64,000 nucleotides of DNA from Parcubacteria group bacterium Gr01-1014_30 (GTDB lineage: Bacteria > Patescibacteriota > Minisyncoccia > Minisyncoccales > 2-12-FULL-40-12): positions 10,768 through 74,767 of the forward strand of contig VMFS01000001.1 of the NCBI GenBank assembly GCA_007376185.1. The letters run 5' to 3'. A program made the translations under genes and the position numbers. Below the pieces are notes generated by a model. The model saw only the letters and a list, made by a program, of their open reading frames with translations. It did no database searches and was not told the origin of the DNA. Shown in pieces: positions 1 through 64,000 of this stretch. How positions within the stretch are numbered: position 1 is the first letter of the stretch; each line of letters starts with the position of its first letter.

Positions 1-1020
1 AGAAGGGTAAAGGTGCTGGTAAGGTTTCAACGCCTGGTAAATTTTTTCGCCTTTTCTGACCTTCTCGGCGGCATCTGCCATTGCCTCTCTGAAGTAAAAG
101 TTACCCAAAGACCTGGAAATAATCTCCAAGCCTCTCACAATCGGTACTCCGGCCTTAATTAGAGAACTCAAAGTTCTTGCCGTGGCCGCGGAATTGATTT
201 TCCTGACAAGGCCGGAAATAACCGGAAACCTCAAAAATAACTTGGCCAGCAGGCGCTTGCCGACTTTTAAGTTGAGGACTAAGCGAAACAAAATAAAAAG
301 CAAAAGCGCCGTCAAAATAAATAAATACCACCTTTGGACCAAGGAAGTTCCCAAAAAAATTACAAACTTGGTGGTAGGAGGAAGTTCAACGCCGAGCTCG
401 TTAAAGGTTTCGGCCAGTTTGGGAATAACCACTACAAGCATAAGCACGCCTACTCCTACCATCGCGGTCAAAACCACTGCGGGGTAAACAGTAGCGCCGG
501 CAATTTTTGATTTCAGCTCGTGTTCTTTTTCCATTTGTTCTGCCAAAACATTGAGAACTTCTTCCAAGGTGCCCGACTCCTCGCCCACTTTTATCATGTT
601 CTGGAAAAGCTCCGGAAAAATTCCCTGGTGGCGAGACAGCGCCTGAAAAAAACTTTCTCCTGTGGTTATTTGGTGGGCGATGTCCAGCAAAGCGGCTTTG
701 AACTTTTTTCTTTTTGTTTGTTCAGCAAGTATCCGCAAAGCCCGCGGCAGAGATATGCCCGAAGCCACCATCACCCTTAAATTTCTGGTAAAGAACATTT
801 TCTCCTTCAGCCCCACTCCTCCGAAAATCGGCAGCAAAGAGTTCAGTTTTTTAAAAAAGGCGGCGGCCGACCTCCTCTCTTCTTCTTCCAATACTGCTTT
901 AACCAAAAGCCAGCCCTCCTCTCTTAAAACTTTGGACAACTCTTTCTCGTCTTTAGCTTCCAGGAAACCCGACTTTTGCTCCCCATTTTGTGACCTGGCC
1001 GTGTAAAAATACTTTGGCAT
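1..1020 (-). CDS. pilC: Type II secretion / type IV pilus platform protein (GspF/PilC family), C-terminus cut by window edge
   Basis: Absent from ORF track because it runs off the edge. Reverse complement from ATG at 1018-1020 reads MPKYFYTARSQNGEQKSGFLEAKDEKELSKVLREEGW...FTRNLRVMVASGISLPRALRILAEQ...NMIKVGEESGTLEEVL...VYPAVVL. Open for 340 codons to position 1. The + strand ORFs at 182-1006 are antisense shadows. Confidence 0.85.
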   Translation of the reverse strand, partial: MPKYFYTARSQNGEQKSGFLEAKDEKELSKVLREEGWLLVKAVLEEEERRSAAAFFKKLNSLLPIFGGVGLKEKMFFTRNLRVMVASGISLPRALRILAEQTKRKKFKAALLDIAHQITTGESFFQALSRHQGIFPELFQNMIKVGEESGTLEEVLNVLAEQMEKEHELKSKIAGATVYPAVVLTAMVGVGVLMLVVVIPKLAETFNELGVELPPTTKFVIFLGTSLVQRWYLFILTALLLFILFRLVLNLKVGKRLLAKLFLRFPVISGLVRKINSAATARTLSSLIKAGVPIVRGLEIISRSLGNFYFREAMADAAEKVRKGEKIYQALKPYQHLYPS

Positions 1021-1029
1021 CCCCGTATA

Positions 1030-2058
1030 TTATTTTTCTCTGTCCATAACGAAGTCGGCGAGTTTAAACAAAAGGCCTCGCCAGACGTTATCGGGCAAAC
1101 CTCTGAGCTCTTTTTTGGCTTTCTCTAAGAAACCCCTTGCCAAAAAATCCGACTCTTTTCTGCTATTGGTTTTGGCTATCATAGCTATTCCTTTTTTAAC
1201 GTCTTTTGCGGTTACTTTGCCTTTTCTCAATATAGCCAAAAAGTTTTTTTTGTCGGCGGAACTAAACTCTCTGAAACTTTTCAAAATGACGATGTTCCCG
1301 AGCTTTCTTTCCACTATGTCGCCGCCAATGACTTTACCAAATGTTTCTTGTTTACCGAAAATATCCAAGATGTCGTCTTTAATCTGAAACACCAGTCCCA
1401 AATTAAATCCGTACTTTCTTAAAGACGCCAAATCTTTCTTGCTAGCTCCAGCGGCCATCGCGCCCAAAGCGCAGCACGTTCCAAACAAATGCGCTGTTTT
1501 TCCCCCTACCATCATAAAGTAATCTTTTTCGGTTACCTTATAATACCTATTTTCGACAACGTAGGGCTCATCCTCTCTCCCTGACTGTTCAAAGAGAATG
1601 TCCATAATTTCGCCGTCCATAACCGCTTTTAAACTTTCGGCAAAAAGCTCCGCCACTTCAGCCGGCCTTTTTACTTTAGCGGCCGCTTGAAAAGCTGACG
1701 CCGCAAAAGCCCAAGAAACGCATTCAGCAATTGACCTGCCAAACTTGGACCAAACCGTGGGGCTTCCCCTTCTTAAAGTGCTGTTGTCAATAATGTCGTC
1801 TATAATAAGAGTGTAGTTATGCAGTATCTCCAAGCCCGCTGCCTGGCGCAAAACGTCTTTGGTTTTGCCGCCAAGCATTCTGCAGCTGACTATGGCCAAA
1901 ACAGGTCGCAACCTTTTGCCTCCGGTCAAAAAGTGATACTTAACAAGCCCTTGATGCTTTTTATCAACAAAAGAAGCCAAAACTTCCTTGATATAAGAAT
2001 CAATAACTTTGCTGAATTTTCTCAGCGCAAAATCTAACTTTTTAAAACCCCTGCGCAT
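1030..2058 (-). CDS. Polyprenyl diphosphate synthase (trans-prenyltransferase, GGPP/FPP synthase-like)
   Basis: 342-aa ORF carrying both Asp-rich motifs (LIIDDIIDN and FQIKDDILDIFG). Confidence 0.85.
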   Translation of the reverse strand: MRRGFKKLDFALRKFSKVIDSYIKEVLASFVDKKHQGLVKYHFLTGGKRLRPVLAIVSCRMLGGKTKDVLRQAAGLEILHNYTLIIDDIIDNSTLRRGSPTVWSKFGRSIAECVSWAFAASAFQAAAKVKRPAEVAELFAESLKAVMDGEIMDILFEQSGREDEPYVVENRYYKVTEKDYFMMVGGKTAHLFGTCCALGAMAAGASKKDLASLRKYGFNLGLVFQIKDDILDIFGKQETFGKVIGGDIVERKLGNIVILKSFREFSSADKKNFLAILRKGKVTAKDVKKGIAMIAKTNSRKESDFLARGFLEKAKKELRGLPDNVWRGLLFKLADFVMDREK

Positions 2059-2164
2059 TTACTTATATTAACAACTTAATTCACAAATTAAAAGAGAGAG
2101 AGGCTTGGCAAGACTTAGGGTTGACAAGATTTCTTGGGCTGATATAGTAAGAGGTGCAAAAGCA

Positions 2165-2284
2165 ATGGAAAAAATGTCTATGGCAGAAAAGGAAATTTCC
2201 CTTTGCAGAACTTTTGTTAAAAATATCCTCGGGGGAATCGTTTTTGGCATTCACGCCTTGACCTTCGCCAAAATGATTCGTTGA
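2165..2284 (+). CDS. Candidate 39-aa small hydrophobic protein (unproven)
   Basis: MEKMSMAEKEISLCRTFVKNILGGIVFGIHALTFAKMIR, below the ORF-track size cutoff. GAGGTG lies about 8 nt upstream and TTGACA-16-TATAGT at 2121-2148. That promoter would place the TSS inside the SD, so the two signals conflict. Confidence 0.2.
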   Translation: MEKMSMAEKEISLCRTFVKNILGGIVFGIHALTFAKMIR

Positions 2285-2309
2285 CGGGGACTGACCAAAA
2301 GTTTATATT
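2281..2309 (+). promoter_or_regulatory. Sigma70-like promoter upstream of greA
   Basis: TTGACG (2281-2286), 17-nt spacer, TATATT (2304-2309). Confidence 0.4.
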
Positions 2310-2318
2310 TCAAGTTAG

Positions 2319-2342
2319 TCCCCTCAAAAAAGGGGATTTTTT
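2319..2342 (+). terminator. Intrinsic-terminator-like hairpin in the greA leader
   Basis: TCCCCT / CAAAAA loop / AGGGGA followed by T6, ending 16 nt before the greA ATG. Confidence 0.45.
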
Positions 2343-2357
2343 GACCCCCACAGTAAA

Positions 2358-2837
2358 ATGACGGACGAAAAAATTTTTTACCTAACTAAAAAGGGGTTGG
2401 AAAAAGTGAGGCGGGAGTATGCAGAACTCAGAAAGCTTCGTTTAGCCAAGACGAAAGGAGACGTGCCCAGAATTTTGCAGTCAGAGGACGTAAACCCGGA
2501 ATACCTATCTTTCCAGGAGGACTTGGGCTTTTTGGAAATAAGAATAGCCGAACTGGAAAACATCCTGAAAAACACCAGGATGATTAAAATTCCGCCCAAA
2601 GAAAAAAGAGAGGCCGTCAACTTGGGAGCCACGGTAACTTTAGAAGAGCAAGACGGCAAGGTTAACGAGTTTATGATTGTGGGAACTTTGGAGGCCAATC
2701 CTATTCAAGGTAAAATATCTTCGGAGTCGCCCGTGGGCAAAGAACTCTTAGGGAAGCTGGTCGGCGACCAGGTAACCATTTCTTCCCCAGTAAAGGTTGT
2801 TTACAAGATTAAGAAAATAAAGTACCAGCTTTCATAA
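2358..2837 (+). CDS. greA: Transcription elongation factor GreA
   Basis: 159 aa. N-terminal coiled coil (YLTKKGLEKVRREYAELRKLR) and C-terminal domain (ISSESPVGKELLGKLVGDQV) typical of GreA. Confidence 0.9.
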   Translation: MTDEKIFYLTKKGLEKVRREYAELRKLRLAKTKGDVPRILQSEDVNPEYLSFQEDLGFLEIRIAELENILKNTRMIKIPPKEKREAVNLGATVTLEEQDGKVNEFMIVGTLEANPIQGKISSESPVGKELLGKLVGDQVTISSPVKVVYKIKKIKYQLS

Positions 2838-2852
2838 CGCTTTATTACTCAT

Positions 2853-4004
2853 ATGAAAGGCGTTCTTGATTTTTTAATCGCGGCAAAGCAATTAACGGAA
2901 AAACCGAGGGCTGGATGGGTCGCCAGAAGAGTCCAAAGTCCGGAAACAACCGCCGAACATATGTTCAGAGTCGCCTTCATGGCTTATATTTTGGGAAGCA
3001 AAAAAGGGCTCAGATTAAAGAACTGCTTAAAAGAAGCCGTTTTAAGCGACTTTCCTGAAACTAAAAGGGGCTCTGACGATTTTTTGAGGGCGAAAAACTC
3101 TTTGGCAAAATTAACTGCTCCTTTAAGAGAAGACCTTCAGCGCGAAATCACTCTAAGATGGCTGGAGTCAGAAAAAGAAATTTCCAAGGAAGGAAAATTT
3201 GTCGCGCAGCTGGACTTGGTGGAAAACTTGATTCAAGCTTTAGAATATCTCGGTTCAGGAGGCAGCCGGGATTTTCTTGAGTTTGCAGAGAAAAAAGTTG
3301 ACGACCCGCTTTTGAAGAATTTTCTGGAAGTAATCAAAAAAAAGTTTTACGGCGCGAAAAGCGCCAAAAAGCAAAAAGAATTAAAGAACATTCTGGAGTT
3401 CTTGCTGCAAGTCGGCAAGTTAAAAAGGATGGGCAGATTGTATTGGAAGTTGAGAAACATTAAAAATCCGGAAACCGTTGCCGACCATATCTATACCCTA
3501 ACTTTAGCCGCTTGGCTTTTGGCTGCTGGCAGAAAAGAGCTGAGTTTGGAAAAACTGCTCAAAATGTCGCTTTGCCACGAACTGTCAGCCGTTTATACGG
3601 GCGATACCACGCCTTACGACAGGATTTTAAGAGAAGGCGGTACGGAAAAAAGGGAAGAAATATTAAAAAGAGTGATTCGCCTTTCAAAAAAGGAGAAAGA
3701 AAGCATTTTTATTCAGGACTACAAGCAGGAAAAAAGGTCTCTGGAAAAACTCGTGCACTCTCTCGCCCCGCACTTGGCGAAAGAAATAATCAAACTATGG
3801 CAAGAATACAGAACCAAGAGCTCGCAGGAAGGAAGATTTCTGTCACAGCTCAATGTCGCGGTGATGTTGCTCCAGGGGCTCATCTACGAAAAGAAGTACG
3901 ACAATTTTTCAGCGGCTCCACTTTGGGAGTTGGCTTTTGAAATTTCTGACCACACCTTGATCTTGAAGTTTCTTGACGAAATGAAGCAAAAATTCTACAC
4001 CTAA
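2853..4004 (+). CDS. Tandem HD-superfamily (YfbR-like) domain protein; first copy degenerate
   Basis: Two repeats of the PRAGW...ETxAEH / R.YW...ETVADH pattern. The second retains CHELSAVYTGD (an HD-like metal site); the first has LSDFPE instead. Confidence 0.65.
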   Translation: MKGVLDFLIAAKQLTEKPRAGWVARRVQSPETTAEHMFRVAFMAYILGSKKGLRLKNCLKEAVLSDFPETKRGSDDFLRAKNSLAKLTAPLREDLQREITLRWLESEKEISKEGKFVAQLDLVENLIQALEYLGSGGSRDFLEFAEKKVDDPLLKNFLEVIKKKFYGAKSAKKQKELKNILEFLLQVGKLKRMGRLYWKLRNIKNPETVADHIYTLTLAAWLLAAGRKELSLEKLLKMSLCHELSAVYTGDTTPYDRILREGGTEKREEILKRVIRLSKKEKESIFIQDYKQEKRSLEKLVHSLAPHLAKEIIKLWQEYRTKSSQEGRFLSQLNVAVMLLQGLIYEKKYDNFSAAPLWELAFEISDHTLILKFLDEMKQKFYT

Positions 4005-4043
4005 AATAGTTTTTATCCTGTCAAAATCGGCCCTAAAATAAAA

Positions 4044-4072
4044 AGCGGGGTTGCACCCCTGCTTTTGTTTTT
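4044..4072 (+). terminator. Rho-independent terminator after the HD gene
   Basis: AGCGGGG-TTGCA-CCCCTGCT stem-loop followed by TTTTGTTTTT. Confidence 0.6.
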
Positions 4073-4151
4073 GAGGTGAGTGGGATAAAACCCCGCACCT
4101 TTTCACGTTTTGTATTATATCTCAATAATCCAAACAAAACCTTTTATTTCG

Positions 4152-4180
4152 TTGACCAAAGAAAAGGTGCGGGGTAAAAT
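4152..4180 (+). promoter_or_regulatory. Promoter giving a near-leaderless yjbQ mRNA
   Basis: TTGACC (4152-4157), 17 nt, TAAAAT (4175-4180). ATG at 4190, no SD. Confidence 0.45.
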
Positions 4181-4189
4181 AGAAAAACA

Positions 4190-4600
4190 ATGAAGTTCTC
4201 AGTTTCAACAGAGGGACACAACCACGTTATTGACATCACCGACAAGGTTTCGGAGTTTGTAGAAAAGTTTGGGGTCAAGGACGGCTTTGTTTTGATTTCC
4301 TGCCCCGGGTCAACGGTTGGCATCACGACTCTTGAGGCGGAACCGAACTTGATTGAGGACTTGCGAGAGTTTTTGGAGAAACTGGTTCCTGCAGATAAAA
4401 AGTACCGGCACGCCCAAACCTGGGGCGACGACAACGCGCCCTCGCACATCAGATCGGCCTTAATTCCGCCTTCTCTAACTGTGCCTATCGAGAACAGAAA
4501 ATTGGTTTTGGGCCAATGGCAAAACATTGTTTTAATTGACTTTGACAATCGTCCGAGACAAAGGGAAATTTATGTTCAAGTCAGTAAACAAAGTAATTAA
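4190..4600 (+). CDS. yjbQ: YjbQ/UPF0047 family protein (secondary thiamine-phosphate synthase-type)
   Basis: 136 aa. MKFSVSTEGHNHVIDITDKV...GSTVGITTLEAEP...HIRSALIPPSLTVPIENRKLVLGQWQ matches the YjbQ family pattern. Confidence 0.8.
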   Translation: MKFSVSTEGHNHVIDITDKVSEFVEKFGVKDGFVLISCPGSTVGITTLEAEPNLIEDLREFLEKLVPADKKYRHAQTWGDDNAPSHIRSALIPPSLTVPIENRKLVLGQWQNIVLIDFDNRPRQREIYVQVSKQSN

Positions 4601-5186
4601 AACTCTGGTCTTTTACGACCTTATTCTGCTCTTTGGCTGGGGACTTGTCGTGCCTATTGTCGCGATTTTCATCGTCGAAAACATCAAAGGAGGCAACGCT
4701 CAGGTTGCGGGAGTGGCTATTGGCGTCTACTGGCTCTTAAAATCCGCGTTGCAAGTGCCCATAGCCAACTACTTGGACAAAAATCACGGCGAGAGAGATG
4801 ATTATTACTTTTTGGTAGGCGGAACTATCTTAGCGAGCTTAACTCCTGTTGGTTTTATTTTTGCTTCCCTACCATGGCATATTTATCTTTTACAGGCGTT
4901 GCACGCTTTGGGAATGGCAGCTGCCGTGCCTGCTTGGGCCGGAATCTTTACAAGACACATTAACAGAGGAAAAGAAGCCCAAAGCTGGGCTTTGGACAGT
5001 TCGGCCGTGGGTATTGGCATGGGGGCGTCTGGCATTGTAGGAGGCGCCATAGCAGAAGTTTTTGGCTTTACTCCGGTTTTTATTCTCGTTGGTATCTTGG
5101 GCATAATTTCTGCCTTGCTGCTTTTCCTAATCAAAGAAGACCTTTCGCCCAAAGGAAAAGTATTTCCTATGCCAAAACCGCAGTAA
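4572..5186 (+). CDS. Polytopic membrane protein (MFS-half-like)
   Basis: ATG at 4572 (MFKSVNKVIKTLVFYDLILLFGW...). About 6 hydrophobic helices. The upstream part of ORF 4536 overlaps yjbQ and is unlikely to be coding. Confidence 0.55.
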   Translation: MFKSVNKVIKTLVFYDLILLFGWGLVVPIVAIFIVENIKGGNAQVAGVAIGVYWLLKSALQVPIANYLDKNHGERDDYYFLVGGTILASLTPVGFIFASLPWHIYLLQALHALGMAAAVPAWAGIFTRHINRGKEAQSWALDSSAVGIGMGASGIVGGAIAEVFGFTPVFILVGILGIISALLLFLIKEDLSPKGKVFPMPKPQ

Positions 5187-5187
5187 G

Positions 5188-6933
5188 ATGAAAAATCAGG
5201 AAATAGCCAACATTTTTTACGAGATAGCTGATTTTCTGGAAATGGAAAGAGTGGCTTTCAGGCCCCAGGCTTATAAAAAAGCTGCCCTAACTTTGGAAGC
5301 GATGGAAAAAGACGTGGCGGATGTTTACAAAGAAGGCGGCCGGGCCGCATTGGAAAATATTCCCGGAGTGGGCAAGGGAATTTCAGAAAGGATTGAAGAA
5401 TATTTAAGAACCGGAAAAATAAAGTACTTGGAGCAGTTAAAGAAAAAGACGCCCGTCAACATAGAAGAAATGATAAAAGTTGAAGGACTGGGTCCGAAAA
5501 AAGTGAAAGTTCTTTTTGAAAAGTTGGGGGTAAGAAACTTAAATGACCTGGAAAAGGCGGCCAGAGCTCACAAAGTAGCTCCCCTTTTTGGTTTTGGCGA
5601 AAAGACCGAAAAAAACATTTTGGAAGGCATAGAGTTTTTGAAAAGAAGCAAAGGCAGGTTTTTGCTTGGCGAAATTTTACCCATGGTTTCAGAAATCAAA
5701 GAAAAATTGGAGAAACTGACGGAAGTTGAGCGCGTTGACTACTGCGGCTCAATAAGGAGAATGAAAGAAACAATCGGCGACGTTGACTTTTTGGTGATTT
5801 CAAAAAATCCAGAGAAAGTTATGGATTTTTTCGTTTCTTTGCCCGGCGTCGTCAAGGTCTGGGGTAAAGGAAAGACAAAAGCGTCCGTAAGAGTGAAAGA
5901 CGGCTACGACATGGATATAAGGGTGGTGCCAGAGCGGGTTTACGGCTCTGCCTTCCAGTACTTTACCGGCTCAAAAGAACACAACATCGTTACCAGAAAA
6001 ATTGCCATAGACAAAGGTCTAAAACTTTCAGAATACGGCCTTTTTCGCGGCTCAAGGACTGTTGTGGGCAAAACAGAGGAGGAAATTTACAAAGCGCTTG
6101 GCATGGTCTGCCCACCCCCAGAAATAAGAGAAAATCAAGGCGAGATTGAAGCCGCCCTTCGCCAAGCTCAGGGAAAACCTAACGGATTGCCAAAACTGGT
6201 TGAACTCGATGACGTTAAAGGAGACCTGCACACTCACTCTGACTGGAACGGAGGGAAAAACTCCATTGAAGAAATGGCAAAAGCCGCCCAAAATATGGGT
6301 TATGAGTACATAGGAATAGCTGACCACACCAAGTTTTTGCGAATTGAAAAAGGACTAAATGAAAAACAACTGGAACAACGCAATAAGGAAATAGAAAAAC
6401 TAAATTCTAGATTCCAGATTCAAAATTCTAGATTCCGCATACTCAAGGGGTGCGAGGCGAATATAATGAATGACGGTTCAATTGACATTAAAGACGAGGC
6501 CTTGGCAAAACTTGACTACGTCATTGCCGGAGTTCACTCCAACTTCAAAATGGAAAAAGATAAAATGACGGAGAGAATGATGAGAGCAATGAAAAGTCCT
6601 CACGTTGACGTAATTTCCCACCCTACGGGACGTTTAATTAAAAAACGTGATGAGTACCAAATCGACATGGAAAAAATTTTTAGGGTGGCTAAAGAAACCG
6701 GCACGATTCTAGAAATAAACGCTCATCCCGAAAGATTGGACTTAAACGACCAAAACGTCCGCCGCGCCAAGGACCTCGGAGTCAAAATGATAATCAACAC
6801 CGACTCCCATCACAAAGACCAGTTAAGATTTATGAAGTTTGGGGTAGCGCAAGCCCGCCGCGGCTGGGCCGAAAAAGAAGACATAATAAATACGCAACCG
6901 TTAGAGAAATTGCTGAGATGCTTTAAAAATTAA
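5188..6933 (+). CDS. polX: DNA polymerase X family protein with C-terminal PHP domain (PolX)
   Basis: 581 aa. HhH/Pol-beta-like N-terminal half (GVGKGISERIEEYL, GDVDFLV) and PHP half (DLHTHSDWNGG, GIADH, SHPTGR, NTDSHH). Confidence 0.9.
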   Translation: MKNQEIANIFYEIADFLEMERVAFRPQAYKKAALTLEAMEKDVADVYKEGGRAALENIPGVGKGISERIEEYLRTGKIKYLEQLKKKTPVNIEEMIKVEGLGPKKVKVLFEKLGVRNLNDLEKAARAHKVAPLFGFGEKTEKNILEGIEFLKRSKGRFLLGEILPMVSEIKEKLEKLTEVERVDYCGSIRRMKETIGDVDFLVISKNPEKVMDFFVSLPGVVKVWGKGKTKASVRVKDGYDMDIRVVPERVYGSAFQYFTGSKEHNIVTRKIAIDKGLKLSEYGLFRGSRTVVGKTEEEIYKALGMVCPPPEIRENQGEIEAALRQAQGKPNGLPKLVELDDVKGDLHTHSDWNGGKNSIEEMAKAAQNMGYEYIGIADHTKFLRIEKGLNEKQLEQRNKEIEKLNSRFQIQNSRFRILKGCEANIMNDGSIDIKDEALAKLDYVIAGVHSNFKMEKDKMTERMMRAMKSPHVDVISHPTGRLIKKRDEYQIDMEKIFRVAKETGTILEINAHPERLDLNDQNVRRAKDLGVKMIINTDSHHKDQLRFMKFGVAQARRGWAEKEDIINTQPLEKLLRCFKN

Positions 6934-7126
6934 CCTAATTGACCTAATTATTCTAATCAAATACCGAATCTCGCAAAGCGAGGCGAGGGGGGAGATGAAA
7001 CGAAGTTTCAGCGACCGCCAATGTCTAATACCAGAATGCCAAAAAACGTTTAGACATTAGACATTCAGGTATTAGTATTTGATTAGGTTAATTGGAAATT
7101 AGAATAATTAGAATAATTTATCACAT
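6934..7126. repeat. Nested palindromic intergenic element filling the whole polX-NUDIX gap
   Basis: Outer arms TAACCTAAT..CTAATCAAATAC / GTATTTGATTAGGTTAATT. Inner arms AATGTCTAATACC / GGTATTAG..TAGACATT. The core carries the GAAACGAAGTTTCAGCGAC motif. Confidence 0.6.
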
Positions 7127-7588
7127 ATGCCGGTAGAGAAATCGGCCGGCGCCGTAGTTTTCCGGCGCGAAGGCGAAAATATAAAATACTTGCTCTTGCA
7201 TTATCCGTCTCTAGCTCAATCTGCAAAATCAAGAACCCAAAAAAGTTATTGGGACTTCCCGAAGGGCCACATTGAAAAAGGAGAAAAGGAAATTGATACG
7301 GCCAGACGTGAAGTTAGCGAAGAAACCGGACTGATCGACGTCAAGTTTATTGAAAAATTTAAATCAGTAATAAGATATTTTTTCAGATTTAAGGGGGAAA
7401 ACATTTTAAAGTTCGTTACTTTTTATTTGGCTCAAACCAAAACAAGCGAAGTAAAAATTTCTGAAGAGCATTTGGACTATGACTGGCTGCGCTACGAGGA
7501 AGCGATTGAAAAATTAAAGTTTAAAAACGCCAAAGACGTTCTCAAAGCAGCCAACGAGTTTTTAACACGCAATGAAGCAAAACAATAA
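7127..7588 (+). CDS. NUDIX hydrolase
   Basis: Nudix box GHIEKGEKEIDTARREVSEETGL. Confidence 0.85.
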   Translation: MPVEKSAGAVVFRREGENIKYLLLHYPSLAQSAKSRTQKSYWDFPKGHIEKGEKEIDTARREVSEETGLIDVKFIEKFKSVIRYFFRFKGENILKFVTFYLAQTKTSEVKISEEHLDYDWLRYEEAIEKLKFKNAKDVLKAANEFLTRNEAKQ

Positions 7589-8552
7589 CAAATACCCCGG
7601 TAGTGGAAGTTTGGCAAATCGCCAAGGGCGGCAAAATGGATTTTTGCGGAGCAAAAATCACAGCCGAACTTCTACTACCGGGTACGTTATCGGAGTTGAC
7701 GGGGGCGGAACAAAGACGATTGCCGCCCTAGCCAACTTGCAAGGCAAAATTTTAAAAATGGGTAAATCCGGCGCTTCCAGTCCGAGAAATGTTGGAATTG
7801 AAAAAACCGCCAGGAATGTTGCCAAAGCAGTCAAGAAAGTCTTACCAAAAGAGAGAAGAAAAGTCCTGTCCATTTTTGTCGGCTTGCCCGCCGTACAAGA
7901 GGAGTTTGAGTCAAAAGTTATGGAGATAAAAAAAATAATCTCGCGGCAAGTTAAGGGAAAGTTAGCCGTGGGTTCTGACCAACTGGTGGCTTTCAGGTCG
8001 GGAACCGACAGCAAAGACGGCATAGTCTTGATAGCCGGGACCGGCTGCGTGGCCCACGGCTGGAAAGGCAAGAAAGAACATAAAAGCTCTGGCTGGGGCT
8101 GGCTGGCCGATGAGGGCTCTGGTTTTTGGATAGGCCAAAGAGTTTTTCAAGCGGCTTTCAGGGACTTTGACGGCAGAGGACCAAAGACATCTTTGAAGGT
8201 TCCTATTAAAAAAATATATGCAATATATGCGCAAAATTTTGTTAAAGAAGTTTCTTCGCTTTCAATAATATGCGACCAACGCGCCCGCAAAGGCGACAAG
8301 GTTTCAAAACTCATCTTAACGGAGGCAGGCAGAGAGCTGGCTGAAAGCGTCAAAACCGTAGTAAAAAAACTGAATTTGGCAAAAAACGCATTCCCTTTAG
8401 TTTTGATTGGTAGCGTTTTAAAATCAAAAATTGTTTTGGAGCAACTAAAAAGGGGGGTTAAAAAGTACTACCCAAAGGTTCAGTTTGTTCAACCAGAAAA
8501 AGAGCCGGTAACAGGAGCTGTAAAACTAGCCATAGAGCAAATAAGGAGCTAA
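7572..8552 (+). CDS. BadF/BadG/BcrA/BcrD-type ATPase (N-acetylglucosamine-kinase-like)
   Basis: YVIGVDGGGTKT phosphate-1 motif and AGTGCVAHG. The low-complexity N-terminus suggests the true start may be further downstream. Confidence 0.7.
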   Translation: MKQNNNKYPGSGSLANRQGRQNGFLRSKNHSRTSTTGYVIGVDGGGTKTIAALANLQGKILKMGKSGASSPRNVGIEKTARNVAKAVKKVLPKERRKVLSIFVGLPAVQEEFESKVMEIKKIISRQVKGKLAVGSDQLVAFRSGTDSKDGIVLIAGTGCVAHGWKGKKEHKSSGWGWLADEGSGFWIGQRVFQAAFRDFDGRGPKTSLKVPIKKIYAIYAQNFVKEVSSLSIICDQRARKGDKVSKLILTEAGRELAESVKTVVKKLNLAKNAFPLVLIGSVLKSKIVLEQLKRGVKKYYPKVQFVQPEKEPVTGAVKLAIEQIRS

Positions 8553-8554
8553 AT

Positions 8555-8806
8555 ATGCCATCCTTCCAAGAAAAAGTTTTTCAGGTTGTTAAGAAAATCC
8601 CCAAAGGCAAAGTCTTGACTTATAAACAAGTTGCCCAAAAAGCAGGCAGACCATTAGCTTGGCGCGCCGTAGGGAACATTTTAAACAAAAATAAAAACCC
8701 GAAGATTCCTTGTCATCGGGTAATTCGTTCTCACGGCATCCTAGGTGGCTACCGCTCAGGGCCTAGGAAAAAGGCATTCTTATTAAAGAAAGAAGGTGCT
8801 ATTTAA
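8555..8806 (+). CDS. MGMT-family (methylated-DNA-protein-cysteine methyltransferase DNA-binding domain) protein
   Basis: 83 aa with IPKGKVLTYKQVA...PCHRVI active-site-type motif. Confidence 0.8.
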   Translation: MPSFQEKVFQVVKKIPKGKVLTYKQVAQKAGRPLAWRAVGNILNKNKNPKIPCHRVIRSHGILGGYRSGPRKKAFLLKKEGAI

Positions 8807-9143
8807 CTTTTTCAACTATCTTTTTAAAAATTTCAGGATGGCTTTGAGCCAGAGTTGCCAAAATTTTTCTATCAAGCTCTATTTTATTTCTTTTAAGATA
8901 GTGGACCAGTTTGCTGTAAGAAATCCCAAACTGTTTACAAGCGGCTCCAATCTGTTGTTGCCAAAGCCTCCTAAAGTTTCTTTTTTTTGTTCTCCTGTCG
9001 CGGAAACTGTAAGTCCAAGCATGCAACAGAGCATCCTTTGCCAACCTGTATTTTGCTTTTCTTCCCCAGCGAAAACCTTTTACGTGCGACAATAAGTATT
9101 TCCGGCGCTTGTGCGCCATTTTCCCTCGCTTAACCCTGGCCAT
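8799..9143 (-). CDS. rplT: 50S ribosomal protein L20
   Basis: MARVKRGKMAHKRRKYLLSHVKGFRWGRK... Confidence 0.95.
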   Translation of the reverse strand: MARVKRGKMAHKRRKYLLSHVKGFRWGRKAKYRLAKDALLHAWTYSFRDRRTKKRNFRRLWQQQIGAACKQFGISYSKLVHYLKRNKIELDRKILATLAQSHPEIFKKIVEKVK

Positions 9144-9321
9144 AAATCAACTTTTTAATTTTTTTCGCTTCCCAGCCGGAAACCTCAACCAATTTACGAC
9201 CCTGTCGCACTTTTTTGCCAGATTTTTTTGCACGATAGTGATCCTGACCGGTTCGGCGGCGCAAAACTTTGCCTTTTCTTGTAATCTTGAAACGTTTTAG
9301 TATTGACTTTCTAGTTTTCAT
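9130..9321 (-). CDS. rpmI: 50S ribosomal protein L35
   Basis: MKTRKSILKRFKITRKGKVLRRRTGQDHY...; sits in the infC-rpmI-rplT order. Confidence 0.95.
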   Translation of the reverse strand: MKTRKSILKRFKITRKGKVLRRRTGQDHYRAKKSGKKVRQGRKLVEVSGWEAKKIKKLIYGQG

Positions 9322-9830
9322 TATTGCTTCGAAATAATTATTGTAAACCCTCTCGGCTCTCTTTTTAGATCTCTTTCAGTTTTTACCGGAACCACTTTCC
9401 CCAGCATCTCAAGAAACTGCCTTATCTTCTCTTTGCCCTGGTCTCCGAATGCCTTTTCCCGGCCTCTCAAGGGTAACTCTACTCTTACTTTGTCGCCCTT
9501 TTTTAAGAACTTTTCGGCCTGTTGGGCTCTTATTTCCAAGTCGTGCGCGGAAATGTTGAAACTCAATCTGATGCCCTTGAGTTCGCCGGTGTGCTTTGGC
9601 CGGGTAGCTTTTTCTTTCTTTTGGAGGGTGTAAAGGTACTTGCCGTAATCCATCAACTTGCACACAGGCGGTTCAACTTTCTCGGTAACCTGAATTAAAT
9701 CAAGCTTGCGCTCTATGGCAATGTTCGCCGCTTCTTCAAAAGAAACAACTCCTAATTGCTTTCCGGTCTCGTCAATAAGCCGAAGCTCTTTTGCCTTTAT
9801 TTGTCTGTTGACTAATGGTTTTTTCAGCAA
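9321..9830 (-). CDS. infC: Translation initiation factor IF-3
   Basis: 169 aa. VNRQIKAKELRLIDETGKQLGV...; non-ATG (TTG) start as is usual for infC. Confidence 0.95.
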   Translation of the reverse strand: MLKKPLVNRQIKAKELRLIDETGKQLGVVSFEEAANIAIERKLDLIQVTEKVEPPVCKLMDYGKYLYTLQKKEKATRPKHTGELKGIRLSFNISAHDLEIRAQQAEKFLKKGDKVRVELPLRGREKAFGDQGKEKIRQFLEMLGKVVPVKTERDLKREPRGFTIIISKQ

Positions 9831-9859
9831 AATTGGTTTACCCTGAACTTGTTGAAAAG

Positions 9860-9979
9860 TGGTCTATTCTTGAAATAGTTCGGACGCATCTCGCCGCCTG
9901 CGGCGGCGAGAGTTTGGCCAAAAATTCCGAACCGAAATCCTGAACTTTGACAATTTCAAGTTTTTCTTTGGCGGCAAAT
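9860..9979 (-). repeat. Cassette right-boundary element, copy A (structured)
   Basis: On the minus strand: TTGCCGCCAAAGAAAAACTTGAAATTGTC ... TTCGGAATTT ... CTCGCCGCCGCAGGCGGCGAG ... CGTCCGAACTATTTCAAGAATAGACCA. The same blocks recur in the same order at 40983-41148 (+). Confidence 0.65.
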
Positions 9980-9982
9980 TCT

Positions 9983-10843
9983 TTACAAATTTATGAATTT
10001 GAACGAGTTTATCATTCCTTCAAATGTCGCATCTTTTCCAGTAGCATATCCAGCTTCTGGTTCAGTGCTGATTATATATAGAAAATCATCCTTTGTCACG
10101 AAAACATTTCTGTGCATACCTTCTTCTCCGCATGTATCTATCTCAGAACCTTGGATGCCATCGAATTTTGGTTGTGGACGCAGACCCGATGCTACACAAC
10201 GATTTAATCCAAGAAAAGAGTTGGCGTTCAAGAACTCAAGATTTTGCGGCGAGGCGACGAAGCTTGGCGCAATGTATAATTCAACCTCACAATAAAATTC
10301 TGCTCGCTCCACTGATGCAAAACAAATATTCAAAAGAGGAGAAAATTCCGGTGGTCGGTAAAATAAGGCTTGTCCTTCTAGTGGCTCAATAGTGGGAGGA
10401 TACTTAATTTCAAATCTGTATTTGTCATTCCGATATGCTTGCCAGTTTAAGGTTTCAATTTTTGTTGTTTGTGAAATGGGGATGTTTGTTAACTTTGGCT
10501 CTGATAATTTTGATTCAGGTAGAAAACGAAGCACGAGGAATAAGGTTATCCCCGCAATTATTAGGATTAAGCTCGTAATCGAAAGTATTTTCTTGTTTTC
10601 TCTACGGAAACTGATAAGAGAAAAAATGATACCAAGCAACGGCAAAACAATAGGGAAACCAAAGTGTTGTGGTAGATAACCCAGTGGATAATCCGGCAAA
10701 TAGGCTATAAGAATTATAGGAAATAAAACAGAAGCAAGCGGATGTGTTTCCGGAATATCCATAAAAGCTATCACTGCCTGTGTAAAAACTAGAACACTTA
10801 TAATGAAAGAAATTATTGCAAACTTTGAAAATTTTGTTTCCAT
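9983..10843 (-). CDS. Membrane-anchored protein with extracytoplasmic C-terminal domain (hypothetical)
   Basis: Start reset to METKFSKF (ATG at 10841-10843); the listed 9983..11011 ORF runs into tmRNA. Several TM helices, then a W.AYRNDKYRFEIKYP domain also present in ORF 45685-46635. Confidence 0.6.
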   Translation of the reverse strand: METKFSKFAIISFIISVLVFTQAVIAFMDIPETHPLASVLFPIILIAYLPDYPLGYLPQHFGFPIVLPLLGIIFSLISFRRENKKILSITSLILIIAGITLFLVLRFLPESKLSEPKLTNIPISQTTKIETLNWQAYRNDKYRFEIKYPPTIEPLEGQALFYRPPEFSPLLNICFASVERAEFYCEVELYIAPSFVASPQNLEFLNANSFLGLNRCVASGLRPQPKFDGIQGSEIDTCGEEGMHRNVFVTKDDFLYIISTEPEAGYATGKDATFEGMINSFKFINL

Positions 10844-10926
10844 ATGTGAAAAAATTTTCTTTCCCCAAAATGCGGAATCGCCAACTGATTTTCTCGCCCC
10901 AAAAACCTTACGATTTGGCCGCCGAG
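10844..10926 (-). repeat. Cassette left-boundary / leader element, copy A
   Basis: Minus strand CTCGGCGGCCAAATCGTAAGGTTTTTGGGGCGAGAAAATCAGTTGGCGATTCCGCATTTTGGGGAAAGAAAATTTTTTCACAT|ATG. About 85% identical by eye to 39584-39669 (+). Confidence 0.65.
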
Positions 10927-10966
10927 CGAAGCGAGGCGACTGCCCCTTGCTTGCATTTTCCTGTCC

Positions 10967-11315
10967 GGTGGAGATGCCGAGAGTTGAACTCGGATCCAGA
11001 AAGTTTGCCAAAATCGTCTACAAGCTTAGTCGGTTTAGCCACCTCAAAACGCTGGATATAAAGCCGACAAAACTCCAACATTCCTAAGTCCCTTGAGTTC
11101 CCTGGTTCTGCGGGACGAAAAACCAAGACATCTCGATTTTATGACACCTGATGCCGCCTATCGAGAATCAGCGGTTCAGATGCCGCTAAGCTAAAGCTAA
11201 AGCGGGTTCTCTGTTAAATAAGTTGGCGCTTATTTTTTGTTTTGCCCGCCTGCGCAGGCAGGCGGGCAGGCCTGCTGATTTTGACAAATCATTCCTGTCT
11301 ACGCCTTCCATCCCC
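10967..11315 (-). ncRNA. ssrA: tmRNA (SsrA), tag peptide ANLFNREPALALA
   Basis: 5' GGGGATG pairs with 3' CATCTCC-A-CC, including G3:U. T-arm CCGAG-TTCAACT-CTCGG. Tag ORF GCC AAC TTA TTT AAC AGA GAA CCC GCT TTA GCT TTA GCT TAG at 11186-11227. Directly adjacent to smpB. Confidence 0.88.
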
Positions 11316-11328
11316 CGATAGTTCAAAT

Positions 11329-11778
11329 TTAGTCGCCCGTTTTTAAGGCTCGTTGGATTTCTCTATCCGCCTCTCTTTTTTTTATCAACTCCTTTTTGTC
11401 AAACTTTTTCTTCCCTCGAGCCAATCCGAACTCAAGTTTTATTCTCGCTACCTTAGTATAAACCTTCAAGGGCAGCAAAGTCAAGCCCTTTTGCTGCGCT
11501 TTACCTGTTAAGTATTTGATTTCCTTTTTTTTCAACAGCAGTTTTCTGGAGCGTTCCGGGTTGTAATCAGCAGGCGCGTTTTTGGGCTGGTAGGGCGATA
11601 TTTTGGCCCCAACCCAAAATGCCTCGTTGTTCCGCAAAACCACATAGGAACCTGCCAAATTCACTCCCCTCGTTTTTATTGACTTCACTTCCTGCCCAAG
11701 CAAAGAAATACCAGCCTCAAACTTCTCAAGGATTTCGTAATTGAAGTAGGCCTTTTTATTTTCAGCCAATACAGTCAT
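11329..11778 (-). CDS. smpB: SsrA-binding protein SmpB
   Basis: 149 aa. NKKAYFNYEILEKFEAGISLLGQEVKSIK...LLLKKKEI. Confidence 0.95.
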   Translation of the reverse strand: MTVLAENKKAYFNYEILEKFEAGISLLGQEVKSIKTRGVNLAGSYVVLRNNEAFWVGAKISPYQPKNAPADYNPERSRKLLLKKKEIKYLTGKAQQKGLTLLPLKVYTKVARIKLEFGLARGKKKFDKKELIKKREADREIQRALKTGD

Positions 11779-11816
11779 CTATTTCATTCTACCAAAAAAC
11801 CCTGTAAAATAGTAAA

Positions 11817-11838
11817 GGGACTGTCCCTCCCCTGTCCC
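11817..11838. repeat. Left hairpin flanking the Y1 transposase gene
   Basis: GGGACTGTCCC palindrome followed by a second CTGTCCC, 9 nt before the ATG. Confidence 0.6.
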
Positions 11839-11846
11839 TATAATTC

Positions 11847-12479
11847 ATGAGGCAGCCGAGAAGCTTTAGCAAAGATAGTTTTTGGCACGTTCTTAACCGC
11901 GGAGTAGCTAAAGAAAGCATCTTTCGCGAGAAAGGAGACTTTATCTTTTATCTTTATAAAATAAAAGAGCTTATTAAGAAGTACCCCGTGGGAATTCACT
12001 GTTATAATTTTATACCTAATCACGTTCACTACTTATTAAAACAAACGACTGACGTACCTCCTGGCAAATTCATTGGCAGCCTTCACACAAGCCTAGGGAT
12101 TTATATTAACAAAAAATACTCTCGTTCTGGCCACTTATTTCAAGATAGGTATAAAGCAAGGCCTCTGGGAGAAGAAGCTCTGTTGCCAGTATCTGTTTAC
12201 ATTAATCTGAATAAAGTTCTTGAACAGACTCAACACGTTCAAGAGAAACGAATTTCAAAAAACCAGTTAAATAAACTACTAGAAGAAGCAACAACAGACC
12301 CCTGGAGCAGTTATGCTGTTTATTTAGGACTAAGAGAAGACGGTATTACAGATAGTAAGTTCATTTTATCCTTACTATCCGACGATATTCAAAAAGCTCG
12401 CAAAGAGTATAAAAAACTGGCAGAGGAACTTATCACTTCTGGCTTCTTCTTGAAAACGCGCGGCATCGTTTTCGACTAG
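11847..12479 (+). mobile_element. IS200/RAYT-like Y1 (HUH) transposase gene
   Basis: 210 aa. FWHVLNRGV..., HUH motif NHVHYLLKQ, and LFQDRYKARPL containing the catalytic-type Tyr. Flanked by GGACTGTCCC-containing hairpins. Confidence 0.75.
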
Positions 12480-12487
12480 GTTTGTTA

Positions 12488-12509
12488 GGGACAGTCCCCG
12501 GACTGTCCC
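12488..12509. repeat. Right hairpin flanking the Y1 transposase gene
   Basis: GGGACAGTCC-CC-GGACTGTCCC, perfect 10-bp arms, starting 9 nt after the stop codon. Confidence 0.65.
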
Positions 12510-12723
12510 TCTTTCCTCTTAGAATTCTCTCCGGGCTGCATCGCATTCGGAATCTTCAATTCTCTTACTTTCCGCACCAAGTAGCAACAAGTGCAATGCG
12601 TATAGTGCGGCACGCCGAGAGCAGAAGTATCCGCTCTCGCTCTGGCGCGCGCTATCGCGGAGTTCGACCGCGCGGAACCTTGGCCCCGCACGCACTATCT
12701 ACTATCCGCAATGATTATATCAC

Positions 12724-12764
12724 AAAAAAAACGGGCTCCGCGACAATTGTCTTGTCGGGAGCCC
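12724..12764 (-). terminator. Rho-independent terminator of the 12844-13452 gene
   Basis: Minus strand GGGCTCCCGACAAGACAATTGTCGCGGAGCCC long stem followed by T8. Confidence 0.65.
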
Positions 12765-12843
12765 AAAGAATAAATCTGCCTGTTGGTCGGAAGTACCCAA
12801 GGACCCAAAGATACAAAACCTAGGGACCAAGGGCCAAAGTGCG

Positions 12844-13452
12844 CTACTTGCCGGAGACAGCGATACGACCGCGGCGATCCACGCCGCGGCCCAACCAGCC
12901 CCAGTGCAGGCACCAGCGCCGGCCGCCCTGGTCCAGACAAGCCACGCACCGGCCGCTGTCCGAGTTCACCACGACGATACCCGGGAAGTCAATATAGACC
13001 TTCCCGAGAAGAGCCACGAAGGCCGGATGCTCGTCCTGGTGTTCCACAAGCCAGTTGGCCTGCTGGTAACCATGCAGGATGTCCTGCTTTGGCTGGAGGC
13101 GGCGCTCGTACTCCGCGCCGTTGATATAATGCTCGCCCTCGCGGATGACGGTGCCGAGGTGAAATGTAACCGCCTCGGTCGGAGAGGTGTCGCGCTCAAT
13201 GCCTTCCTCCTCGCGGATCCAGGGGTACTTCTCCCTGAGATCTTCGAATGTCGGGCACGGCAGGGCCGGGATCTGGAGCGTGAGCTCGTCCGTCAGAATG
13301 AGCGTCTCCGCCACTGCGATAATCTCTTGCACCTTGGCGATGGCGAAATCAGCGCTCACGAACGCTCCCTCCTTGCGCCGGAGGATACGCTCTGCCTTAC
13401 GGCACTTGCGCACGAACTCGTCTACCTTGTCGGCCGTATTCTGGTACAGCAT
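12844..13452 (-). CDS. Hypothetical 202-aa protein in the GC-rich island
   Basis: Protein-like composition (MLYQNTADKVDEFVRKCRKAERIL...YINGAEYERRLQPKQDILHGYQQANWLVEHQDEHPAF...). SD AAAGGAGAGGA before the ATG and a terminator downstream. The opposite-strand ORF 12904-13503 is Ala/Leu/Arg-rich shadow. No family recognised. Confidence 0.6.
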   Translation of the reverse strand: MLYQNTADKVDEFVRKCRKAERILRRKEGAFVSADFAIAKVQEIIAVAETLILTDELTLQIPALPCPTFEDLREKYPWIREEEGIERDTSPTEAVTFHLGTVIREGEHYINGAEYERRLQPKQDILHGYQQANWLVEHQDEHPAFVALLGKVYIDFPGIVVVNSDSGRCVACLDQGGRRWCLHWGWLGRGVDRRGRIAVSGK

Positions 13453-13804
13453 TCTATCCTCTCCTTTGCCTGCCGCTTATCCTGCAGGATTGCAGGAACT
13501 TAGGCAGGACTGGTTGCTCGTCGGAAAATATCTAAATATCCTCCAGCGAGCAACCAACTTTACAGGCAGTAAAAATATATTGTAAAAGTGCAATTTAAGC
13601 TGTTTCCAGCTTGATATTTATATTATATACCAATATAGAATAATTGTCAATAGTTTGTAATGGTTCAATAACTTAGAAGCACTGCGGGGTAAAATTAAAG
13701 CTCTGCGCCAAATCTCGCAGTTAAAAGTAAAATTACCAGAAGAAGAGATGCTTTTAATTTAGGCAAGAATACGATAAAGTGAATCCAAGCAACACCGCAA
13801 TAGT

Positions 13805-15418
13805 ATGATAAGGCAAGAAATTATAAAGTCAATTGAGAAAGCAACGGGCAAGAAAAACATACGCTTGGAACGGTCAGAAAACCCAGAGCACGGCGACTAT
13901 TCCACCAGTATCGCCTTGAAACTGAAGAAAAACCCGCAAGAAATTATCAAAAAACTCCTGTCTGCGCAGGCAGAAAAGTCGCCTTTATTTGAAAGAGTGG
14001 AAGCGGCTGGGCCCGGATTCATCAATTTTTACTTGTCGGAAAAATACATACTAAAAGAACTCGCCAAAGCTCAAAAAGACCTGTCTCTGACCAACCCCGC
14101 GTGGAAAGGCAAGAAAGTGGCGGTTGAGTTCACCGACCCCAACCCGTTCAAAGTATTCCACATAGGGCATCTTTATACAAACACTGTGGGTGAAACAATA
14201 TGCCGACTTCTGGAGGCAAGCGGGGCTAAAGTGAAAAGGATAAATTACCAAGGAGACGTAGGTTTGCATGTAGCTAAAGCGGTTTGGGCGCTCAAGCTTA
14301 GTTATCCACTTGAACGCGCCTATGCTACGGGTAATAGCGCCTTTGAAACAGACCCTGTGGCAAAGAAAGAAATAGAAGGATTGAACAAAAAGATTTACGA
14401 AAGAAGCGACCCTGCTGTCAACAAAATTTACGACAGAGGTCGAGCTCAGAGTTTAGCCGCGTTTGAAAAAATTTACAAACGCTTAGGAACTAAGTTTGAC
14501 TTCTACTACTTTGAAAGCGAAATTGGGAAAATTGGGAAAAAAATTGTTGAAGAAGGCCGGAAAAAAGGCGTTTTTGAAAAATCTGAAGGAGCAATTGTTT
14601 TTCCCGGAGAAAAATACGGTCTGCACAAAAGGGTTTTCATAACCTCTGAAGGTCTGCCAACTTACGAAACAAAAGAATTGGGTTTAGCCCCCATAAAATA
14701 CAAGGGCTTCAAATACGACCTTTCAATTATTGTTACCGGCTCTGAAATTATTGATTATTTCAAAGTGCTAATTGCGGCATTGAAAAAGATTTACCCAAAA
14801 CTTGGCCAAAGAACTATGCACTTAGCTCACGGCATGCTTTTACTAAAAAGCGGGAAAATGTCTTCAAGAAAAGGAAATATCGTTAGGACCGAGGATTTGC
14901 TTAACCAGGTTAAGCAAATGGCTCTGCAAAGAAGCAAAAACGAGGAGATTGCTGAAAAAGTGGCTTTGGCCGCTGTAAAATATTCTCTTTTGCGGGTTGG
15001 TCTTGGCAAGGATATAATTTTTGACGCTGTTGGCTCTTTAAGTTTGGAAGGCGACACAGGCCCTTACTTACAGTACACTCACGCGCGTTTCAAAAGCATT
15101 TTGCGTCAACCAGGTGTTGAACTGAAAAAACTGCCAGCTTCTGTTAAAATGAGTCAGCTTGAGAGGCGGCTGGCAGTAGCGCTTTTGCGTTTTGCCGAAG
15201 CAATTCAGGACGCGGCAAGCTCTTTCTCGCCGAATGTTTTGGCAAACTACCTGCACAACACAGCTATGCTGGCTAACGAATTCTACCATTCCCACCCTGT
15301 TACGCAGGAAAAAGACAACGCTAAAAAGCAATTAAGAGTCGGCCTCGTAAAAGCTATAGCCGCGACTCTTCAAAAAGGTCTTAGCATTTTGGGCATTTTT
15401 GCCCCGGAAAAAATGTGA
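13805..15418 (+). CDS. argS: Arginine--tRNA ligase
   Basis: 537 aa. N-terminal ArgRS add-on domain, HIGH-type FHIGHLYT, C-terminal anticodon-binding DALR-like region. Confidence 0.93.
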   Translation: MIRQEIIKSIEKATGKKNIRLERSENPEHGDYSTSIALKLKKNPQEIIKKLLSAQAEKSPLFERVEAAGPGFINFYLSEKYILKELAKAQKDLSLTNPAWKGKKVAVEFTDPNPFKVFHIGHLYTNTVGETICRLLEASGAKVKRINYQGDVGLHVAKAVWALKLSYPLERAYATGNSAFETDPVAKKEIEGLNKKIYERSDPAVNKIYDRGRAQSLAAFEKIYKRLGTKFDFYYFESEIGKIGKKIVEEGRKKGVFEKSEGAIVFPGEKYGLHKRVFITSEGLPTYETKELGLAPIKYKGFKYDLSIIVTGSEIIDYFKVLIAALKKIYPKLGQRTMHLAHGMLLLKSGKMSSRKGNIVRTEDLLNQVKQMALQRSKNEEIAEKVALAAVKYSLLRVGLGKDIIFDAVGSLSLEGDTGPYLQYTHARFKSILRQPGVELKKLPASVKMSQLERRLAVALLRFAEAIQDAASSFSPNVLANYLHNTAMLANEFYHSHPVTQEKDNAKKQLRVGLVKAIAATLQKGLSILGIFAPEKM

Positions 15419-15744
15419 ACACTATGAAACTTCATCAAAAAAAATGCGTGCCATGCGAGGGTTATGAAAAACCGCTTGAGCCCTTAAGGGTCGCCGATTA
15501 TTTGGCCCAAGTTGATGCTTGGCAGACCGACAACAAAAAAATATGGAAAGAGTTCAAATTCTCCGACTTCAAAGAAACGATGAGTTTCGTGAACAAAGTG
15601 GCTGATTTGGCAGAAAAAGAAGGGCACCATCCTGATATGCAGGTGCATTATTCCAGAGTGAAAATTGAGCTTTGGACTCACGCCATTTCCGGCCTTTCTG
15701 AAAACGATTTCATACTGGCAAGCAAAATAGACAAGCTTCAATAA
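15415..15744 (+). CDS. Pterin-4a-carbinolamine dehydratase (PCD/DCoH family)
   Basis: CVPCEG..., FVNKVADLAEKEGHHPDMQVHYSRVKIELWTH signature. Confidence 0.85.
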   Translation: MNTMKLHQKKCVPCEGYEKPLEPLRVADYLAQVDAWQTDNKKIWKEFKFSDFKETMSFVNKVADLAEKEGHHPDMQVHYSRVKIELWTHAISGLSENDFILASKIDKLQ

Positions 15745-15746
15745 AG

Positions 15747-16334
15747 ATGCGCAAACTCAGAAACACCTACTACGTTTTGCGGCACGGGCAGACGATTTAT
15801 CAAACAAGAAAGCTGGCGTGGATGTACCCGAAAATTGACAGTAAGAGGGTAAAATTAACAAAGAAAGGCGAAAAACAGATAAAACTTGTAACAAAAAAGC
15901 TCAAACGACTTAAGATTGATTTGATCTTTTCCTCCGATTTTTTCAGAACCAGACAAACAGCAAAAATAGTGTCAAGAGCGTTGGCTCCAAAGAAGGTGGT
16001 TTTTGACAAAAGGTTGAGAGACATAAATTTGGGTGTTTACATGGGCGGAAAAAAAGGATCATTTTACGAACACTTCCCTAAGAAGTCAAAAGTGAGATTT
16101 ACAAAAACGCCTCACCGCGGTGAAAGCTGGCTGCAATGTCAAAGGAGAATCGTGGGCTTTTTGAAAAAAATTGACAGAAAGCATAAAAACAAAAAAGTTT
16201 TAATTATAAGCCACGGCGATTCTTTGTGGCTTTTGGAAGGACGGATTAAGAACTGGTCGCAAGATAAATTGCTCAAAGAAAAGAAGATGAGTTACATAAA
16301 CACGGGCGAATTAAGGAAATTATATGGAACTTAA
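15747..16334 (+). CDS. Histidine phosphatase family protein (phosphoglycerate-mutase-like)
   Basis: YVLRHGQT catalytic RHG motif; ISHGDSL near the C-terminus. Confidence 0.8.
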   Translation: MRKLRNTYYVLRHGQTIYQTRKLAWMYPKIDSKRVKLTKKGEKQIKLVTKKLKRLKIDLIFSSDFFRTRQTAKIVSRALAPKKVVFDKRLRDINLGVYMGGKKGSFYEHFPKKSKVRFTKTPHRGESWLQCQRRIVGFLKKIDRKHKNKKVLIISHGDSLWLLEGRIKNWSQDKLLKEKKMSYINTGELRKLYGT

Positions 16335-19224
16335 CTTTCCCGAAATAGAGAGAAAAATACTGAACTTTTGGGCAAAAAAAAGAATTTTTGAAAAGCTTCG
16401 AAAAAAAATAAAAGGGGGGAAACGCTTCTCGTTTTTGGACGGACCCATAACCGCCAACAATCCAATGGGCGTTCACCACGCATGGGGCAGAACTTTAAAA
16501 GACCTCTTCCAGCGATACAAAGCAATGCAGGGTTTTGACCAGAGGTTTCAGAACGGGTTTGACTGCCAAGGTCTTTGGGTTGAAGTTGAGGTAGAAAAAG
16601 AACTTGGTTTCAAAACAAAAAAAGACATTGAAAAATACGGCATAGACAAGTTTGTCAAAAAATGCAAAGAAAGGGTCCTGAAGTATTCCAAAATTCAAAC
16701 TGAACAGTCAATTCGTTTGGGCCAGTGGCAGGATTGGAAAAACTCTTACTACACGATGTCTGACGAAAACAACTATGCCATCTGGGGATTCTTGAAAAAG
16801 TGCTGGAAAAAAGGGTACTTATACAAAGGTAGGGATTCTATTCCATGGTGCCCTCGCTGCGGAACCGCCATTTCCCAGCACGAAATTTTAACAGAAGAGT
16901 ACAAAGAGGTGTCGCATGAATCGGTTTATTTCCGTTTGCCGGTTGTCGGCTCCAAAAACGAGAACTTGCTTTTGTGGACGACTACTCCGTGGACTCTTCC
17001 TGCCAACATTGCGGCTGCGGTTGACAAGGACTTGGACTACTCTTTGGTCCAAGATTATCAGGGACTAAGAAACTGGGTTGCCAAAGATTTGGCCAAGAAA
17101 GTTTTCGGCGAGGGGGCTAAGGTCGTGAAAACCGTCAAAGGAAAGGATCTGGCCGGGCTAAAGTACTCTTTTGTTTTTGACGACCTGCCTAGAGTAAAAA
17201 AAGCAGCCGAAAATTCACCCGACAAATTTCACTCGGTTGTGTTAACGGACAGCCACTTGCTTCCCATAACAACGGAGCAGGGAACGGGACTTGTGCACGT
17301 GGCGGTTTCTGCCGGGCAGGAGGACTTTCAGCTCGGAAAAAAGTTAAACCTTCCTATGGTTGAGATCATTGACGAGGATGCAACCTATTTGGACGGTCTT
17401 GGCGAGTTTTCAGGCAAAAACGCAAAAAAAGAACCAAAAGTCATTTTAGATTTTTTGGCTTCCAAGGAAGGAACTATTTTTAAAGTTGAAAGCTACAAAC
17501 ACCGCTACCCTACTTGCTGGCGCTGCAAAGAAGAGCTGGTTTGGCGCGTTGTTGATGAGTGGTATATTTCTATGCAGAAATTAAGAACGATTTTGATGGA
17601 AACCGCCAAAAAAATAAACTGGATACCTTCTTTTGGCCTGGAAAGGGAGCTTGATTGGTTAAAAAATATGCAGGACTGGCTTATTTCAAAAAAAAGATAC
17701 TGGGGGCTTGCTCTGCCAATTTTTGAGTGCGCCTGCGGTAATTTTGAAGTAATCGGCTCAAAAAAGGAGTTAAAGCAACGAGCTGTCAAAGGATGGGAAA
17801 AGTTTAAAGGACACTCTCCCCACAGGCCGTGGGTTGATAAAGTTAAAATACAATGTAAAAAATGCGGCCAACCCGTTTCAAGAGTAAAGGACGTTGGCAA
17901 CCCTTGGCTGGACGCCGGCATAGTTCCTTTTTCCACGTTAAAGTATTTTTCAAACAAAAAGTACTGGGAGAAATGGTTCCCGGCAGAACTCATCTGCGAG
18001 TCCTTCCCCGGACAGTTCAAAAACTGGTTTTACTCTTTGCTGGTGATGTCTCAGGTCTTGGAAAACACGAATCCGGTTAGAACAATTTTCGGGTACGCTT
18101 CCGTGAGAGACGAAAAAGGCGAAGAAATGCACAAATCCAAAGGCAACGCCATTTGGTTTGATGAAGCAGTGGAGAAACTGGGAGCTGACCCTCTTAGGTG
18201 GCATTACGCCAAACACAATCCCGAAAATAACTTGCTGTTCGGCTGGAAAGCTCTTCAAGAAACAAAAAGAACTCTTATGACTCTGCAAAATTGTTTCGTC
18301 TTCTTTTTCACGTACGTGGAAAAAGGAAAAATTAAAGAACAAAGCTCAAAACTGCCCCCTAAAAGTAAAAATCTGTTAGACCTATGGATTGTTTCGCGGC
18401 TCAACGGCTTAATTGGCAAAGTCGCCGAGAACTTAGATGAATACAACGTTTCTTTTACCGCCTCTTCAATTGAAAAATTCTTTGTTGACGACTTGTCTCT
18501 CTGGTACATTAGACGTTCCAGAAAGAGATTTCACGAGACAAACGCAAGAGAAGACAGAAAAATGGCGGCGGCTACTTTAGAGTACCTACTGCTGAATCTC
18601 TTGAAACTAACTGCTCCCATAATACCGTTTTTAACAGAAGAAATTTATCAGGGTCTGCGCTTAAAAAGAAGGCGAGAGTCGGTACACTTTTACGACTTCC
18701 CCGAAGCCAACAAAAAATTGGTTAACCTGAAGCTGGAAGAAAAAATGCTCAAGGTAAGAGAAGTTGTAACTCAAGCCCTGGCTGAAAGGGGCAAAGCGAA
18801 GATTAAAGTGAGACAACCGCTAAACGAATTAAGAATTACTGATTACGGATTACGGAACGAAAAGGGTTTGCTGGAGCTGATAAAAGAAGAAGTTAACGTA
18901 AAGAAAATAACTTTTGGCAAAAAGCTGAAACTGCAAAAGGAAATCACCCGCCAGTTAAAAGAAGAGGGCCTAATGCGAGAAATTATCCGTAACACCCAGG
19001 AAATGAGAAAGAAAGCAGGTTTGACTCCAAAAGACAAAATTGAAGTCAGATATTTTGGGACGCCTGCTTTGAGTAAAATTTTAGAAAGAAACAAAAAAGT
19101 TTTTCTGCGAGAAACTTTTTCTGAAAAGCTTAATTTTTGGGAAGATAAGAAAGAAAGTTTAATAGCTGAGAAAGCGTTGGAAGTTGACCACATGAAGCTT
19201 TGGCTGGGAATAAAAAAATGTTAA
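16324..19224 (+). CDS. ileS: Isoleucine--tRNA ligase
   Basis: 966 aa. PITANNPMGVHHAWGRT (HIGH-type), KSKGN (KMSKS), Zn-type CWRC / CKKCG pairs. Confidence 0.95.
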   Translation: MELNFPEIERKILNFWAKKRIFEKLRKKIKGGKRFSFLDGPITANNPMGVHHAWGRTLKDLFQRYKAMQGFDQRFQNGFDCQGLWVEVEVEKELGFKTKKDIEKYGIDKFVKKCKERVLKYSKIQTEQSIRLGQWQDWKNSYYTMSDENNYAIWGFLKKCWKKGYLYKGRDSIPWCPRCGTAISQHEILTEEYKEVSHESVYFRLPVVGSKNENLLLWTTTPWTLPANIAAAVDKDLDYSLVQDYQGLRNWVAKDLAKKVFGEGAKVVKTVKGKDLAGLKYSFVFDDLPRVKKAAENSPDKFHSVVLTDSHLLPITTEQGTGLVHVAVSAGQEDFQLGKKLNLPMVEIIDEDATYLDGLGEFSGKNAKKEPKVILDFLASKEGTIFKVESYKHRYPTCWRCKEELVWRVVDEWYISMQKLRTILMETAKKINWIPSFGLERELDWLKNMQDWLISKKRYWGLALPIFECACGNFEVIGSKKELKQRAVKGWEKFKGHSPHRPWVDKVKIQCKKCGQPVSRVKDVGNPWLDAGIVPFSTLKYFSNKKYWEKWFPAELICESFPGQFKNWFYSLLVMSQVLENTNPVRTIFGYASVRDEKGEEMHKSKGNAIWFDEAVEKLGADPLRWHYAKHNPENNLLFGWKALQETKRTLMTLQNCFVFFFTYVEKGKIKEQSSKLPPKSKNLLDLWIVSRLNGLIGKVAENLDEYNVSFTASSIEKFFVDDLSLWYIRRSRKRFHETNAREDRKMAAATLEYLLLNLLKLTAPIIPFLTEEIYQGLRLKRRRESVHFYDFPEANKKLVNLKLEEKMLKVREVVTQALAERGKAKIKVRQPLNELRITDYGLRNEKGLLELIKEEVNVKKITFGKKLKLQKEITRQLKEEGLMREIIRNTQEMRKKAGLTPKDKIEVRYFGTPALSKILERNKKVFLRETFSEKLNFWEDKKESLIAEKALEVDHMKLWLGIKKC

Positions 19225-19233
19225 GATAAACCA

Positions 19234-19890
19234 ATGCGCCGTTCCGTTAATTTTTCCGTACCGATTTTTACGGCTTTGTTGCTTTTCGTGGCAGCACCTT
19301 TGCTGTTGTTCAGTTCAACATACCTATTCTACCAAGAGGCAATTAAACAACTGACTGCCGAAGGCTTTTGGCTGGAGGCAGATTTAGAGTTGGTGAAGGA
19401 AGCTACGCTTAAGATAGCTCTATGGCAGGGCGTGGCCGTCTTTATTGTTTTAACCTTAGTGTATTTAGTTTTGTATCTTGTTTGGTATGCGGTAATATTA
19501 GCCCCCTTGCGCCGACTCTACAAAACCATACTAAGGGTACGGCAAGGAGACATAGAAGCCAAAGCCGAGATTCGCGCAAAAAACGAAATTGGAGAACTGG
19601 CCAACTCATTCAACGAGATGGTCAACGAGCTGAAAAAATACCAGGCGGACTTGCAGGAGACAAAACAGTCGCTGGAAATAAGAGTTGCATCCAGGACAAG
19701 GGAGTTACAAGAGATTGCCGACACTCGGGAAGAAACAATCAAAGCGAGAACCAGAGACCTTCAGGCCAAAGTAGACGAACTGGAAAGGTTTCACAATTTA
19801 ACAGTGGGCAGAGAGTTAAAGATGATAGAATTAAAAAAGGAAATAGCTAAACTGAAAGAAGAGTTGTTAAAGAATAAACCCCGCCCTTGA
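19234..19890 (+). CDS. Membrane HAMP-domain protein with coiled-coil tail and no output domain
   Basis: Two TM helices, HAMP (LAPLRRLYKTILRVRQGDIEAKAEIRAKNEIGELANSFNEMVNEL), then heptad-rich tail. Confidence 0.7.
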   Translation: MRRSVNFSVPIFTALLLFVAAPLLLFSSTYLFYQEAIKQLTAEGFWLEADLELVKEATLKIALWQGVAVFIVLTLVYLVLYLVWYAVILAPLRRLYKTILRVRQGDIEAKAEIRAKNEIGELANSFNEMVNELKKYQADLQETKQSLEIRVASRTRELQEIADTREETIKARTRDLQAKVDELERFHNLTVGRELKMIELKKEIAKLKEELLKNKPRP

Positions 19891-19993
19891 AGTTGACCGC
19901 GCCAAGCGCGACTTATTATTTTTAATGTCAACTTCAAAGGCGGGGTAAAGGTCGAAAATAAATAATAAGCGTAACGCGGATTAAGCTCGTATT

Positions 19994-21178
19994 ATGACCA
20001 AAGCAGGAGTAGGTTTAAGTCAAAACTTGGACGACCACAGAAAGGCCGGTTTTGAAGCGGCCTCTCAAGCGGTGGAAAAACTGGGAGGTTTAGCGCCTTC
20101 CATTCTGTTTTGTTTCTCTTCCATTAAATACAATCAAGAAGAAGTGTTAAGGGGCATTAGAGAAGCTGCTCCCGCAGCTAGCATTGTGGGCGGAAGCGCT
20201 GCTGGCGAGATTACTTCTTGGTCAACCGTTTTTGACGGCGTAAATGTTTTGGCGATTTCTTCTAACTCAATAAGGTTTGTTACCGGGGTGGGAAAAGGAG
20301 TGTCAAAGGACAGTTTCAAAGCAGGAACCGCCGCGGCCAAAGACGTCGTGAGTAACTCTGGCGGCAAAAAACCAAATCTCTTTATTATGCTGCCAGACGG
20401 CATGACGGGAAACGGGGCGGCAATTGTTGACGGGATAAAGAGTGTCTTGGGAGAAAATGCTCCAATAATCGGCGGGTCCTTGGGCGATGACTACTTCTTC
20501 AAAAAAACATTTGAGTACCACCAAGACCAAGTGCTGACCGACTCAGTTGTCGGAGTAGGCCTTTACGGCAGTTTTGAGTACGGTTTTGGCATTAAACACG
20601 GCTGGGAGCCGGTAGGGCTTCCACTCAAGGTAACTAAAGCTGACGGAGTAAAACTGCAGGAGGTTGACGGAAAGCCGGCGCTCAAGGTTTACGAGGACTA
20701 TTTCGGTAAAGAAGCGGCTGAACTGGTTAGAGAACCCTTAGCGCGCATGGCTTACACATATCCTCTTGGTTTGGCGGTGGAGGGATCGGACGAACTTCTG
20801 ATTAGAGATCCGGTCATAGCCAACGAGAAAGGGGAAATTACCATGGCCTCGGCGATTCCCGAAGGCACGACCATAAGGCTTATGATCGGTGACCGCGATA
20901 AAGCCATTGTAGCTGCAAAAAAGGCGGCTCAGGTTGCGCGCGAACAACTAGAAGGGGCCGAACCCAAGTTCATCCTGATGTTTAACTGCATGGCTCGCAA
21001 TCGTCTTTTGGGCGTCAGGTGCCATGAAGAAAACGAAACCGTCTCTCAAGCCATTGGGTCTGGCGTTCCTATGAGCGGCTTTTATACCTACGGCGAGCAG
21101 GGACCGCTTCTCGGTAAAAAAGGAACGCCCGCATACTTCCACAACGAAACAATGACTTTGTTGGTAGTGGGCGAATAA
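19994..21178 (+). CDS. FIST-domain signal-sensing protein
   Basis: 394 aa with FIST_N/FIST_C-like layout, ending in the typical GFYTYGEQGP motif. Confidence 0.7.
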   Translation: MTKAGVGLSQNLDDHRKAGFEAASQAVEKLGGLAPSILFCFSSIKYNQEEVLRGIREAAPAASIVGGSAAGEITSWSTVFDGVNVLAISSNSIRFVTGVGKGVSKDSFKAGTAAAKDVVSNSGGKKPNLFIMLPDGMTGNGAAIVDGIKSVLGENAPIIGGSLGDDYFFKKTFEYHQDQVLTDSVVGVGLYGSFEYGFGIKHGWEPVGLPLKVTKADGVKLQEVDGKPALKVYEDYFGKEAAELVREPLARMAYTYPLGLAVEGSDELLIRDPVIANEKGEITMASAIPEGTTIRLMIGDRDKAIVAAKKAAQVAREQLEGAEPKFILMFNCMARNRLLGVRCHEENETVSQAIGSGVPMSGFYTYGEQGPLLGKKGTPAYFHNETMTLLVVGE

Positions 21179-21179
21179 G

Positions 21180-22511
21180 ATGAATAAGGTTCAGCGAACG
21201 GCGTCTCCTTTAGCGAAGCGAAACGCGGGGGTAAAGGAAATAAAACGGCTCCGAAATACGTTGAGAGTGCGTGATTTGGAGTTGGCCGAACTTAAAAAAA
21301 AACACGCCATTGACCTGCAAGAACTGGATAAAGTCGCCAAAATGCTGGTGCAGCGAGACCTGGAGCGTTCGCAGATAACAGAAAAGAGGGAAGACGAGTT
21401 AAAGCAGTTAAAGGAATCGCGCGCGGCGTTATTAAACATACTGGAGGACGCGCAAGCTGCAAGGAAGTTTGTCCAAGAAGAAAAAGAGAAAATTTCTGCA
21501 ATAATCGCCAACTTATCCGACGGACTTTTGTTGTTTGACGCTCAAGACCGATTGTCTATGGTTAATCCCCAGACGGAAAAAATTTTTGCCGTCAAAGAAC
21601 AAGACCTAATCGGCAAAACCATTCCACAGCTGGCTGCCTTTCCAGCTACAAGACCAGTGGTGATTCTGGTGAAAAACGAAGGGGAGAAAATTTTCAGAAA
21701 AGAAATCAAGCTAAGAGAAAAAATGACGCTGGAGGTTACAACCGTGCCTTTGACGATTGGAAAAAACCAGCTTTGGACCTTAGTGGTCTTGCACGACGTT
21801 ACCAGGGAAAAACTTATAGAAGAGATGAAAACCGAGTTCGTATCTCTTTCCGCGCACCAACTTAGAACACCTCTCTCGGCCATAAAGTGGACTTTAAGAT
21901 TACTTCTGGACGGAGAGCTGGGAAACATAACCCAGGAACAGCGAGGTTTTCTTGAAAAGACCTATCAGTCAAATGAACGAATGATTGCTTTGATTAATGA
22001 TCTCTTGAACGTTACCAGGATTGAAGAAGGAAGGTACCTTTCCAGGCGCGTCTTGATAGAGCTTGAACAGATCTTGCAGATTGTGGTAAACTCTTACAAG
22101 GAGGAGTCAAAGAGAACGAACATCGGATTTAAACTGGAAGTCTCAAAAGAACCTCTGCCTAAGGTGTTGGTTGATTTAGAGAAAATACAAGTAGCTATGC
22201 AGAATCTTCTTGATAACGCTTTCAGGTACACTAGGGCCGGGGGGCAAGTGACAGTTTCTTTGAAAAGTGATAAGAAAGAAGTAGAGCTCTCTGTAAAAGA
22301 TAGCGGAGTGGGGATCCCCAAAGACCAGCAAGAAAAAGTGTTTTCCAAGTTCTTCAGAGCCGCCAACGCGGTTAGAATAGAGGCGGAGGGTTCCGGACTT
22401 GGGCTTTTTATCGCCAAAAATATCGTTGAGTCGCACGGCGGCAGGATCTGGTTTGAATCCGAGGAAGGAAAAGGTTCAACGTTCTATTTCACTCTGCCGG
22501 TTGCAGGTTAA
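21180..22511 (+). CDS. Soluble sensor histidine kinase (coiled coil-PAS-HisKA-HATPase)
   Basis: H-box SAHQLRTPLSAIKW, N-box LLDNAFRYT, G-boxes DSGVGIP and GSGLGLFIAKNIVESHGG. No TM segment. Confidence 0.9.
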   Translation: MNKVQRTASPLAKRNAGVKEIKRLRNTLRVRDLELAELKKKHAIDLQELDKVAKMLVQRDLERSQITEKREDELKQLKESRAALLNILEDAQAARKFVQEEKEKISAIIANLSDGLLLFDAQDRLSMVNPQTEKIFAVKEQDLIGKTIPQLAAFPATRPVVILVKNEGEKIFRKEIKLREKMTLEVTTVPLTIGKNQLWTLVVLHDVTREKLIEEMKTEFVSLSAHQLRTPLSAIKWTLRLLLDGELGNITQEQRGFLEKTYQSNERMIALINDLLNVTRIEEGRYLSRRVLIELEQILQIVVNSYKEESKRTNIGFKLEVSKEPLPKVLVDLEKIQVAMQNLLDNAFRYTRAGGQVTVSLKSDKKEVELSVKDSGVGIPKDQQEKVFSKFFRAANAVRIEAEGSGLGLFIAKNIVESHGGRIWFESEEGKGSTFYFTLPVAG

Positions 22512-22575
22512 ATAAAGGTATTATAAAATATATAAAGCTTCACTCCGCTCAGTACCATCTTAATCAACACTTTTT

Positions 22576-22944
22576 ATGAAAAAAATATTGCTTGTAGAGG
22601 ACGAAGAGATTATTTTAGACCTCATAAAACGGAAGTTGTCCCAAGAGGGCTACGAAATCGCAAGTGCCAAGGACGGCGAAGAAGGGTTAAAGGCTATGAA
22701 ACAGTTCAAGCCCGACCTTGTTTTGCTTGACGTCGTTATGCCCAAGCTTGGTGGTTTTGAGGTTATGGAAGAAATGAAAAAAGACGACCAGTTAAGAGAG
22801 ATGCCCGTGATCATTATTTCTAACTCGGGGCAGCCAGTGGAGATTGACAAAGCTAAAGAGCTGGGTGTCAAAGACTGGCTGATAAAAACAGAGTTTGACC
22901 CGCAGGAAGTAGTTGACAAAGTGGTCAATCAAATAGGTAAGTAA
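22576..22944 (+). CDS. Single-domain response regulator (receiver only)
   Basis: KILLVEDEE...PDLVLLDVVMP...IIISNSG...K pattern. Confidence 0.9.
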   Translation: MKKILLVEDEEIILDLIKRKLSQEGYEIASAKDGEEGLKAMKQFKPDLVLLDVVMPKLGGFEVMEEMKKDDQLREMPVIIISNSGQPVEIDKAKELGVKDWLIKTEFDPQEVVDKVVNQIGK

Positions 22945-22986
22945 AGTACTTCGCTCTGCTCAGTATTATCTTAATCAACACTTTTT

Positions 22987-23349
22987 ATGAAAAAAATATT
23001 GATCATCGAGGACGATAAATTTTTAAGAGAGCTGATTGCCAGAAAACTTGAAAAGGAAGGGTACGAAACTCCGCAAGCCGTGGATGGAGAAGAAGGTTTT
23101 AAAAAAGTCGTGTCAGAAAAACCTGACTTAGTTCTGTTGGACCTTATACTGCCCGGTATTGACGGCTTTGAACTCCTGTCAAAGATAAAAAACGACGACC
23201 AGCTTTCACGCATTCCGGTGATAATCCTTTCCAATCTAGGGCAAAGAGAAGACGTTGACAAAGGACTTAGCCTAGGAGCCATTGATTATCTAATTAAAGC
23301 TCACTTCACTCCCGCAGAAATTATAGAAAAAGTCAAGAAAGTTTTATAG
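22987..23349 (+). CDS. Single-domain response regulator (receiver only), tandem paralogue
   Basis: KILIIEDDK...PDLVLLDLILPGIDG...VIILSNLG...K. The leader and first codons duplicate those of the upstream RR. Confidence 0.9.
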   Translation: MKKILIIEDDKFLRELIARKLEKEGYETPQAVDGEEGFKKVVSEKPDLVLLDLILPGIDGFELLSKIKNDDQLSRIPVIILSNLGQREDVDKGLSLGAIDYLIKAHFTPAEIIEKVKKVL

Positions 23350-23452
23350 TGAACCCTGTTAGAAGTTTGCCATAATCAAGCACGTCAAATCTTGAACAAC
23401 TACTCTATTTGGTCACACCTACGTCAAAAAAAAAGGCCTTGGGTCTTTTTGG

Positions 23453-25042
23453 TTGATAACGCGTATGCAAACTTCTAACGGGGTGAATAAAAACGCGCGC
23501 CTATTTGCTGACAACTACCTGAAAGTCGGCAAGGCCTCGGATATTGCCCAAAGAAGGCAAAGAACGATCTACAGAACCTTTGAGATGCTTCCTGGGGGTC
23601 TCGCTTGGGGAGCTCTTTTTTTGGTTGTTTTCCTTTCCTGGAAAAGGCCTATTTGGATATCTTTTTTTATCATTGCTTTCGTTTTGTACTGGCTGACAAA
23701 GTCGGTTTATCTTTATTTTCACCTAAGGGGCGGCTACAAAAAAATGCGAGAGCATGAAAAAATTGACTGGCTTGAAAAACTTAAGGGTTTGAAGTTTGGA
23801 GACTGGGAAGACATATATCATTTGGTTATTTTCCCTATGTATCTTGAGTCACTAGAGATAATCCGCGAGAGTTTTTTGGCTTTGCAAAAATCAGACTACC
23901 CAAAAGATAAACTGATTGTTGTCCTGGGATGCGAAGAAAGGGTAAGCCAACACGCTCAAATCGTTGCCTCGGCAATTCAAGAGGAGTTCGGCTCCAAATT
24001 TTTCAGGTTACTGATTACTTGGCACCCGGACGACCTGCCTGGCGAAATTCCAGGGCACGGCTCAAACGAGACCTGGGCCGCAAAAAAAGCCAAAGAGCAA
24101 GTTATAGATAAGCTGGCAATTCCATACCAGAACGTCATTGTTTCCTCTTTTGACGCCGACTGCCAAGTTTTTCCAAAATACTTCAGCTGTCTGACATGGC
24201 ACTACTTAACCGCAAAAAGGCCTCTGCGCACAAGTTTTCAGCCCTTACCCCTTTATATAAACAACGTCTGGCAAGCCCCTATTTTTTCTCAAATTTTCGC
24301 TTTTTCGGCGAGTTTTTGGCACACCATGAACCAAGAAAGGCCCGACAAACTCATCAGCTTTTCCTCGCACGCTCTTCCATTCCAAGCCCTCTTTGAAGTC
24401 GGTTTCAAACAGACCAACGTGGTTTCGGACGACTCCAGAATTTTTTGGCAGTGTTTTTTGCACTATGATGGAGACTACAGGGTACAGCCTCTTTACTACC
24501 TGGTTTCCATGGACGCAAACTGCGCGAAAAACTTTTTTAAGACGGTTGTCAACACTTACCGCCAACAAAGAAGATGGGCGTGGGGTGTTGTTGAGATTCC
24601 CTACTTTCTTTTCGGTTTTTTAAAGAACAAAAAGATTCCTCTTTCAAGGAAATTTTCGCTTGGGTCAGAAGTAATAGCCGGCCATTTTTCGTGGGCAACC
24701 GCGCCCATCTTAATATTTCTTTTAGGTTGGCTACCTCTGGTTTTGGGAGGACCTGATTTTTCACAAGCCCTCATCTCTTATAATCTGCCAAAGATTGTCA
24801 GCAGAATACTTACCTTGAGCATACTGGGATTGGCGATTTCGGCTTATCTGAGCATTATGCTTTTGCCGCCCAAACCCCTGGACTTGGGCCGCTTTAGATA
24901 CTTGGTTTTCGGTTTAGGGTGGCTTCTGGTCCCGGTGATGATGATTTTTTTCTCCGCGCTCCCGGCTCTTGACGCTCAGACCCGTTTGATGCTGGCTAAA
25001 TACATGGGTTTCTGGTCAACCGAAAAAGTGCGAAAATCATAG
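23453..25042 (+). CDS. Membrane glycosyltransferase (GT2-like)
   Basis: 529 aa. N- and C-terminal TM bundles around a cytoplasmic domain with VVLGCEERV, SSFDADC and QQRRWAWG (QxxRW-like) motifs. The start may be ATG at 23465. Confidence 0.6.
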   Translation: MITRMQTSNGVNKNARLFADNYLKVGKASDIAQRRQRTIYRTFEMLPGGLAWGALFLVVFLSWKRPIWISFFIIAFVLYWLTKSVYLYFHLRGGYKKMREHEKIDWLEKLKGLKFGDWEDIYHLVIFPMYLESLEIIRESFLALQKSDYPKDKLIVVLGCEERVSQHAQIVASAIQEEFGSKFFRLLITWHPDDLPGEIPGHGSNETWAAKKAKEQVIDKLAIPYQNVIVSSFDADCQVFPKYFSCLTWHYLTAKRPLRTSFQPLPLYINNVWQAPIFSQIFAFSASFWHTMNQERPDKLISFSSHALPFQALFEVGFKQTNVVSDDSRIFWQCFLHYDGDYRVQPLYYLVSMDANCAKNFFKTVVNTYRQQRRWAWGVVEIPYFLFGFLKNKKIPLSRKFSLGSEVIAGHFSWATAPILIFLLGWLPLVLGGPDFSQALISYNLPKIVSRILTLSILGLAISAYLSIMLLPPKPLDLGRFRYLVFGLGWLLVPVMMIFFSALPALDAQTRLMLAKYMGFWSTEKVRKS

Positions 25043-25153
25043 ATTTTCGCACTTTTAGAATTCAGAATCTTGAATTTTGAATTTAGGGAGGCCTTCCCTC
25101 TATTCCACATTCTGTATTCCAATTCCAGATTCTATATTCTAAATTCTAGATTC
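25043..25153. repeat. Palindromic GAAT-word element filling the convergent GT2/recG gap
   Basis: Central hairpin AGGGA-GGCC-TCCCT, flanked by TAGAATTCAGAATCTTGAATTTTGAATTT and ATTCCACATTCTGTATTCCAATTCCAGATTCTATATTCTAAATTCTAGATTC. Confidence 0.6.
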
Positions 25154-27295
25154 TTACTCAAGATGCACTCTTTCCCTAAACTCTCTTAACCTCTCCCTTA
25201 ATAAGGGGTATTTTTCTAATTCCGGGTCCAAGTGCAAAATGTCTTTTGCTTCGTTTCTCGCTTTCTCAACCAAAGAAACGTCAGCTAAGGAAGCCATTGC
25301 CAAATCTGGCAGACCCCACTGCCTCTGCCCGGAAAAGTCGCCAGGTCCCCTTATCTTCAGATCCTTTTCAGCCAACTCAAACCCGCTGTCTGAAGACACT
25401 AAAGCGCGCAAACGCCTATTGGTGATTAAGCCCGGTGATTCGGTAAACAAAAAACACCAGGACTGCTCTTGCCCTCTCCCAACCCTGCCGCGAAACTGGT
25501 GAAGCTGGGCCAAGCCGAACTTCTCCGCTCCCTCAATAAGCATTATGGTGGCGTTGGGTATGTCAACTCCAACCTCAACCACCGACGTTGCCACGAGCAC
25601 GTCTATTTCCCCTTCTTTGAAGTTCTGCATAACTTGTTCTTTTTCTTTTGTTTTCATTTTGCCGTGAAGCATGCCGACTTTCAGGTCGGGAAAAACGTCT
25701 TTGGAGAGCTTCTCATACTCTTGTTTCACCGCTTTTACGTCCAACCAACTGAACTGCCTTTGACTAACCTGCCCGTTTAATTGGCCATTAGAAGTTTTGG
25801 AGGGTTCAATTCTCGGGCATATCACAAAGACCTGCCTTCCTGCCTTTACTTTTTCTCTTATAAACTCGTAGGTCTCTCTTTTTTCTTGCGGTTTCACTAT
25901 TTTTGTGATTACTTTTTTCCTGCCCTCGGGCATTTCATCAAGCAGAGACAAGTCAAGGTCGCCAAAAACCGTCAAAGACAAAGTGCGCGGTATGGGGGTT
26001 GCGGTCATAGAAAGCAGGTGCGGAATGAGTTTTGCTTGCCCGCCGTAGCCTCGGCAGAGGCGGGCCCTTTGCTCTACTCCGAAGCGGTGCTGTTCGTCCA
26101 CAACCACAAGGGCAAGATTCGGAAACTTCACCCCTTCCTGAATCAAAGCATGCGTTCCTACGGTAACGTCGGCTTCTTCTTTGATTTTTTTCTTGCCAGT
26201 CATAAGACCTACTTTTATATCAAACACGGCTAGCAGTCTGTCAAAAGTGTCGTAATGTTGGTTTGCCAAAATTTCAGTTGGCGCCATAAACGCGGTTTGA
26301 AAGCCGGCTTTGACGACATTCAAAATTGCAATTGCCGCAACCACGGTTTTACCGGAACCCACGTCACCCTCCAGCAAACGGTTCATGGGTCTTGGTTTTT
26401 CCAAGTCCTTTAAAATCTGCCAAGCGGCTTTCTTTTGAGCTGAAGTTAACTTAAAAGGCAATCCTCCTACAAACTCTTTAATCACTCCCAAATTAAGCGG
26501 TACGGCCTGGGCTTTTTCTTTCGCAAGTTTCAGTCGTTCTCGCAAAACAAAAATAGATAGTTCAAACAACTCTTCAAAAGCGAAGCGTTTTTTAGCTTCT
26601 TGCGAGGACTCAAGATTGTCGGGGAAATGAATCTGCCACAAGGCCTGGTTAAGAGGCAAAAAATCAAACTTTTGTCTTATTGTTTGGGGCAAGGGATCTG
26701 GCAACTTGTCTTTTATTTCCAAAAGCACGGGTTTTACTATAAATCTCAGCCACTTTGACGACAGTCCTTCGGTTTCCGGATAAACAGGAATGAGACGTCC
26801 TGTATGCGTTAAGTTGGAATTTGGAATTTGGAGTTTGTTTAGAACTTCGGATTTAGGATTTCGGATTTTCTCATAAGCCGGGCCTGATAAATACATAGCC
26901 CTTCCTTTTTTGGTCACTTTGCCAGCCAAACAAACGTAGTCGCCCTTTTTGAAAGTGCTAATTAAATACGGCTGGTTGAACCAAATTGCTTTTAAAGTTC
27001 CGGTTTGGTCTTTTAAGGTCGCTTGGGTCAAAACCATTCTTTTCCTGAAAGTCCTTATGTTTTTTAGGTCGGTGATTTCGCCCTGAAAACAAAAAGGCTT
27101 GCCCGAGGAAGCTTCAGCGAAGGCGGGGCCGCCTTCTTCAATGTGAGCTATCGGAATAAGATTTGAGAAGTCCTCGTAGCGGTGAGGAAAGTGAAAAATA
27201 ATGTCGCGCACCGTTTTGATGCCCAAGCGCTTTAGCCGTTTTTGATACCAGGGCCCAACTCGCGGCACTTTTTCAACGGGAGTTGAGAGTTCCAT
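25154..27295 (-). CDS. recG: ATP-dependent DNA helicase RecG
   Basis: 713 aa. Wedge domain, Walker A GDVGSGKT, DEQHRFG, TATPIPRT, QLHQFRGRVGRG. Confidence 0.95.
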   Translation of the reverse strand: MELSTPVEKVPRVGPWYQKRLKRLGIKTVRDIIFHFPHRYEDFSNLIPIAHIEEGGPAFAEASSGKPFCFQGEITDLKNIRTFRKRMVLTQATLKDQTGTLKAIWFNQPYLISTFKKGDYVCLAGKVTKKGRAMYLSGPAYEKIRNPKSEVLNKLQIPNSNLTHTGRLIPVYPETEGLSSKWLRFIVKPVLLEIKDKLPDPLPQTIRQKFDFLPLNQALWQIHFPDNLESSQEAKKRFAFEELFELSIFVLRERLKLAKEKAQAVPLNLGVIKEFVGGLPFKLTSAQKKAAWQILKDLEKPRPMNRLLEGDVGSGKTVVAAIAILNVVKAGFQTAFMAPTEILANQHYDTFDRLLAVFDIKVGLMTGKKKIKEEADVTVGTHALIQEGVKFPNLALVVVDEQHRFGVEQRARLCRGYGGQAKLIPHLLSMTATPIPRTLSLTVFGDLDLSLLDEMPEGRKKVITKIVKPQEKRETYEFIREKVKAGRQVFVICPRIEPSKTSNGQLNGQVSQRQFSWLDVKAVKQEYEKLSKDVFPDLKVGMLHGKMKTKEKEQVMQNFKEGEIDVLVATSVVEVGVDIPNATIMLIEGAEKFGLAQLHQFRGRVGRGQEQSWCFLFTESPGLITNRRLRALVSSDSGFELAEKDLKIRGPGDFSGQRQWGLPDLAMASLADVSLVEKARNEAKDILHLDPELEKYPLLRERLREFRERVHLE

Positions 27296-27305
27296 AATGC
27301 TTGAA

Positions 27306-28145
27306 CTAAGTAGAATGCCAAATAAGCTCTAAAATGTCTTGCAAGTTCTGCTCTTCAATAAACTCTGAGCGGTCATCTCTGTTATGGTAATGTTTCATAA
27401 TTTTCGGAACTTTGCCTCTGCCCAATAGGTTATACCTTAAAAGTTCAAAGGCAAATCGCAGTTTAGCTTTACCTCTAAAGAGTGGCTCTAAAAAAGGCGT
27501 GTCTTCTTTGGGAAAGGTAGTTAAAGAAACGGCCTGCTCAAAACCAGCTTCAATAAAAGAATGGTGGTCTGAAACGAAGCCGCGTTCAACTGGAAAACTG
27601 ATTAGCGGTATTCTGCTCAAAGGCAAGTGGATAACGGAAAATCCTAAATTTTCAGCAATCTGCGATACCGGCTTCAACCGACCCGTCTTTGTGCTTGGCC
27701 AAAACAACAGCATGCGCCCCATACCCACGCCTTCCAAATTGTAAACTTTTTCCAAATCAGCTATGCCAAACTCTTTCACGTACACTTTTGACCCGCCACG
27801 AACGGCCCAGCCGTCTTCCAAATCAAAGAAAATAAATCTAAGCTGAGCGTTTTTTGGTCTTTGCAACAAACGTTCCAAAAAGCCCAAAAGCACAGAGACG
27901 CCTGAAGCGTTATCGTTGGCTCCCGGCGTCCTGAACCAAGCGTTATAATGGGCAGTCAAAAGAGTTCTTTTGCCGCCGTAGCTTTTGTTAAAAGGATAAT
28001 CAACAATAATGTTTTGTCCTCTTGCCAATAGCGTTTTAAACTGCTGAACAGAAAAAGGGATGTTTCTTTGCTGAAAAAAACTTTTGATATACTCTCCTTT
28101 TTGCTGGTTATTTCTAGCCTCCAGCTCTTGTATGTACTTGTTCAT
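27306..28145 (-). CDS. M28-family metallopeptidase
   Basis: TAHYNAWFRTPGANDNASGVSVLL and FFDLEDG motifs. Confidence 0.8.
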   Translation of the reverse strand: MNKYIQELEARNNQQKGEYIKSFFQQRNIPFSVQQFKTLLARGQNIIVDYPFNKSYGGKRTLLTAHYNAWFRTPGANDNASGVSVLLGFLERLLQRPKNAQLRFIFFDLEDGWAVRGGSKVYVKEFGIADLEKVYNLEGVGMGRMLLFWPSTKTGRLKPVSQIAENLGFSVIHLPLSRIPLISFPVERGFVSDHHSFIEAGFEQAVSLTTFPKEDTPFLEPLFRGKAKLRFAFELLRYNLLGRGKVPKIMKHYHNRDDRSEFIEEQNLQDILELIWHST

Positions 28146-28237
28146 CTCTAGCCCGTGTATCTCTCTCTAAAGTACTATAAATTTTCTCAAAAATCAACTC
28201 GACTACAGTGATTGAATCTTGACCTCAGCAAGAATAG

Positions 28238-28276
28238 TAATATACTAATAAATAAGCATATGCATAATTATTAGTA
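28238..28276. promoter_or_regulatory. Operator-like near-palindrome, copy 1 (upstream of the PaaX-like gene)
   Basis: TAATATACTAATAAATAAGCATATGCATAATTATTAGTA. Within it, 28243-28276 is a 34-nt near-palindrome centred on CATATG. Confidence 0.5.
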
Positions 28277-28283
28277 CAAGCTA

Positions 28284-28850
28284 ATGCGAAAGGTTACGAA
28301 AATAAAAATAAAATACTATTCTAAGGAAACCTTAAAATATTTGCTTTTAGCGGGAGTAATTTACATTGCAGCTTCTAATCCACACTTTTCTTTGAGGATA
28401 GCTAAAAATCTCTCAAAGATACGCAAAGATTTATCCAAAGAGAAAGCGCGTAGATCATTTAACTACTTAAAGAACAGGGGGCTGGTTGAAATAAAAAAAG
28501 ATGGCCATGATGTTATTATTGCCTTGACCAAAGAAGGAAAAAAGATGGCCGGGAAGTATCAAATAAACGATTTGGAAATTGAAAGGCCAAAAAAGTGGGA
28601 CGGAAGGTATAGATTGGTCATTTTCGATATTCCCAATAGCACGGGATTTATTCGCAACGTTTTAAGAAGGAAGTTAAAGGAGTGGGGATTCTACTTTCTT
28701 CAAAGGAGTGTTTGGGTTCACGCGTTTGACTGTAAGGAGGAAGTAAAATTGCTTAAGGAATTTCTTGGATTAAGTAAAAAACAGGTTCAGTTTTTGGAAG
28801 TTAGCAGAATAGAAGACGATACTTACCTAAGAAAGTTCTTCAATCTCTAA
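28284..28850 (+). CDS. PaaX-like / Cas2-fold transcriptional regulator (putative)
   Basis: 188 aa. wHTH-like SFNYLKNRGLVEIKKDG, then WDGRYRLVIFDIPNSTGFIRNVLRRKLKEWGFYFLQRSVWVH, which matches the PaaX C-terminal pattern. Confidence 0.5.
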   Translation: MRKVTKIKIKYYSKETLKYLLLAGVIYIAASNPHFSLRIAKNLSKIRKDLSKEKARRSFNYLKNRGLVEIKKDGHDVIIALTKEGKKMAGKYQINDLEIERPKKWDGRYRLVIFDIPNSTGFIRNVLRRKLKEWGFYFLQRSVWVHAFDCKEEVKLLKEFLGLSKKQVQFLEVSRIEDDTYLRKFFNL

Positions 28851-28886
28851 TATACTAATAAATATGCATATGGACAATCATTGGTA
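28848..28886. promoter_or_regulatory. Operator-like repeat, copy 2 (upstream of the 28958 operon)
   Basis: TAATATACTAATAAATATGCATATGGACAATCATTGGTA. The first 17 nt are identical to copy 1. It begins at the regulator stop codon. Confidence 0.5.
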
Positions 28887-28922
28887 TATAACCTGCTTAA
28901 CGAGGTGGTGCCTGATTGCATG

Positions 28923-28951
28923 TTCATATTTGTTAAAAATTTTAGTATAAT
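28923..28951 (+). promoter_or_regulatory. Promoter giving a leaderless 28958 mRNA
   Basis: TTCATA, 17 nt, TATAAT (28946-28951). The A of the ATG lies 7 nt downstream. Confidence 0.4.
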
Positions 28952-28957
28952 GCGCCA

Positions 28958-29566
28958 ATGGCTAGAGAATGGAAAAACGCTATCTTGGCAGGTTTTGTAA
29001 TTTTCTTGTTTTCGGCTGCCTGGCTTTACTTAAGACGTTGGGGTGCGCCTTTGAGCGAGGTTTACGTTAAGCTTTCTTTTTCGGGGGTTGCCGTCTCGGG
29101 AACCGCTCTAATTGCCATGGCTTATCTTTTTGGTTCTATGGCGCATTTCTGGCCAGAGACATGGGAGGCAAAAAAGGGGCTCCGCAAGTACTACGGGCTT
29201 TTCGGGTTTTATTTGATTGTGCTTCATTCAACGTGGGGATTTTTATATCTGTACCCATCGTTTGTCGACTTGCCCTTTATTCTTGGTATTTTGGCGTTTC
29301 TTGTCTTTTCGGTCGTGGCCTTTGCTTCTTTATCATTCGTTGCCGAAAGAATGGCGACTTCTGTCTGGCTTTTTGTTCAACGATTGGGGTACTTGGCGCT
29401 TTTGCTGGCCACTGTGCACTTCGCTCTCCTTAAATGGAGGGGATGGCTGGCCTTTTCAAGCTGGCCTTATTTTCTGCCGCCTTTGTCTTTGCTGCTCTTT
29501 ATTTTTGTGACGTTTGTTTTTATAATGAGAATACTTACATGGATACAGGGAAGCAAAAAATCTTAA
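28958..29566 (+). CDS. Six-TM ferric-reductase/MsrQ-like membrane protein (tentative)
   Basis: 202 aa with conserved-looking His residues in TM helices (YLIVLHSTWGF; LLATVHFALLKW). Confidence 0.4.
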   Translation: MAREWKNAILAGFVIFLFSAAWLYLRRWGAPLSEVYVKLSFSGVAVSGTALIAMAYLFGSMAHFWPETWEAKKGLRKYYGLFGFYLIVLHSTWGFLYLYPSFVDLPFILGILAFLVFSVVAFASLSFVAERMATSVWLFVQRLGYLALLLATVHFALLKWRGWLAFSSWPYFLPPLSLLLFIFVTFVFIMRILTWIQGSKKS

Positions 29567-30243
29567 TAGTGTTTTACAGTTTGGGGGGCAGTTTGGCGAA
29601 AGTGGCAAAGGAAATCGCCAAAGGGGCAAAAGAGGTTGAAGGCACTGAAGTTGAAATAAAAAGAGTGAAAGAGCTGGTGGCAGATGAGGTTTTTGAAAAA
29701 AACCCGAGAATGAAACGGGATAAAGAAATGCTTGAAAAGGAATTTGAAGAAGCCGCGGTTGAGGACTTGATTGAGGCCGACGGCGTTGCCATTGGCACGC
29801 CCGTGCACTTTGGCTCTTTCGCCTCTCAAATAAAGCAGTATTTAGATCAGCTCTCGCCCGTGTGGCTTGAAGGAAAGCTGGTCAACAAGCCGGTTTCGGT
29901 TTTTTGCGCTTCGGGCTCCCTGCACGGGGGAGAAGAAGTGGCTCTTTTTTCCTTGTTGTCGCCGCTCATTAACTTTGGTATGATACCAGTTGGCATACCA
30001 TACCCTATACAAGGAGAAGGCCCCGAGTTTGACGCCGGCTCCCCTTTTGGTGTGGTTTACGTTACGGGCCACGGGAAAAACAGAAAAGAGTTTTCCGAAT
30101 CCGACAAAAAAGTTGCCAGAATCCTGGGAAATCGTTTGGCCACCATGACCAAAATAATCAAGTGCGGCTGTGACAGCTGCAAGGTCTGCCGCTCAATGGC
30201 TCAACTGCCGAGTTCCGCGTCAGCGAAGCGAGGCGCTCACTAA
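29539..30243 (+). CDS. WrbA-type flavodoxin-like NAD(P)H:quinone oxidoreductase
   Basis: Start reset to MDTGKQKILIVFYSLGGSLAKVAKEIAKGA. Also GTPVHFGSFASQIKQYLD. Unusual Cys-rich tail (IKCGCDSCKVCRS) runs into a repeat element. Confidence 0.75.
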   Translation: MDTGKQKILIVFYSLGGSLAKVAKEIAKGAKEVEGTEVEIKRVKELVADEVFEKNPRMKRDKEMLEKEFEEAAVEDLIEADGVAIGTPVHFGSFASQIKQYLDQLSPVWLEGKLVNKPVSVFCASGSLHGGEEVALFSLLSPLINFGMIPVGIPYPIQGEGPEFDAGSPFGVVYVTGHGKNRKEFSESDKKVARILGNRLATMTKIIKCGCDSCKVCRSMAQLPSSASAKRGAH

Positions 30244-30315
30244 GCTACGCTCAGCTCGCACCCGTCGCTTCGTTTGGGCGTGAGAGGAACGCAAAGCGTT
30301 CAGCGAACGGCGCAC
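30215..30315. repeat. Structured GC-rich dispersed element (AGCGAAGCGAGGCG ... GGGCGTGAGAGGAACG..GTTCAGCGAACGGCG)
   Basis: Exact 14-mer AGCGAAGCGAGGCG is also at 10925-10938. Exact 15-mer GTTCAGCGAACGGCG is also at 21189-21203. The GGGCGTGAGAGGAACG..AAG..TTCAGCGAAC block is also at 49168-49196. Confidence 0.55.
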
Positions 30316-30319
30316 TGAA

Positions 30320-31042
30320 ATGCCGGAAAAAGCTAGGTTCAAAAGAATACTGCTTAAGTTGTCGGGCGAAACCTTGGGAGGGCGGGGAGGTTTTGGTCTT
30401 GACGTAAAAGCGGCTGAATACATAGCCGGAGAAATTAAGTCATCGAGCGACCTCGGCTGCCAAACTGCAGTTGTCATCGGCGGAGGAAACTTTGTTAGAG
30501 GAGAAAAATTATCCCACTTTGGCGTTGACCGCTCAACAGCAGATTACATGGGCATGCTTGGAACCGTGATTAACGGCTTGGCTTTGCAGAGCATACTTGA
30601 AAAAAAATTCGGCTTGGCAACGAGAGTCATGACGTCTTTTGAGATGAAAGCGGTGGCTGAACCATTCTTTCGCCGTAGGGCCTTGAGGCACCTTGAAAAA
30701 GGTAGAGTTGTAATTTTTGCCGGAGGCACGGGAAGCCCTTATTTTTCCACGGACACGGCAGCTGCGCTCCGCGCCTCGGAAATAGAATCTAAAGTTATTT
30801 TGAAAGCCACCAAAGTAAGAGGAGTTTACGAGAGCGACCCTAAAACCAACAAAAACGCCAAGTTCCTGCCGTCTATCTCCCACCTTGATATGGTAAAAAT
30901 GGGGCTAAAAGTAATGGATTTGACCGCCTTGACCTTAGCTATGTACAACAAAATTCCGGTAATTGTGTTTGACGTTTTTAAAAAGGGAAATTTGGTAAAA
31001 CTTCTGCTTGGACAAAAAATTGGAACTGAGATACGAGGGTAA
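30320..31042 (+). CDS. pyrH: UMP kinase
   Basis: RILLKLSGETLGG, VVIGGGNFVRG, GTGSPYFSTDTAAALRA. Confidence 0.95.
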   Translation: MPEKARFKRILLKLSGETLGGRGGFGLDVKAAEYIAGEIKSSSDLGCQTAVVIGGGNFVRGEKLSHFGVDRSTADYMGMLGTVINGLALQSILEKKFGLATRVMTSFEMKAVAEPFFRRRALRHLEKGRVVIFAGGTGSPYFSTDTAAALRASEIESKVILKATKVRGVYESDPKTNKNAKFLPSISHLDMVKMGLKVMDLTALTLAMYNKIPVIVFDVFKKGNLVKLLLGQKIGTEIRG

Positions 31043-31070
31043 TTGTGAATATCCTGTGGACAAAGCGCGG

Positions 31071-31097
31071 TTGACAAACTTTTGGCGGTTGTATAAT
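31071..31097 (+). promoter_or_regulatory. Near-consensus promoter of the orphan RNA
   Basis: TTGACA (31071-31076), 15-nt spacer, TATAAT (31092-31097). Confidence 0.6.
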
Positions 31098-31103
31098 CTA
31101 ATA

Positions 31104-31266
31104 GCCGAGGGGGTGCGGGATTTATTCCTTAAGGACACGGGACTCGGAGAAAGAGGTTAGATGTAGCTGTCTGGATAGGTCCAACTCCAGGGAATTCCAA
31201 ATTAACCGAATTCAGCGAGACCGCCCCCTCTTCAAAAAACCCGGTCGGCTTGCGTCCGGGTTTTTT
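31104..31266 (+). ncRNA. Unclassified structured RNA candidate (about 160 nt)
   Basis: Lies between a consensus promoter and an intrinsic terminator, with no ORF. The closing stem GAGGGGGUG / CCGCCCCCUC encloses the hairpin CUGGA-UAGGUCCAAC-UCCAG. Confidence 0.4.
31240..31266 (+). terminator. Rho-independent terminator
   Basis: CCCGGTCGGCTTGCGTCCGGG stem-loop preceded by A6 and followed by T6. Confidence 0.7.
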
Positions 31267-31280
31267 GATTAACGAACTTA

Positions 31281-31289
31281 TGGTAAAAT
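31281..31289 (+). promoter_or_regulatory. Extended -10 element giving a leaderless 31296 mRNA
   Basis: TGgTAAAAT. The A of the ATG (31296) lies 7 nt after the hexamer. No SD. Confidence 0.45.
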
Positions 31290-31295
31290 AAAAAC

Positions 31296-31865
31296 ATGAA
31301 AAGGGGAGAAAACTTTGAAATAGTCGTTTCAGGTGCGGCTCATATGACGCACTGCTGTTCAGGCATTAAAGAACTGTCTAAGGAAGTGGGGCGAGAAGTT
31401 GCTCGCCAGGGCTGCAACTTGGTTACCGGCGCCACCACTGGAGTCCCTTACTACGCGGCTCAGGGATGCAAGAGTGAGGGCGGTTTTTCCATTGGTTTTT
31501 CTCCAGCTTCCTCCGAAAAGGAACACTTAAAAACATACCGCCTGCCTTTGGACGCTTTTGATGTTATGATTTACACGGGCGCCGACTATGTGGGCCGCAA
31601 CGTTCTTATGACAAAATCGGCCGACGGCGTAATAATAGTTTGCGGCAGAATAGGCACTCTGCACGAATTTGCCACGGCCTTTGAGATTCAAAAGCCCATT
31701 GCGGTTTTAGAGGGCTCTGGCGGCACCGCCGACAAAATAAGGCAGCTTGCTTTGGGGCCTCACCGCGGCTTCACGAAAATTATTTACGAAAGAAGCCCAA
31801 AAGAACTGGTTAAAAAACTTATAGCCTTGGTTAAGGCAGAGAAAAAGAACAACCACAAGGTATAA
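31296..31865 (+). CDS. TIGR00725/LOG-like (SLOG) Rossmann-fold protein
   Basis: 189 aa. GATTGVPYYAAQG and IVCGRIGTLHEFATAFE (GGxGTxxE-like). Confidence 0.7.
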   Translation: MKRGENFEIVVSGAAHMTHCCSGIKELSKEVGREVARQGCNLVTGATTGVPYYAAQGCKSEGGFSIGFSPASSEKEHLKTYRLPLDAFDVMIYTGADYVGRNVLMTKSADGVIIVCGRIGTLHEFATAFEIQKPIAVLEGSGGTADKIRQLALGPHRGFTKIIYERSPKELVKKLIALVKAEKKNNHKV

Positions 31866-31896
31866 AAAGGTCGGAGCATTACAAAACTAACCAAAC

Positions 31897-32166
31897 ATGG
31901 CGCAAAAAACTCCTTTGTCGGAAGGGAAACCAATCGGCAAAGTAAGCCACTATTTTTCCAACATAGCCGTTGCCGTTATTGATTTGACTGGCGGCCTTAA
32001 TATTGGTGATACCATTAGATTCGTCGGCGGGGAAACCGATTTTTCACAGGAGATCTCGTCAATGGAGATTGATCACAAAAAAGTTGAAAAAGCCAAATCT
32101 GGCGACTCGGTCGGAACGAAGGTTGAACAGAAAGTCCGTGAAGGATACAAAGTTTATAAACTCTAA
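31897..32166 (+). CDS. Small EF-Tu domain-2-like beta-barrel protein
   Basis: 89 aa. IGKVSHYFSNIAVAVIDLTGGLNIGDTIRF...KAKSGDSVGTKV resembles translation-factor domain II. Confidence 0.45.
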   Translation: MAQKTPLSEGKPIGKVSHYFSNIAVAVIDLTGGLNIGDTIRFVGGETDFSQEISSMEIDHKKVEKAKSGDSVGTKVEQKVREGYKVYKL

Positions 32167-32207
32167 ACTATAAACCGTAAACTCTAAACCCTAAACTCTA
32201 AGCTTTT

Positions 32208-32633
32208 ATGGAGATTTTTATTCAGTTGCTTTTGGCCGCTCTTTTGGGTGGATTTATCGGCCTGGAAAGAGAATACAAGAAGAAGGAGGCCGGCCTCAGA
32301 ACCTATTCTTTGGTTGCTTTGGGAGCTTGTTTTTTTGTAATAGTCGCCTTCGAAAGTTTCAACGTTTTTAAAAATGAGGCGGCAGTGGATTTTGATCCTA
32401 CTCGCATAATCGGCCAAATTGCCGTGGGGATAGGTTTTCTGGGAGCGGGACTGATTATTTTCCGCGGTTTCCACGTTGAGGGCTTAACGACGGCCGCGGG
32501 CCTATGGGTGACGGCAGCAGTCGGAGTTGCCGTTGGAGCGAAGCTCTATTTGCCCTCGGTCTTTGTTGCTCTGTTGGCCGTTATTGTCCTAGCCGGCCTG
32601 CGGTTTGCCGAAGAAAAATTTTTTAGAAAGTAA
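32208..32633 (+). CDS. MgtC/SapB family membrane protein
   Basis: LLAALLGGFIGLEREYKKKEAGLRTYSLVALGA signature. Confidence 0.85.
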   Translation: MEIFIQLLLAALLGGFIGLEREYKKKEAGLRTYSLVALGACFFVIVAFESFNVFKNEAAVDFDPTRIIGQIAVGIGFLGAGLIIFRGFHVEGLTTAAGLWVTAAVGVAVGAKLYLPSVFVALLAVIVLAGLRFAEEKFFRK

Positions 32634-32917
32634 TGGAAAAAGCCAAGGCGCACATTTTTGTTTCTGGAAGTGTACAAGGCGTTCTTTTTCGCGACAGCGC
32701 CAGGAGAAAAGCCCGGAAGCTTAAGGTAAAGGGCTGGGTTAGGAACTTGCCAGACGGCAGAGTGGAGATAATTGCTGAAGGAGAAAAAGACAGAGTTGAA
32801 CAAATGATTAATTGGGCAAGAACAGGCACAATTTTAGCAAGGGTTGACAATGTTGACTTTGAGTTTGAGGAATATAAAGGAGAGTTTGACGACTTTGAAA
32901 TAAGGTATGCCCCGTAA
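32633..32917 (+). CDS. acyP: Acylphosphatase
   Basis: VSGSVQGVLFRDSARRKARKLKVKGWVRNLPDGRVEI. Confidence 0.9.
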   Translation: MEKAKAHIFVSGSVQGVLFRDSARRKARKLKVKGWVRNLPDGRVEIIAEGEKDRVEQMINWARTGTILARVDNVDFEFEEYKGEFDDFEIRYAP

Positions 32918-32989
32918 TACAACTTCCAGTGCGTTTTTCCAAAGAGAAACACAAAACCGCCGGAGGCGACTGGAAGATGATATACGGGG
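32910..32989 (+). repeat. Hairpin element, copy 1 (CCCCGTAATACAACTTCCAG ... GCGACTGGAAGATGATATACGGGG)
   Basis: The termini are identical to the reverse complement of 34891-34960; the interior differs. Confidence 0.7.
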
Positions 32990-32990
32990 T

Positions 32991-33308
32991 ATGGGTAAAA
33001 TTTTCTGGACTACGCACTCAAAACAAAAAATGCGTTATTACCAGCTGTCGGAAAAAAGAGTTCTGAGAGTGTTGAGAAAACCCAACAGAAAAGAAGAAGG
33101 CATTGTTGATGGAACAATCGCCAATATGCAGATAGCTGGTACCAAGAAACGGCCAACTGAGGTTTGGACTATGTACGTAATTTTGAAAAGACCAAAAGGC
33201 GTTAAAATCATCAGTGCCTGGCGCTACCCCGGCAGGACTCCTCAGGGCCAAAGGCCTATTATTCCAGACGACGTTCTAAAAGATATACTAAAAGAGCACT
33301 TAAAATAA
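32991..33308 (+). CDS. DUF4258-like small protein (hypothetical)
   Basis: Start reset to MGKIFWTTHSKQKMRYYQLSEKRVLRVLRKP; the upstream 28 codons of the listed ORF are the hairpin element. Confidence 0.45.
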   Translation: MGKIFWTTHSKQKMRYYQLSEKRVLRVLRKPNRKEEGIVDGTIANMQIAGTKKRPTEVWTMYVILKRPKGVKIISAWRYPGRTPQGQRPIIPDDVLKDILKEHLK

Positions 33309-33320
33309 TTCTGTAAGATT

Positions 33321-34565
33321 ATGCAATTCGTCGCTGACTTTCATATACACTCAAAATACTCGAGAGCGACCTCAAAGGAGATGAACTTGGAACAGCTTGA
33401 CAAGTGGGCAAAGCTAAAAGGCATTAAGGTTTTAAGTTGTGGCGACTTCACGCATCCAGAATGGTTCAAAGAGCTGAAAGAAAAATTGGAGGAACAAGAG
33501 CCCGGGCTTTATAAACTGAAGAATTCCGCCAGCGGCACCAGGTTTATTCTTACGACAGAAATCAGCTGTATTTACTCAAAAAAAAATAAAGTTCGTAAAA
33601 TCCACATTTTGATTTTCGCTCCTTCGCTTGAGTCGGCGGAAAAAATTAACGCTAACTTGAGCTGGATAGGCAACCTGAAAGCTGACGGCAGGCCCATTTT
33701 GGGAATTGACGCAAAAGAGCTGGCCAAAATTGTCTTGAACGTTTCAGAAGAATGTTTAGTCGTTCCGGCTCATGCGTGGACGCCTTGGTTCAGCATCTTC
33801 GGGTCAAAATCCGGTTTTGACTCAATTGAAGAATGTTTTGAAGAATACTCCAAATATATTTACGCCATTGAAACAGGTTTATCAAGCTCGCCAGGTATGA
33901 ACTGGCGGTTGTCGACTCTAGATAAAATAACTCTTATTTCAAACAGCGACAGCCACTCTGCCAGAAAAATAGGCAGGGAAGCAAACGTTTTTGACACAGA
34001 ACTTTCTTTTGCCGCAATCGCTGAAGCTATAAAGAATAAAAACCCGCAAAAACTTTTATACACGGTTGAGTTTTTCCCCGAGGAAGGAAAATACCATTGG
34101 GACGGCCATCGTCTTTGCCAAGTAAGTTTGGCGCCTGAGGAGTCAAAAAAATCACAAAACATTTGCCCAAAATGCGGTAAAAACTTAACGATCGGTGTGC
34201 TGAACAGGATTGAGGAATTAGCCGACAGGCCAGATGGTTCAAAGCCACCCCAAGCCATCCCCTTCAAAAGCTTGATTCCTTTAGAGGAAATAATTGCCGA
34301 CGCTCTGGGCGTATTGCCAGGCGCCAAACAAGTTGAGTCTGAATACAAAACCTTAACTGAAAAATTTGGTTCTGAGTTTGAAGTTTTGCTGAACGTTTCT
34401 CGCCAAGATTTAGAAAAGGCCTCATCTTCAAAAATAGCTGAAGGCGTTGAAAGAGTGCGAGAGGGCAAAGTTCAAATTTCTCCGGGCTACGACGGTGTTT
34501 ACGGGAAAATTAAAATTTTCTCTGAAGGCAAACCAGCACCGTCAAGTCAAAAGTCGCTTTTTTAA
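33321..34565 (+). CDS. Endonuclease Q-like PHP-domain nuclease
   Basis: 414 aa. DFHIHSKYSRATS, VPAHAWTPWFS, SNSDSHS, GKYHWDGHR, and zinc finger CPKCGKNLTIGVLNRIEELAD, collinear with archaeal/Bacillus EndoQ. Confidence 0.8.
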   Translation: MQFVADFHIHSKYSRATSKEMNLEQLDKWAKLKGIKVLSCGDFTHPEWFKELKEKLEEQEPGLYKLKNSASGTRFILTTEISCIYSKKNKVRKIHILIFAPSLESAEKINANLSWIGNLKADGRPILGIDAKELAKIVLNVSEECLVVPAHAWTPWFSIFGSKSGFDSIEECFEEYSKYIYAIETGLSSSPGMNWRLSTLDKITLISNSDSHSARKIGREANVFDTELSFAAIAEAIKNKNPQKLLYTVEFFPEEGKYHWDGHRLCQVSLAPEESKKSQNICPKCGKNLTIGVLNRIEELADRPDGSKPPQAIPFKSLIPLEEIIADALGVLPGAKQVESEYKTLTEKFGSEFEVLLNVSRQDLEKASSSKIAEGVERVREGKVQISPGYDGVYGKIKIFSEGKPAPSSQKSLF

Positions 34566-34576
34566 CTTTTATAAAC

Positions 34577-34604
34577 CAAAAACCCCGCTATAAGCGGGGT
34601 TTTT
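34577..34604. terminator. Bidirectional terminator between convergent genes
   Basis: A6-CCCCGCT-ATA-AGCGGGG-T5. Confidence 0.7.
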
Positions 34605-34621
34605 GCGCTGCTCGCGAGATA

Positions 34622-34825
34622 CTAGAATCTCCTAGGTCTGCTGTCACGAAACTTTCTCATGCAGTCCTGACACCTGATGGTGTCCAAGCGCGCCGGGTCT
34701 GGCTGAAAAGGCAGTTGGGTAACCGGAGTTCCGCAGTCCTTGCATTTGATGTTCATTTCGGTTACGTCGTACATCTGCCTTTGGAAGCCGCCTGAGCGGT
34801 TTTCGTCAAACTTTTGAAATGCCAT
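34622..34825 (-). CDS. CxxC...CxxC zinc-ribbon protein
   Basis: 67 aa. CKDCGTPVTQLPFQPDPARLDTIRCQDC. Matches a family common in CPR genomes. Confidence 0.7.
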   Translation of the reverse strand: MAFQKFDENRSGGFQRQMYDVTEMNIKCKDCGTPVTQLPFQPDPARLDTIRCQDCMRKFRDSRPRRF

Positions 34826-34890
34826 GTAATTTGAGTGTTAAATAAAAAGCGACCTTTTTTGACTTCTAAGCCGCTTTCTACTTAACTTTG

Positions 34891-34960
34891 CCCCGTATAT
34901 CATCTTCCAGTCGCCTGCGGCGATTTGCGCGCGGAGCGCGCTGGAAGTTGTATTACGGGG
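34891..34960 (-). repeat. Hairpin element, copy 2 (inverted relative to copy 1)
   Basis: CCCCGTATATCATCTTCCAGTCGC ... GCTGGAAGTTGTATTACGGGG. Confidence 0.7.
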
Positions 34961-35308
34961 CTTTGGCTTTTTAAGCTTACTTAAGATATCCAACGACTTA
35001 TACTGTCTAGAGCCATTATACACTACTCAAAAGAAATGTCAACTGCTCTGTGTATCTTTACAGTACGGCTCGAAACCATTTTCTGAAAAATTGCTAACGC
35101 AATTTTGAAACTTCTCCAAATCCGCTCGGGTGCGGCGGAAGGAGGGGGCAAAAAGAAAAAGGGATAATAATTTGGAAAGAAATTCGCGAAGTTCTTTTTT
35201 CGTTTTGGCTTGATTATTATTGACATTTCTTGTAATGTGATTTTGGTATTAAGCCCGATTGTCGGGCTTAAATCGTACATTCCCAACTAAAAACAGGAGG
35301 ACAGCGAC

Positions 35309-36148
35309 ATGAATGACCGAAACTTCCGACAGATGCTGGAAGCCCAGTGGTCTCGCGGCAATTTCGTCTGCGTCGGACTCGACAGCGAGTTTGGCAAGAT
35401 TCCAGAATCGGTAAAAACGGATCGTCGGGAGGACTACATAGAGACCGTAGTTGACTTCAACAACAAGATCGTTGAGGCAACGAAAGACCTCGTGTGCGCC
35501 TACAAGCCGAACGCCGCGTTTTACGAGGCGCACGGCGTAGAGGGTATGAGAGCTTTGCGCCATACGATCGAGAACATCCATCTGATGGCGCCAGACGTTC
35601 CGGTGATTCTCGACGCGAAGCGCGCGGACATCGGCAATACCAACGCGGGCTACGTGGATGCGGCATTCGGCTTTCTGCGTGCGGACGCAATCACAGTGCA
35701 TCCGTATCTCGGAGCCGAAGCGCTTCAGCCATTCCTCGCACGAGCGGAGAAGGGTGTCATCGTGCTTTGTCGCACTTCCAATCCGGGCGCGGGCGAGTTT
35801 CAGGATTTGTCCGTGAACGGCGAGCCGCTCTATCGCTTCGTCGCGCGTCGTGTAGCAAGCGAGTGGAACAAGAACGGCAACTGCGCGCTCGTCGTGGGCG
35901 CAACGTATCCCGATGAACTCCGCGAAGTCCGCGGACTCGTCAGCGATATGCCGATTCTCATTCCGGGCATCGGCGCGCAAGGTGGCGACGTGGAGAAGAC
36001 CGTTTCCGCGGGCAAGAACAGCCGCGGACAGGGCATGATCGTGAACTCCTCGCGTGGCATCATCTTCGCCTCGAAAGGCGCGGACTTCGCGGAAGTGGCT
36101 CGACGCGAGACCGAGAAGCTCCGCGATCTCATCAACCAGCACCGATAG
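35309..36148 (+). CDS. pyrF: Orotidine 5'-phosphate decarboxylase (long, type 2)
   Basis: 279 aa. NFVCVGLDSE, ILDAKRADIGNT, PGIGAQGG. SD AGGAGG at 35295-35300. Confidence 0.9.
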   Translation: MNDRNFRQMLEAQWSRGNFVCVGLDSEFGKIPESVKTDRREDYIETVVDFNNKIVEATKDLVCAYKPNAAFYEAHGVEGMRALRHTIENIHLMAPDVPVILDAKRADIGNTNAGYVDAAFGFLRADAITVHPYLGAEALQPFLARAEKGVIVLCRTSNPGAGEFQDLSVNGEPLYRFVARRVASEWNKNGNCALVVGATYPDELREVRGLVSDMPILIPGIGAQGGDVEKTVSAGKNSRGQGMIVNSSRGIIFASKGADFAEVARRETEKLRDLINQHR

Positions 36149-36163
36149 AAAGGAGGTGAAATC

Positions 36164-36799
36164 ATGAACGAGCAAGAAGTTCTGCAAGTCCTCGGCAAGG
36201 TCGGAGCGGTCATCGCCGACAGCCACATCGTCTACACGTCAGGGCTACACGGCACGGCATACGTCAACAAGGATGCGGTCTATCCGCACACTGCGGAAAC
36301 GTCCCGCCTCTGCCGCGCAATCGCCGAGCGGTTCGCGGATGACAACGTGCAAGTGGTCATCGCCCCAGCAATCGGCGGCGTGATTCTCTCGCAGTGGACG
36401 GCACATCATCTCTCCGAAATGAACGGCCACGAAGTGTTCGGAGTCTACGCCGAGAAGTCCGAAGGCGGAGACGCCTTCGTCATCAAGCGTGGCTACGACA
36501 AGCTCATCGCTGGCAAGAATGTTCTGGTGGTGGAAGATGTTCTCACCACTGGCGGCTCTGCCAAGAAAGTGGTCGAAGCCACGCGAGCCATCGGCGGCAA
36601 CGTCGTTGGTCTCGGAGTCCTCTGCAACCGCGGAGGAATCACGCCGCAAGATGTGGCAGACGTTCCGAAGCTCACATCGCTCGTGAACGTGAAGCTCGAC
36701 GCGTGGGACGAGGCAACTTGTCCGCTTTGCGAGCAGAACGTTCCGGTCAACACGGATGTCGGCAAGGGGCGCGAGTTCCTCGCACGCAAGCAAGCATGA
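36164..36799 (+). CDS. pyrE: Orotate phosphoribosyltransferase
   Basis: 211 aa. PRPP-binding motif VLVVEDVLTTGGS. SD AAGGAGGTGA at 36150-36159. Confidence 0.9.
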   Translation: MNEQEVLQVLGKVGAVIADSHIVYTSGLHGTAYVNKDAVYPHTAETSRLCRAIAERFADDNVQVVIAPAIGGVILSQWTAHHLSEMNGHEVFGVYAEKSEGGDAFVIKRGYDKLIAGKNVLVVEDVLTTGGSAKKVVEATRAIGGNVVGLGVLCNRGGITPQDVADVPKLTSLVNVKLDAWDEATCPLCEQNVPVNTDVGKGREFLARKQA

Positions 36800-36817
36800 A
36801 TCCGCAACGGGTTCCAC

Positions 36818-36856
36818 GGGTTCGCTATCGTAAGGTAGCGAACCCTTTTTCTTTTT
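36818..36856 (+). terminator. Rho-independent terminator after pyrE
   Basis: GGGTTCGCTA / TAGCGAACCC 10-bp stem followed by TTTTTCTTTTT. Confidence 0.75.
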
Positions 36857-36880
36857 GTAGAAATTTCAAGGAGCAAATTT

Positions 36881-36933
36881 ATTGCGAAAACAAATTTTTT
36901 CAGCTATCATTTAGTTGTATTTGTTTTCGCAAT
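36881..36933. repeat. Perfect 15-bp inverted repeat
   Basis: ATTGCGAAAACAAAT (36881-36895) and ATTTGTTTTCGCAAT (36919-36933), with a 23-nt loop. Confidence 0.7.
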
Positions 36934-37127
36934 TGTCGGCGCAGAGTAAATCAAGCTATACACTTAAATTACTCTCAATGAGCTTGTCCAACAGCTTAGA
37001 GGGCGGGGCGGGTCTACCTTGGGGTGGTTATACAACAGACCCAGGGCTCCTGTTCCCCTCCTTTAGGAGGGTGGACAGGAGAACTCGCGAAGCGAGTTTA
37101 ATTAACGAAGTAATTTTGCGGGCTCTA

Positions 37128-37583
37128 TTATAGCGGGCAATCAACCACTGCCCAGCCGCCGTCTGCCAAACCAGTCCACTCCATTACTCCGATTACATCA
37201 AAGAACAAGCTGACAATTATCCAAGCGGCGTAAATCAAAACCAATCCGATTATTGTCCAAGTGAAGGTTTGCTTGGCTCTTGAAAGCAAAGCTGGACCCC
37301 CCTCTCCTCCCTTTGCCACCACGCCAAAGTAGGCAAACACATACATAAACCCGCCGATGGCTATCATTAAAATGGCTAAGGGTGGAACAATCCTGGTTAA
37401 AAGGTACTGAACTACGTTTTGGAAAAGAACAAAGATGTGACAAAGCTGACACGCTGGCTCATCTTGCCCTCCGCAAGGCACGAGCCCAGCCGCAAAAGAA
37501 ACCAAAGGCATGAGCAAGATTCCCAGAATAATCGTTATAAACAAAATTGAAAATTGAAAATTGAAAATTGAAAATTTCCCCAT
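37128..37583 (-). CDS. VirB2/TrbC-like 'pilin' membrane protein
   Basis: 151 aa. Signal-like N-terminus, Cys pairs (CGG..ACQLC), and two long hydrophobic helices around a GGEGGP loop. Same architecture as the N-termini of ORFs 57367 and 62762. Confidence 0.6.
   Translation of the reverse strand: MGKFSIFNFQFSILFITIILGILLMPLVSFAAGLVPCGGQDEPACQLCHIFVLFQNVVQYLLTRIVPPLAILMIAIGGFMYVFAYFGVVAKGGEGGPALLSRAKQTFTWTIIGLVLIYAAWIIVSLFFDVIGVMEWTGLADGGWAVVDCPL
37543..37577. repeat. Heptanucleotide tandem repeat (AAAATTG x4 plus AAAATTT) inside codons 3-14 of the pilin-like gene
   Basis: Read directly. The coding strand is ATTTTCA x4, giving FSIFNFQFSI. Confidence 0.85.
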
Positions 37584-37659
37584 GGTGCGCCTGGTAGGAT
37601 TCGAGCCTACAGCCTGCGGTTCCGAAGACCGCCGCTCTATCCGGTTGAGCTACAGGCGC
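37583..37659 (-). tRNA. tRNA-Arg (anticodon UCG), CCA encoded
   Basis: GCGCCTG-TA-GCTC..GAGC-G-GCGGT-CT[TCG]GA-ACCGC-AGGCT-GTAGG-CTCGAAT-CCTAC-CAGGCGC-A-CCA. Confidence 0.9.
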
Positions 37660-37699
37660 GCAAGCCTACTCTACCACAAAAATTGAAAAAAACAAGAAA

Positions 37700-37815
37700 A
37701 TCAATTAGAATTAGGAATAAAGAATGGGAATTTTGAATAAAGAATTTAGAGAAACCCCCTTTATTCTGAACCCTATATTCTCACCCTTAATTCTTAATTC
37801 ATAATTCTGTATTCT
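37700..37815. repeat. GAAT-word palindromic intergenic element
   Basis: AGAATTAGGAATAAAGAATGGGAATTTTGAATAAAGAATTTAGAG ... CTTTATTCTGAACCCTATATTCTCACCCTTAATTCTTAATTCATAATTCT. Arms are imperfect. Confidence 0.45.
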
Positions 37816-37830
37816 TGTTTGCGTTTTAAC

Positions 37831-39279
37831 ATGAAAATCCCTGCCCAAGTAAAAGAAGTTATTAACAAATTACAGAAAAGCGACTTTGAGGCCTACGTTG
37901 TCGGCGGGTGCGTGAGGGATTTGTTGCGCGGCGTGGAACCTGGCGATTGGGATGTGGCGACTTCGGCAAAACCAGAAGAAATTCAAAAAGTATTTCCGAA
38001 AAGTTTTTATAGCAACCAATTCTTCACGGTAACAGTTCAAACTGGCGGCACCAAAGCCCAACTTAAAGAAGTGGAAGTTACGACTTTCAGGAAAGAGGCA
38101 AAATATACCGACAAAAGACACCCAGACAAAGTTGAGTTCGCCAACTCGCTTAAAGAGGACTTGGCAAGGAGAGATTTCACTATAAACGCAATAGCCGCTG
38201 ACAGTAAACTTGAAATAACCGATCCTTTCTCGGGGCAAAAAGATCTTAAAAGTAAAGTTATTCGGTCTGTTGGAAATCCGCAAGATCGCTTTAATGAAGA
38301 CGCTTTGAGAATGATGAGAGCTGTCCGGTTGGCTACGGCTTTGGGGTTCGCTATCGAGCCAAAAACGGCTGACGCAATTAAAAAAAACTCTCCCTGGCTG
38401 CAGGCGATTTCCAAGGAAAGAATCAGAGACGAATTCGTAAAAATCGTTATGACAGAAAAGGCGGCAGAGGGCGTGGAACTGTTAAGAGAGCTTGGCCTTT
38501 TAAGATATATTGTTCCAGAATTGGAAGAGGGCTACGGAGTGGGGCAAAACAAACACCACATTTACGACTGCTATCACCACAACCTTTATGCCCTAAAGTA
38601 TGCCGCTCAACAGAACTTCAGCAGAGACGTTCGTCTGGCCTCCCTACTGCACGACATAGCCAAGCCGAGGGTGAAAAAAGGAGAAGGGCCCGATTCTACT
38701 TTTTACAATCACGAGGTCGTTGGCGCCAAAATGACGGCTCAAATTTTAAGCCGCTTGAGGTTTGCCAAAAAAGACATTGAAAAAATAGCCAAGCTTGTCA
38801 GATACCATCTTTTTTACTACAATGTCGGCGAAGTAGGGACATCCTCGGTAAGACGGCTGGTAAGGCAGGTGAGCCCTGAAAATATGGAAGAGCTTTTGCA
38901 GGTGAGACAGGCAGACAGAATCGGCTCTGGAGTTCCCAAGGCAGAACCCTACAAATTGAGGCACTTAAAGTACTTGATTGAAAAAGTGAGCAAAGATCCC
39001 ATCTCTCCGAAAATGCTCAAAGTTTCTGGCAACGACGTAATGAAGGTTTTGAAAATAGGGCAAGGGCCAAGAGTGGGGCAAGTTTTGGACGTTCTGCTCG
39101 GCTATGTGCTGGAAGACCCGAAGAAAAACAAGCGGGATTTTTTGGAAAAAGAAATTGAAAAACTGGGTAAGCTATCCGACGAAAAATTAAAAAAATTATC
39201 CGAAATCTCCAGAAAAGAAAGAGAAAAACTGGAAACAAAAAGGGACAAAATGACAAAGAAGAAATATTGGGTTACTTAA
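37831..39279 (+). CDS. cca: CCA-adding enzyme (tRNA nucleotidyltransferase with HD domain)
   Basis: AYVVGGCVRDLLRG..DWDVAT, RDFTINA, HD region LLHDIAKP. ATG at 37831 is preferred over the TTG at 37819. Confidence 0.9.
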   Translation: MKIPAQVKEVINKLQKSDFEAYVVGGCVRDLLRGVEPGDWDVATSAKPEEIQKVFPKSFYSNQFFTVTVQTGGTKAQLKEVEVTTFRKEAKYTDKRHPDKVEFANSLKEDLARRDFTINAIAADSKLEITDPFSGQKDLKSKVIRSVGNPQDRFNEDALRMMRAVRLATALGFAIEPKTADAIKKNSPWLQAISKERIRDEFVKIVMTEKAAEGVELLRELGLLRYIVPELEEGYGVGQNKHHIYDCYHHNLYALKYAAQQNFSRDVRLASLLHDIAKPRVKKGEGPDSTFYNHEVVGAKMTAQILSRLRFAKKDIEKIAKLVRYHLFYYNVGEVGTSSVRRLVRQVSPENMEELLQVRQADRIGSGVPKAEPYKLRHLKYLIEKVSKDPISPKMLKVSGNDVMKVLKIGQGPRVGQVLDVLLGYVLEDPKKNKRDFLEKEIEKLGKLSDEKLKKLSEISRKEREKLETKRDKMTKKKYWVT

Positions 39280-39371
39280 TCCGAAGGATTAAGTAAGGGT
39301 TCTATCATTGGGGAGTTTATATAATGAACCCAGGGGTGTCGCACCCCTCTGGAAGAGGGGGAAGGCACATA

Positions 39372-39442
39372 CGGGGCATAGTATACCGGCAGTACACACC
39401 CTTCGGGAGGGTGAAGATTGAGTTCAATTCTCAATGCCCCGA
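39372..39442 (+). tRNA. tRNA-Pro (anticodon CGG), no encoded CCA
   Basis: CGGGGCA-TA-GTAT..GTAC-A-CACCC-TT[CGG]GA-GGGTG-AAGA-TTGAG-TTCAATT-CTCAA-TGCCCCG-A. Confidence 0.85.
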
Positions 39443-39443
39443 C

Positions 39444-39517
39444 GGGCCATTAGTATAGTGGCAATACACCGCATTCGCATTGCGGAGACGTGAGTTCGAT
39501 TCTCACATGGTCCACCA
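39444..39517 (+). tRNA. tRNA-Ala (anticodon CGC), CCA encoded, G3:U70
   Basis: GGGCCAT-TA-GTAT..ATAC-A-CCGCA-TT[CGC]AT-TGCGG-AGAC-GTGAG-TTCGATT-CTCAC-ATGGTCC-A-CCA. Confidence 0.9.
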
Positions 39518-39583
39518 TTTCAGATTTGGGTCGGAAGTTGCCTCGCGGAGTTTATCCCGCACCGAGCTTGCTCTGGTGCGGGG

Positions 39584-39669
39584 CTCGGCGACCAAATCAT
39601 AAGGTTTTCTGGGCGAAAAAACCAGTTGGCGATTCTGTTTTTGGGAAAAGAAAATTTTTAATCATATAT
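39584..39669 (+). repeat. Cassette left-boundary / leader element, copy B
   Basis: CTCGGCGACCAAATCATAAGGTTTTCTGGGCGAAAAAACCAGTTGGCGATTCTGTTTTTGGGAAAAGAAAATTTTTAATCATATAT|ATG. Matches 10844-10926 (-). Confidence 0.65.
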
Positions 39670-40185
39670 ATGCAAGAAAATTTTTACGATATTTTACCGT
39701 ATATAGTTCTAGTTTTGGTTATTATATCTTTCATAGAGAATCGTAATCGTATTATAGAAAAAGAAAAGGCATATACTTTTTTCAAACAAACAAAAAAGTT
39801 TTTTGTACTTTTCGCAGTCATTCAAAGTTCAATACTCTTATATCTACACTTTTTTGTATATCCGACACTCAACAATGCTTTTAGTGAATCTAATTCTACT
39901 TCTTTTCTTCTAAAAATCAGTCCTTACTCAACTTTTGTCATTATTCCCATTGTAATTGCTGTTACTCTCTTTGCTTATTTTTCAAAATCCATTGCGCAGG
40001 AGTTTGAAGAAAACCTAAAAAAGCATAAAGATGATGTAAAGATTAAGATTAGTGATCTAACCACTGGAAAACTTAAATTATTAATTAATTTAGTAATGTA
40101 CTTACCTCTTTTTGTCATAGTACTTTTTGTGCTTATACCTGGTTTCCAACTAATTTCAGTTGCATCAAATTGGCGGTTAAAGTAA
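39670..40185 (+). CDS. Small polytopic membrane protein (hypothetical)
   Basis: Start reset to MQENFYDILPYIVLVLVIISF; the listed ORF start at 39490 lies inside tRNA-Ala. AT-rich. Confidence 0.55.
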   Translation: MQENFYDILPYIVLVLVIISFIENRNRIIEKEKAYTFFKQTKKFFVLFAVIQSSILLYLHFFVYPTLNNAFSESNSTSFLLKISPYSTFVIIPIVIAVTLFAYFSKSIAQEFEENLKKHKDDVKIKISDLTTGKLKLLINLVMYLPLFVIVLFVLIPGFQLISVASNWRLK

Positions 40186-40189
40186 TTAT

Positions 40190-40597
40190 ATGAAAAAATT
40201 GATACTTAAATATCCTTTGGCTACTTGGATGAGTATAGGATACTTAATTTTTATCGCGATCTTATTTATCGGCATTTTTCTAAACCGTTTTGCTGTATTT
40301 GGTGAATTTGGAGACGCACTTAGTATGACATTTTTCCTTTGGCCATATCCATTAGTCCTAGCTTTGCAAACTTGGATAAATCCTAGTGGTATCAATTTTT
40401 TGTTATTTGCATATCCTCTTGGGCTTGGCTTGGTCATTTTTTTCGGATTTTACTTACAACGACTGCTTAAAATTTCTAATGAGTCACCGTATTCTCATGT
40501 GTGGTCAATTTTGTTATTTCCCATTCCTTTAATACTATTGCAGGTTTTTGTTGCTGGGTTTGTATATTTTGTTTTGGGTTTACCGATTGGGGAGTAA
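40190..40597 (+). CDS. Small polytopic membrane protein (hypothetical)
   Basis: 135 aa with about 4 hydrophobic helices. No family recognised. Confidence 0.5.
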   Translation: MKKLILKYPLATWMSIGYLIFIAILFIGIFLNRFAVFGEFGDALSMTFFLWPYPLVLALQTWINPSGINFLLFAYPLGLGLVIFFGFYLQRLLKISNESPYSHVWSILLFPIPLILLQVFVAGFVYFVLGLPIGE

Positions 40598-40630
40598 TTT
40601 TTTAATCATGGCCTGTCACCTTTAACTATT

Positions 40631-40975
40631 ATGGAAGACACACCAAGTAATAACCAAAATCAACAATATTCTTCAAAGCCGGGAAAGATTCTTGCATATC
40701 TTTTTCTTAGTGCTTCAGTGGTAGTTTCTGGTTTGTTCTTTTTTAGTAAATGGGCAATTAACGCAGAATCATTTGGAAAATATGATCTGGGCTATGGGAT
40801 ATTTTTTTCATTTGTTTTTGCTTCTCTCATTTATGTCTCCTTGGGACTTGCCTTTCTTAGTTTTCTGGCAGCGCTGATAAATTTTTTCCGCCATCGCCCA
40901 GTTCGAATATATCTTTTGAGCATGGTTCTTGCATTGTTACCGATGGGCTATCTATTTTTGATTGATATAATATAG
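40631..40975 (+). CDS. Small membrane protein (hypothetical)
   Basis: 114 aa with 3 hydrophobic helices after a polar N-terminus. Confidence 0.5.
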   Translation: MEDTPSNNQNQQYSSKPGKILAYLFLSASVVVSGLFFFSKWAINAESFGKYDLGYGIFFSFVFASLIYVSLGLAFLSFLAALINFFRHRPVRIYLLSMVLALLPMGYLFLIDII

Positions 40976-40982
40976 GGATAAG

Positions 40983-41148
40983 TATTTTGCCGCCAAAGAA
41001 AAACTTGAAATTGTCCTCAGTAGTAGAAGCTACGCTTCACTACGGGTCAGGCATTAGCGCGGCGGAGCCGCAACTTCGGAATTTCGCGGGAGGCTTTCCT
41101 CGCCGCCTGCGGCGGCGAAAACCGTCCGAACTATTTCAAGAATAGACC
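40983..41148 (+). repeat. Cassette right-boundary element, copy B (with an extra internal segment of about 45 nt)
   Basis: TTGCCGCCAAAGAAAAACTTGAAATTGTC ... TTCGGAATTT ... CTCGCCGCCTGCGGCGGCGAA ... CGTCCGAACTATTTCAAGAATAGACCA. Confidence 0.65.
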
Positions 41149-41149
41149 A

Positions 41150-41995
41150 TAAGAGTTATCCACATTGAACCCACAGACCTTCAGAAGGCCGCATAAAATC
41201 TATATTTTCAAGGCCCTCTCAATCCCCGAGACGAGCCTGATTTTCGGGAACTAGACCCCTGGGGATAAGTTGAACCGGTGACGCTGGTCAGGTATCGGCT
41301 GATTGTGAAGTACATTGAGGCGATGCGCGACTGGGAGTTGTGCCCTTGTTGAATTCTGACGCCGTGCTATTCTCAAAGTAGTGAATGAAGGACTTCTGGG
41401 CGCCCCACAGATGATCACTTGTATCGTCATGTCAGCGAACGGTGGCCCTAGGCCAAGCTTGCCAACATCCGTTTGTTTGGTGCTACGAGGTGCGCGATCT
41501 CCTTCGAAGCGTCCCTGATACAACATATGTCCAAACGAGCTCTAAAGATCTCACTAATCGTCCTTATCGTTGCGGCCGCAGCCACAGTGATCTTGATGAC
41601 CAGGACCGAGAAGCCTCTCGAGTCGCCGCCGGATTCCAAAGATCTCATCCGAGATTCCTCTGTCACCGACTCAAACCGCACCGTTTCAAATCGTCAGGCT
41701 GACCTGTCAGTCCGCAATGAGGACGCTATATCGCGCTCACGTGGTCTCCTGAGGAAAGCGCAATTGAATATGCTGTTTCCGCGCTCTCTCGATAGACGGT
41801 CCCTGGGAGGAGCTCTTTCGGAGGCCTGGCGCTCGACCCAATAGTGTCGATTTCACGCCGGAAGCCACCGAGCGAGAGCTGTGTTATAAGGTCGAGGGTC
41901 TAGATGCGAGCGGCAAGATGATTCGCGGTTACGAACCAGTCTGTGTGCCGCCATTCGTGGGAAGCCACAGCCATGAGGAGTAAAGTGAGTTCTGA
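41150..41995. other. GC-rich fragment 3 (compositionally foreign; boundaries approximate)
   Basis: GC visibly higher than the AT-rich cassette on its left and the aminotransferase gene on its right. Confidence 0.5.
41527..41983 (+). pseudogene. Frameshifted gene for a membrane-anchored protein (hypothetical)
   Basis: The first frame reads MSKRALKISLIVLIVAAAATVILMTRTEKPLESP.... A protein-like continuation ...DGPWEELFRRPGARPNSVDFTPEATERELCYKVEGLDASGKMIRGYEPVCVPPFVGSHSHEE* lies in the +1 frame with no start codon of its own. Confidence 0.35.
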
Positions 41996-42055
41996 CTTTT
42001 TCAAGCAAACACCACAATAATTATAAAACTAAAAGAATCAGACAAAAAATTTCTG

Positions 42056-43204
42056 GTGAGAGATTTACCGGCAGAGGATTTGGAAATCATAAAATCTGAC
42101 GGCAATTTTTTGTTTGATTCCAAAAGCAAAAAATACATAGACTTTTTGATGGGCTGGTGCGTTGGAAATATCGGCTGGAACAACAAGGAAGTAAAAAAGA
42201 GGCTCAGCCAGTACAAGGGGCCTGATTATGTAAATCCTGCCTTTTTGTATAAATCGTGGGCGGAATTAGCGGAGCTCCTGGCAAAAATTACGCCCGGAAA
42301 ATTGCAAAAGAGTTTTCGCGCCACCGGCGGCACCGAAGCTGTGGAAATTGCGCTCCAAGCGGCAATGTCGCACACAAAGAGACATAAATTTATATCTATA
42401 GAAGGCAGTTATCACGGCCATTCAATTGGCGCCATGAGCGTTGGTTCTTCTGATTTTCGCAGTTGGTACAGCAACCTTCTGCCCGATTGCTACAAATTAG
42501 AACCGCCGCTTGACGAGAAAGCGGCAGATAAGCTTGAGGAACTTCTTAGAAAAGGCGGCATCGCCGCCCTGATTATGGAGCCGGTAATTTGCAACTTAGG
42601 CGTAGAAATTCCAACAGCGGAGTTTATGAATCGCGCCAAAGACCTATGTAAGCAATATGGCGCACTTCTCATTATGGACGAGGTGGCCACCGGTTTTGGC
42701 AGAACAGGAAAACTTTTTGCGTCAGAACACTATGGAATTGAACCGGATGTTATGTGTTTGGCAAAAGGTATCACGGGTGGATATGGCGGGTTGGGCGCTA
42801 CCATTGCAATAGAGGAGGTTGCAAAATCTATGGAGTACGAATTTAGTTTTTATTCAACATATGGCTGGCACCCCTTAAGCGTAGAGGCGGCTATTGCAAA
42901 TATCAAATATATTGTGAAGCACAAAAAGCAGTTGGAGAAAAACACAAATGAGATGAGTAAATATTTTGTTGAGCGCCTTTCACGAATGAAATTCAAATAT
43001 CCCGCAAAAATTCGCGCAAAGGGTTTGGCAATCGGTGTGGAATTTGAGCGAGCCGGATATGCCAATGAGATCATGAAAAGAGCTCAAGAGAAAGGTGTTT
43101 TGTTCTCGCCTTTAAGCGACAAAATATTTACTCTATTCCCTGCTTTGAATATTGACCATGAAACCGCTCGGAAAGGACTAAATATTATTGAAGAATGTCT
43201 GTAA
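42056..43204 (+). CDS. Class-III (PLP-dependent) aminotransferase
   Basis: GGTEAVEIALQ, IMDEVATGFGRTGKLFA, and LAKGITGG containing the PLP lysine. Confidence 0.85.
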   Translation: MRDLPAEDLEIIKSDGNFLFDSKSKKYIDFLMGWCVGNIGWNNKEVKKRLSQYKGPDYVNPAFLYKSWAELAELLAKITPGKLQKSFRATGGTEAVEIALQAAMSHTKRHKFISIEGSYHGHSIGAMSVGSSDFRSWYSNLLPDCYKLEPPLDEKAADKLEELLRKGGIAALIMEPVICNLGVEIPTAEFMNRAKDLCKQYGALLIMDEVATGFGRTGKLFASEHYGIEPDVMCLAKGITGGYGGLGATIAIEEVAKSMEYEFSFYSTYGWHPLSVEAAIANIKYIVKHKKQLEKNTNEMSKYFVERLSRMKFKYPAKIRAKGLAIGVEFERAGYANEIMKRAQEKGVLFSPLSDKIFTLFPALNIDHETARKGLNIIEECL

Positions 43205-43271
43205 ATCTTTGGCGTCAAAAAATTTGGCCAAAGCACTTGTTGGTTTCGGCTGATGAGTTATTGAAATAAAT

Positions 43272-44189
43272 ATGAAAAAAATAATATTTTCAATACTGAT
43301 AATCGCACTGGTATTTTTTGTACTGATAGTTATCGGGGAAAATAGGTTTGAAAATCCGATAATGGTTTTGGACGATGTTGATTCAAGCCCAGTTCCCGGA
43401 GAACCGGGACTCGCCAGAGTAAATGAGTCGGGCTGGTCGGTTCCTGTAAAGCTCGGATTCAATGACATCGGCTGGGAAGATTCAAGCTATATAACCAAGG
43501 ACGGTAGATATGTTTTGTTTTTTTACCATCCGACTCCGAGCCAGTTTGACGAGGAGGCAAAAAAAGCCACCGGCGTAAATGACGGAAGAATCTATTTTAG
43601 TAAAAGGCCGTTCACCACAAAGGAACTTCATCCTGCTTCCAAGCCAGGCTTTCCTTCGGACGGCGGACCCTACATAGCCCAGAACGGCGATTTTTATTAT
43701 ATGAGCATCGGGATTTTTAAACCGCTTAGAATAGTGAAAAATGGAAAGAGGTTGAACTTGGGTACCGGAGATGAAGAAAGTAATCCGCACTATTGTGATG
43801 CCGAAGATGAATTATATTTCGATTCCCCGGACGGCCAAAGAATAGCGGTTCATAAAAACGGCGAAACCACGTTTTTACCTGAACCGATAAACGTACCCGG
43901 CACTCAAAATTTTCAGGCTTTTGTCGCCGACGATTGCCAGACGATGTATTTTACTTCAACAAGGGACGCCAGTGAGGGGATACTTCCTTTACAGGTTTAT
44001 AAATCACAGAGACTCGGGGAATTTAAATGGAGCCAGCCGCAGCTGTTTCTGATTTATCCCGGAACAGGAGGGGTGGGAGAATTTTCAATGACAAGGGACG
44101 GCAATCAAATAGTGTTCACTCAAATGGCCCGCGATGCAGACGGAGTTTTTAGAAATAATATATATTATGCCGAGAGAGTCAGAAATTAA
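43272..44189 (+). CDS. N-terminally anchored extracytoplasmic protein (hypothetical)
   Basis: Signal/anchor MKKIIFSILIIALVFFVLIVIG. Repeated short D/G-rich strands hint at a beta-propeller, but no motif is secure. Confidence 0.5.
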   Translation: MKKIIFSILIIALVFFVLIVIGENRFENPIMVLDDVDSSPVPGEPGLARVNESGWSVPVKLGFNDIGWEDSSYITKDGRYVLFFYHPTPSQFDEEAKKATGVNDGRIYFSKRPFTTKELHPASKPGFPSDGGPYIAQNGDFYYMSIGIFKPLRIVKNGKRLNLGTGDEESNPHYCDAEDELYFDSPDGQRIAVHKNGETTFLPEPINVPGTQNFQAFVADDCQTMYFTSTRDASEGILPLQVYKSQRLGEFKWSQPQLFLIYPGTGGVGEFSMTRDGNQIVFTQMARDADGVFRNNIYYAERVRN

Positions 44190-44324
44190 TTTATTAGGAG
44201 GGGAATCTTTTATCCATGCGCGTCGTGTTGATGTTGCCGAACTCGAAACGATTGGTGTGAAGGTGAAAAAGTTTACCGTGACAAACAGAAAAAATGATAT
44301 AATATCAACGAGATAACAAAAAAT

Positions 44325-45023
44325 ATGAAATACATTAAACAAGTCATCACAAAGAAAAACTTGCTTTTTATCGCGATTTTTGCTCTCATCGGCTTTGCCG
44401 CGCTGCAAATTCCGGTGGCGCAACTGGAAGGATCCAAGGCAAAGTTCACGGTCTATGACGCTTTTGCTCCCATAGCCGGAGCTTTTATAGGGAGCGTGCC
44501 AGGAGTTATCGCTGTCTTTTTAATGCAGTTTTTCAATTTTCTAGTTAAAGGAGCGCAAATAGCTGATGCAGGCACAATCATCAGGTTCTTTCCAATGCTT
44601 TTTGCCGTGCTCTACTTTGCCAAAAAAGGATGGCTTAACCTTGCCGTTCCGTTAATAGCGGCCGTAGCTTTCATAGCTAATCCTACAGGCCGCGAAGTTT
44701 GGTACTTTACGCTGTTTTGGACAATTCCGATAATTGTTTACTTTCTGCGCGACAGATTTTTGTTTGCCCGGGCCCTGGGCGCCACATTTTCAGCTCATGC
44801 TGTGGGCGGCGCCCTGTGGATTTGGACTTTCGCGCTTCCTGCTTCGGTTTGGCAAGGGTTAATACCGGTCGTCGCCACGGAACGCTTGCTATTTGCTGTT
44901 GGAATCAGCGTATCGTTCGTTCTTGTGAACAACCTTCTCTGTTTTTTGGAGAAAAAAGGCCTATTGCGTTTGGGCTTTAAAATTGACCAGAAATACCTTG
45001 CGCCTGTCTTGCGCAGCAGCTAA
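44325..45023 (+). CDS. Polytopic membrane protein (hypothetical transporter component)
   Basis: 232 aa with about 6 TM helices. TGaTATAAT extended -10 at 44295-44303. Confidence 0.55.
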   Translation: MKYIKQVITKKNLLFIAIFALIGFAALQIPVAQLEGSKAKFTVYDAFAPIAGAFIGSVPGVIAVFLMQFFNFLVKGAQIADAGTIIRFFPMLFAVLYFAKKGWLNLAVPLIAAVAFIANPTGREVWYFTLFWTIPIIVYFLRDRFLFARALGATFSAHAVGGALWIWTFALPASVWQGLIPVVATERLLFAVGISVSFVLVNNLLCFLEKKGLLRLGFKIDQKYLAPVLRSS

Positions 45024-45074
45024 AACAACTACCTAATACCTAACGCCCCCAATTGAGGGGAAGTTAAAAGTATT

Positions 45075-45683
45075 ATGAAAACAGTTTCAGGATCTAATAA
45101 GTCAAATTCTGATACCAACGAAAGTATTTCAGAGCAAAGCTCTACTTTAAGCGGCTTTAAGAATTGGAGACTAAAACACCCTATTTTATGGGCGGTTATA
45201 CTATCTGTGGCATTAATATTTATTACGAGATATATTGTCTATAATATTCCAGAGCTGGATTTACTCTATAGGATTACTCTATGGTTTATTGCGCCTATCC
45301 TTGTATTCGGTGCAATATATAAGCATTTGGCAAAAAGGCCTAAAGATATAGCAACTGACAGCTTAGAGGATGTCAATAGAATAAATAGAAAGCAGGCAAT
45401 TTTACTTCTTTTGCTACTTGCGTTAGAAATGCCATTGTTGCTTCTAAATTTATACGTGTTTATTGGTAACAAAGGCAGTATTTATGGAGATTATGGCGTT
45501 TTAACGTTTATATTCGGACTTACTTTATTTATGCCTAGTCTAATAGCCTTTATTATATTTCTACTCGGATATATAAAAGGAACTTTTAGACATTGGCAAC
45601 AACTAAGCAAGTATAATAGAGCGAGTTTCTTTATATTCTTATTTCAGTTCGTATTGTATTTAAAATTTCTAAACTATTTTTAA
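45075..45683 (+). CDS. Polytopic membrane protein (hypothetical)
   Basis: 202 aa, AT-rich, 4-5 TM helices. Confidence 0.5.
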   Translation: MKTVSGSNKSNSDTNESISEQSSTLSGFKNWRLKHPILWAVILSVALIFITRYIVYNIPELDLLYRITLWFIAPILVFGAIYKHLAKRPKDIATDSLEDVNRINRKQAILLLLLLALEMPLLLLNLYVFIGNKGSIYGDYGVLTFIFGLTLFMPSLIAFIIFLLGYIKGTFRHWQQLSKYNRASFFIFLFQFVLYLKFLNYF

Positions 45684-45684
45684 G

Positions 45685-46635
45685 ATGGATAAAGCGGCTT
45701 TCGTTGTATTAATAATTGTAACCGCCCTTTTAGGAGGAGGCATTATTTACTTTCACATAATTAGCAATACTCCCGCAGAAGATTTAATGGGTGTTGATTC
45801 AAATAATAATGGCGTAAGAGATGATGTTGAAGACTATATCAATAGTAAATTTTCAAAACCAGAAGAAGGGGAGGCATTAATGCAGTATGCCAAAAGGCTT
45901 CAACTACAAATGGCCTCTTATCAAAACCCTGAAGAATCTAACAGATTGAGAGTATCGTCTGATGATAGTTATATTGATTGCGCTGAATATATTTTTGGTC
46001 AAGATAGGGCATTTGATTTAACAGATGAGATAAATGAGGTTGTTATTAATACCCCAAGCAGGCAAAGAGCTTATGACCAATTTAATAGAAATCTTACTGG
46101 TGGGGTATTTGGTCTAGGAGAAGAGCCATCTATAAGTGATTGCGAATTCTACAATGACTTGATTGATGATTGGAAGCTTTATCGTAACGAGGAATATGGC
46201 TTTGAGTTTAAATATCCCGAACTGGGATTAAACCCAGCCGAGATTAATCAAGTCGGAAGCATGATAGAAGTTAAGTACTGGAGCGAACAACTAGATGAAC
46301 ACAGCCTCGTCTATACTATTTCTATAACAGAAAATGAGCAGGGTTTGGATCTATTTAACTGGTATACAACTAATATTGACCCGGAACGCATAGTCTACAA
46401 AAATTTAAATATTGATATTATACGGTTAAAGAGTGGCGCTGAAATGTATAAAATAAATACAAAAACGAAGCCAATTCCTAATGAATACCTAGATAAATAT
46501 GGGCCCATAGACGCTTTGGCCTATATTATGACTCCTGATGAGCGGTTTGTGTTAACAATATCTGGAAACCAAGAGACAGGCCTTAGCGATAAGGATCTAG
46601 ATCTAATTGTTTCAACCCTCAAATTCATTAAATAA
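45685..46635 (+). CDS. N-terminally anchored protein with WxxYRNxxYGFEFKYP domain
   Basis: 316 aa. The C-terminal module (DDWKLYRNEEYGFEFKYP...) is paralogous to the one in ORF 9983-10843. Confidence 0.55.
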   Translation: MDKAAFVVLIIVTALLGGGIIYFHIISNTPAEDLMGVDSNNNGVRDDVEDYINSKFSKPEEGEALMQYAKRLQLQMASYQNPEESNRLRVSSDDSYIDCAEYIFGQDRAFDLTDEINEVVINTPSRQRAYDQFNRNLTGGVFGLGEEPSISDCEFYNDLIDDWKLYRNEEYGFEFKYPELGLNPAEINQVGSMIEVKYWSEQLDEHSLVYTISITENEQGLDLFNWYTTNIDPERIVYKNLNIDIIRLKSGAEMYKINTKTKPIPNEYLDKYGPIDALAYIMTPDERFVLTISGNQETGLSDKDLDLIVSTLKFIK

Positions 46636-46784
46636 CTTTGCATTTTGATTTGTCACTTTGACTTTTAATTTTTGAATTTTCACAAAACTCTCTCAACACT
46701 TAATCTTATAGACAACATCTAAGTCTAAATCTCTTTTGCCCACTAGCTTGCCCTATTCGGTTTTTAGTGGTAGTTTTTATATAT

Positions 46785-47771
46785 ATGGAACAAATGGAAC
46801 AAACAAAAAAAACCGGCTTGCCCGCCGAAACTTCAGCGAAGGTGGGGCCAAAAGACGTGCTTTTGCATATCTTCGTCATTATCGCGCTATATACCAGCAT
46901 GATATCTTTGAGCGCGGTTTTGTTTGGACTGATAAACTTTTACTTTCCAGACCCTCTTTGGGAATATGGACGCTATTTACGAGACGCTTTAAGATGGCCC
47001 TTAGCCGTTCTTACGGTGATGTTTCCCCTGTACCTCTGGGCAAATATTTTTTTGCAAAAAGACGTAGTGCAATATCCTGAAAAAAAGACCCTAAAAACCA
47101 GAAGGTGGCTGCTCTACATCACTCTTTTAATCGCGGTCTTGGTGATAGCGGGAGATTTAATAGCCATAATTTTCAGATACCTCCAGGGAGAATTTACCAT
47201 AAGATTCTTCCTTAAAGCGGTGGCAGTGTTTTTGGTAGCGTCTTCGATTTTCCTATACTACGGTTGGAACGTACGCAAAGAAATTTCGGCGACCAAGGAC
47301 AAAAGAATGAATGTTTTTGTCAAAGGCGCGATTTTGCTGGCAATTGTGTCCATTGCTTTTGGCTATTTTACAACCGGCTCTCCGCAATCAGAAAGAATGC
47401 GCCGCTTTGACGAAAAAAGAGTTTCCGACCTTCAGCAAATCCAATATCAAATTATTGAGTTTTGGAGAGCTAAAAGAATACTACCCGCGTCTTTGGCGAA
47501 TCTAAGAGACGAATTGCGGGGCTTCATTCCGCCCAAAGACCCTGAAACAGGCAAGGAGTATGAATACAGAATAACTGGAGAGTTGTCTTTTGAACTCTGC
47601 GCCGATTTTAAAACGTCCAGCGAACAAGGCTTAAAAAACGCTGTCCCCGCCTATCGCCAACCTGTTGAAATGTTTCCAGGAGAAACCTGGCCTCATTCAC
47701 AAGGCATAGAGTGTTTCCAAAGAACCATAGACCCTGCATTTTACCCGCCTTTAGGTAAGACGATAGAGTGA
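46785..47771 (+). CDS. DUF5671-like membrane protein
   Basis: Start set at MEQMEQTKKT. Four TM helices (LLHIFVIIALYTSMISLSAVLFGLINFYFPD...) and a C-terminal soluble domain. Confidence 0.55.
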   Translation: MEQMEQTKKTGLPAETSAKVGPKDVLLHIFVIIALYTSMISLSAVLFGLINFYFPDPLWEYGRYLRDALRWPLAVLTVMFPLYLWANIFLQKDVVQYPEKKTLKTRRWLLYITLLIAVLVIAGDLIAIIFRYLQGEFTIRFFLKAVAVFLVASSIFLYYGWNVRKEISATKDKRMNVFVKGAILLAIVSIAFGYFTTGSPQSERMRRFDEKRVSDLQQIQYQIIEFWRAKRILPASLANLRDELRGFIPPKDPETGKEYEYRITGELSFELCADFKTSSEQGLKNAVPAYRQPVEMFPGETWPHSQGIECFQRTIDPAFYPPLGKTIE

Positions 47772-47786
47772 ACAAAAAAGAGTTTT

Positions 47787-48167
47787 ATGCAGGGCAAACA
47801 ACTGGGAAGTTTTGGTGAGAAAATCGCGGAAAATTTTCTGAAAAAGAGAGGGTATAAGATTTTGGACAGAAATTATTACTCAAAATTCGCTGCGGGGCCT
47901 CTGCGCGGAGAAGTTGACATAGTGGCAAAAAGGGACAACGTTATCAGCTTTATTGAAGTAAAAACTCTGCTTTCTCAAGAAGCTTTTCTCCCCGAAGACA
48001 AGGTTGACTGGAAAAAGCAGAGAAAACTCGTGAGAACTGCCGAAAGCTGGCTAATGAAAAACAGAATTCCTTTGGAGTCGCCTTGGCAGATTGACGTGGT
48101 AGCGATCATTACCGACTTTAGTCGCAAATCTGCCAAAATAAGGCACTTCAAGAACGCTATCTGTTAA
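47787..48167 (+). CDS. yraN: YraN-family (UPF0102) endonuclease-like protein
   Basis: GEKIAENFLKKRGYKILDRNY...GEVDIVAKRDNVISFIEVKT. Confidence 0.85.
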   Translation: MQGKQLGSFGEKIAENFLKKRGYKILDRNYYSKFAAGPLRGEVDIVAKRDNVISFIEVKTLLSQEAFLPEDKVDWKKQRKLVRTAESWLMKNRIPLESPWQIDVVAIITDFSRKSAKIRHFKNAIC

Positions 48168-48204
48168 AGTGCTTTAAGGCACTTTTTTTATTTTGGAAAA
48201 AGGG

Positions 48205-48210
48205 TATAAT
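48205..48210 (+). promoter_or_regulatory. -10 hexamer giving a near-leaderless rpsO mRNA
   Basis: TATAAT ends 9 nt before the ATG (48220). No SD. Confidence 0.4.
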
Positions 48211-48219
48211 AAATAAAAT

Positions 48220-48486
48220 ATGTTAGAAAAGAAAGAAAAAACAAAAATAATAGAAAAATACAAACTGCACGAGAAAGACACTGGTTCTACGGAAGTTCAA
48301 ATAGCCCTGCTGACGCAAGAAATAGACCGTCTGCTTTCGCATCTCAAAAAGCACAGAAAGGACTTCCACTCAAAAAGAGGTCTTTTAAAGCAAGTTGCCA
48401 AAAGAAGAAAACTCCTCGGCTATTTGAAAGAAGAAGACGAACCAAGGTACAAAAGTATTGCTAAGAAAATAGGACTAAAAAAATAG
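48220..48486 (+). CDS. rpsO: 30S ribosomal protein S15
   Basis: [49 protein letters not shown]. Confidence 0.95.
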
Positions 48487-48629
48487 AAATCCGAAGCACG
48501 AAGCACGAAATCCGAAACAATGCTTAAATTACCAAAATCCAAATGACCAAAACTGGTTTTAAACATTTAAACATTAGAATTTTGAATTTGTTTCGAATTT
48601 CGATATTCGAATTTCGAATTTAACAATTT
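48487..48629. repeat. ORF-less IVS-like palindromic element filling the rpsO-NYN gap
   Basis: Left arm AAATCCGAAGCACGAAGCACGAAATCCGAAACAA (48487-48520). Right arm TTGTTTCGAATTTCGATATTCGAATTTCGAATTT (48588-48621). Same arm words as the elements at 59637-60020 and 62637-62761. Confidence 0.7.
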
Positions 48630-49136
48630 ATGGCTATTAAGCACATCGGTCAGCGAGTTGGCGTGTTGATTGACGTTCAAAACCTGTATCACTCTGCCAA
48701 GAACTTGTATGGCGCGAGAGTGAACTTTAGGGAAATTTTGCGGTTGGCGGTCTCGGGAAGAAACTTAATAAGAGCGCTCGCCTATGTAGTGCGTACGAAA
48801 ACCGGCGAGGAAAAACCGTTTTTTGATGCGCTAACCAAATTGGGTATTGAAACGAGGATCCGTGATTTGCAGGAGTTTTACGGAGGCATGAAAAAAGCCG
48901 ACTGGGACGTAGGCATCACCATTGACGCAGTGAGAATAGCTCCGGACGTTAACGCTGTAGTTTTGGCTTCGGGCGACGGCGATTTTTTGCAACTTGTTGA
49001 GTATTTAAAGAACCAAGGCAAAAGAGTGGAAATTATGGCTTTTGGCCGTTCTGCTTCCTCGCGATTGAAAGAAGCGGCTGACGAATTTATTGACCTAGGG
49101 CAAACCCCCGCAAAATATTTGCTTAAAGGCCGTTGA
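48630..49136 (+). CDS. NYN-domain (LabA/DUF88-like) protein
   Basis: RVGVLIDVQNLYHSAKNLYGARVNF...VVLASGDGDFLQLVEYLK. Confidence 0.85.
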   Translation: MAIKHIGQRVGVLIDVQNLYHSAKNLYGARVNFREILRLAVSGRNLIRALAYVVRTKTGEEKPFFDALTKLGIETRIRDLQEFYGGMKKADWDVGITIDAVRIAPDVNAVVLASGDGDFLQLVEYLKNQGKRVEIMAFGRSASSRLKEAADEFIDLGQTPAKYLLKGR

Positions 49137-49231
49137 GGCTTCGCCTCCTCTGCCCGAGCGTAGCAAAGGGCGTGAGAGGAACGAAGTTCAGCGAACACAT
49201 CTGTGTTTTTAATAAATTAAAAACTTGATAA

Positions 49232-51352
49232 ATGACAGATTATAAATTGGAAATGGGCGGCAGAGAACTTGTTGTAAATATGAATGAACTTGCCGAAATG
49301 GCAAACGGCAGCTGTTCAGTCAGGTATGGAGATACCGTGGTCCTGAGTACGGCCGTGATGTCTCAGCAAGAGCGCGACCTCGGCTTTTTCCCATTAACCG
49401 TGGACTATGAAGAAAGATATTACGCCGCAGGCAAAATCTTGGGCTCAAGGTACATCAGACGAGAAAGCAGGCCTTCAGACGAAGCCATACTGACCTCACG
49501 CCTGATTGACAGGGCCATAAGGCCTCTTTTCCCGCCGCGGTTGAGAAAAGAGATTCAGGTGATTTTAACCTGCCTGTCCTGGGACAGAGAAAACGACCCT
49601 GACATTTTAGGGCTCATGGGCGCGTCTTTGTCTCTTTCGGTCTCAAACATTCCCTGGTCAGGACCCGTGGCTTGCTTGAGAATAGGCCGCGAACAAGGAA
49701 GCTTGATTTTGAATCCGACCTACAAACAAAGGGAAGCAAGCGATTTGGATTTGGTTTTGGCCGGCGTGGAGAGAAGAGGGGAAATTTTTGTCAATATGAT
49801 TGAAGCTGAAGGAGACCAGATACCAGAAGAAATCATATTGGCAGCTTACAAGTTCGCCGAGCCAGAATTAAAAAAAATTATCGCCTTCCAAAACAAAATT
49901 GCCGAGGACTTGGGCCAAAAAAAGGCCTCTTTAAAAGAGAGTAAACCCGACTTGGAGCTGGAAAAAGAAATTAAAAAATTCCTTGGAAAACGGCTTAAGG
50001 AAGCTCTCTTTAACCAAGGCAAAAAAGAACGGGGGACGAATGTCAACGAACTCAAAGAAGAGCTGGCTCATTTCATTGAAAGTGAACACGAGGGAGAAAA
50101 CAAGACAGAGTTGGCCAGAGAGTTTTTTGAAAAAGAGATTGATAAATTAATTCACCAAGAAGCTATAAAAGAAGAAAAGAGGGTTGACGGCAGAAAGTTG
50201 GATGAAATTCGTCAAATCAGCACCCAAGTCGGGCTTTTGCCAAGAACTCACGGCTCAGGCCTCTTTCAGAGAGGGCAAACCAAAACACTTTCCATACTCA
50301 CGCTCGGAGCTCCCGGAGACGTTAAACTTCTTGAAGGAATGGAAATAGTGGGCAAAAAAAGATTTATGCACCACTACAACTTCCCGCCTTATTCTGTTGG
50401 CGAAGTGAGACCTTTGAGGGGGCCAGGCAGAAGAGACATCGGCCACGGCATGCTCGTGGAAAAAGCGCTCCTGCCCGTAGTGCCAGACGTTGACCAATTC
50501 CCTTACACCATCAGAGTGGTTTCGGAGATCCTCTCTTCAAACGGGTCAACATCCATGGCTTCTTGCTCGTCAGCCTCTTTGGCCTTAATGGACGCCGGAG
50601 TGCCAACTTCAGCTGCGGTTGCCGGGATTTCCATTGGGTTGATGCAGGAAGGTCGCAATTACAAACTTTTAGTAGACATTCAAGGACCAGAAGACCACCA
50701 CGGAGATATGGATTTTAAGGTGGCCGGCACCAAAAACGGCATTACCGCAATTCAAATGGACGTTAAGATTGCAGGAATAAGTAAAGAGGTTTTAGAGGAA
50801 TCTTTGTCTCTGGCCAAAAAAATAAGAATTCAAATTTTAGACAAAATGGCGCAAACCTTGCCCTCACCGAGACAAAAGCTTTCTCCCCTAGCCCCGAGAA
50901 TCTTAACCCTTCAAATCAACCCGGAGAAAATCAGAGAAGTGATTGGACCTGGCGGCAAGGTAATAAACAAAATAATACAGGACTGCGGCGTTTTAATTGA
51001 CATTGAGGATTCGGGGCTCGTCTTTGTCACCTCTGAAAAAGAGGAGTCGGCTCTGCAAGCCCTCGACTGGATAAAAAATATCGTGAGAGAAGCAAAACCC
51101 GGAGAGGTATTTGAAGGCAAGGTGAAAAGAATTCTTGACTTTGGAGCTTTTGTTGAAATACTGCCCGGGCAAGAAGGAATGATTCATATTTCGCAACTGG
51201 CGCCCCACAGAGTTCGCAGAGTTGAAGATGTGGTAAAAGTTGGAGACACTGTTCAGGTAAAGGTACTTAACATTGATGAGCAAGGAAGGATAAACTTAAC
51301 CCTTCTCCAAGGAAAACAAAATACTAAAGCGCAAATCATAAGCTCAAAATAG
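49232..51352 (+). CDS. pnp: Polyribonucleotide nucleotidyltransferase (PNPase)
   Basis: 706 aa. Two RNase PH domains, then KH (VIGPGGKVINKI) and S1 (GEVFEGKVKRILDFGAFVEILPGQEGMIHISQL). Confidence 0.95.
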   Translation: MTDYKLEMGGRELVVNMNELAEMANGSCSVRYGDTVVLSTAVMSQQERDLGFFPLTVDYEERYYAAGKILGSRYIRRESRPSDEAILTSRLIDRAIRPLFPPRLRKEIQVILTCLSWDRENDPDILGLMGASLSLSVSNIPWSGPVACLRIGREQGSLILNPTYKQREASDLDLVLAGVERRGEIFVNMIEAEGDQIPEEIILAAYKFAEPELKKIIAFQNKIAEDLGQKKASLKESKPDLELEKEIKKFLGKRLKEALFNQGKKERGTNVNELKEELAHFIESEHEGENKTELAREFFEKEIDKLIHQEAIKEEKRVDGRKLDEIRQISTQVGLLPRTHGSGLFQRGQTKTLSILTLGAPGDVKLLEGMEIVGKKRFMHHYNFPPYSVGEVRPLRGPGRRDIGHGMLVEKALLPVVPDVDQFPYTIRVVSEILSSNGSTSMASCSSASLALMDAGVPTSAAVAGISIGLMQEGRNYKLLVDIQGPEDHHGDMDFKVAGTKNGITAIQMDVKIAGISKEVLEESLSLAKKIRIQILDKMAQTLPSPRQKLSPLAPRILTLQINPEKIREVIGPGGKVINKIIQDCGVLIDIEDSGLVFVTSEKEESALQALDWIKNIVREAKPGEVFEGKVKRILDFGAFVEILPGQEGMIHISQLAPHRVRRVEDVVKVGDTVQVKVLNIDEQGRINLTLLQGKQNTKAQIISSK

Positions 51353-51359
51353 ATTATTC

Positions 51360-53264
51360 ATGGCGAAAAAAGACCAAGCAAAAACAACTTTCTTGCAAGG
51401 CGCGAAAATCAGAACGATGAAAAAAGACATCGTCTGGCTGCAGTCTGGCGGCAAAGAAAAACTGCAGGCCTTAAAAGAAGAGAGGCAAGAGAGGGTCAAA
51501 AAACTGCTGGAGCAAAAGCGTTTCGCTAAAGAGGAACAAGAGGCCGTTGAAAAAATAAGGGAGACAGCCCAAGTTGAGGAAGAAAGAGAGGAAGAAGAGC
51601 AAAGAAGACAGTTGGAAGAGGCGAGGAAAAAAGCTGAAGAAGCAAGAAAGAAAGCAGAGGAAGAAAAAAAGAAAATAGAAGAAGAGCTGGCCCAGGAAGA
51701 ACGGGAAGGAGCCATAGCCGAGGCAGAAAGAGAAAGAATAGAGGAAAAGAGAGAAAAGATTATTGAAGAGCTGAGAGTAAGAGAGGAAGAGGAAAAAAGA
51801 CGGCTCCAAGAACTTGAAAAGAAAACGCAAGAACAGCTCCAGAAAGAGAAAGAAGAAGAAAAGGCAAAAAGAGAGCAAGAGCAAAAAAAGAGGGTTGAGG
51901 AAGGGCTACGTAAAATAGTAGCGGAGAGGAAAGTTCAGGAGCTGAAAAAAAGCGCCATTTTGGAAAAAATGGCGCCCGTTGTAAAGTCCTTGAATGCAAT
52001 CTCAATAAAAAGTGCGAATCTGGAAGAGGAGTTAAAGAAAGTTGAAGAAAAAGAGTCGCAAGCAACTGGGGATAAAGAAAGAAGAGAAGCTGAAAAAAGA
52101 AGGTGGGATTTGGAAGAAAAAAGGCGGCTGGCGGAGCAGGAAAAGTGGTCTTGGCTAGAGGAAAAAAAGAAATTTCAGGAAACATTGGGCAAAATTGAGG
52201 AAGAATATCAGCAAGTCCTGGCAAAAGAAAGAATGCTGAGAGAAGAGCAAAAAGAAATTATCGCTAAAGCCAACAGGGTCAAACTAAAAACAGAAAGAGA
52301 GGGCTTAGAAGGTCAGCTTAAAGAGCTTCATGAAGCCCAAAGCGCGCAAAAAGTGCGAAAAGTAAAAGTATATAAAGAGCTACTGGCCTTGGAAGACGAC
52401 CTGAAGGTTGTCATGGAAATAGAAAGGAAAACGGAAGAGCAAAAAGTCATGCTTGACAAAAAAGAGCAGTCCATGCCCGAACAAGAAAAGTCCGAACTTA
52501 AAAAAGAGAGGTGGGAAATAGAAGAAAAGAGAAGGGCCGTTGAGAAGAAGCGCTGGGGCTTAGAGGATGAAAAAGAAAAAGTGGAGACCAAGGCACAAAA
52601 GGTCGAACAAGAACTCCGACAGTTGGAAGAAAAAGAGAACCGCCTCTCAGCAAGAATAAAAGCGATAGACGAAGCGCTGACTCAAGGCAAAGGAGAGACC
52701 GCAGAAAAAGTCACAGCTACTCCCTCGCGCGCCAAAGAACCGCCCGCGGAAAAAGTTATCCCTGAAGCGCAGACGGAAGTCAAAGAGGAAAAACCGAAAC
52801 GACCTGAGGGAAAAGAGCCCGAAATCGAAAAACCGGAAGAAGCGCTAAAAAAACGGCTTGAAGAGGCTGTAAAGCGGCTGGGAGTGCTGAAAGCACAAAA
52901 AGAGCGGGAAAAAGAAGAAGCCAAAGCAAGAATAAGTAAGATTGCCTTTGCTCCACCGCCAAGTACGCCCCTTCCTCCACTCGAGCGCAACGATAATCGT
53001 TCGCAGAGGAACCTTGGACTAAGGCCAAAACCAATAGAAATTATCAGGCCTCTGCCGGAAAAGCCGACGTTTTTGGAAAAGTTTGGCATTAGGATTGCGA
53101 TTTTGTCGTTGGTTTTCTTAATTTTAACCGTGATTATCGTTTTTTGGATTTGGTTTTTAAGAATGAGGCGGCCCTCTGAACTCCCTCCCCTTTTGCCGCG
53201 CGAGCAACGAGAATCCTTAACTCCGCCCCAACAAGAAACTACAACTTTACCTCAAACACAATAA
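51360..53264 (+). CDS. Glu/Lys/Arg-rich coiled-coil protein with C-terminal TM anchor (hypothetical)
   Basis: 634 aa. N-terminal IRTMKKDIVWLQ, about 480 aa of E/K/R heptads including RRWDLEEKRRLAEQEKWSWLEEKK and ERWEIEEKRRAVEKKRWGLEDEK repeats, and TM FGIRIAILSLVFLILTVIIVFWIWFL. The antisense ORFs are low-complexity shadows. Confidence 0.6.
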   Translation: MAKKDQAKTTFLQGAKIRTMKKDIVWLQSGGKEKLQALKEERQERVKKLLEQKRFAKEEQEAVEKIRETAQVEEEREEEEQRRQLEEARKKAEEARKKAEEEKKKIEEELAQEEREGAIAEAERERIEEKREKIIEELRVREEEEKRRLQELEKKTQEQLQKEKEEEKAKREQEQKKRVEEGLRKIVAERKVQELKKSAILEKMAPVVKSLNAISIKSANLEEELKKVEEKESQATGDKERREAEKRRWDLEEKRRLAEQEKWSWLEEKKKFQETLGKIEEEYQQVLAKERMLREEQKEIIAKANRVKLKTEREGLEGQLKELHEAQSAQKVRKVKVYKELLALEDDLKVVMEIERKTEEQKVMLDKKEQSMPEQEKSELKKERWEIEEKRRAVEKKRWGLEDEKEKVETKAQKVEQELRQLEEKENRLSARIKAIDEALTQGKGETAEKVTATPSRAKEPPAEKVIPEAQTEVKEEKPKRPEGKEPEIEKPEEALKKRLEEAVKRLGVLKAQKEREKEEAKARISKIAFAPPPSTPLPPLERNDNRSQRNLGLRPKPIEIIRPLPEKPTFLEKFGIRIAILSLVFLILTVIIVFWIWFLRMRRPSELPPLLPREQRESLTPPQQETTTLPQTQ

Positions 53265-53344
53265 CCAATATGCCGGGTAGTAGAAATTCGACTGCCGCCT
53301 CGGCAGCAAAAATAATATAATTAGCCGAATTTTCACTACTTAGT

Positions 53345-53710
53345 ATGGACAAAGACTTCATAAATAGAAGCAAAGAAAAACTGGAGGCGCTAAAGAGCAC
53401 CATTGAAAAAGAACTCCAAGTATTTGCAACAAAGGATAAAAACTTAAAAGATGACTGGGACACGAAGTTCCCTAAGTTTAACGGATCTTCTGGCGGCCAA
53501 ATGATGGAAGACGAGGCAGAAGAAGTCACAGAATATGCATCGCGCCTGCCCGTAGAATACAGCTTGGAAACGCGACTCGGAAACATTAATGCGGCTTTGG
53601 AAAAGATAAAGAAGGGCCGCTATGGGAAATGCGAAAAGTGCGGCGGGGACATTTCTCAAAAAAGGTTACAAGTAATTCCCGAAGCAAAAACCTGCCTCAA
53701 GTGTGACTGA
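53345..53710 (+). CDS. DksA/TraR-family C4 zinc-finger protein
   Basis: GRYGKCEKCGGDISQKRLQVIPEAKTCLKC. Confidence 0.85.
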   Translation: MDKDFINRSKEKLEALKSTIEKELQVFATKDKNLKDDWDTKFPKFNGSSGGQMMEDEAEEVTEYASRLPVEYSLETRLGNINAALEKIKKGRYGKCEKCGGDISQKRLQVIPEAKTCLKCD

Positions 53711-53712
53711 AT

Positions 53713-55230
53713 ATGTTAGCTAAGGTCTTTTCAGCTGCCATAGTGGGCTTGGACGCCCAGCTTATTGAAGTAGAGGTGGAAACAAGTTACGGCCTTCGCC
53801 ATTTTGCCATTGTGGGTTTGCCCGACAAAGCAGTGGAAGAGGCAAAAGAAAGAGTGGCTTCGGCCGTCAAAAGTTCCGGCTTCCAATCGCCCAACCAGCA
53901 ACCTGTTAGGATTTTGGTTTCTTTGGCTCCCGCCGACTTGAAAAAAGAAGGGTCGCTCTACGACCTGCCCATAGCTTTGGGCTATCTTTTGGCGGCCAAG
54001 AAGGTAAAATTTGAACACTCAAACAGGATTTTCCTGGGAGAGTTGGCTTTAGACGGCCGCCTGAGGCCCATAAAGGGAGTGGTGTCTTTTGCCATCGCCG
54101 CCAAAGAAAAGGGAATTTCAGAAATAATTTTACCGAAAGAAAACGCTCAGGAAGCTGCTTTAATAAAAGGAGTAAAGGTTGTCGGCGTCGAGAACCTAAA
54201 AGAGGTTATTGACTATTTGGAAGGCAGCAAAGAAATTAGCAGCTTGCACTTGGACCCCGAACTGTGGAGAAGCCAAAGGGAGTACTCAATGGACCTCTGC
54301 TACGTCAAAGGCCAGGAGTCCTCAAAAAGAGCTTTGGAGATTGCGGCTTCCGGAGATCATAACCTTTTAATGACTGGGCCTCCGGGAGCCGGCAAAACCA
54401 TTATGGCGAAATCCCTACCCTCCATACTGCCTCCTCTAGAGTTTGAAGAAGCCCTGGAAGTAACAAAGATTTACAGCGTGGCCGGCCTCCTGCCAAAAAA
54501 CAGGCCCCTGATTTCAGCCAGGCCCTTTCGCTCCCCCCACCACACCAGCTCTGAAGCCGCCCTCATTGGCGGAGGAACCCCGCCAAAGCCCGGCGAAATA
54601 ACGCTTTCCCACAGAGGCGTTTTGTTTTTAGACGAATTCCCTGAGTTCCATCGCGATGTTTTGGAGTCCTTGCGCCAGCCTCTTGAAGATAGGCAAATTA
54701 CCGTAATGCGCGCCAGACATTCAACAACCTTCCCTTGCTCCTTCCAGCTGGTGGCTTCAGCCAATCCATGTCCTTGCGGAAACTTGGGAGACGAAGAAAA
54801 AAATTGCGGCTGCACAACCTCCCAGGTTAGAATGTACACAAGAAAAATGTCGGGCCCTCTAATGGACAGGGTTGACTTATTTATAAACGTTCCCAAGTTA
54901 AAGTACGAGAAGCTGGCCGCAGACCAGGAAAAATGCTCTTGCGAGGAAACGAGAGAAAGGGTGAAAAGCGCGCGAGAAATTCAAAAAGCGCGTTTTAACA
55001 AAACTGCTACCAACTCCGAAATGACCCTGCCTCAAATAAAAAAGCACTGCCAAGTAAATAGTTCTTCCTCTGAGCTCTTAAAAAAATACGTTGATTCTGG
55101 AAAACTTTCTGCCAGGGGCTACCACCGTGTTTTAAAAGTTGCCAGAACAATAGCCGATTTGGACAACTCATCAAGCGTCAAGTATAGCCACGTTTCGGAA
55201 GCTTTAATGTACAGAGTAAGGGCGGACTAA
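53713..55230 (+). CDS. YifB/ComM-family Mg-chelatase-like AAA+ ATPase
   Basis: Lon-like N-terminal domain, Walker A GPPGAGKT, GVLFLDEFPEF, and C-terminal RGYHRVLKVARTIADL. Confidence 0.9.
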   Translation: MLAKVFSAAIVGLDAQLIEVEVETSYGLRHFAIVGLPDKAVEEAKERVASAVKSSGFQSPNQQPVRILVSLAPADLKKEGSLYDLPIALGYLLAAKKVKFEHSNRIFLGELALDGRLRPIKGVVSFAIAAKEKGISEIILPKENAQEAALIKGVKVVGVENLKEVIDYLEGSKEISSLHLDPELWRSQREYSMDLCYVKGQESSKRALEIAASGDHNLLMTGPPGAGKTIMAKSLPSILPPLEFEEALEVTKIYSVAGLLPKNRPLISARPFRSPHHTSSEAALIGGGTPPKPGEITLSHRGVLFLDEFPEFHRDVLESLRQPLEDRQITVMRARHSTTFPCSFQLVASANPCPCGNLGDEEKNCGCTTSQVRMYTRKMSGPLMDRVDLFINVPKLKYEKLAADQEKCSCEETRERVKSAREIQKARFNKTATNSEMTLPQIKKHCQVNSSSSELLKKYVDSGKLSARGYHRVLKVARTIADLDNSSSVKYSHVSEALMYRVRAD

Positions 55231-56417
55231 CGGGAAAACGGATTTCTTGCCCCGGTTACTCCAAAGTGCACGTGACATCCTGTTGACATTCCTGCTCCGG
55301 CTGAACCTGGCTGACCTCCCATTAAAGCTATTGTTTGGCCTTGTGACACCTGCTGCCCTTGGCCGACCAAGCTCGTTGAAATGTGCCCGTACATCGTTAC
55401 CACGCCGTTTGGATGAAGTATCGTTATGTGGTTACCGGCTCCCCCAAAAGCGTACCTGGAGTCAGAAGAAGTCAAAGCCACTCTCTGAGCCTGACCTTGC
55501 GCCGCGGCTCGAACAATATCGCCGCATCTTCCTGAAAAGTCAATGGCGTTGTACCAATGAAGTCCTTGACTCACGCGGCAGGAACCAGTCGGGCAAATAA
55601 AGTAGCTATCGCCCAAAGGAGCATTGGGCGTGGCAATCGTTTTTGTCGGAGACGGCATGACACCCCCTGGAACAATAATAATATCTCCTATATAAATTGA
55701 GCCCTCTTGAGTAAGTTCATTGAAAGCGATAATTTGTTCCGTCTCAACCTTATATCTCTCGGCAATGCTTGAAATAGTGTCTTTTTCCTTAACGTGGTGT
55801 ATGACCCCGGAAACCGGCGGAATCACGAGTTTCTGCCCAACTTTCAGAGAGGAGCTTTTAGTTAAGTCGTTAGCCCAAAGAAGGGTGTCCAAAGAAACAT
55901 CAAACTCTTTAACCAAAGACGACAAAGTATCTCCCGCCTCAACGACGTATTCGGTAACAACTTTTCTCTGGGCTTTAGCGTCATCCGTCAAAAATAAAGC
56001 TCCCAGCGCTTGAGGGGTTATGACAGCTGTCGGAGCCGCGGCGAGTAAGCTGGAATTGCCCAAAAGCATAAGCTCGGGAGAGCCGAACAACAACCCTTCA
56101 TTCGCCCCCATAAATGGGGCTGGAACCGACTGACTTGAGCTTTCAGAGATGGCGGCCGAAAGCAGTGTTTTGCCTCCGTATCTTGGATATTTTGCCGCCA
56201 AGGAAAAGCCAATTGTCAAAATTACAAAAAAAACCGCGAAAAATGCCGCAAAATAAAGGAAGAGGCTTGACAGAGACCCTCTTTTGAAAATTAACTTTAC
56301 TTTCTTTTTTAATTTTTTTAGGCCAGAGTTCAGTCGCTGAGCTCCTCGGAGCCGAGCGAGGCGCGAGAGGAGCCGAAGGCTCCTCGAGCGCTTATCCAAA
56401 GGCAAAAATATGCCCAT
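55227..56417 (-). CDS. LysM-domain M23 peptidase
   Basis: Two LysM repeats (YVVEAGDTLSSLVKEF..; HHVKEKDTISSIAERY..) and M23 motifs (HITILHPNGVVTMYGHIS; GCHVHF). The N-terminus overlaps a dispersed repeat, so the start is uncertain. Confidence 0.85.
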   Translation of the reverse strand: MGIFLPLDKRSRSLRLLSRLARLRGAQRLNSGLKKLKKKVKLIFKRGSLSSLFLYFAAFFAVFFVILTIGFSLAAKYPRYGGKTLLSAAISESSSQSVPAPFMGANEGLLFGSPELMLLGNSSLLAAAPTAVITPQALGALFLTDDAKAQRKVVTEYVVEAGDTLSSLVKEFDVSLDTLLWANDLTKSSSLKVGQKLVIPPVSGVIHHVKEKDTISSIAERYKVETEQIIAFNELTQEGSIYIGDIIIVPGGVMPSPTKTIATPNAPLGDSYFICPTGSCRVSQGLHWYNAIDFSGRCGDIVRAAAQGQAQRVALTSSDSRYAFGGAGNHITILHPNGVVTMYGHISTSLVGQGQQVSQGQTIALMGGQPGSAGAGMSTGCHVHFGVTGARNPFSR

Positions 56418-56447
56418 ATTTTATAAATCTACTTCATTGCAAGGACA

Positions 56448-57281
56448 ATGTCAAGGGTCAAAAACGTCTTTAAAAAACACCGCATTCAGCCTTTAAAGCG
56501 CCTCGGGCAGCACTTTTTAGTCGATAAATTCGCGCTTTTTAAGGTGATTTCGGCCTCTGAGCTAAAAACTCAAAACGTTGTTTTGGAAATTGGGCCCGGA
56601 ACAGGCCTTTTAACCCAAGAGTTGGCAAAAAGATCCCGAAAGGTCATCGCTGTTGAAAAAGACCCGAAAATGATTGACATACTTTCAGAGACATTAAAAG
56701 GTTTTAGGAATATTGAAGTTATGTGGGGGGACATACTTAAAATGCAAAGCGCAAAACTAAAAGCGAAAAATAGCAACGTAAAATTCAAAATTGTCGGGAA
56801 CTTGCCGTTTTATTTGACGGCGCCAGTTATACGAAAATTCCTTGAGGCAAAAGTCCAGCCGGAATTGATGGTCCTTGTGGTTCAAAAAGAAGTGGCTCAA
56901 AGAATTTGTTCAAAGCCTCCCAAGATGAACCTTTTAACCGTCGCAGTACAATTCTACGCCGATCCGAAAATTGTCGCCTATATCCCTAAAACCTCCTTCT
57001 GGCCCCAGCCCAAAGTTGACTCGGCCATTCTCAAGATAACTCCCCGTGCCGATAAATATGAGGCAGACAAATCATTTGTAAACAAGTTTTTTCGACTCGT
57101 TAAAGCTGGTTTTTCTCACCCAAGAAAACAGCTTGTAAACAACCTGTCACAAGGGTTAAAACTAAACAAAGAAGAGACGGTAGCTTTGCTCTCACAAAAC
57201 AATATTAAGCCAGAACAAAGAGCTGAAACACTATCACTTGAAAACTGGCGCGCTCTCGCCAAAAGCAGTATAACCAGGTAG
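56448..57281 (+). CDS. rsmA: 16S rRNA (adenine1518/1519-N6)-dimethyltransferase
   Basis: LGQHFLVD, VLEIGPGTGLLT, VGNLPFYLT. Confidence 0.95.
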   Translation: MSRVKNVFKKHRIQPLKRLGQHFLVDKFALFKVISASELKTQNVVLEIGPGTGLLTQELAKRSRKVIAVEKDPKMIDILSETLKGFRNIEVMWGDILKMQSAKLKAKNSNVKFKIVGNLPFYLTAPVIRKFLEAKVQPELMVLVVQKEVAQRICSKPPKMNLLTVAVQFYADPKIVAYIPKTSFWPQPKVDSAILKITPRADKYEADKSFVNKFFRLVKAGFSHPRKQLVNNLSQGLKLNKEETVALLSQNNIKPEQRAETLSLENWRALAKSSITR

Positions 57282-57350
57282 GGAAAGTTCGGCCGTCTTC
57301 GCCGTTTTATAGCCGCCGAAGGCGGCTATGCCGAACTTTCGCTACCTGGT
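57273..57350. repeat. 78-nt nested inverted repeat bridging the rsmA stop and the next promoter
   Basis: ACCAGGTAGGGAAAGTTCGGC (57273-57293) pairs with GCCGAACTTTCGCTACCTGGT (57330-57350), 21-nt arms with 1 mismatch. The inner hairpin is ATAGCCGCC-GAA-GGCGGCTAT. Confidence 0.7.
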
Positions 57351-57355
57351 ATAAT
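57347..57355 (+). promoter_or_regulatory. Extended -10 promoter of the secreted-protein operon
   Basis: TGgTATAAT. ATG at 57367, so the leader is about 5 nt with no SD. Confidence 0.5.
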
Positions 57356-57366
57356 TCAATAATCCA

Positions 57367-59631
57367 ATGGCCCAAAAAACCAAACTTATTACTCTTTTTG
57401 TCTTGTATTTTCTTTCTATTTCTTCTCTCACTCCTGTTTTGGCACAAGAGAGGGGGTTGGAAGTTGACTACCCGGAAGTTTTTGGGGACCAACCCCAAAA
57501 CGTAACCACCCTCCTCCCTGAGTACGTAAAATATTTATTCGGTTTGGGAATCTGGCTAGTGGGCTTGGTAGCTTTCGGAGCAATGGTTTGGGGAGGCATA
57601 ATTTGGCTGACTGCCTCTGGCAGCCCTGAAAAGATAAAAGAAGGCAGAGACCGCATAACTTCGGCTTTCTTGGGAATAATAATCCTGCTTGCCTCTTACA
57701 TAATACTCAATATTATCAACCCGCAACTGATTTCTTTTGACGTGCGGCCTCTGCTTGGCATTCCCACAGAGCCAAGGACCCCACCCCCTCCTCTTGAACC
57801 AGATGAAATTACTCTAATCGCCAAAGAAATACCTCTTGGCCAGGTCTTGGAACGAGGAGTTTGGGAGCAAGAAAGAACAAACCGGATAAGAACGATTTTT
57901 GAGCAGCTTAATGCGTTCCTGCAAGAAGAAATAACGAATAACCCGCGCATAAACCGAATTTCGGATTTGCAAAAATACCTCAAAAAACTTACCGAGGATT
58001 GCCAGTGCGGCTTGATGGACGCTTTTTCAGCCGGCCCCTGGCAGGGCGGAGGCGGAGTCGCCTGCACAGGAGAGCCGTGCCCGGAAGAAAACTTGGAAAA
58101 AATACGGGAAATTCTTGACGTCAACGAAGAAAAAGTAAGGCGGCTTGTTGGGTTCCGCCAACTGCTAGCCCAAGAAAAAGAATTGCTTGAAACCGCCTTG
58201 TCCCGTTTAGCCGACATAGAGCAAGACATAAACGATTGTCAAAACGCCTCGGGCGGCATTTACTCTTTGGCCGAATACTCAAACTTGGCCCAGTTTTACG
58301 AGGACTCAGGCAGTAAAACAGCTACAATAGAAAACCCTTACTACGCAAGCAGGGCTGACCCTCTAACTTTTTACTGTCCGACGGGAGGAACCGCTTTTGA
58401 CTTCCCTTACGCGGCCGAAGTTGACCTTTCCCTTAACGAGCCCATTCCCTTTGAGGCCTCGGCCGACTTTGCTTTTGAACAAATAAGTTGCCCTGTTGAA
58501 ATACCGGTTGGCGAGGTCTTGGACGGCCTGCGCCAAGAAGCAATTTTGCTTTCAATCAAAATGGAAAAGTCAATATTGCTGATTGACGATCTAACCCGAG
58601 AGCTCGCCAGAATTTCCGACCTGATAGACCAGTTCAATGGAAGCCAGTGCGAAGTTTCAACCGGCTGCTTTCGTCCTCCTTTTTTCTTTTTCCTGCCGTG
58701 CCTTCAAGTACTCGGAAGCTGCACTGGCACTCCCGGACCCAGAGACGAGCTCGCTGACGCCGTGCAATCAGTAAAAGAGGCCGAAGACGAACTCCTGCTG
58801 ACAATAGAGCAAACAAAAGAAATATTCCCGAAAGTTGACTTTTTAATAAGGTCTCCTCAAAACCCAATTAACCTGCAAAACGTCAGAACTTCGGTTCAAC
58901 TGGCTTCCAGTCCTTACAAAGCCGGCGAGTTTGGGCCTGAACAAGATTGGGTTTTGTTAAACTGCGAGGAAGCTGTTGGCAACGTTGGCCCTGACGGCCT
59001 GACAATCGCCTCGTGCCAACCGAGAAATTTTTACGCCTGTACGTCAACCGGAGCCACAGAGCCAGCTTTCCCGTCTGTGATTAAAGACAGACCAGCCACC
59101 ATTATACCTGAAAAGCAATACGAGCCCTTAGAGGCCGCCTCGGACAACTGTCCCGAGGGTTGGCTGTGCAACCGAGACGTAACCTTCTACAATCAATACA
59201 CAGACGCCTCAGAGCCGGTAAAACAGCTGCTTTCCTGCATGAGACAACGTTTGGACAGGGTTGAAGAAGAAAAAGAGCTGGAAGGAACGCTTGGCCGCAT
59301 AACCAGCATTTCAGACAGCAAGCTGACCATAGGAACTTGCGACTGGGGAGCGGGGCCCTCGGAGCCTGGCGGCTGCAGTCACACTTACACCGTACGCCAG
59401 GGCCGAGAATCAGTTTCAGCTCACTACGGCGGCTCTCTTTGCCGTTACCAAAAAACGTCTTATGCCATTGACGTAGGGGCTAGAGAACCTCTGGAAAAAA
59501 GATACGCTGAAGAAATAATTGCAGCCGCCAAAGAATGCGCTCCCGCAGCTTGGATAGGTTACCAGATTCCGGGCCACTATGAACACATACACATAAGTAT
59601 TGGCAGGGTCAATCAGTGCGGAGCAAATTAG
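57367..59631 (+). CDS. Pilin-like (VirB2/TrbC-type) N-terminus fused to a large Cys-rich ectodomain with C-terminal LAS/M15-like zinc-peptidase motifs
   Basis: 754 aa. Signal peptide ..TPVLA/QE, LPEYVKYLF, two TM helices around TASGSPEKIKEGRDRI, INPQL. Module DCQCG...GEPCPEE plus coiled coil. C-terminus SAHYGG...YAIDVG...GHYEHIHIS (SxHxxG..AxD..ExxH). Confidence 0.6.
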   Translation: MAQKTKLITLFVLYFLSISSLTPVLAQERGLEVDYPEVFGDQPQNVTTLLPEYVKYLFGLGIWLVGLVAFGAMVWGGIIWLTASGSPEKIKEGRDRITSAFLGIIILLASYIILNIINPQLISFDVRPLLGIPTEPRTPPPPLEPDEITLIAKEIPLGQVLERGVWEQERTNRIRTIFEQLNAFLQEEITNNPRINRISDLQKYLKKLTEDCQCGLMDAFSAGPWQGGGGVACTGEPCPEENLEKIREILDVNEEKVRRLVGFRQLLAQEKELLETALSRLADIEQDINDCQNASGGIYSLAEYSNLAQFYEDSGSKTATIENPYYASRADPLTFYCPTGGTAFDFPYAAEVDLSLNEPIPFEASADFAFEQISCPVEIPVGEVLDGLRQEAILLSIKMEKSILLIDDLTRELARISDLIDQFNGSQCEVSTGCFRPPFFFFLPCLQVLGSCTGTPGPRDELADAVQSVKEAEDELLLTIEQTKEIFPKVDFLIRSPQNPINLQNVRTSVQLASSPYKAGEFGPEQDWVLLNCEEAVGNVGPDGLTIASCQPRNFYACTSTGATEPAFPSVIKDRPATIIPEKQYEPLEAASDNCPEGWLCNRDVTFYNQYTDASEPVKQLLSCMRQRLDRVEEEKELEGTLGRITSISDSKLTIGTCDWGAGPSEPGGCSHTYTVRQGRESVSAHYGGSLCRYQKTSYAIDVGAREPLEKRYAEEIIAAAKECAPAAWIGYQIPGHYEHIHISIGRVNQCGAN

Positions 59632-59636
59632 CGGGT

Positions 59637-60020
59637 AAGCACGAAATCCGAAATTCGAAATCCGAAACAAATTCGAATGGCTGAAATTCAAAATTCAAAA
59701 CACTACGACCTTGAAAAACGAACTTTTGAATTTGCTAAAGCAGTAAGAATATTTATCAAAAAACTCCAGAAAAACATTTCGAATTTTGAAGACGCAAAAC
59801 AGCTCGTAAGATCTTCAGGCTCTGTTGGTGCAAACTATATTGAGGCAAATGAGTCGCTGAGTAAAAAGGATTTCATGATGAGAATTATGATATCTCGTAA
59901 GAGAAGCTGTAGAATTAATGATGATTTTCAGCGCAATTATGAGAAAAGCTAAATAGTTTATGATATTAGAATTTTGGATTTAGGTATTGTTTCGAATTTC
60001 GTGCTTCGTATTTCGAATTT
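59637..60020. repeat. IVS-like palindromic element carrying a four-helix-bundle gene
   Basis: Left arm AAGCACGAAATCCGAAATTCGAAATCCGAAACAA (59637-59670). Right arm ATTGTTTCGAATTTCGTGCTTCGTATTTCGAATTT (59986-60020). Confidence 0.7.
59677..59956 (+). pseudogene. Four-helix-bundle (23S rRNA IVS-type) protein gene, internally deleted and frameshifted
   Basis: MAEIQNSKHYDLEKRTFEFAKAVRIFIKKL...VRSSGSVGANYIEANESLSKKDFMMRIMISRK follows the family pattern. The listed frame then ends in atypical RSCRINDDFQRNYEKS*, while the +1 frame gives a family-like C-terminal helix EAVELMMIFSAIMRKAK* ending at 59956. Confidence 0.55.
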
Positions 60021-60026
60021 AAGACA

Positions 60027-62636
60027 ATGGCTTTCAATAAAAAACTAATTATCATATCTCTGTTGCTTGCTAGCGCAATAATAGCCGGCGCTGTTTTTGC
60101 CGAACAGATTGCAAAACTGGGGCAAAAAATTGAAAATCGTCTGGAAGTTTACGCTCAAACGACGCCTTTGTACTTTATGCCTCGTTTCCCCGACCGCCTA
60201 AGCTTCATGGTTTCCGAGCTGGCAATAGCGAGCCAAGAACTGGAATACCTGGGCTCAACTTTAAGTTCTGGAATATCAGACTGCGGCTGTCAAAACGCGG
60301 CTTCTGAGTGCTTTGACTGCAACCCAGGAAGAGTTTTAGGCGACCCCTGTCCTCAAAGGCGGCAAATTGAAAGAGACCAGTTTGACCTTGAAATAAAGGC
60401 GGACCAAGTTGTATTTTTGCGCCGCCTTCTGGAAAAAGAGCTAGAAATCTCGCTACAAAGAGAACTGGCAACTCTAAGACAAGACGACGCCCAAAATCTG
60501 GAAAGCTACCTGGACGACATTCTGTCGCAAATCCAGACAATTCTAGACAGTTCGCGGAGTATCTCGGACCTTTCGCAAACAACCACAGAAACCATAAGCC
60601 AGTGCGGGGCGCAATGCGGTTCGGTTGGCGGAGGTTTCGGTTGGCGGGCATGCGTGGGCTTGGTTAGCCAGCAAAAACCTTGGACGGTAAAATGGTCGGC
60701 TGGCGTTGCGCTAAGCGACTTGGAGCTTGGCGGAGTTCAAATAAGAAACATTAACCTTGGCTTGCCCCAGGAAATTACGACTCCCCGACTACCCGACCTG
60801 CCTTCTTTCGCGGTACAGCTTCCTACCGTGCAAATCAACTTCCCGGAAACGCCCTTGGGACAAGCCATTAACTTGGCTCCCCAGCCGGTTGTTTTTCGGC
60901 CGCCATCACCCCAAGTTCCCCTGCCTCCAACCCTTACTTTATCTTGTCCGTCTTTGCCCAACCTGTCTTCATCTTATCAGTGGCCTGACTCGCAAGAACA
61001 AGAGACGATTGCATTTACGCCTTCTGGTTGGGAAGACTGGTTTCAAACCTTTGAAACGTTAAGAGGCATGTGCTTGAACGTCTTGCTTTTTACCTACGGA
61101 GGCAACCACAGTTTCGACTACTTCAACTCTCCTGAATACGCGGCCTGCCAAGACCCACCGCAGGTCAGTCCAACTCTTACTGCTATGTGCAACTCTCTTT
61201 TGGTGGAGTACCAAAACTGCATAAACAACCCGCCAATAGTATGCGTTCCTCCGCCGCCTGAATGCGACTCGCCTCCGCCTGATTTTGACCCGCAACTCTC
61301 TGACAGTTCTCTTGAGCAAGGCGGCGGCTCAGCAACGGCTACGAGCCAAACCATCGGCAACTTCCCCAAAAGCACGCTTGATTGCCCAGTTTCGCCGCCA
61401 ACCATTCCGAAAATCAGGTTTCCCGACATAATCATACCTGACGTCGTAACCCCCGACTTTAGAGTTTGGCCCTTCATTGACATAAAACTGCCTAATTTTA
61501 TTTTTGAGGATTTAATCCTGCCAGACCTCTATCTTTGCGACATAAACAACTGCTCTAACCTCTTTCCTGACTTGCGTTTCCAAACGCCGTTTCTTAACAT
61601 TCCAGAAGTTGCGCTGCCTGCAATTTGTCTGCCTCAGGCTCCTATATTTGCGCCAGGCGCAGGAAACGTTTCAGTAATTATGCCCTGCGTTGGAATAAAC
61701 AACATAAAATACCCAGTAATGCCTTACATTTCTTACCAGTTGTTCAATTTAGGCAACCTTTTGACCCCCGAGGTGGAATTGCAAGGGATTGAGTTTCCTC
61801 TGCCTCGTCTAACTTTTGCCTTCAGAGGCGTTGACATTGACTTCATAGGTCTTCTCTTGGGTTTGTTCTTACCGCCCTTGCCTTCTGGCTGTCTCTCCTT
61901 TGACGTTTTGGGTCTTCCCTTAAGAGTCCACTTTGACGATGTAATTTTTAGCTGGCCTTCTTTTCCGCAGGTGCCCGAAATTCCTTTTTGCAGCGAGATT
62001 AACCAGTTTTGCCGGCAAATAAGATTGAATATGGCCGACGTAACCAGCAAAGTCGGGCAAATACAAAATATCGTCAACAATGTTATGCAAACCCAAATGC
62101 AGACGCGCCTAAACACCGGAGCTCAAACCATAAATCAGCGAATAGCCCAAGCCATTCAGGACCAGCTTGAAGCCCGCGCGCAAAAAGTGCGAGAAAAAAT
62201 AGAAGAACACGTTCGCCTCAACGCCAGAGTCGTGGCTGGCAAAGTGCAAGTTTCGCCTCTGACAATTCAACTTGACCCGATTGTCATACCCCAGCTTTCT
62301 CTGCAAAGTTTATTAGGTATACCAGCCACAATTCAAATTCCGTGGCCCGAAAATCTCAAAAGGGTGCTTTTGAGCCGACCAATAACCTACCAACTGCCTA
62401 AGGTGCCTTTGTCTCAACTTAGCTATGAAACCGAGTTTGACTTAAAAATTCCCGGGTTTCAAATGGCAAGGCCAATCGCCACTTTGGGTCCTTTAAGAGG
62501 CGGCTGTGAAGCTCAAGCGCCTTCAGGCGGCAACCCCTACCCTGTGGGCCAGATTGATTTGGCTCTTTCTGGCTTGACTCGTGCAAAAAACCAAATTGAA
62601 GAAACTTCCCAAAACATAATTGATATATTAAGATGA
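60027..62636 (+). CDS. Large secreted/anchored Cys- and Pro-rich protein, N-terminal region paralogous to ORF 57367
   Basis: 869 aa. Signal/anchor LIIISLLLASAIIAGAVFA. Module DCGCQ...GDPCPQR plus coiled coil, parallel to 57367. QCGAQCGS. Long P-rich tracts. C-terminal Gln-rich helices. Confidence 0.6.
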   Translation: MAFNKKLIIISLLLASAIIAGAVFAEQIAKLGQKIENRLEVYAQTTPLYFMPRFPDRLSFMVSELAIASQELEYLGSTLSSGISDCGCQNAASECFDCNPGRVLGDPCPQRRQIERDQFDLEIKADQVVFLRRLLEKELEISLQRELATLRQDDAQNLESYLDDILSQIQTILDSSRSISDLSQTTTETISQCGAQCGSVGGGFGWRACVGLVSQQKPWTVKWSAGVALSDLELGGVQIRNINLGLPQEITTPRLPDLPSFAVQLPTVQINFPETPLGQAINLAPQPVVFRPPSPQVPLPPTLTLSCPSLPNLSSSYQWPDSQEQETIAFTPSGWEDWFQTFETLRGMCLNVLLFTYGGNHSFDYFNSPEYAACQDPPQVSPTLTAMCNSLLVEYQNCINNPPIVCVPPPPECDSPPPDFDPQLSDSSLEQGGGSATATSQTIGNFPKSTLDCPVSPPTIPKIRFPDIIIPDVVTPDFRVWPFIDIKLPNFIFEDLILPDLYLCDINNCSNLFPDLRFQTPFLNIPEVALPAICLPQAPIFAPGAGNVSVIMPCVGINNIKYPVMPYISYQLFNLGNLLTPEVELQGIEFPLPRLTFAFRGVDIDFIGLLLGLFLPPLPSGCLSFDVLGLPLRVHFDDVIFSWPSFPQVPEIPFCSEINQFCRQIRLNMADVTSKVGQIQNIVNNVMQTQMQTRLNTGAQTINQRIAQAIQDQLEARAQKVREKIEEHVRLNARVVAGKVQVSPLTIQLDPIVIPQLSLQSLLGIPATIQIPWPENLKRVLLSRPITYQLPKVPLSQLSYETEFDLKIPGFQMARPIATLGPLRGGCEAQAPSGGNPYPVGQIDLALSGLTRAKNQIEETSQNIIDILR

Positions 62637-62761
62637 AAGAAGGCGTTAAATCCGAAGCACGAAATCCCAAGCACGAAACAAACTCAAATATCAAATGACC
62701 AAAATCCAAAACGTTTTGAATTTAGAATTTCGAATTTAGATATTGTTTCGAATTTAATTGT
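62637..62761. repeat. ORF-less IVS-like palindromic element
   Basis: AAATCCGAAGCACGAAATCCCAAGCACGAAACAA ... CCAAAATCCAAAACGTTTTGAATTTAGAATTTCGAATTTAGATATTGTTTCGAATTT. Confidence 0.7.
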
Positions 62762-64000
62762 ATGAATGCTCTGAAAAAGTTTATAGTGTCAGCCGTACTC
62801 GCCTTACTGCTTTTTTCTTTCCTGCCCTCTCAGGCGTTTGCCCAAGAAGAAAGGCCGCTTGAGGTCGTGTACCCAAGCATTCCCGGAGCCCCAACTCCAA
62901 CCAGCGTTGAAACCGCCCTGCCAGAATACGTTCAATACATTTTCCGGTTCGCGCTCATTATCATCGGCTTCATAATTTTCGGCGTCTTGATTTACAACGG
63001 AGGCCTATATATGACTTCCTCGGGAAATCCTACAATGATGGGAGAAGCGAGAAGCGGAATTTTGGCGGCAGTTTTCGGCCTATTAGTTCTGCTCGGCTCC
63101 TGGCTTATTTTCAACACCATCAACCCGCAGTTGGTAGTGCTTGAACAAACACCTTTGGATCCTTTAAGACCCGTAATGCAAGCTGGCATCTATGTTTGCG
63201 TTGACGGGGGGCAAGCGGCTCCCGTAATTTCCAGCTTGCTTCCCAGCTACATAGAGGGTGACCGCGACATACAAATTGAAGCCGCCAAACAAATCGGAGA
63301 AACAATGATAGAGTTCAGCTGCTTTAGATTGGGTGCTTCTGGAAACTTTAATAACTTTACGGTGAGACAAGGCCAAAACACTTTCTTCAGCGTGCCCGAC
63401 GTAAGGGTAAATGAACAAAACGACCTCGTGTATGACGTTTACGAGTACGGCTTAATCTTGCACGAAAAAGACAATTTCAGGGGAAAAGCCATACTCGTTG
63501 AACCGCCTTACGCCAGGTTTAACCCCCTTGCCACTGCCAACCTCGGGAGAAGCGGCAACTTCCCTCCTCTCAATTTCATTGCAAAATCATTTACTCTTTT
63601 CAGGAAAGTGCCGGAACCCTTAACAGAAAGCCCTGGAGCCACTTTGTTTGCCTGCTTAAACTACAACGAACCGCCTTTTGCGTGCAAAGAAGAGGGCGAC
63701 GAAAATATTTCTGCCTCTTTCGGAACGGCAGGCGGCGACACAGCATACTTCAGAGAAGCCGATCTTAACACCAACATCACACTAGCTGAAAACACCAGGT
63801 CAATACAACTTGAGTCTGAAGACGGTATGTTTGCGGTTATGTTCAGCGAAAACAACTTCAGAGGCGACACCGTTGAAGTGATTAAAGCCGGCGACAGAAA
63901 CCTTCAAGACAACCCCATTGGTCGGTGCGGCAACGCCTGCACCGCCGTCATTGGCGGAGTTATTAGAATTTTTGGGGGAGAATGCGACTCCTGCGTCAGG
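62762..64000 (+). CDS. Pilin-like N-terminus fused to beta/gamma-crystallin-like repeats; 3' end beyond the window
   Basis: Absent from the ORF track because it runs off the edge. ATG at 62762, 413 open codons. Signal ..SQAFA/QE, LPEYVQYIF, TSSGNPTMMGEARSGI, INPQL. Later LILHEKDNFRGKAILV and AVMFSENNFRGDTVEV (Y/F-x4-F-x-G Greek-key-like). Confidence 0.6.
   Translation, partial: MNALKKFIVSAVLALLLFSFLPSQAFAQEERPLEVVYPSIPGAPTPTSVETALPEYVQYIFRFALIIIGFIIFGVLIYNGGLYMTSSGNPTMMGEARSGILAAVFGLLVLLGSWLIFNTINPQLVVLEQTPLDPLRPVMQAGIYVCVDGGQAAPVISSLLPSYIEGDRDIQIEAAKQIGETMIEFSCFRLGASGNFNNFTVRQGQNTFFSVPDVRVNEQNDLVYDVYEYGLILHEKDNFRGKAILVEPPYARFNPLATANLGRSGNFPPLNFIAKSFTLFRKVPEPLTESPGATLFACLNYNEPPFACKEEGDENISASFGTAGGDTAYFREADLNTNITLAENTRSIQLESEDGMFAVMFSENNFRGDTVEVIKAGDRNLQDNPIGRCGNACTAVIGGVIRIFGGECDSCVR

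Follow-up and report, generated by a model that had tools for sequence, protein, structure and literature searches.

A recombinase-less cassette at the 3' end of a Parcubacteria tRNA-Ala gene, probably belonging to a family of small serine-recombinase elements

The 1.6-kb insert located directly 3' of the tRNA-Ala gene (cassette B, 39518-41149, plus strand) in the window, meaning the whole 64-kb stretch of DNA analysed here, is probably an integrated member, without a recombinase gene, of a family of elements that are 1-3 kb long, are based on a large serine recombinase (LSR) and sit exactly at the 3' ends of Patescibacteria tRNA and tmRNA genes. This element family is widespread in Patescibacteria and apparently undescribed; full-text literature searches found no description of it. 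A second cassette (cassette A, 9860-10966, minus strand) lies immediately 3' of the tmRNA gene and is followed by infC. In at least 100 metagenome contigs, the arms bounding such cassettes flank or form part of a gene for an LSR of about 490 amino acids. No recombinase gene was found by tblastn in the 64-kb window, which holds only an L5' remnant at 10870-10971.

Borders, modules and cargo of the cassettes

ARAGORN and Rfam identify tRNA-Pro(cgg) (39372-39443, plus strand), tRNA-Ala(cgc), the anchor of cassette B (39444-39517, plus strand), tRNA-Arg(tcg) (37583-37659, minus strand) and tmRNA, the anchor of cassette A (10967-11315, minus strand); two of these four tRNA-type genes are occupied. 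In both cassettes, the tRNA or tmRNA gene is followed only by L5', L3', cargo, X and the right arm, with the left arm ending at a start codon and the right arm beginning at a stop codon. The arms mark the exact limits of accessory DNA in the window.

The left arm of cassette B (39518-39669, plus strand) starts with the first base after the CCA of tRNA-Ala, and the junction, marked here and below by a slash, reads GGTCCACCA/TTTCAG. Its outer part, L5' (39518-39637, plus strand; nhmmer E = 6e-27), is present in a variant form that includes a nested GC hairpin (39556-39582), in which CCCGCACC (39556-39563) pairs with GGTGCGGG (39575-39582); the same variant occurs in loci L107, L182 and L173. An earlier sequence-only reading described this hairpin as a separate item preceding the left element; the hairpin exists, but it is nested in the loop of the arm's own hairpin. 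The inner part, L3' (39639-39669, plus strand), begins with TTTTGGGAAAAGAAAATTTTT and precedes the ATG of the first cargo gene. Behind the cargo region (39670-40975, plus strand) lies the right arm (40976-41149, plus strand), which contains module X, GCCGCCAAAGAAAAACTTGAAATTGTC (40989-41015, plus strand). These 27 nt of recombinase reading frame encode residues AAKEKLEIV in the sense orientation and are identical to the recombinase codons. In every cassette, X directly follows the cargo stop codon and is itself followed by a hairpin; within the recombinase gene, X is likewise followed by a hairpin, which covaries. Cassette B has, in addition, a specific 40-nt hairpin insert (41016-41055, plus strand), and a related insert interrupts X in L088. 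The remaining part, R3' (41056-41149, plus strand; nhmmer E = 4e-19), belongs to sub-class b and carries hairpins at 41059-41071 and, as CTCGCCGCC-TGC-GGCGGCGA, at 41099-41118. It ends in the terminus GAATAGACCA (41140-41149), after which the flank begins with TAAGAG. RNAalifold gave no consensus structure for 72 right arms because the right-arm sub-classes align poorly, and the hairpins are described from the sequences alone.

The two junctions of cassette B share only CA(CCA). Beyond 41148, where the sequence-only reading proposed a search for a duplicated tRNA-Ala 3' end as an att site, no such duplication is present, and ARAGORN detects no tRNA fragment downstream of the cassette. The R3' end (...GAATAGACCA) is not an inverted repeat of the L5' start (TTTCAG... 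or GACAGG...), and no target-site duplication is seen flanking the cassette ends. Rfam 15 yields no match in the arms even at E <= 10; only tRNA and tmRNA pass its thresholds.

Several readings of the right arm were considered. A small protein (TTG start, 40987-41145, 52 aa; 37 aa in copy A, MPPKKNLKLS...SELFQE) was rejected: its frame is kept between A and B and is not conserved in L001 and other copies, and its N-terminal "peptide" consists of recombinase codons. An L20 leader or another Rfam family, considered for the copy upstream of infC in cassette A, had no match at E <= 10. The right arm ends like a tRNA and is in part T-loop-like; on reading of the sequence no acceptor or T stems were found, and a tRNA relic is not supported.

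Cassette A consists of L5' (10966-10875), L3' (10870-10850), a single 286-aa cargo gene (10843-9983), X (9975-9949) and a right arm of sub-class a (9948-9860), all on the minus strand. Its cargo protein has a membrane anchor and a C-terminal domain that resembles PsbP_2 weakly, with a score below the cut-off. The shared boundaries proposed for the two tRNA-anchored cassettes are borne out by three matching blocks: B 39583-39659 with A 10851-10927 (77 nt, 81%), B 40979-41015 with A 9949-9985 (37 nt, 92%) and B 41099-41149 with A 9860-9910 (51 nt, 88%). The claim that right element B differs from A by one extra segment of about 45 nt does not hold; the two right arms are of different sub-classes, to which the 40-nt insert is added. 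The similarity of the arms is not due to chance, since each arm has 118-123 BLAST matches among the loci listed, the best at 92-97% identity. The arms of A and B are only about 80% identical, so that each is closer to copies on other contigs than to its counterpart in the window, and the two cassettes are therefore regarded as independent acquisitions.

The cargo of cassette B consists of three genes for small polytopic membrane proteins, with 4, 3 and 3 membrane spans according to hydropathy counts, as the sequence-only reading proposed. It was also right that the cargo is more AT-rich than its surroundings (GC 0.32 vs 0.443 for the window). ORF1 (39670-40185, plus strand; 171 aa, about four spans, GC 0.283) is the NCBI hypothetical protein G01um101430_57; it has one homologue, at 58% identity, and no Pfam match above cut-off. 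Public gene calls use this 171-aa form, in agreement with the view that an open reading frame called at 39490-40185, starting inside the tRNA, is an artefact. The CCA-enzyme protein gave no exact match on look-up, probably owing to a different start codon. ORF2 (40190-40597, plus strand; 135 aa, about three spans) has 11 homologues at 49-75% identity, with a dN/dS of 0.25 against the one in L219. ORF3 (40631-40975, plus strand; 114 aa, about three spans), whose gene is absent from the ENA annotation, has a homologue in L219 at 58% identity, with a dN/dS of 0.19. On another contig, outside any cassette, the ORF3 homologue adjoins the ORF2 homologue. These values indicate purifying selection on ORF2 and ORF3, which form a conserved pair. 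In L219, their homologues are located between a CopA-like ATPase and an HMA gene, a setting that may point to a metal-related role.

The 3' flank of tRNA-Ala is accessory, as claimed before: homologues of ORF1-3 are absent from all 80 related loci compared, and the three genes are thus not part of a conserved core at this position among those loci. In the closest relative, L001, synteny breaks at this point and tRNA-Ala is followed by homologues of window positions 46767-47771 and 47787-48167; in many other relatives, a UPF0102 gene starts 1-2 nt after tRNA-Ala, and their empty sites read ...GGTCCA/TATG, TATG being the UPF0102 start. Because ORF1-3 are absent from the related loci and the closest relatives have the homologues of 46767-48167 directly at tRNA-Ala, the whole stretch 39518-46700 is considered lineage-specific; Pfam and the gene list reveal no integrase in it. 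Cassette occupancy is sporadic, with 5 of 81 related loci occupied according to an HMM search, which was used instead of single-linkage clustering of all tRNA 3' flanks, a measure inflated by adjacent tRNA genes. The broader statement that all three tRNA/tmRNA flanks are accessory holds for tRNA-Ala and goes too far for tRNA-Arg, because homologues of the pilin-like gene beside it (37128-37583) are present in 61 of the 80 related loci. Those whose positions were checked lie in the tRNA-Lys/tRNA-Arg region, and in L001 immediately 3' of tRNA-Arg.

Outside cassette B and within the lineage-specific stretch lies a fragment (41150-41995) that is indeed GC-rich (GC 0.533) and identical in a second assembly. 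Its description as foreign is not established: the fragment has no plasmid, Rfam or Pfam match, and its 105-aa open reading frame (41527-41844) has no homologue among 1.8 billion proteins.

The recombinase and the architecture of related loci

The enzyme that accompanies the arms, and whose gene is absent from the window, has the domain composition of an LSR, as judged from the protein encoded in L090 (2844-4319). Its N-terminus reads YARKST, and its Pfam matches are Resolvase (PF00239, 3.5e-20), Recombinase (PF07508, 2.5e-16) and Zn_ribbon_recom (PF13408, 5e-06). The nearest solved structures in the PDB are the SPbeta SprA (SprA/YokA) and A118 integrases, and in NCBIfam the recombinase comes closest to CcrB, XisF and CcrA, falling far short of the cut-off in each case. 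The family appears to be very abundant: its recombinases fall into more than 7000 sequence clusters, many of which come from short contigs and are 70-90% identical, and a single 20-nt probe matched at least 120 contigs. A phage origin was considered and rejected: the recombinase has only two close matches, both partial, among 2.9 million viral contigs, and an 18-nt right-arm pattern gives only unrelated chance matches in viral contigs.

In autonomous copies, an L5' of about 95 nt lies just behind the tRNA 3' end; read on the other strand, it codes for roughly the last 35 residues of the recombinase. The order from the tRNA side is tRNA, L5' and the recombinase gene on the opposite strand, with its stop codon within the tRNA end; L3' immediately precedes the recombinase ATG and, together with a second, inverted L5', makes up the recombinase leader. 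Beyond this leader lies an inverted right arm, and next to it a short remnant of the recombinase whose body is deleted (Y-Cf); L3', the cargo, X and the right arm complete the unit. At its start, the right arm has the 27 nt of recombinase frame and, at its end, a hairpin-rich arm of about 90 nt that closes with a tRNA-like ...GACCA(CCA). L090 contains the right arm, L5', L3', the LSR gene, an inverted L5' and tRNA-Ala in a single unit.

Module maps of about 120 listed metagenome loci reveal recurrent architectures with and without the recombinase. These loci were fetched with a left-arm pattern, up to a maximum of 120, which biases the architecture frequencies; L5' and the recombinase are thus to some extent found together by construction, which does not apply to X and the right arm. 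L5', L3', X and R3' occur in the window cassettes in the same order as in recombinase-bearing loci. Cassettes A and B accordingly appear, from their end sequences, to be non-autonomous integrative elements of the CIME or pseudo-SCC type.

Among the loci listed, L5' abuts the 3' ends of at least 22 tRNA species and two tmRNAs. The L5' subtype covaries with the base before CACCA, in the tRNA and the right-arm terminus alike: CCACCA is found in 40 of 42 members of one subtype and GCACCA in 14 of 16 members of the other. Right-arm ends always keep ...AGAC plus CA(CCA), followed by unrelated flank. The cargo in 45 cassettes measures 0.5-1.6 kb and is diverse, encoding mostly membrane or secreted proteins, and the same cargo is found both with and without the recombinase. 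For example, one subtilase cassette (92% nucleotide identity) is accompanied by the recombinase in L137 and L148 and lacks it in L083, and the flanks are unrelated. L146 is a direct tandem of two cassettes.

Proposed integration and alternative explanations

In the mechanism that we propose, a circular form would carry the joint right-arm...GACCA(CCA)/L5', predicted for cassette B as ...CAAGAATAGACCA(CCA)/TTTCAGATTTGGGTCGG. The circle would recombine with the final nucleotides of a tRNA gene (C72-A73, or CCA where it is encoded), a step that, in cassette B, a serine recombinase is inferred to have catalysed. As a result, L5' would adjoin the tRNA, and the right arm would meet the former flank. 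The pre-insertion site of cassette B is reconstructed as ...ATGGTCCA/TAAGAG, and the empty site would be expected to read ...GGTCCA/TAAGAGTTATCC or, in a longer form, ...CATGGTCCA/TAAGAGTTATCCACATTG. The recombinase part may then have been lost, e.g., by deletion between directly repeated L3'/X modules; alternatively, a recombinase whose gene lies at another place may have mobilised the cassette, which would then have come in by itself. Among the fetched loci, neither a circular junction nor an excision product was seen, and none has a terminal overlap. LSRs normally need two specific half-sites; at the presumed target here, the flank side is not conserved and the element matches only about 6-7 nt of the tRNA end.

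Through the left arm, the first cargo gene would come to lie behind the leader that otherwise serves the recombinase and right after the tRNA-Pro and tRNA-Ala genes, with which the cargo of cassette B is therefore probably co-transcribed. The left arm yielded no sigma-70-like promoter, so that this route of expression is an inference.

The absence of the recombinase from the window also suits a second explanation, which we consider possible, though clearly less probable than the main reading: a complete element recently lost its recombinase in situ by deletion, leaving an immobile relic with no function as a unit. In L172 and L175, the recombinase is codirectional with the tRNA, and one deletion could yield the window architecture, because L3', X, Y and Cf are then direct repeats; recombinase remnants also adjoin L5' in L107, L099, L102 and L108. 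Against a dead relic stand the intact hairpins and the 92-97% identity of the arms to copies elsewhere, the presence of the same cassette in unrelated genomic contexts, the selection on the cargo, and the occurrence of two cassettes of different arm sub-families within one 64-kb window.

Simple attP x attB integration does not account for the Y-Cf remnant, the X piece or the covarying hairpin of the recombinase gene. An integron-like reading, which overlaps with the main one rather than opposing it, is tentatively put forward. According to this reading, X with the following hairpin, and also hairpin P inside the recombinase gene, would be an attC-like site at which circles (Y-Cf-L3'-cargo-X-hairpin) insert and build arrays behind a tRNA-anchored platform; cassette B would be a one-unit, three-gene array. 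Arrays of the unit L3'-cargo-X-hairpin-Y-Cf do occur in L107 (four units), L133 and L179, but the L107 units carry paralogous pilin-like genes, so that unequal crossing-over between repeated boundaries would mimic such an array. X is invariant across cassettes and the recombinase gene. Hairpin P covaries, with 99.4% of cells paired and three compensatory pairs, which none of 500 shuffles reaches, and changes in its arms alter the protein (ASLCEA or ASFQEA). Around the hairpin, the combinations of X with Y, X with the right arm, and the inverted right arm with Y all occur, and the empty palindrome does not. Nevertheless, the junctions do not contain halves of P, contrary to conservative recombination inside it, no circular cassettes were seen among the fetched loci, and the cargo has always one orientation in at least 15 recombinase-bearing units.

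A less probable reading, which we regard as unlikely, holds that the mobile unit is an IS-like transposon resembling those of TnpX and TndX, with the recombinase between inverted L5' repeats of about 95 nt and next to ...CCA ends, and that the cargo genes are passengers or by-products. Inverted L5' pairs about 1430 nt apart were found in approximately 15 of the first 80 metagenome loci listed, the recombinase occurs in both orientations relative to the tRNA, and both ends of the recombinase unit abut ...CCA-type sequence (the tRNA on one side, the right-arm terminus on the other). However, the inverted L5' pairs bound the recombinase unit only. The window cassettes have one L5' and a non-inverted right arm and are thus not bounded by inverted L5' repeats; the terminal inverted repeats with duplication that characterise an IS or MITE are lacking, no target-site duplication having been seen, and complete examples always have the recombinase unit beside a right arm and a cargo cassette.

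It is highly improbable that the arms are ordinary regulatory DNA (a promoter/leader and a terminator), an intragenomic segmental duplication or an assembly artefact: they end and begin at start and stop codons in both copies and the right arm has GC hairpins, but they are pieces of the recombinase gene and its ends, recur in at least 100 contigs of other organisms with unrelated cargo, have no terminator-like T-run after the right-arm hairpins and are closer to foreign copies than to each other, and an independent ENA contig is 100% identical over 36942-50597.

Relation to known systems and biological meaning

With cassette B read as a recombinase-less member of an LSR-based family, one close comparison is with SCC and pseudo-SCC elements of staphylococci and enterococci (CcrA/CcrB/CcrC; 3' end of rlmH/orfX). 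In both systems, an LSR drives the element, insertion occurs at the 3' end of a conserved housekeeping gene, elements accrete in tandem (here in L146), and recombinase-less derivatives keep the end sequences. The present elements differ in their host, Patescibacteria, in their size (1-3 kb vs 20-60 kb) and in their targets, which are many tRNA genes and the tmRNA gene rather than one protein-coding gene; in addition, their recombinase gene overlaps the end sequence and the tRNA, and the cassette ends carry pieces of the recombinase frame.

Islander-type tyrosine-integrase islands share the position 3' of tRNA/tmRNA genes, accessory cargo and sporadic occupancy, and CIMEs share non-autonomous copies bounded by att arms. 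In contrast to Islander-type islands, the enzyme here is a serine recombinase and no tyrosine integrase lies beside the tRNA; there is no duplicated tRNA 3' segment, such as a repeat of tens of nucleotides, the common sequence amounting to about 2-6 nt at most; the putative crossover is at the very end of the tRNA instead of the anticodon or T-loop; and one family uses at least 22 tRNA species. Integrons (IntI, attI/attC) resemble the family in having small cassettes, whose varied cargo comprises one to three genes, arrays (here in some loci, such as L107), a conserved hairpin-forming 3' boundary and the placing of cargo behind a fixed upstream leader. They differ in enzyme class, IntI with attI being found neither in the window nor in related loci, where the enzyme is an LSR; here each cassette brings a leader of its own (L3'), a tRNA gene end serves as platform and the hairpin is only a candidate recombination site.

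Tn4451/Tn4453 (TnpX) and Tn5397 (TndX) are also small elements with an LSR as mobility enzyme and a presumed circular intermediate whose joint resembles the target, but they use a GA dinucleotide in loosely similar sites instead of tRNA ends and have neither inverted repeats of about 95 nt around the recombinase gene nor cassette modules. SSV-type archaeal integrases share a recombination-associated sequence inside the recombinase frame and a gene overlapping the tRNA-side att arm. These are, however, tyrosine recombinases of archaeal viruses whose gene is split on integration, whereas here the gene stays intact and only short copies (X, Y, Cf) lie at cassette borders.

Patescibacteria, whose genomes are tiny, live attached to host cells, and the ways in which they gain and exchange surface functions are poorly understood. 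The elements described here appear to deliver small envelope and secreted genes (pilins, subtilase, transporters, membrane proteins) to tRNA gene ends. They explain the breaks of MAG contigs at these repeats and the strain-variable "hypothetical" genes found beside tRNAs in these genomes. It is conceivable, although we hold it to be doubtful, that Patescibacteria carry a serine-recombinase counterpart of the integron, in which essentially any tRNA or tmRNA end would serve as a landing pad for small envelope-gene cassettes with a self-embedded hairpin site; if so, cassettes A and B would represent pads already filled, with their genes expressed through read-through of the tRNA genes. LSRs already serve as genome-engineering tools. 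If the proposed mechanism holds, the family would represent a compact natural LSR system that delivers cassettes to an unusually generic target, namely tRNA gene ends, and would be of interest to both CPR biology and genome engineering.

Layout and accessory status of the tRNA-Ala cassette

The tRNA pair tRNA-Pro(cgg) (39372-39443) and tRNA-Ala(cgc) (39444-39517) precedes a cassette, copy B (39518-41149), that is composed of a left non-coding stretch of 152 nt counted from the CCA of tRNA-Ala (39518-39669), ORF1 (39670-40185, 171 aa), ORF2 (40190-40597, 135 aa), ORF3 (40631-40975, 114 aa), and a right non-coding stretch of 174 nt (40976-41149). The GC content of the three ORFs is 0.32, and that of the window is 0.443. 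Next come 846 nt of GC-rich DNA (41150-41995, GC 0.533), for which no homologue and no Rfam, Pfam, or plasmid match was found, and an aminotransferase gene from 42056. These tRNAs, as well as tRNA-Arg(tcg) (37583-37659, minus strand) and tmRNA (10967-11315, minus strand), were called by ARAGORN and Rfam. The sequence-only reading described boundaries shared with a second cassette, and a repeat finder bore this out: both non-coding stretches recur 3' of the tmRNA on the minus strand (copy A, 9860-10966), with order and orientation kept and matches of 77 nt at 81%, 37 nt at 92%, and 51 nt at 88%. In copy A, they enclose a single unrelated gene of 286 aa (10843-9983), and infC is next.

ORF1 and ORF2 correspond to NCBI G01um101430_57 and G01um101430_58 of Parcubacteria group bacterium Gr01-1014_30. 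Across 36942-50597 the window is 100% identical to an independent ENA contig, so copy B is not an assembly artefact. Upstream of 36942, ENA contig L218 (1-339) differs from the window (35149-36941): it has a tRNA-Lys(ctt)-like gene (read by eye), as in relatives, and also matches window 35148-35050 in reverse, while the window carries GC-rich pyrF/pyrE (GC 0.59) without tRNA-Lys. Either the strains are rearranged relative to each other, or one assembly contains a chimeric join.

The CCA-adding enzyme gene (37819-39279) served to retrieve 80 loci of related species, at 63-74% amino-acid identity. Their common core order is tRNA-Lys(ctt), tRNA-Arg(tcg), CCA enzyme, tRNA-Pro(cgg), tRNA-Ala(cgc), with inter-tRNA gaps of 0-8 kb, and none of the 80 encodes ORF1, ORF2, ORF3, the aminotransferase, or the next four ORFs. 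L001, the closest relative, has homologues of 46767-47771 and 47787-48167 after tRNA-Ala, and in many other relatives the UPF0102 gene (homologue of the latter) begins 1-2 nt past the tRNA discriminator (...GGTCCA/TATG; slashes mark joints). The 7.2 kb from 39518 to 46700 are therefore lineage-specific, and copy B is their tRNA-proximal layer. The proposal that the tRNA-Ala 3' flank is accessory thus stands. Its counterpart for tRNA-Arg does not, because homologues of the pilin-like gene there (37128-37583, Pfam T4SS_pilin) are present in 61 of the 80 loci; L001 has its homologue between tRNA-Arg and tRNA-Lys, directly 3' of the former. In many relatives (such as L002, L005, L006, L028, L040, L050, and L074), the tRNA-Ala(cgc) gene lacks CCA; the UPF0102/YraN ATG follows at the same spacing (GGTCCA/TATG), an unusually tight tRNA-mRNA junction.

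Other features of the window were also recorded. At 11847-13500, an IS200-like Y1 transposase (Pfam Y1_Tnp, 2.6e-11) adjoins smpB; past it lies a 1-kb block (GC 0.586), the third GC-rich island of this 44% GC window, whose 202-aa ORF (12844-13452, minus) has no Pfam match. About 1.9 kb, including a 414-aa ORF (33321-34565), lie between two neighbouring pairs of inverted repeats (45 nt at 87% and 25 nt at 96%; 32909-32998 and 34882-34961) and could be an invertible or mobile segment. AT-rich repeat families with GAATTT/CGAAAT-like units occur in both orientations at intergenic sites (25053-25153, 26814-26870, 48487-48623, 59637-60022, and 62648-62778).

Cassette boundaries as parts of a large serine recombinase element

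At least 120 metagenome contigs match a degenerate 20-nt core (AAAAYCARTTGGCGATTYYG) taken from the left element; in about 15 of the first 80 contigs listed, it forms an inverted pair about 1430 nt apart. In metagenome locus L090, this pair flanks a gene whose 492-aa product contains Resolvase, Recombinase, and Zn_ribbon_recom domains. This product is a large serine recombinase (LSR), distant kin of the SPbeta SprA and A118 integrases, with matches to CcrB and XisF below their cut-offs. The family comprises at least 7081 clusters at E <= 1e-30 and is almost absent from viral contigs; among the clusters scored, over 120 lie at 70-100% identity to the L090 protein, and most of these come from short contigs.

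Seven modules were defined on L090. L5' (about 95 nt) begins directly after the tRNA CCA, and its opposite strand codes for the final ~35 residues of the LSR, with the LSR stop codon falling within the tRNA. L3' (about 30 nt) is the leader ahead of the LSR ATG. Within the gene, X (GCCGCCAAAGAAAAACTTGAAATTGTC) covers codons ~31-39, the 17-nt hairpin P codons 40-46, Y codons 47-53, and Cf codons ~445-457. R3' (about 90 nt, hairpin-rich) ends in ...GAATAGACCA(CCA). The left element of the window copies is L5' plus L3', and the right element is X plus R3'. A small ORF in the right element was rejected; it is X in the LSR frame, and other copies do not keep the ORF in frame.

The modules recur in several architectures among about 120 metagenome loci seeded with the L5' pattern, in which proportions of architectures and tRNA species are not population estimates. 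Type 1 (tRNA, L5', L3', cargo, X, R3') includes copies A and B as well as L083, L088, L092, L093, L094 (twice), L101, L113, L127, L151, L165, L184, and others. Type 2, a unit of about 3 kb, runs tRNA, L5', opposite-strand LSR, inverted L3', inverted L5', inverted R3', Y-Cf, L3', cargo, X, R3' (L085, L086, L090, L105, L112, L114, L124, L125, L137, L152, and others). Minimal forms consist of tRNA or tmRNA, L5', inverted Cf-Y, and R3' (L099, L102). There are also arrays of L3'-cargo-X-hairpin-Y-Cf units (L107, with four units, L133, and L179), a direct tandem of two Type 1 cassettes (L146), body-deleted mini LSRs (L100, L180), and LSRs codirectional with the tRNA (L172, L175). X is constant, and the Y-Cf remnant has an identical deletion junction everywhere. 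A codirectional LSR makes direct repeats of L3', X, Y, and Cf, so that one deletion would yield Type 1.

The same cassettes occur in different contexts. L083 (Type 1) and L137 (Type 2) have the same 1.5-kb subtilase cassette, at 92% identity from L3' to R3', and the version in L148 matches it at 81-86%; past the R3' end the flanks are unrelated, and identity is only 82% in the tRNA-proximal DNA. An EamA-transporter cassette is common to L092 (Type 1) and L112 (Type 2). The arms of copies A and B each have 92-97% identity to arms found on other contigs but about 80% to each other, and they belong to different sub-classes of both arms; the two copies are therefore two acquisitions and not an internal duplication. 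Occupancy is sporadic: only five of the 81 related loci, window included, carry L5', located at both window sites, tRNA-Lys of L001, tRNA-Arg of L058, and tRNA-Ala of L080 and L050.

Junctions, proposed integration, and hairpins

At least 22 tRNA species (including three for Ala, five for Leu, five for Arg, three for Val, two for Lys, Ile, Gln, and others) and two tmRNAs have L5' immediately after their mature 3' end. The R3' terminus itself resembles a tRNA end; in Type 2, R3' abuts L5' as ...AGACCACCA/GACAGG..., the same joint as tRNA...CCACCA/GACAGG. In both partners, the base that precedes CACCA covaries with the L5' subtype: CCACCA precedes the GACAGG/AACAGG subtype (40 of 42) and GCACCA the GTAAGG subtype (14 of 16). 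At its outer end, R3' reads ...AGAC plus CA, CAC, or CACCA, always kept, followed by unrelated flank. For copy B, this gives a putative attL (GGTCCACCA/TTTCAG), a putative attR (ATAGACCA/TAAGAG), and a reconstructed empty site, GGTCCA/TAAGAG, which agrees with the CCA-less tRNA-Ala genes of many relatives. The copy A junctions are CTCCACC/GGACAGG and AGACCAC/TTTTCAAC.

In the proposed mechanism, the LSR would recombine the R3'/L5' joint with a tRNA end, with a crossover inside the final bases of the tRNA gene (C72-A73 or CCA); such a crossover would require an LSR tolerant of a non-conserved flank half-site. The window cassettes, which carry no LSR gene, may have lost it or arrived in trans. 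It is possible, though we regard it as unlikely, that copy B is an immobile relic. No sigma-70-like promoter was found in the left arm, and the cargo may be expressed from the tRNA operon via the L5'-L3' leader.

Extra tRNA-Ala 3'-half fragments lie downstream of the intact tRNA-Ala(cgc) in L024, L032, L052, and L072, and in L124 (88-148) such a fragment, not a full tRNA, precedes the L5' arm. Duplication of the tRNA 3' half is a classic footprint of integrases, which makes tRNA-Ala(cgc) a hotspot for elements of more than one kind.

Hairpin P (7 bp, 3-nt loop; L090 2966-2982 and 47 other LSR genes) exists in three arm versions, GCCTCGC/GCGAGGC, GCCTCTT/AAGAGGC, and GCTTCCT/AGGAAGC. Pairing holds in 99.4% of cells (48 copies, 22 distinct rows), three of the seven pairs show compensatory double changes, and none of 500 shuffles reaches the observed values. 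As the arm changes alter residues LC versus FQ (ASLCEA versus ASFQEA), the nucleic-acid structure appears to be selected. P occupies the very position at which X meets the right arm in cassettes; in these, X always precedes a GC hairpin with a 3-nt loop or the imperfect palindrome AAGTTCAGGATTTCGGTTCGGAATTT, and R3' has a second hairpin with several self-complementary arm versions. These hairpins are the main reason for keeping an integron-like extension of the LSR-element reading, which we consider doubtful. By structure the cassette is neither a tyrosine-integrase island nor an IS/MITE, and no IntI tyrosine recombinase of the integron kind is present in the window or the related loci.

Two details of the sequence-only reading were amended. 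The GC hairpin described between tRNA-Ala and the left element is present (39556-39582), not as a separate feature but inserted in the L5' hairpin loop, as in L107, L182, and L173. The right element of copy B is indeed longer, owing to another R3' sub-class and a private 40-nt hairpin insert (41016-41055). Elsewhere, the 27-nt X is split by hairpin-rich inserts of about 65 nt (L058 8450-8545, L084 53-154, L133 3181-3280, and L155 1998-2097) and, in L088 (1880-1928), by a ~37-nt insert related to the 40-nt one; a miniature hairpin element seems to target cassette arms.

Cargo and place among known elements

The cargo of 45 cassettes comprises 0.5-1.6 kb, with one to three genes, GC 0.31-0.52, and usually at least one membrane span. 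Pfam matches include type IV pilin-like proteins, subtilase, methyltransferases, EamA transporter, YdjM, asparaginase, PRA isomerase, and IS200 transposase; many cargo proteins have no Pfam match, and ORF1-3 match no Pfam family above cut-off. Eleven homologues were found for ORF2 and one for ORF1. In L219, from another organism of the same sample, an ORF3 homologue (58%) adjoins an ORF2 homologue (75%) without cassette arms and in reversed order (2615-6891), with a CopA-type P-type ATPase gene on one side, a 47-aa HMA gene on the other, and a cupredoxin gene upstream. This hints that the pair belongs to metal homeostasis or handling. Both genes are under purifying selection (dN/dS 0.25 for ORF2, 0.19 for ORF3), which indicates that they are real; ORF3, uncalled in the ENA annotation of the identical contig, is thus probably a missed gene.

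The full-text literature searched, itself incomplete, holds no description of an LSR family targeting tRNA 3' ends in Patescibacteria or of the modules of its element, so that "undescribed" is provisional. The closest analogues include SCC and pseudo-SCC, which share an LSR, the 3' end of a housekeeping gene, and recombinase-less derivatives, as well as tRNA-targeted islands and CIMEs, integrons, and TnpX/TndX serine transposons. The cassette has the structure that defines a non-autonomous integrative element, and copy B is probably a non-autonomous member of the LSR-element family, a reading that overlaps with the integron-like and relic ones.

Follow-up and report, generated by a model that had tools for sequence, protein, structure and literature searches.

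The window, i.e. the whole 64-kb stretch of DNA that was analyzed, contains an operon with the gene order ksgA, a gene for a 754-residue T4SS_pilin-domain protein, element B, a gene for an 869-residue protein without any Pfam match, element C, and a gene for another T4SS_pilin-domain protein. Element B (59637-60020, + strand) is a hairpin bounded by two arms of 34 nt each, both made up of five tandem heptamers of the CGAAATy/GCACGAA type. The 5' arm (59637-59670, +) consists of AAGCACG, AAATCCG, AAATTCG, AAATCCG and AAACAA (together AAGCACGAAATCCGAAATTCGAAATCCGAAACAA), and the 3' arm (59987-60020, +), TTGTTTCGAATTTCGTGCTTCGTATTTCGAATTT, of the heptamers TTGTTTCG, AATTTCG, TGCTTCG, TATTTCG and AATTT. 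A position-by-position comparison finds the arms complementary at 26 of 34 positions in full heptad register, and a repeat search returns sub-arms of 17-20 nt at 85-94%. The arm pairing is prolonged by an inner stem, the 5' strand of which (59671-59700, +) includes the ATG of an ORF (59677) and its first codons, MAEIQNSK, while the 3' strand (59965-59986, +) reads ATTAGAATTTTGGATTTAGGTA; in the RNA fold, residues ~59680-59697 pair with ~59960-59978, and this inner stem spans the ATG. The 3' inner-stem motif that precedes the 3' arm is also found in element A (see below) and in relatives, and the ATG of the next gene (60027) lies 6 nt after the end of the 3' arm. Element B hence fulfills the IVS-type criterion of terminal inverted repeats forming a stem around an ORF, and the 34-35-nt arms that a first-pass annotation had reported as bracketing a four-helix-bundle (4HB) gene are present at these positions. 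Since arms like these flank related genes in many other genomes, they cannot be ascribed to chance. The RNA fold of element B has a z-score of -1.6, to be compared with -3 to -5 for three typical relatives that fold end to end; the window hairpins are weaker.

The ORF in the loop (59677-59952, +; 91 residues in the listed frame) returns hits with PF05635 (34.2 bits for a cut-off of 33.8, hence marginal; profile positions 5-67 out of 106) and TIGR02436 (42.3 bits for a cut-off of 24), as expected for the rRNA-IVS-type 4HB gene that had been proposed to sit within the hairpin loop. Only the first ~63-67 of the 106-109 positions of these profiles are covered, and the family likeness stops near residue 75. 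The R-x3-S-x3-N-x2-E motif of helix 2, conserved in the PF05635/TIGR02436 4HB family (PMC3936711), is kept with the correct spacing, as RSSGSVGANYIE. The ORF is identical to P0001, annotated as "S23 ribosomal protein" in Parcubacteria group bacterium Gr01-1014_30. Intact relatives comprise 120-125 residues, and a complete four-helix bundle (~105-125 residues) is not encoded by the element B ORF. DNA alignment with L001, L005, and L006 reveals a single 86-nt gap after ...ISRK, with the junction cgtaa/gagaagct at 59896-59908 (+), where the break is ambiguous owing to ~8 nt of microhomology; likewise, an nhmmer model of the coding sequence matches element B over positions 1-224 and 303-357, the two matches overlapping by ~8 nt at the junction. 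The 86-nt loss removes ~29 codons and shifts the frame. The lost part corresponds to residues ~77-105 of P0002, which, in the AlphaFold model of this intact relative, make up the last portion of helix 3 and the first of helix 4; the N-terminus of P0002 (MAEIQNPKH, residues 1-9) is disordered in this model. A helix 4 remnant persists in the +1 frame (59903-59956, +), where EAVELMMIFSAIMRKAK, followed by a stop codon, matches the C-terminus of the family, ...EATELMMIFSAIMRKS. Once the frame is repaired, the protein displays 65-68% identity to its closest intact relatives P0002-P0004, at 99-100% query coverage. As judged from these alignments, the element B copy of the 4HB gene is a pseudogene, and one net 86-nt loss is the explanation of both its truncation and its frameshift. 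The internal deletion plus frameshift inferred in the first-pass annotation is thus borne out by the missing 86 nt and by the family-like C-terminus in the +1 frame; the outcome that would have refuted it was not obtained when intact relatives from other genomes were aligned. A Verrucomicrobia relative with the same arms, P0026 (92 residues), also has a deletion at this EAKE/EATE direct repeat, in its case in frame; from the two sequences, the repeat looks like a recurrent deletion hot spot.

The genes on both sides of element B are also found side by side in three orthologous operons (40-47% protein identity to the window operon), in which the junction occupied by element B measures only 20-33 nt, as compared with 395 nt here. 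Element B is therefore an insertion, as had been claimed when it was first described as lying between two operon genes. Similarly, the element C junction measures 125 nt here and 4-23 nt in the three orthologous operons, and the arm words are absent from both of their junctions. Rfam, at its gathering thresholds, reports no family at the elements of the window and four related loci; its only hits in the window are tmRNA and tRNAs, with no rRNA. The location within a helix of a 23S (or 16S) rRNA gene that defines IVSs does not apply to element B, which sits between two protein genes, and a crude screen with eight short signature motifs of rRNA matched none of 207 related loci.

Two ORF-less hairpins accompany element B in the window. 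Element A (48487-48629, +; 5' arm 48487-48520, 3' arm 48588-48621) fills the entire gap between rpsO (S15; stop at 48486) and an NYN-domain gene (ATG at 48630), and its RNA folds at -27.8 kcal/mol (z = -2.5). Element C (62648-62755, +) is degenerate: its 5' arm covers residues 62648-62681, its 3' arm is reduced to TTGTTTCGAATTT (62743-62755), and it folds no more stably than shuffled sequences (z = +0.6). On its 5' side is the gene of the 869-residue protein, with its stop codon at 62636, and on its 3' side the next T4SS_pilin-domain gene, whose ATG is at 62762. Both are matched by an nhmmer model of ORF-less relatives (E = 2e-29 for A and 1e-16 for C), and both carry the arm words of element B and the inner-stem motifs. 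This agrees with the earlier report of ORF-less elements with the same arm words at 48487-48629 and 62637-62761. Moreover, element A and the element of L006, which carries an ORF and comes from another genome, have identical termini, so that the check for shared ends between ORF-carrying and ORF-less copies gave a positive answer. Having the same termini, the ORF-less hairpins A and C are thus members of the family of element B. A solo 5'-arm-like stretch, AAAATCCGAAATCCTAAATCCGAAGTTCTAAACAAACTCCAAATTCCAAATTCCAA, is found on the - strand at 26803-26875, in frame within a RecG-like helicase gene, where the arm encodes 20 residues (nhmmer E = 2e-9 to 2.5e-8); the RecG_wedge match in this gene is 179 residues long for 152 profile positions. 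On the strength of this nhmmer match only, the stretch is tentatively considered a member of the arm family. In total, three copies and one solo arm occur in 64 kb, a modest yield for the window itself, namely one dead copy and two or three degenerate hairpins.

The family extends to many other genomes. In a scan of species-representative genomes, at least 120 genome loci match the 34-nt 3' arm pattern, with 131 3'-arm matches among the 120 genome loci listed, plus the window and six earlier loci. The 120 listed loci range from 30 to 71% GC. Their record titles name Desulfobacterales, Syntrophobacteria, Pirellulales, Phycisphaerae, Chthoniobacterales, Aminicenantes, and many Patescibacteria, as well as Gammaproteobacteria, Armatimonadetes, Nitrospiraceae, Binatia, and Victivallales, and include complete chromosomes. 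For 80 of the 131 listed arm matches, a 5' arm lies at most 250 nt away, i.e. these are ORF-less hairpins; intact ORFs are found only in L030 and L083 among the 131. The same arms also surround close relatives of the 4HB gene in metagenomes: of 80 loci encoding such relatives, about two thirds were listed and their flanks judged by eye, and most of those listed have these arms, although no count was made. In some of the metagenome loci, a CTAAAT/ATTTAG arm variant shows a compensating change in every heptad of both arms. CPR relatives with the same arms are set likewise, between an RNase J and a tRNA-synt_1b gene or between PilM and PilO. Because the same arm occurs at non-orthologous sites, in genomes of very different GC content and in records labelled with many phyla, horizontal spread is indicated; the family is called mobile here solely by inference from these scattered, non-orthologous sites.

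Taken together, these data place element B, in decayed form, in a widespread family of hairpin-bounded cassettes with a common plan: four to five heptamers per arm, an inner stem over the start codon, and one PF05635 gene in the loop. The number of heptads per arm is four or five with almost no exceptions. Stems have five paired and two to three unpaired positions per heptad, and pairing recurs with the period of the heptad, one and the same position of each heptad showing G-C to T-A covariation. The arm types are concordant in 46 of 57 elements (34 CG/CG and 12 TA/TA), the others being 2 TA/CG elements and 9 with a mixed arm. Such covariation would also be expected if one protein recognized both ends as double-stranded DNA. 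The ORF between the arms encodes only the 4HB protein (PF05635 being the sole Pfam match), occasionally with a small extra cargo. PADLOC and PHROGs do not return any match for the intact 4HB relatives. Our literature searches on the arm sequences and on PF05635/S23p found no account of hairpin cassettes in mRNAs or of a link to heptamers, and no description of hairpin cassettes of 7-base repeats as a family.

The relation between ORF-carrying and ORF-less copies had been described as MITE-like, with the former as the autonomous partners. The ORF-less side of this proposal is supported: termini are shared, the consensus of the ORF-less copies keeps the ATG and ~8 codons, and two intermediates are known, element B itself and L037, which retains a 64-nt ORF remnant. 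Internal deletion thus gives rise to at least some ORF-less copies. However, as a remnant is found in only one of ~125 ORF-less loops (that of L037), most of them are not demonstrably derived from ORF-carrying ones. Autonomy itself has not been demonstrated, as only the 4HB protein is encoded, no transposase was found, no target-site duplication was seen, and the loops of ORF-less copies are unique and do not derive from a single master. If we assume that the arms are terminal inverted repeats for a transposase encoded elsewhere (e.g., HUH/RAYT-like or DDE) and that the 4HB protein is a passenger, several properties would fit: the elements are small, occur in several copies per genome (in other genomes as here), have the same termini with or without an ORF, are rare between divergent genes (1/46) while being intergenic, show no orientation bias when ORF-less, and are equally stable on both strands. 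Inverted repeats, small size, and several copies are indeed defining traits of MITEs; another one, a transposase-encoding element with the same ends, was not found, the 4HB gene alone lying between the arms. No transposase was found in any of the arm pairs sampled. No shared flanking target-site duplication could be seen by eye in ~130 copies, in the absence of a close empty site that would fix the exact ends, the orthologues being only 40-47% identical. Moreover, when a genome has several copies without an ORF, their loops bear no relation to one another, in contrast to amplified MITEs, with no sign of amplification from a master copy. A passenger is also not expected to be under strong purifying selection (median dN/dS ~0.11 for the 4HB protein, from the 97 sequence pairs passing distance filters), nor to be accompanied, in each of the distant lineages examined, by a heptamer particular to that lineage (see below). 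We consider this scenario unlikely. As to vectors, just 2 of 2.9 million viral contigs contain the arm pattern, and a blastn search of plasmids found no match to an ORF-less copy (the low-complexity filter may hide some) and only distant 4HB paralogues.

The orientation of the neighboring genes differs between the two kinds of copies. Among 66 ORF-carrying loci, 61 have an upstream gene that runs in the same direction (binomial p = 3e-13) and 50 a downstream gene that does so, whereas the 46 ORF-less copies have no orientation bias (19 +,+; 20 -,-; 6 convergent; 1 divergent). These counts are approximate, the neighboring genes having been called by a crude longest-ORF rule. From the 61 co-directional upstream genes, the 4HB gene is read as dependent on read-through transcription; a scan of the consensus for promoter or terminator signals reported none above shuffles. 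On the minus strand, the fold of ORF-less copies is better by ~3 kcal/mol (p = 0.002); the ORF-carrying arms display no strand difference (p = 0.24). With stems about equally stable on both strands, nothing favors RNA over DNA (a cruciform or a single-stranded DNA hairpin). Strand asymmetry was tried as a test of RNA versus DNA function and abandoned, none being found in favor of the transcribed strand.

Distant PF05635 genes (<40% identity) of cultured organisms also lie between co-directional genes and are bracketed by inverted tandem-heptamer arrays, the unit of which differs from lineage to lineage. The flanks are (AATTCAA)n in Nostoc flagelliforme (31/31 complementary), TAATTCG paired with AATTACG in Dolichospermum, AAGGATG/AATTATG in Chlorohelix, CAGTnnn in Chondrinema, where the gene is located between two RND pump subunits, and GGAAGAG... 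in Pseudanabaena, where it is located between csx2 and cas1; in Bernardetia, the heptamer arrangement is unclear. In Xanthomonas, the 4HB gene, found via the partial XCC0516 sequence of a PDB alignment and its flanks then read, is located between accB and accC and enclosed by two GGGAATC arrays in inverted orientation. The gene has the same position in Rhodanobacter (unit GGGATTC) and Dyella (unit GGGAATA), the matching 3' arms extending to the accC start codon. Identical copies in Nostoc flagelliforme were considered for setting the element ends; as identity runs over the whole 531-nt query, including ~20 nt on each side of the arms, no boundary could be set, and a larger duplication is probable. 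From sequence comparison alone, 4HB genes and heptamer arrays appear to be paired in nine clear lineages of ten examined, plus Coxiella from the literature, an association that has apparently gone unrecognized. No paper linking the two was found. The Xanthomonas arrays themselves have been described (Rehm et al. 2015, PMC4692102): each genome contains ~185 GGGAATC heptamer arrays, 70-75 of them as inverted pairs. The arrays favor four units and are situated between aligned ORFs, with a deficit between divergent ones; they were interpreted as G-quadruplex repeats, without mention of such a link.

These lineages bear on another possibility, in which the heptad hairpins would be intercistronic signals for RNA processing or stability, or non-B DNA, within a host-domesticated module, and the 4HB protein, single-copy and vertically inherited, a trans-acting regulator. 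The position between accB and accC is kept in Xanthomonas, Rhodanobacter, and Dyella, and eight metagenome contigs carry the 4HB gene just 5' of a putative leuD. The identity of leuD (and leuC) on these contigs is our assumption from the sequence, without a tool check. The 3' arm abuts the start codon of the essential accC, as it does those of downstream genes in the window, and in Xanthomonas the arrays show conservation from species to species, are for the most part transcribed, and go with stable loci (PMC4692102). Arms are nearly identical even though 93% of the pairs of coding sequences failed the distance filters, a failure read as mostly synonymous saturation, the reasons not having been tabulated; near-identity despite such saturation points to a constraint on the arm sequences rather than to recent transfer only. 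However, the protein gene of the window is dead and two of its hairpins are degenerate, orthologous operons lack the element, and the same arms at non-orthologous sites across GC contents and labelled phyla speak for horizontal spread. A domesticated module remains, to our mind, improbable.

The AlphaFold model of the intact relative P0002 has a pLDDT of 87, and the model of the subfamily superimposes on 2RLD, 2GSC, and Avd (4DWL/8UB7) with TM-scores of 0.7-0.85. The entries 2RLD, for BT0352, and 2GSC, for XCC0516, contain five chains each, and the solved 4HB relatives are pentamers (PMC4990558). In Avd, the five protomers all contact one RNA stem-loop via flipped-out bases lodged between protomers (10.1101/2023.10.23.563531). 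As PF05635 proteins resemble Avd (PMC10053308) and the model matches Avd 4DWL with TM-scores of 0.71/0.79, the ORF of element B could be thought of as a decayed avd gene left over from a DGR. However, sequence identity to Avd is only 10-12%, relatives lie between unrelated housekeeping genes, and the adjacent genes (ksgA, two T4SS_pilin-domain genes, and that of the 869-residue protein) are devoid of any reverse transcriptase domain. A DGR origin was rejected on this last ground and retains hardly any credit. What the cassettes have in common with Avd is the fold and the pentameric barrel, and Avd holds an RNA stem-loop adjoining its own gene with all five protomers, via flipped-out bases. Heptamer arrays, on the other hand, have not been reported for Avd, and reverse transcriptase is lacking among the adjacent genes here.

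The explanation that we prefer, with slightly more belief than doubt and in the absence of RNA data, combines a decayed read-through cassette with a heptad stem serving as predicted pentamer site and RNase III substrate. What the sequences show is that the cassette was inserted in an operon, into a short gap between co-directional genes, and that its ORF has since been shortened by 86 nt. It would lack a promoter of its own and be expressed by read-through from the upstream host gene, an inference not backed by RNA data. In the transcript, the arms may form a long imperfect duplex with five paired and two to three unpaired positions per heptad, which, by the precedent of Avd and without binding data, might be what the 4HB pentamer binds as its cognate site, each protomer taking one heptad. 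The match between four to five heptads and five protomers is numerology at present. By analogy with rRNA IVSs, this duplex is also likely to be a substrate of RNase III, and cleavage would split the polycistronic RNA and free the loop. Movement to new sites would presumably require a factor unidentified here. In the window, where the protein is dead, any role left to the remnants would be, at most, that of intercistronic RNA or DNA hairpins.

Among the closest known systems are the 23S rRNA IVSs of Leptospira and Coxiella burnetii, in which the same protein family (S23p/4HB) occupies the loop of a terminal-inverted-repeat stem. The Coxiella IVS has a 28-bp stem with tandem heptamers (GACAGAT) 5' of the ATG, is cleaved by RNase III in vitro, and contains an ORF reported as probably not translated (PMC4990558). 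The cassettes thus resemble IVSs in these heptamers, in their decay-prone ORF, and in co-transcription with a host RNA (PMC4990558). In contrast, the host transcript is here an mRNA operon instead of rRNA, the arm sequence is shared between phyla, derivatives without an ORF are more numerous than copies with one, and RNase III excision, demonstrated in IVSs for Coxiella only (PMC4990558), is merely inferred.

Several families of hairpin repeats also invite comparison with the cassettes. REPIN-RAYT systems (REP, BIME) are abundant extragenic hairpins of ~100-200 nt without target-site duplications, the partner of which is a small protein gene, often single-copy and vertically inherited, encoding an HUH Y1 transposase. 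The accB-[4HB]-accC arrangement of Xanthomonadales is reminiscent of them; unlike in REPIN-RAYT systems, the partner here is a four-helix bundle, its gene is inside the hairpin, and the hairpin sequence of this subfamily is common to several phyla instead of being lineage-specific. The Correia elements of Neisseria and ERIC of Yersinia are co-transcribed MITEs that are cleaved by RNase III or alter mRNA stability; they have target-site duplications, lineage-restricted sequences, and a loop without a protein gene. Like them, the cassettes are hairpin-forming intergenic repeats that occur in operons and are transcribed along. The GGGAATC and Nostoc-cyanobacterial heptamer repeats (PMC4692102) share with the present family arrays of ~4 units, many of them convergent inverted pairs, which occur close to stop and start codons in the spacers of aligned ORFs and are scarce between divergent ones, and exactly this GGGAATC repeat flanks the Xanthomonas 4HB gene. 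The present family meets the corresponding description (tandem heptamers, ~4 units, inverted pairs between aligned ORFs near stop/start codons), but its unit, CGAAATy, is A/T-rich and incapable of forming a G4.

A broader hypothesis, which we regard as possible and nonetheless harder to credit, is that PF05635 pentamers and tandem-heptamer hairpins form one partnership, in which each lineage would have its own unit, the gene would reside in one hairpin, ORF-less hairpins or arrays of that unit would accumulate in the genome, and the pentamer would bind four to five heptads of the imperfect stem, one for each protomer. To our knowledge, the S23p/IVS 4HB proteins have had no known function since 1993, and we know of no accepted explanation for the excess of heptamer repeats in bacterial genomes. 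If true, such a partnership would unite four subjects so far dealt with apart: the rRNA IVSs; the Xanthomonas GGGAATC "G-quadruplex" repeats and perhaps the cyanobacterial heptamer repeats; the 4HB genes scattered among operons, those of cas included; and the origin of Avd in DGRs. With 4HB proteins and heptamers side by side in all lineages checked but one, both questions become testable, including in the cultivable Xanthomonas. By the same token, 4HB genes inside cas, restriction-modification, and biosynthetic operons may be mere cassettes lodged between co-directional genes and not functional partners of these systems.

In eight metagenome contigs (L146, L151, L176, L178, L181, L185, L188 and L193), the cassette, a four-helix-bundle (4HB) gene between inverted heptamer-array arms, occupies a common junction immediately upstream of an ORF starting M..AHVYKRDHINTDEIIP, which, from its sequence alone, we take to be leuD. 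The arms are of the CTAAAT type in seven of these contigs and of the CGAAAT type in the eighth. Since two arm types are found at one junction, the cassette seems to be long-lived there, with all heptads changing in concert. A shorter 4HB variant of 92 residues, P0026 (L228 1470-1870, from a Verrucomicrobia MAG), is present on six contigs, and its arms match those of the decayed window copy, element B. It carries an in-frame deletion at the EAKE/EATE direct repeat, which is also the deletion site of the window copy, suggesting that this repeat is a recurrent deletion hot spot or that the 92-residue product is a tolerated short form.

Some cassettes harbor additional sequence from the 4HB stop codon to the 3' arm, consisting of a 58-residue ORF, hydrophobic-looking by eye, at one locus with an intact relative (L005 489-665), and of ~100 nt of non-coding sequence at another (L006 3367-3460). 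The loops of certain ORF-less hairpins (L063, L077) are GC-rich and themselves resemble palindromes or terminator hairpins, raising the possibility that arms could come to flank host hairpins already present. On plasmids of the unrelated organisms Chlorohelix and Dolichospermum (L217, L220), distant 4HB genes have a helicase-related gene on one side and a DNA methylase gene on the other, and that of Pseudanabaena (L218) is flanked by csx2 and cas1. The position of 4HB genes in cas loci has been interpreted as a functional association (PMC3936711); they may instead be cassettes inserted between co-directional genes.

Within the window, a solo stretch resembling a 5' arm (26803-26875, minus strand; nhmmer E = 2e-9 to 2.5e-8) is located in frame within the RecG-like helicase ORF 25154-27295. 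Its product, EKIRNPKSEVLNKLQIPNSN, belongs to the wedge domain and is flanked by GPAYE and LIPVYPETEGL. The 3' partner arm of this stretch is absent, and it may represent an exapted half element. Upstream of elements B and C (the latter a degenerate ORF-less copy), the gap between ksgA and the pilin gene (57282-57366) spans 85 nt, as compared with 20-35 nt in orthologous operons. It contains a GC-rich nested inverted repeat of a distinct type, GGAAAGTTCGGC...GCCGAACTTTC with GCCGCCGAAGGCGGC nested within, followed by TGGTATAAT, which, by its sequence, looks like a putative extended -10 promoter of the operon bearing both elements. Lastly, the tmRNA (10966-11315, minus strand; tag peptide ANLFNREPALALA) and the tRNA-Arg(TCG), tRNA-Pro(CGG) and tRNA-Ala(CGC) genes (37583-37659 and 39372-39517) are ordinary features of the window.
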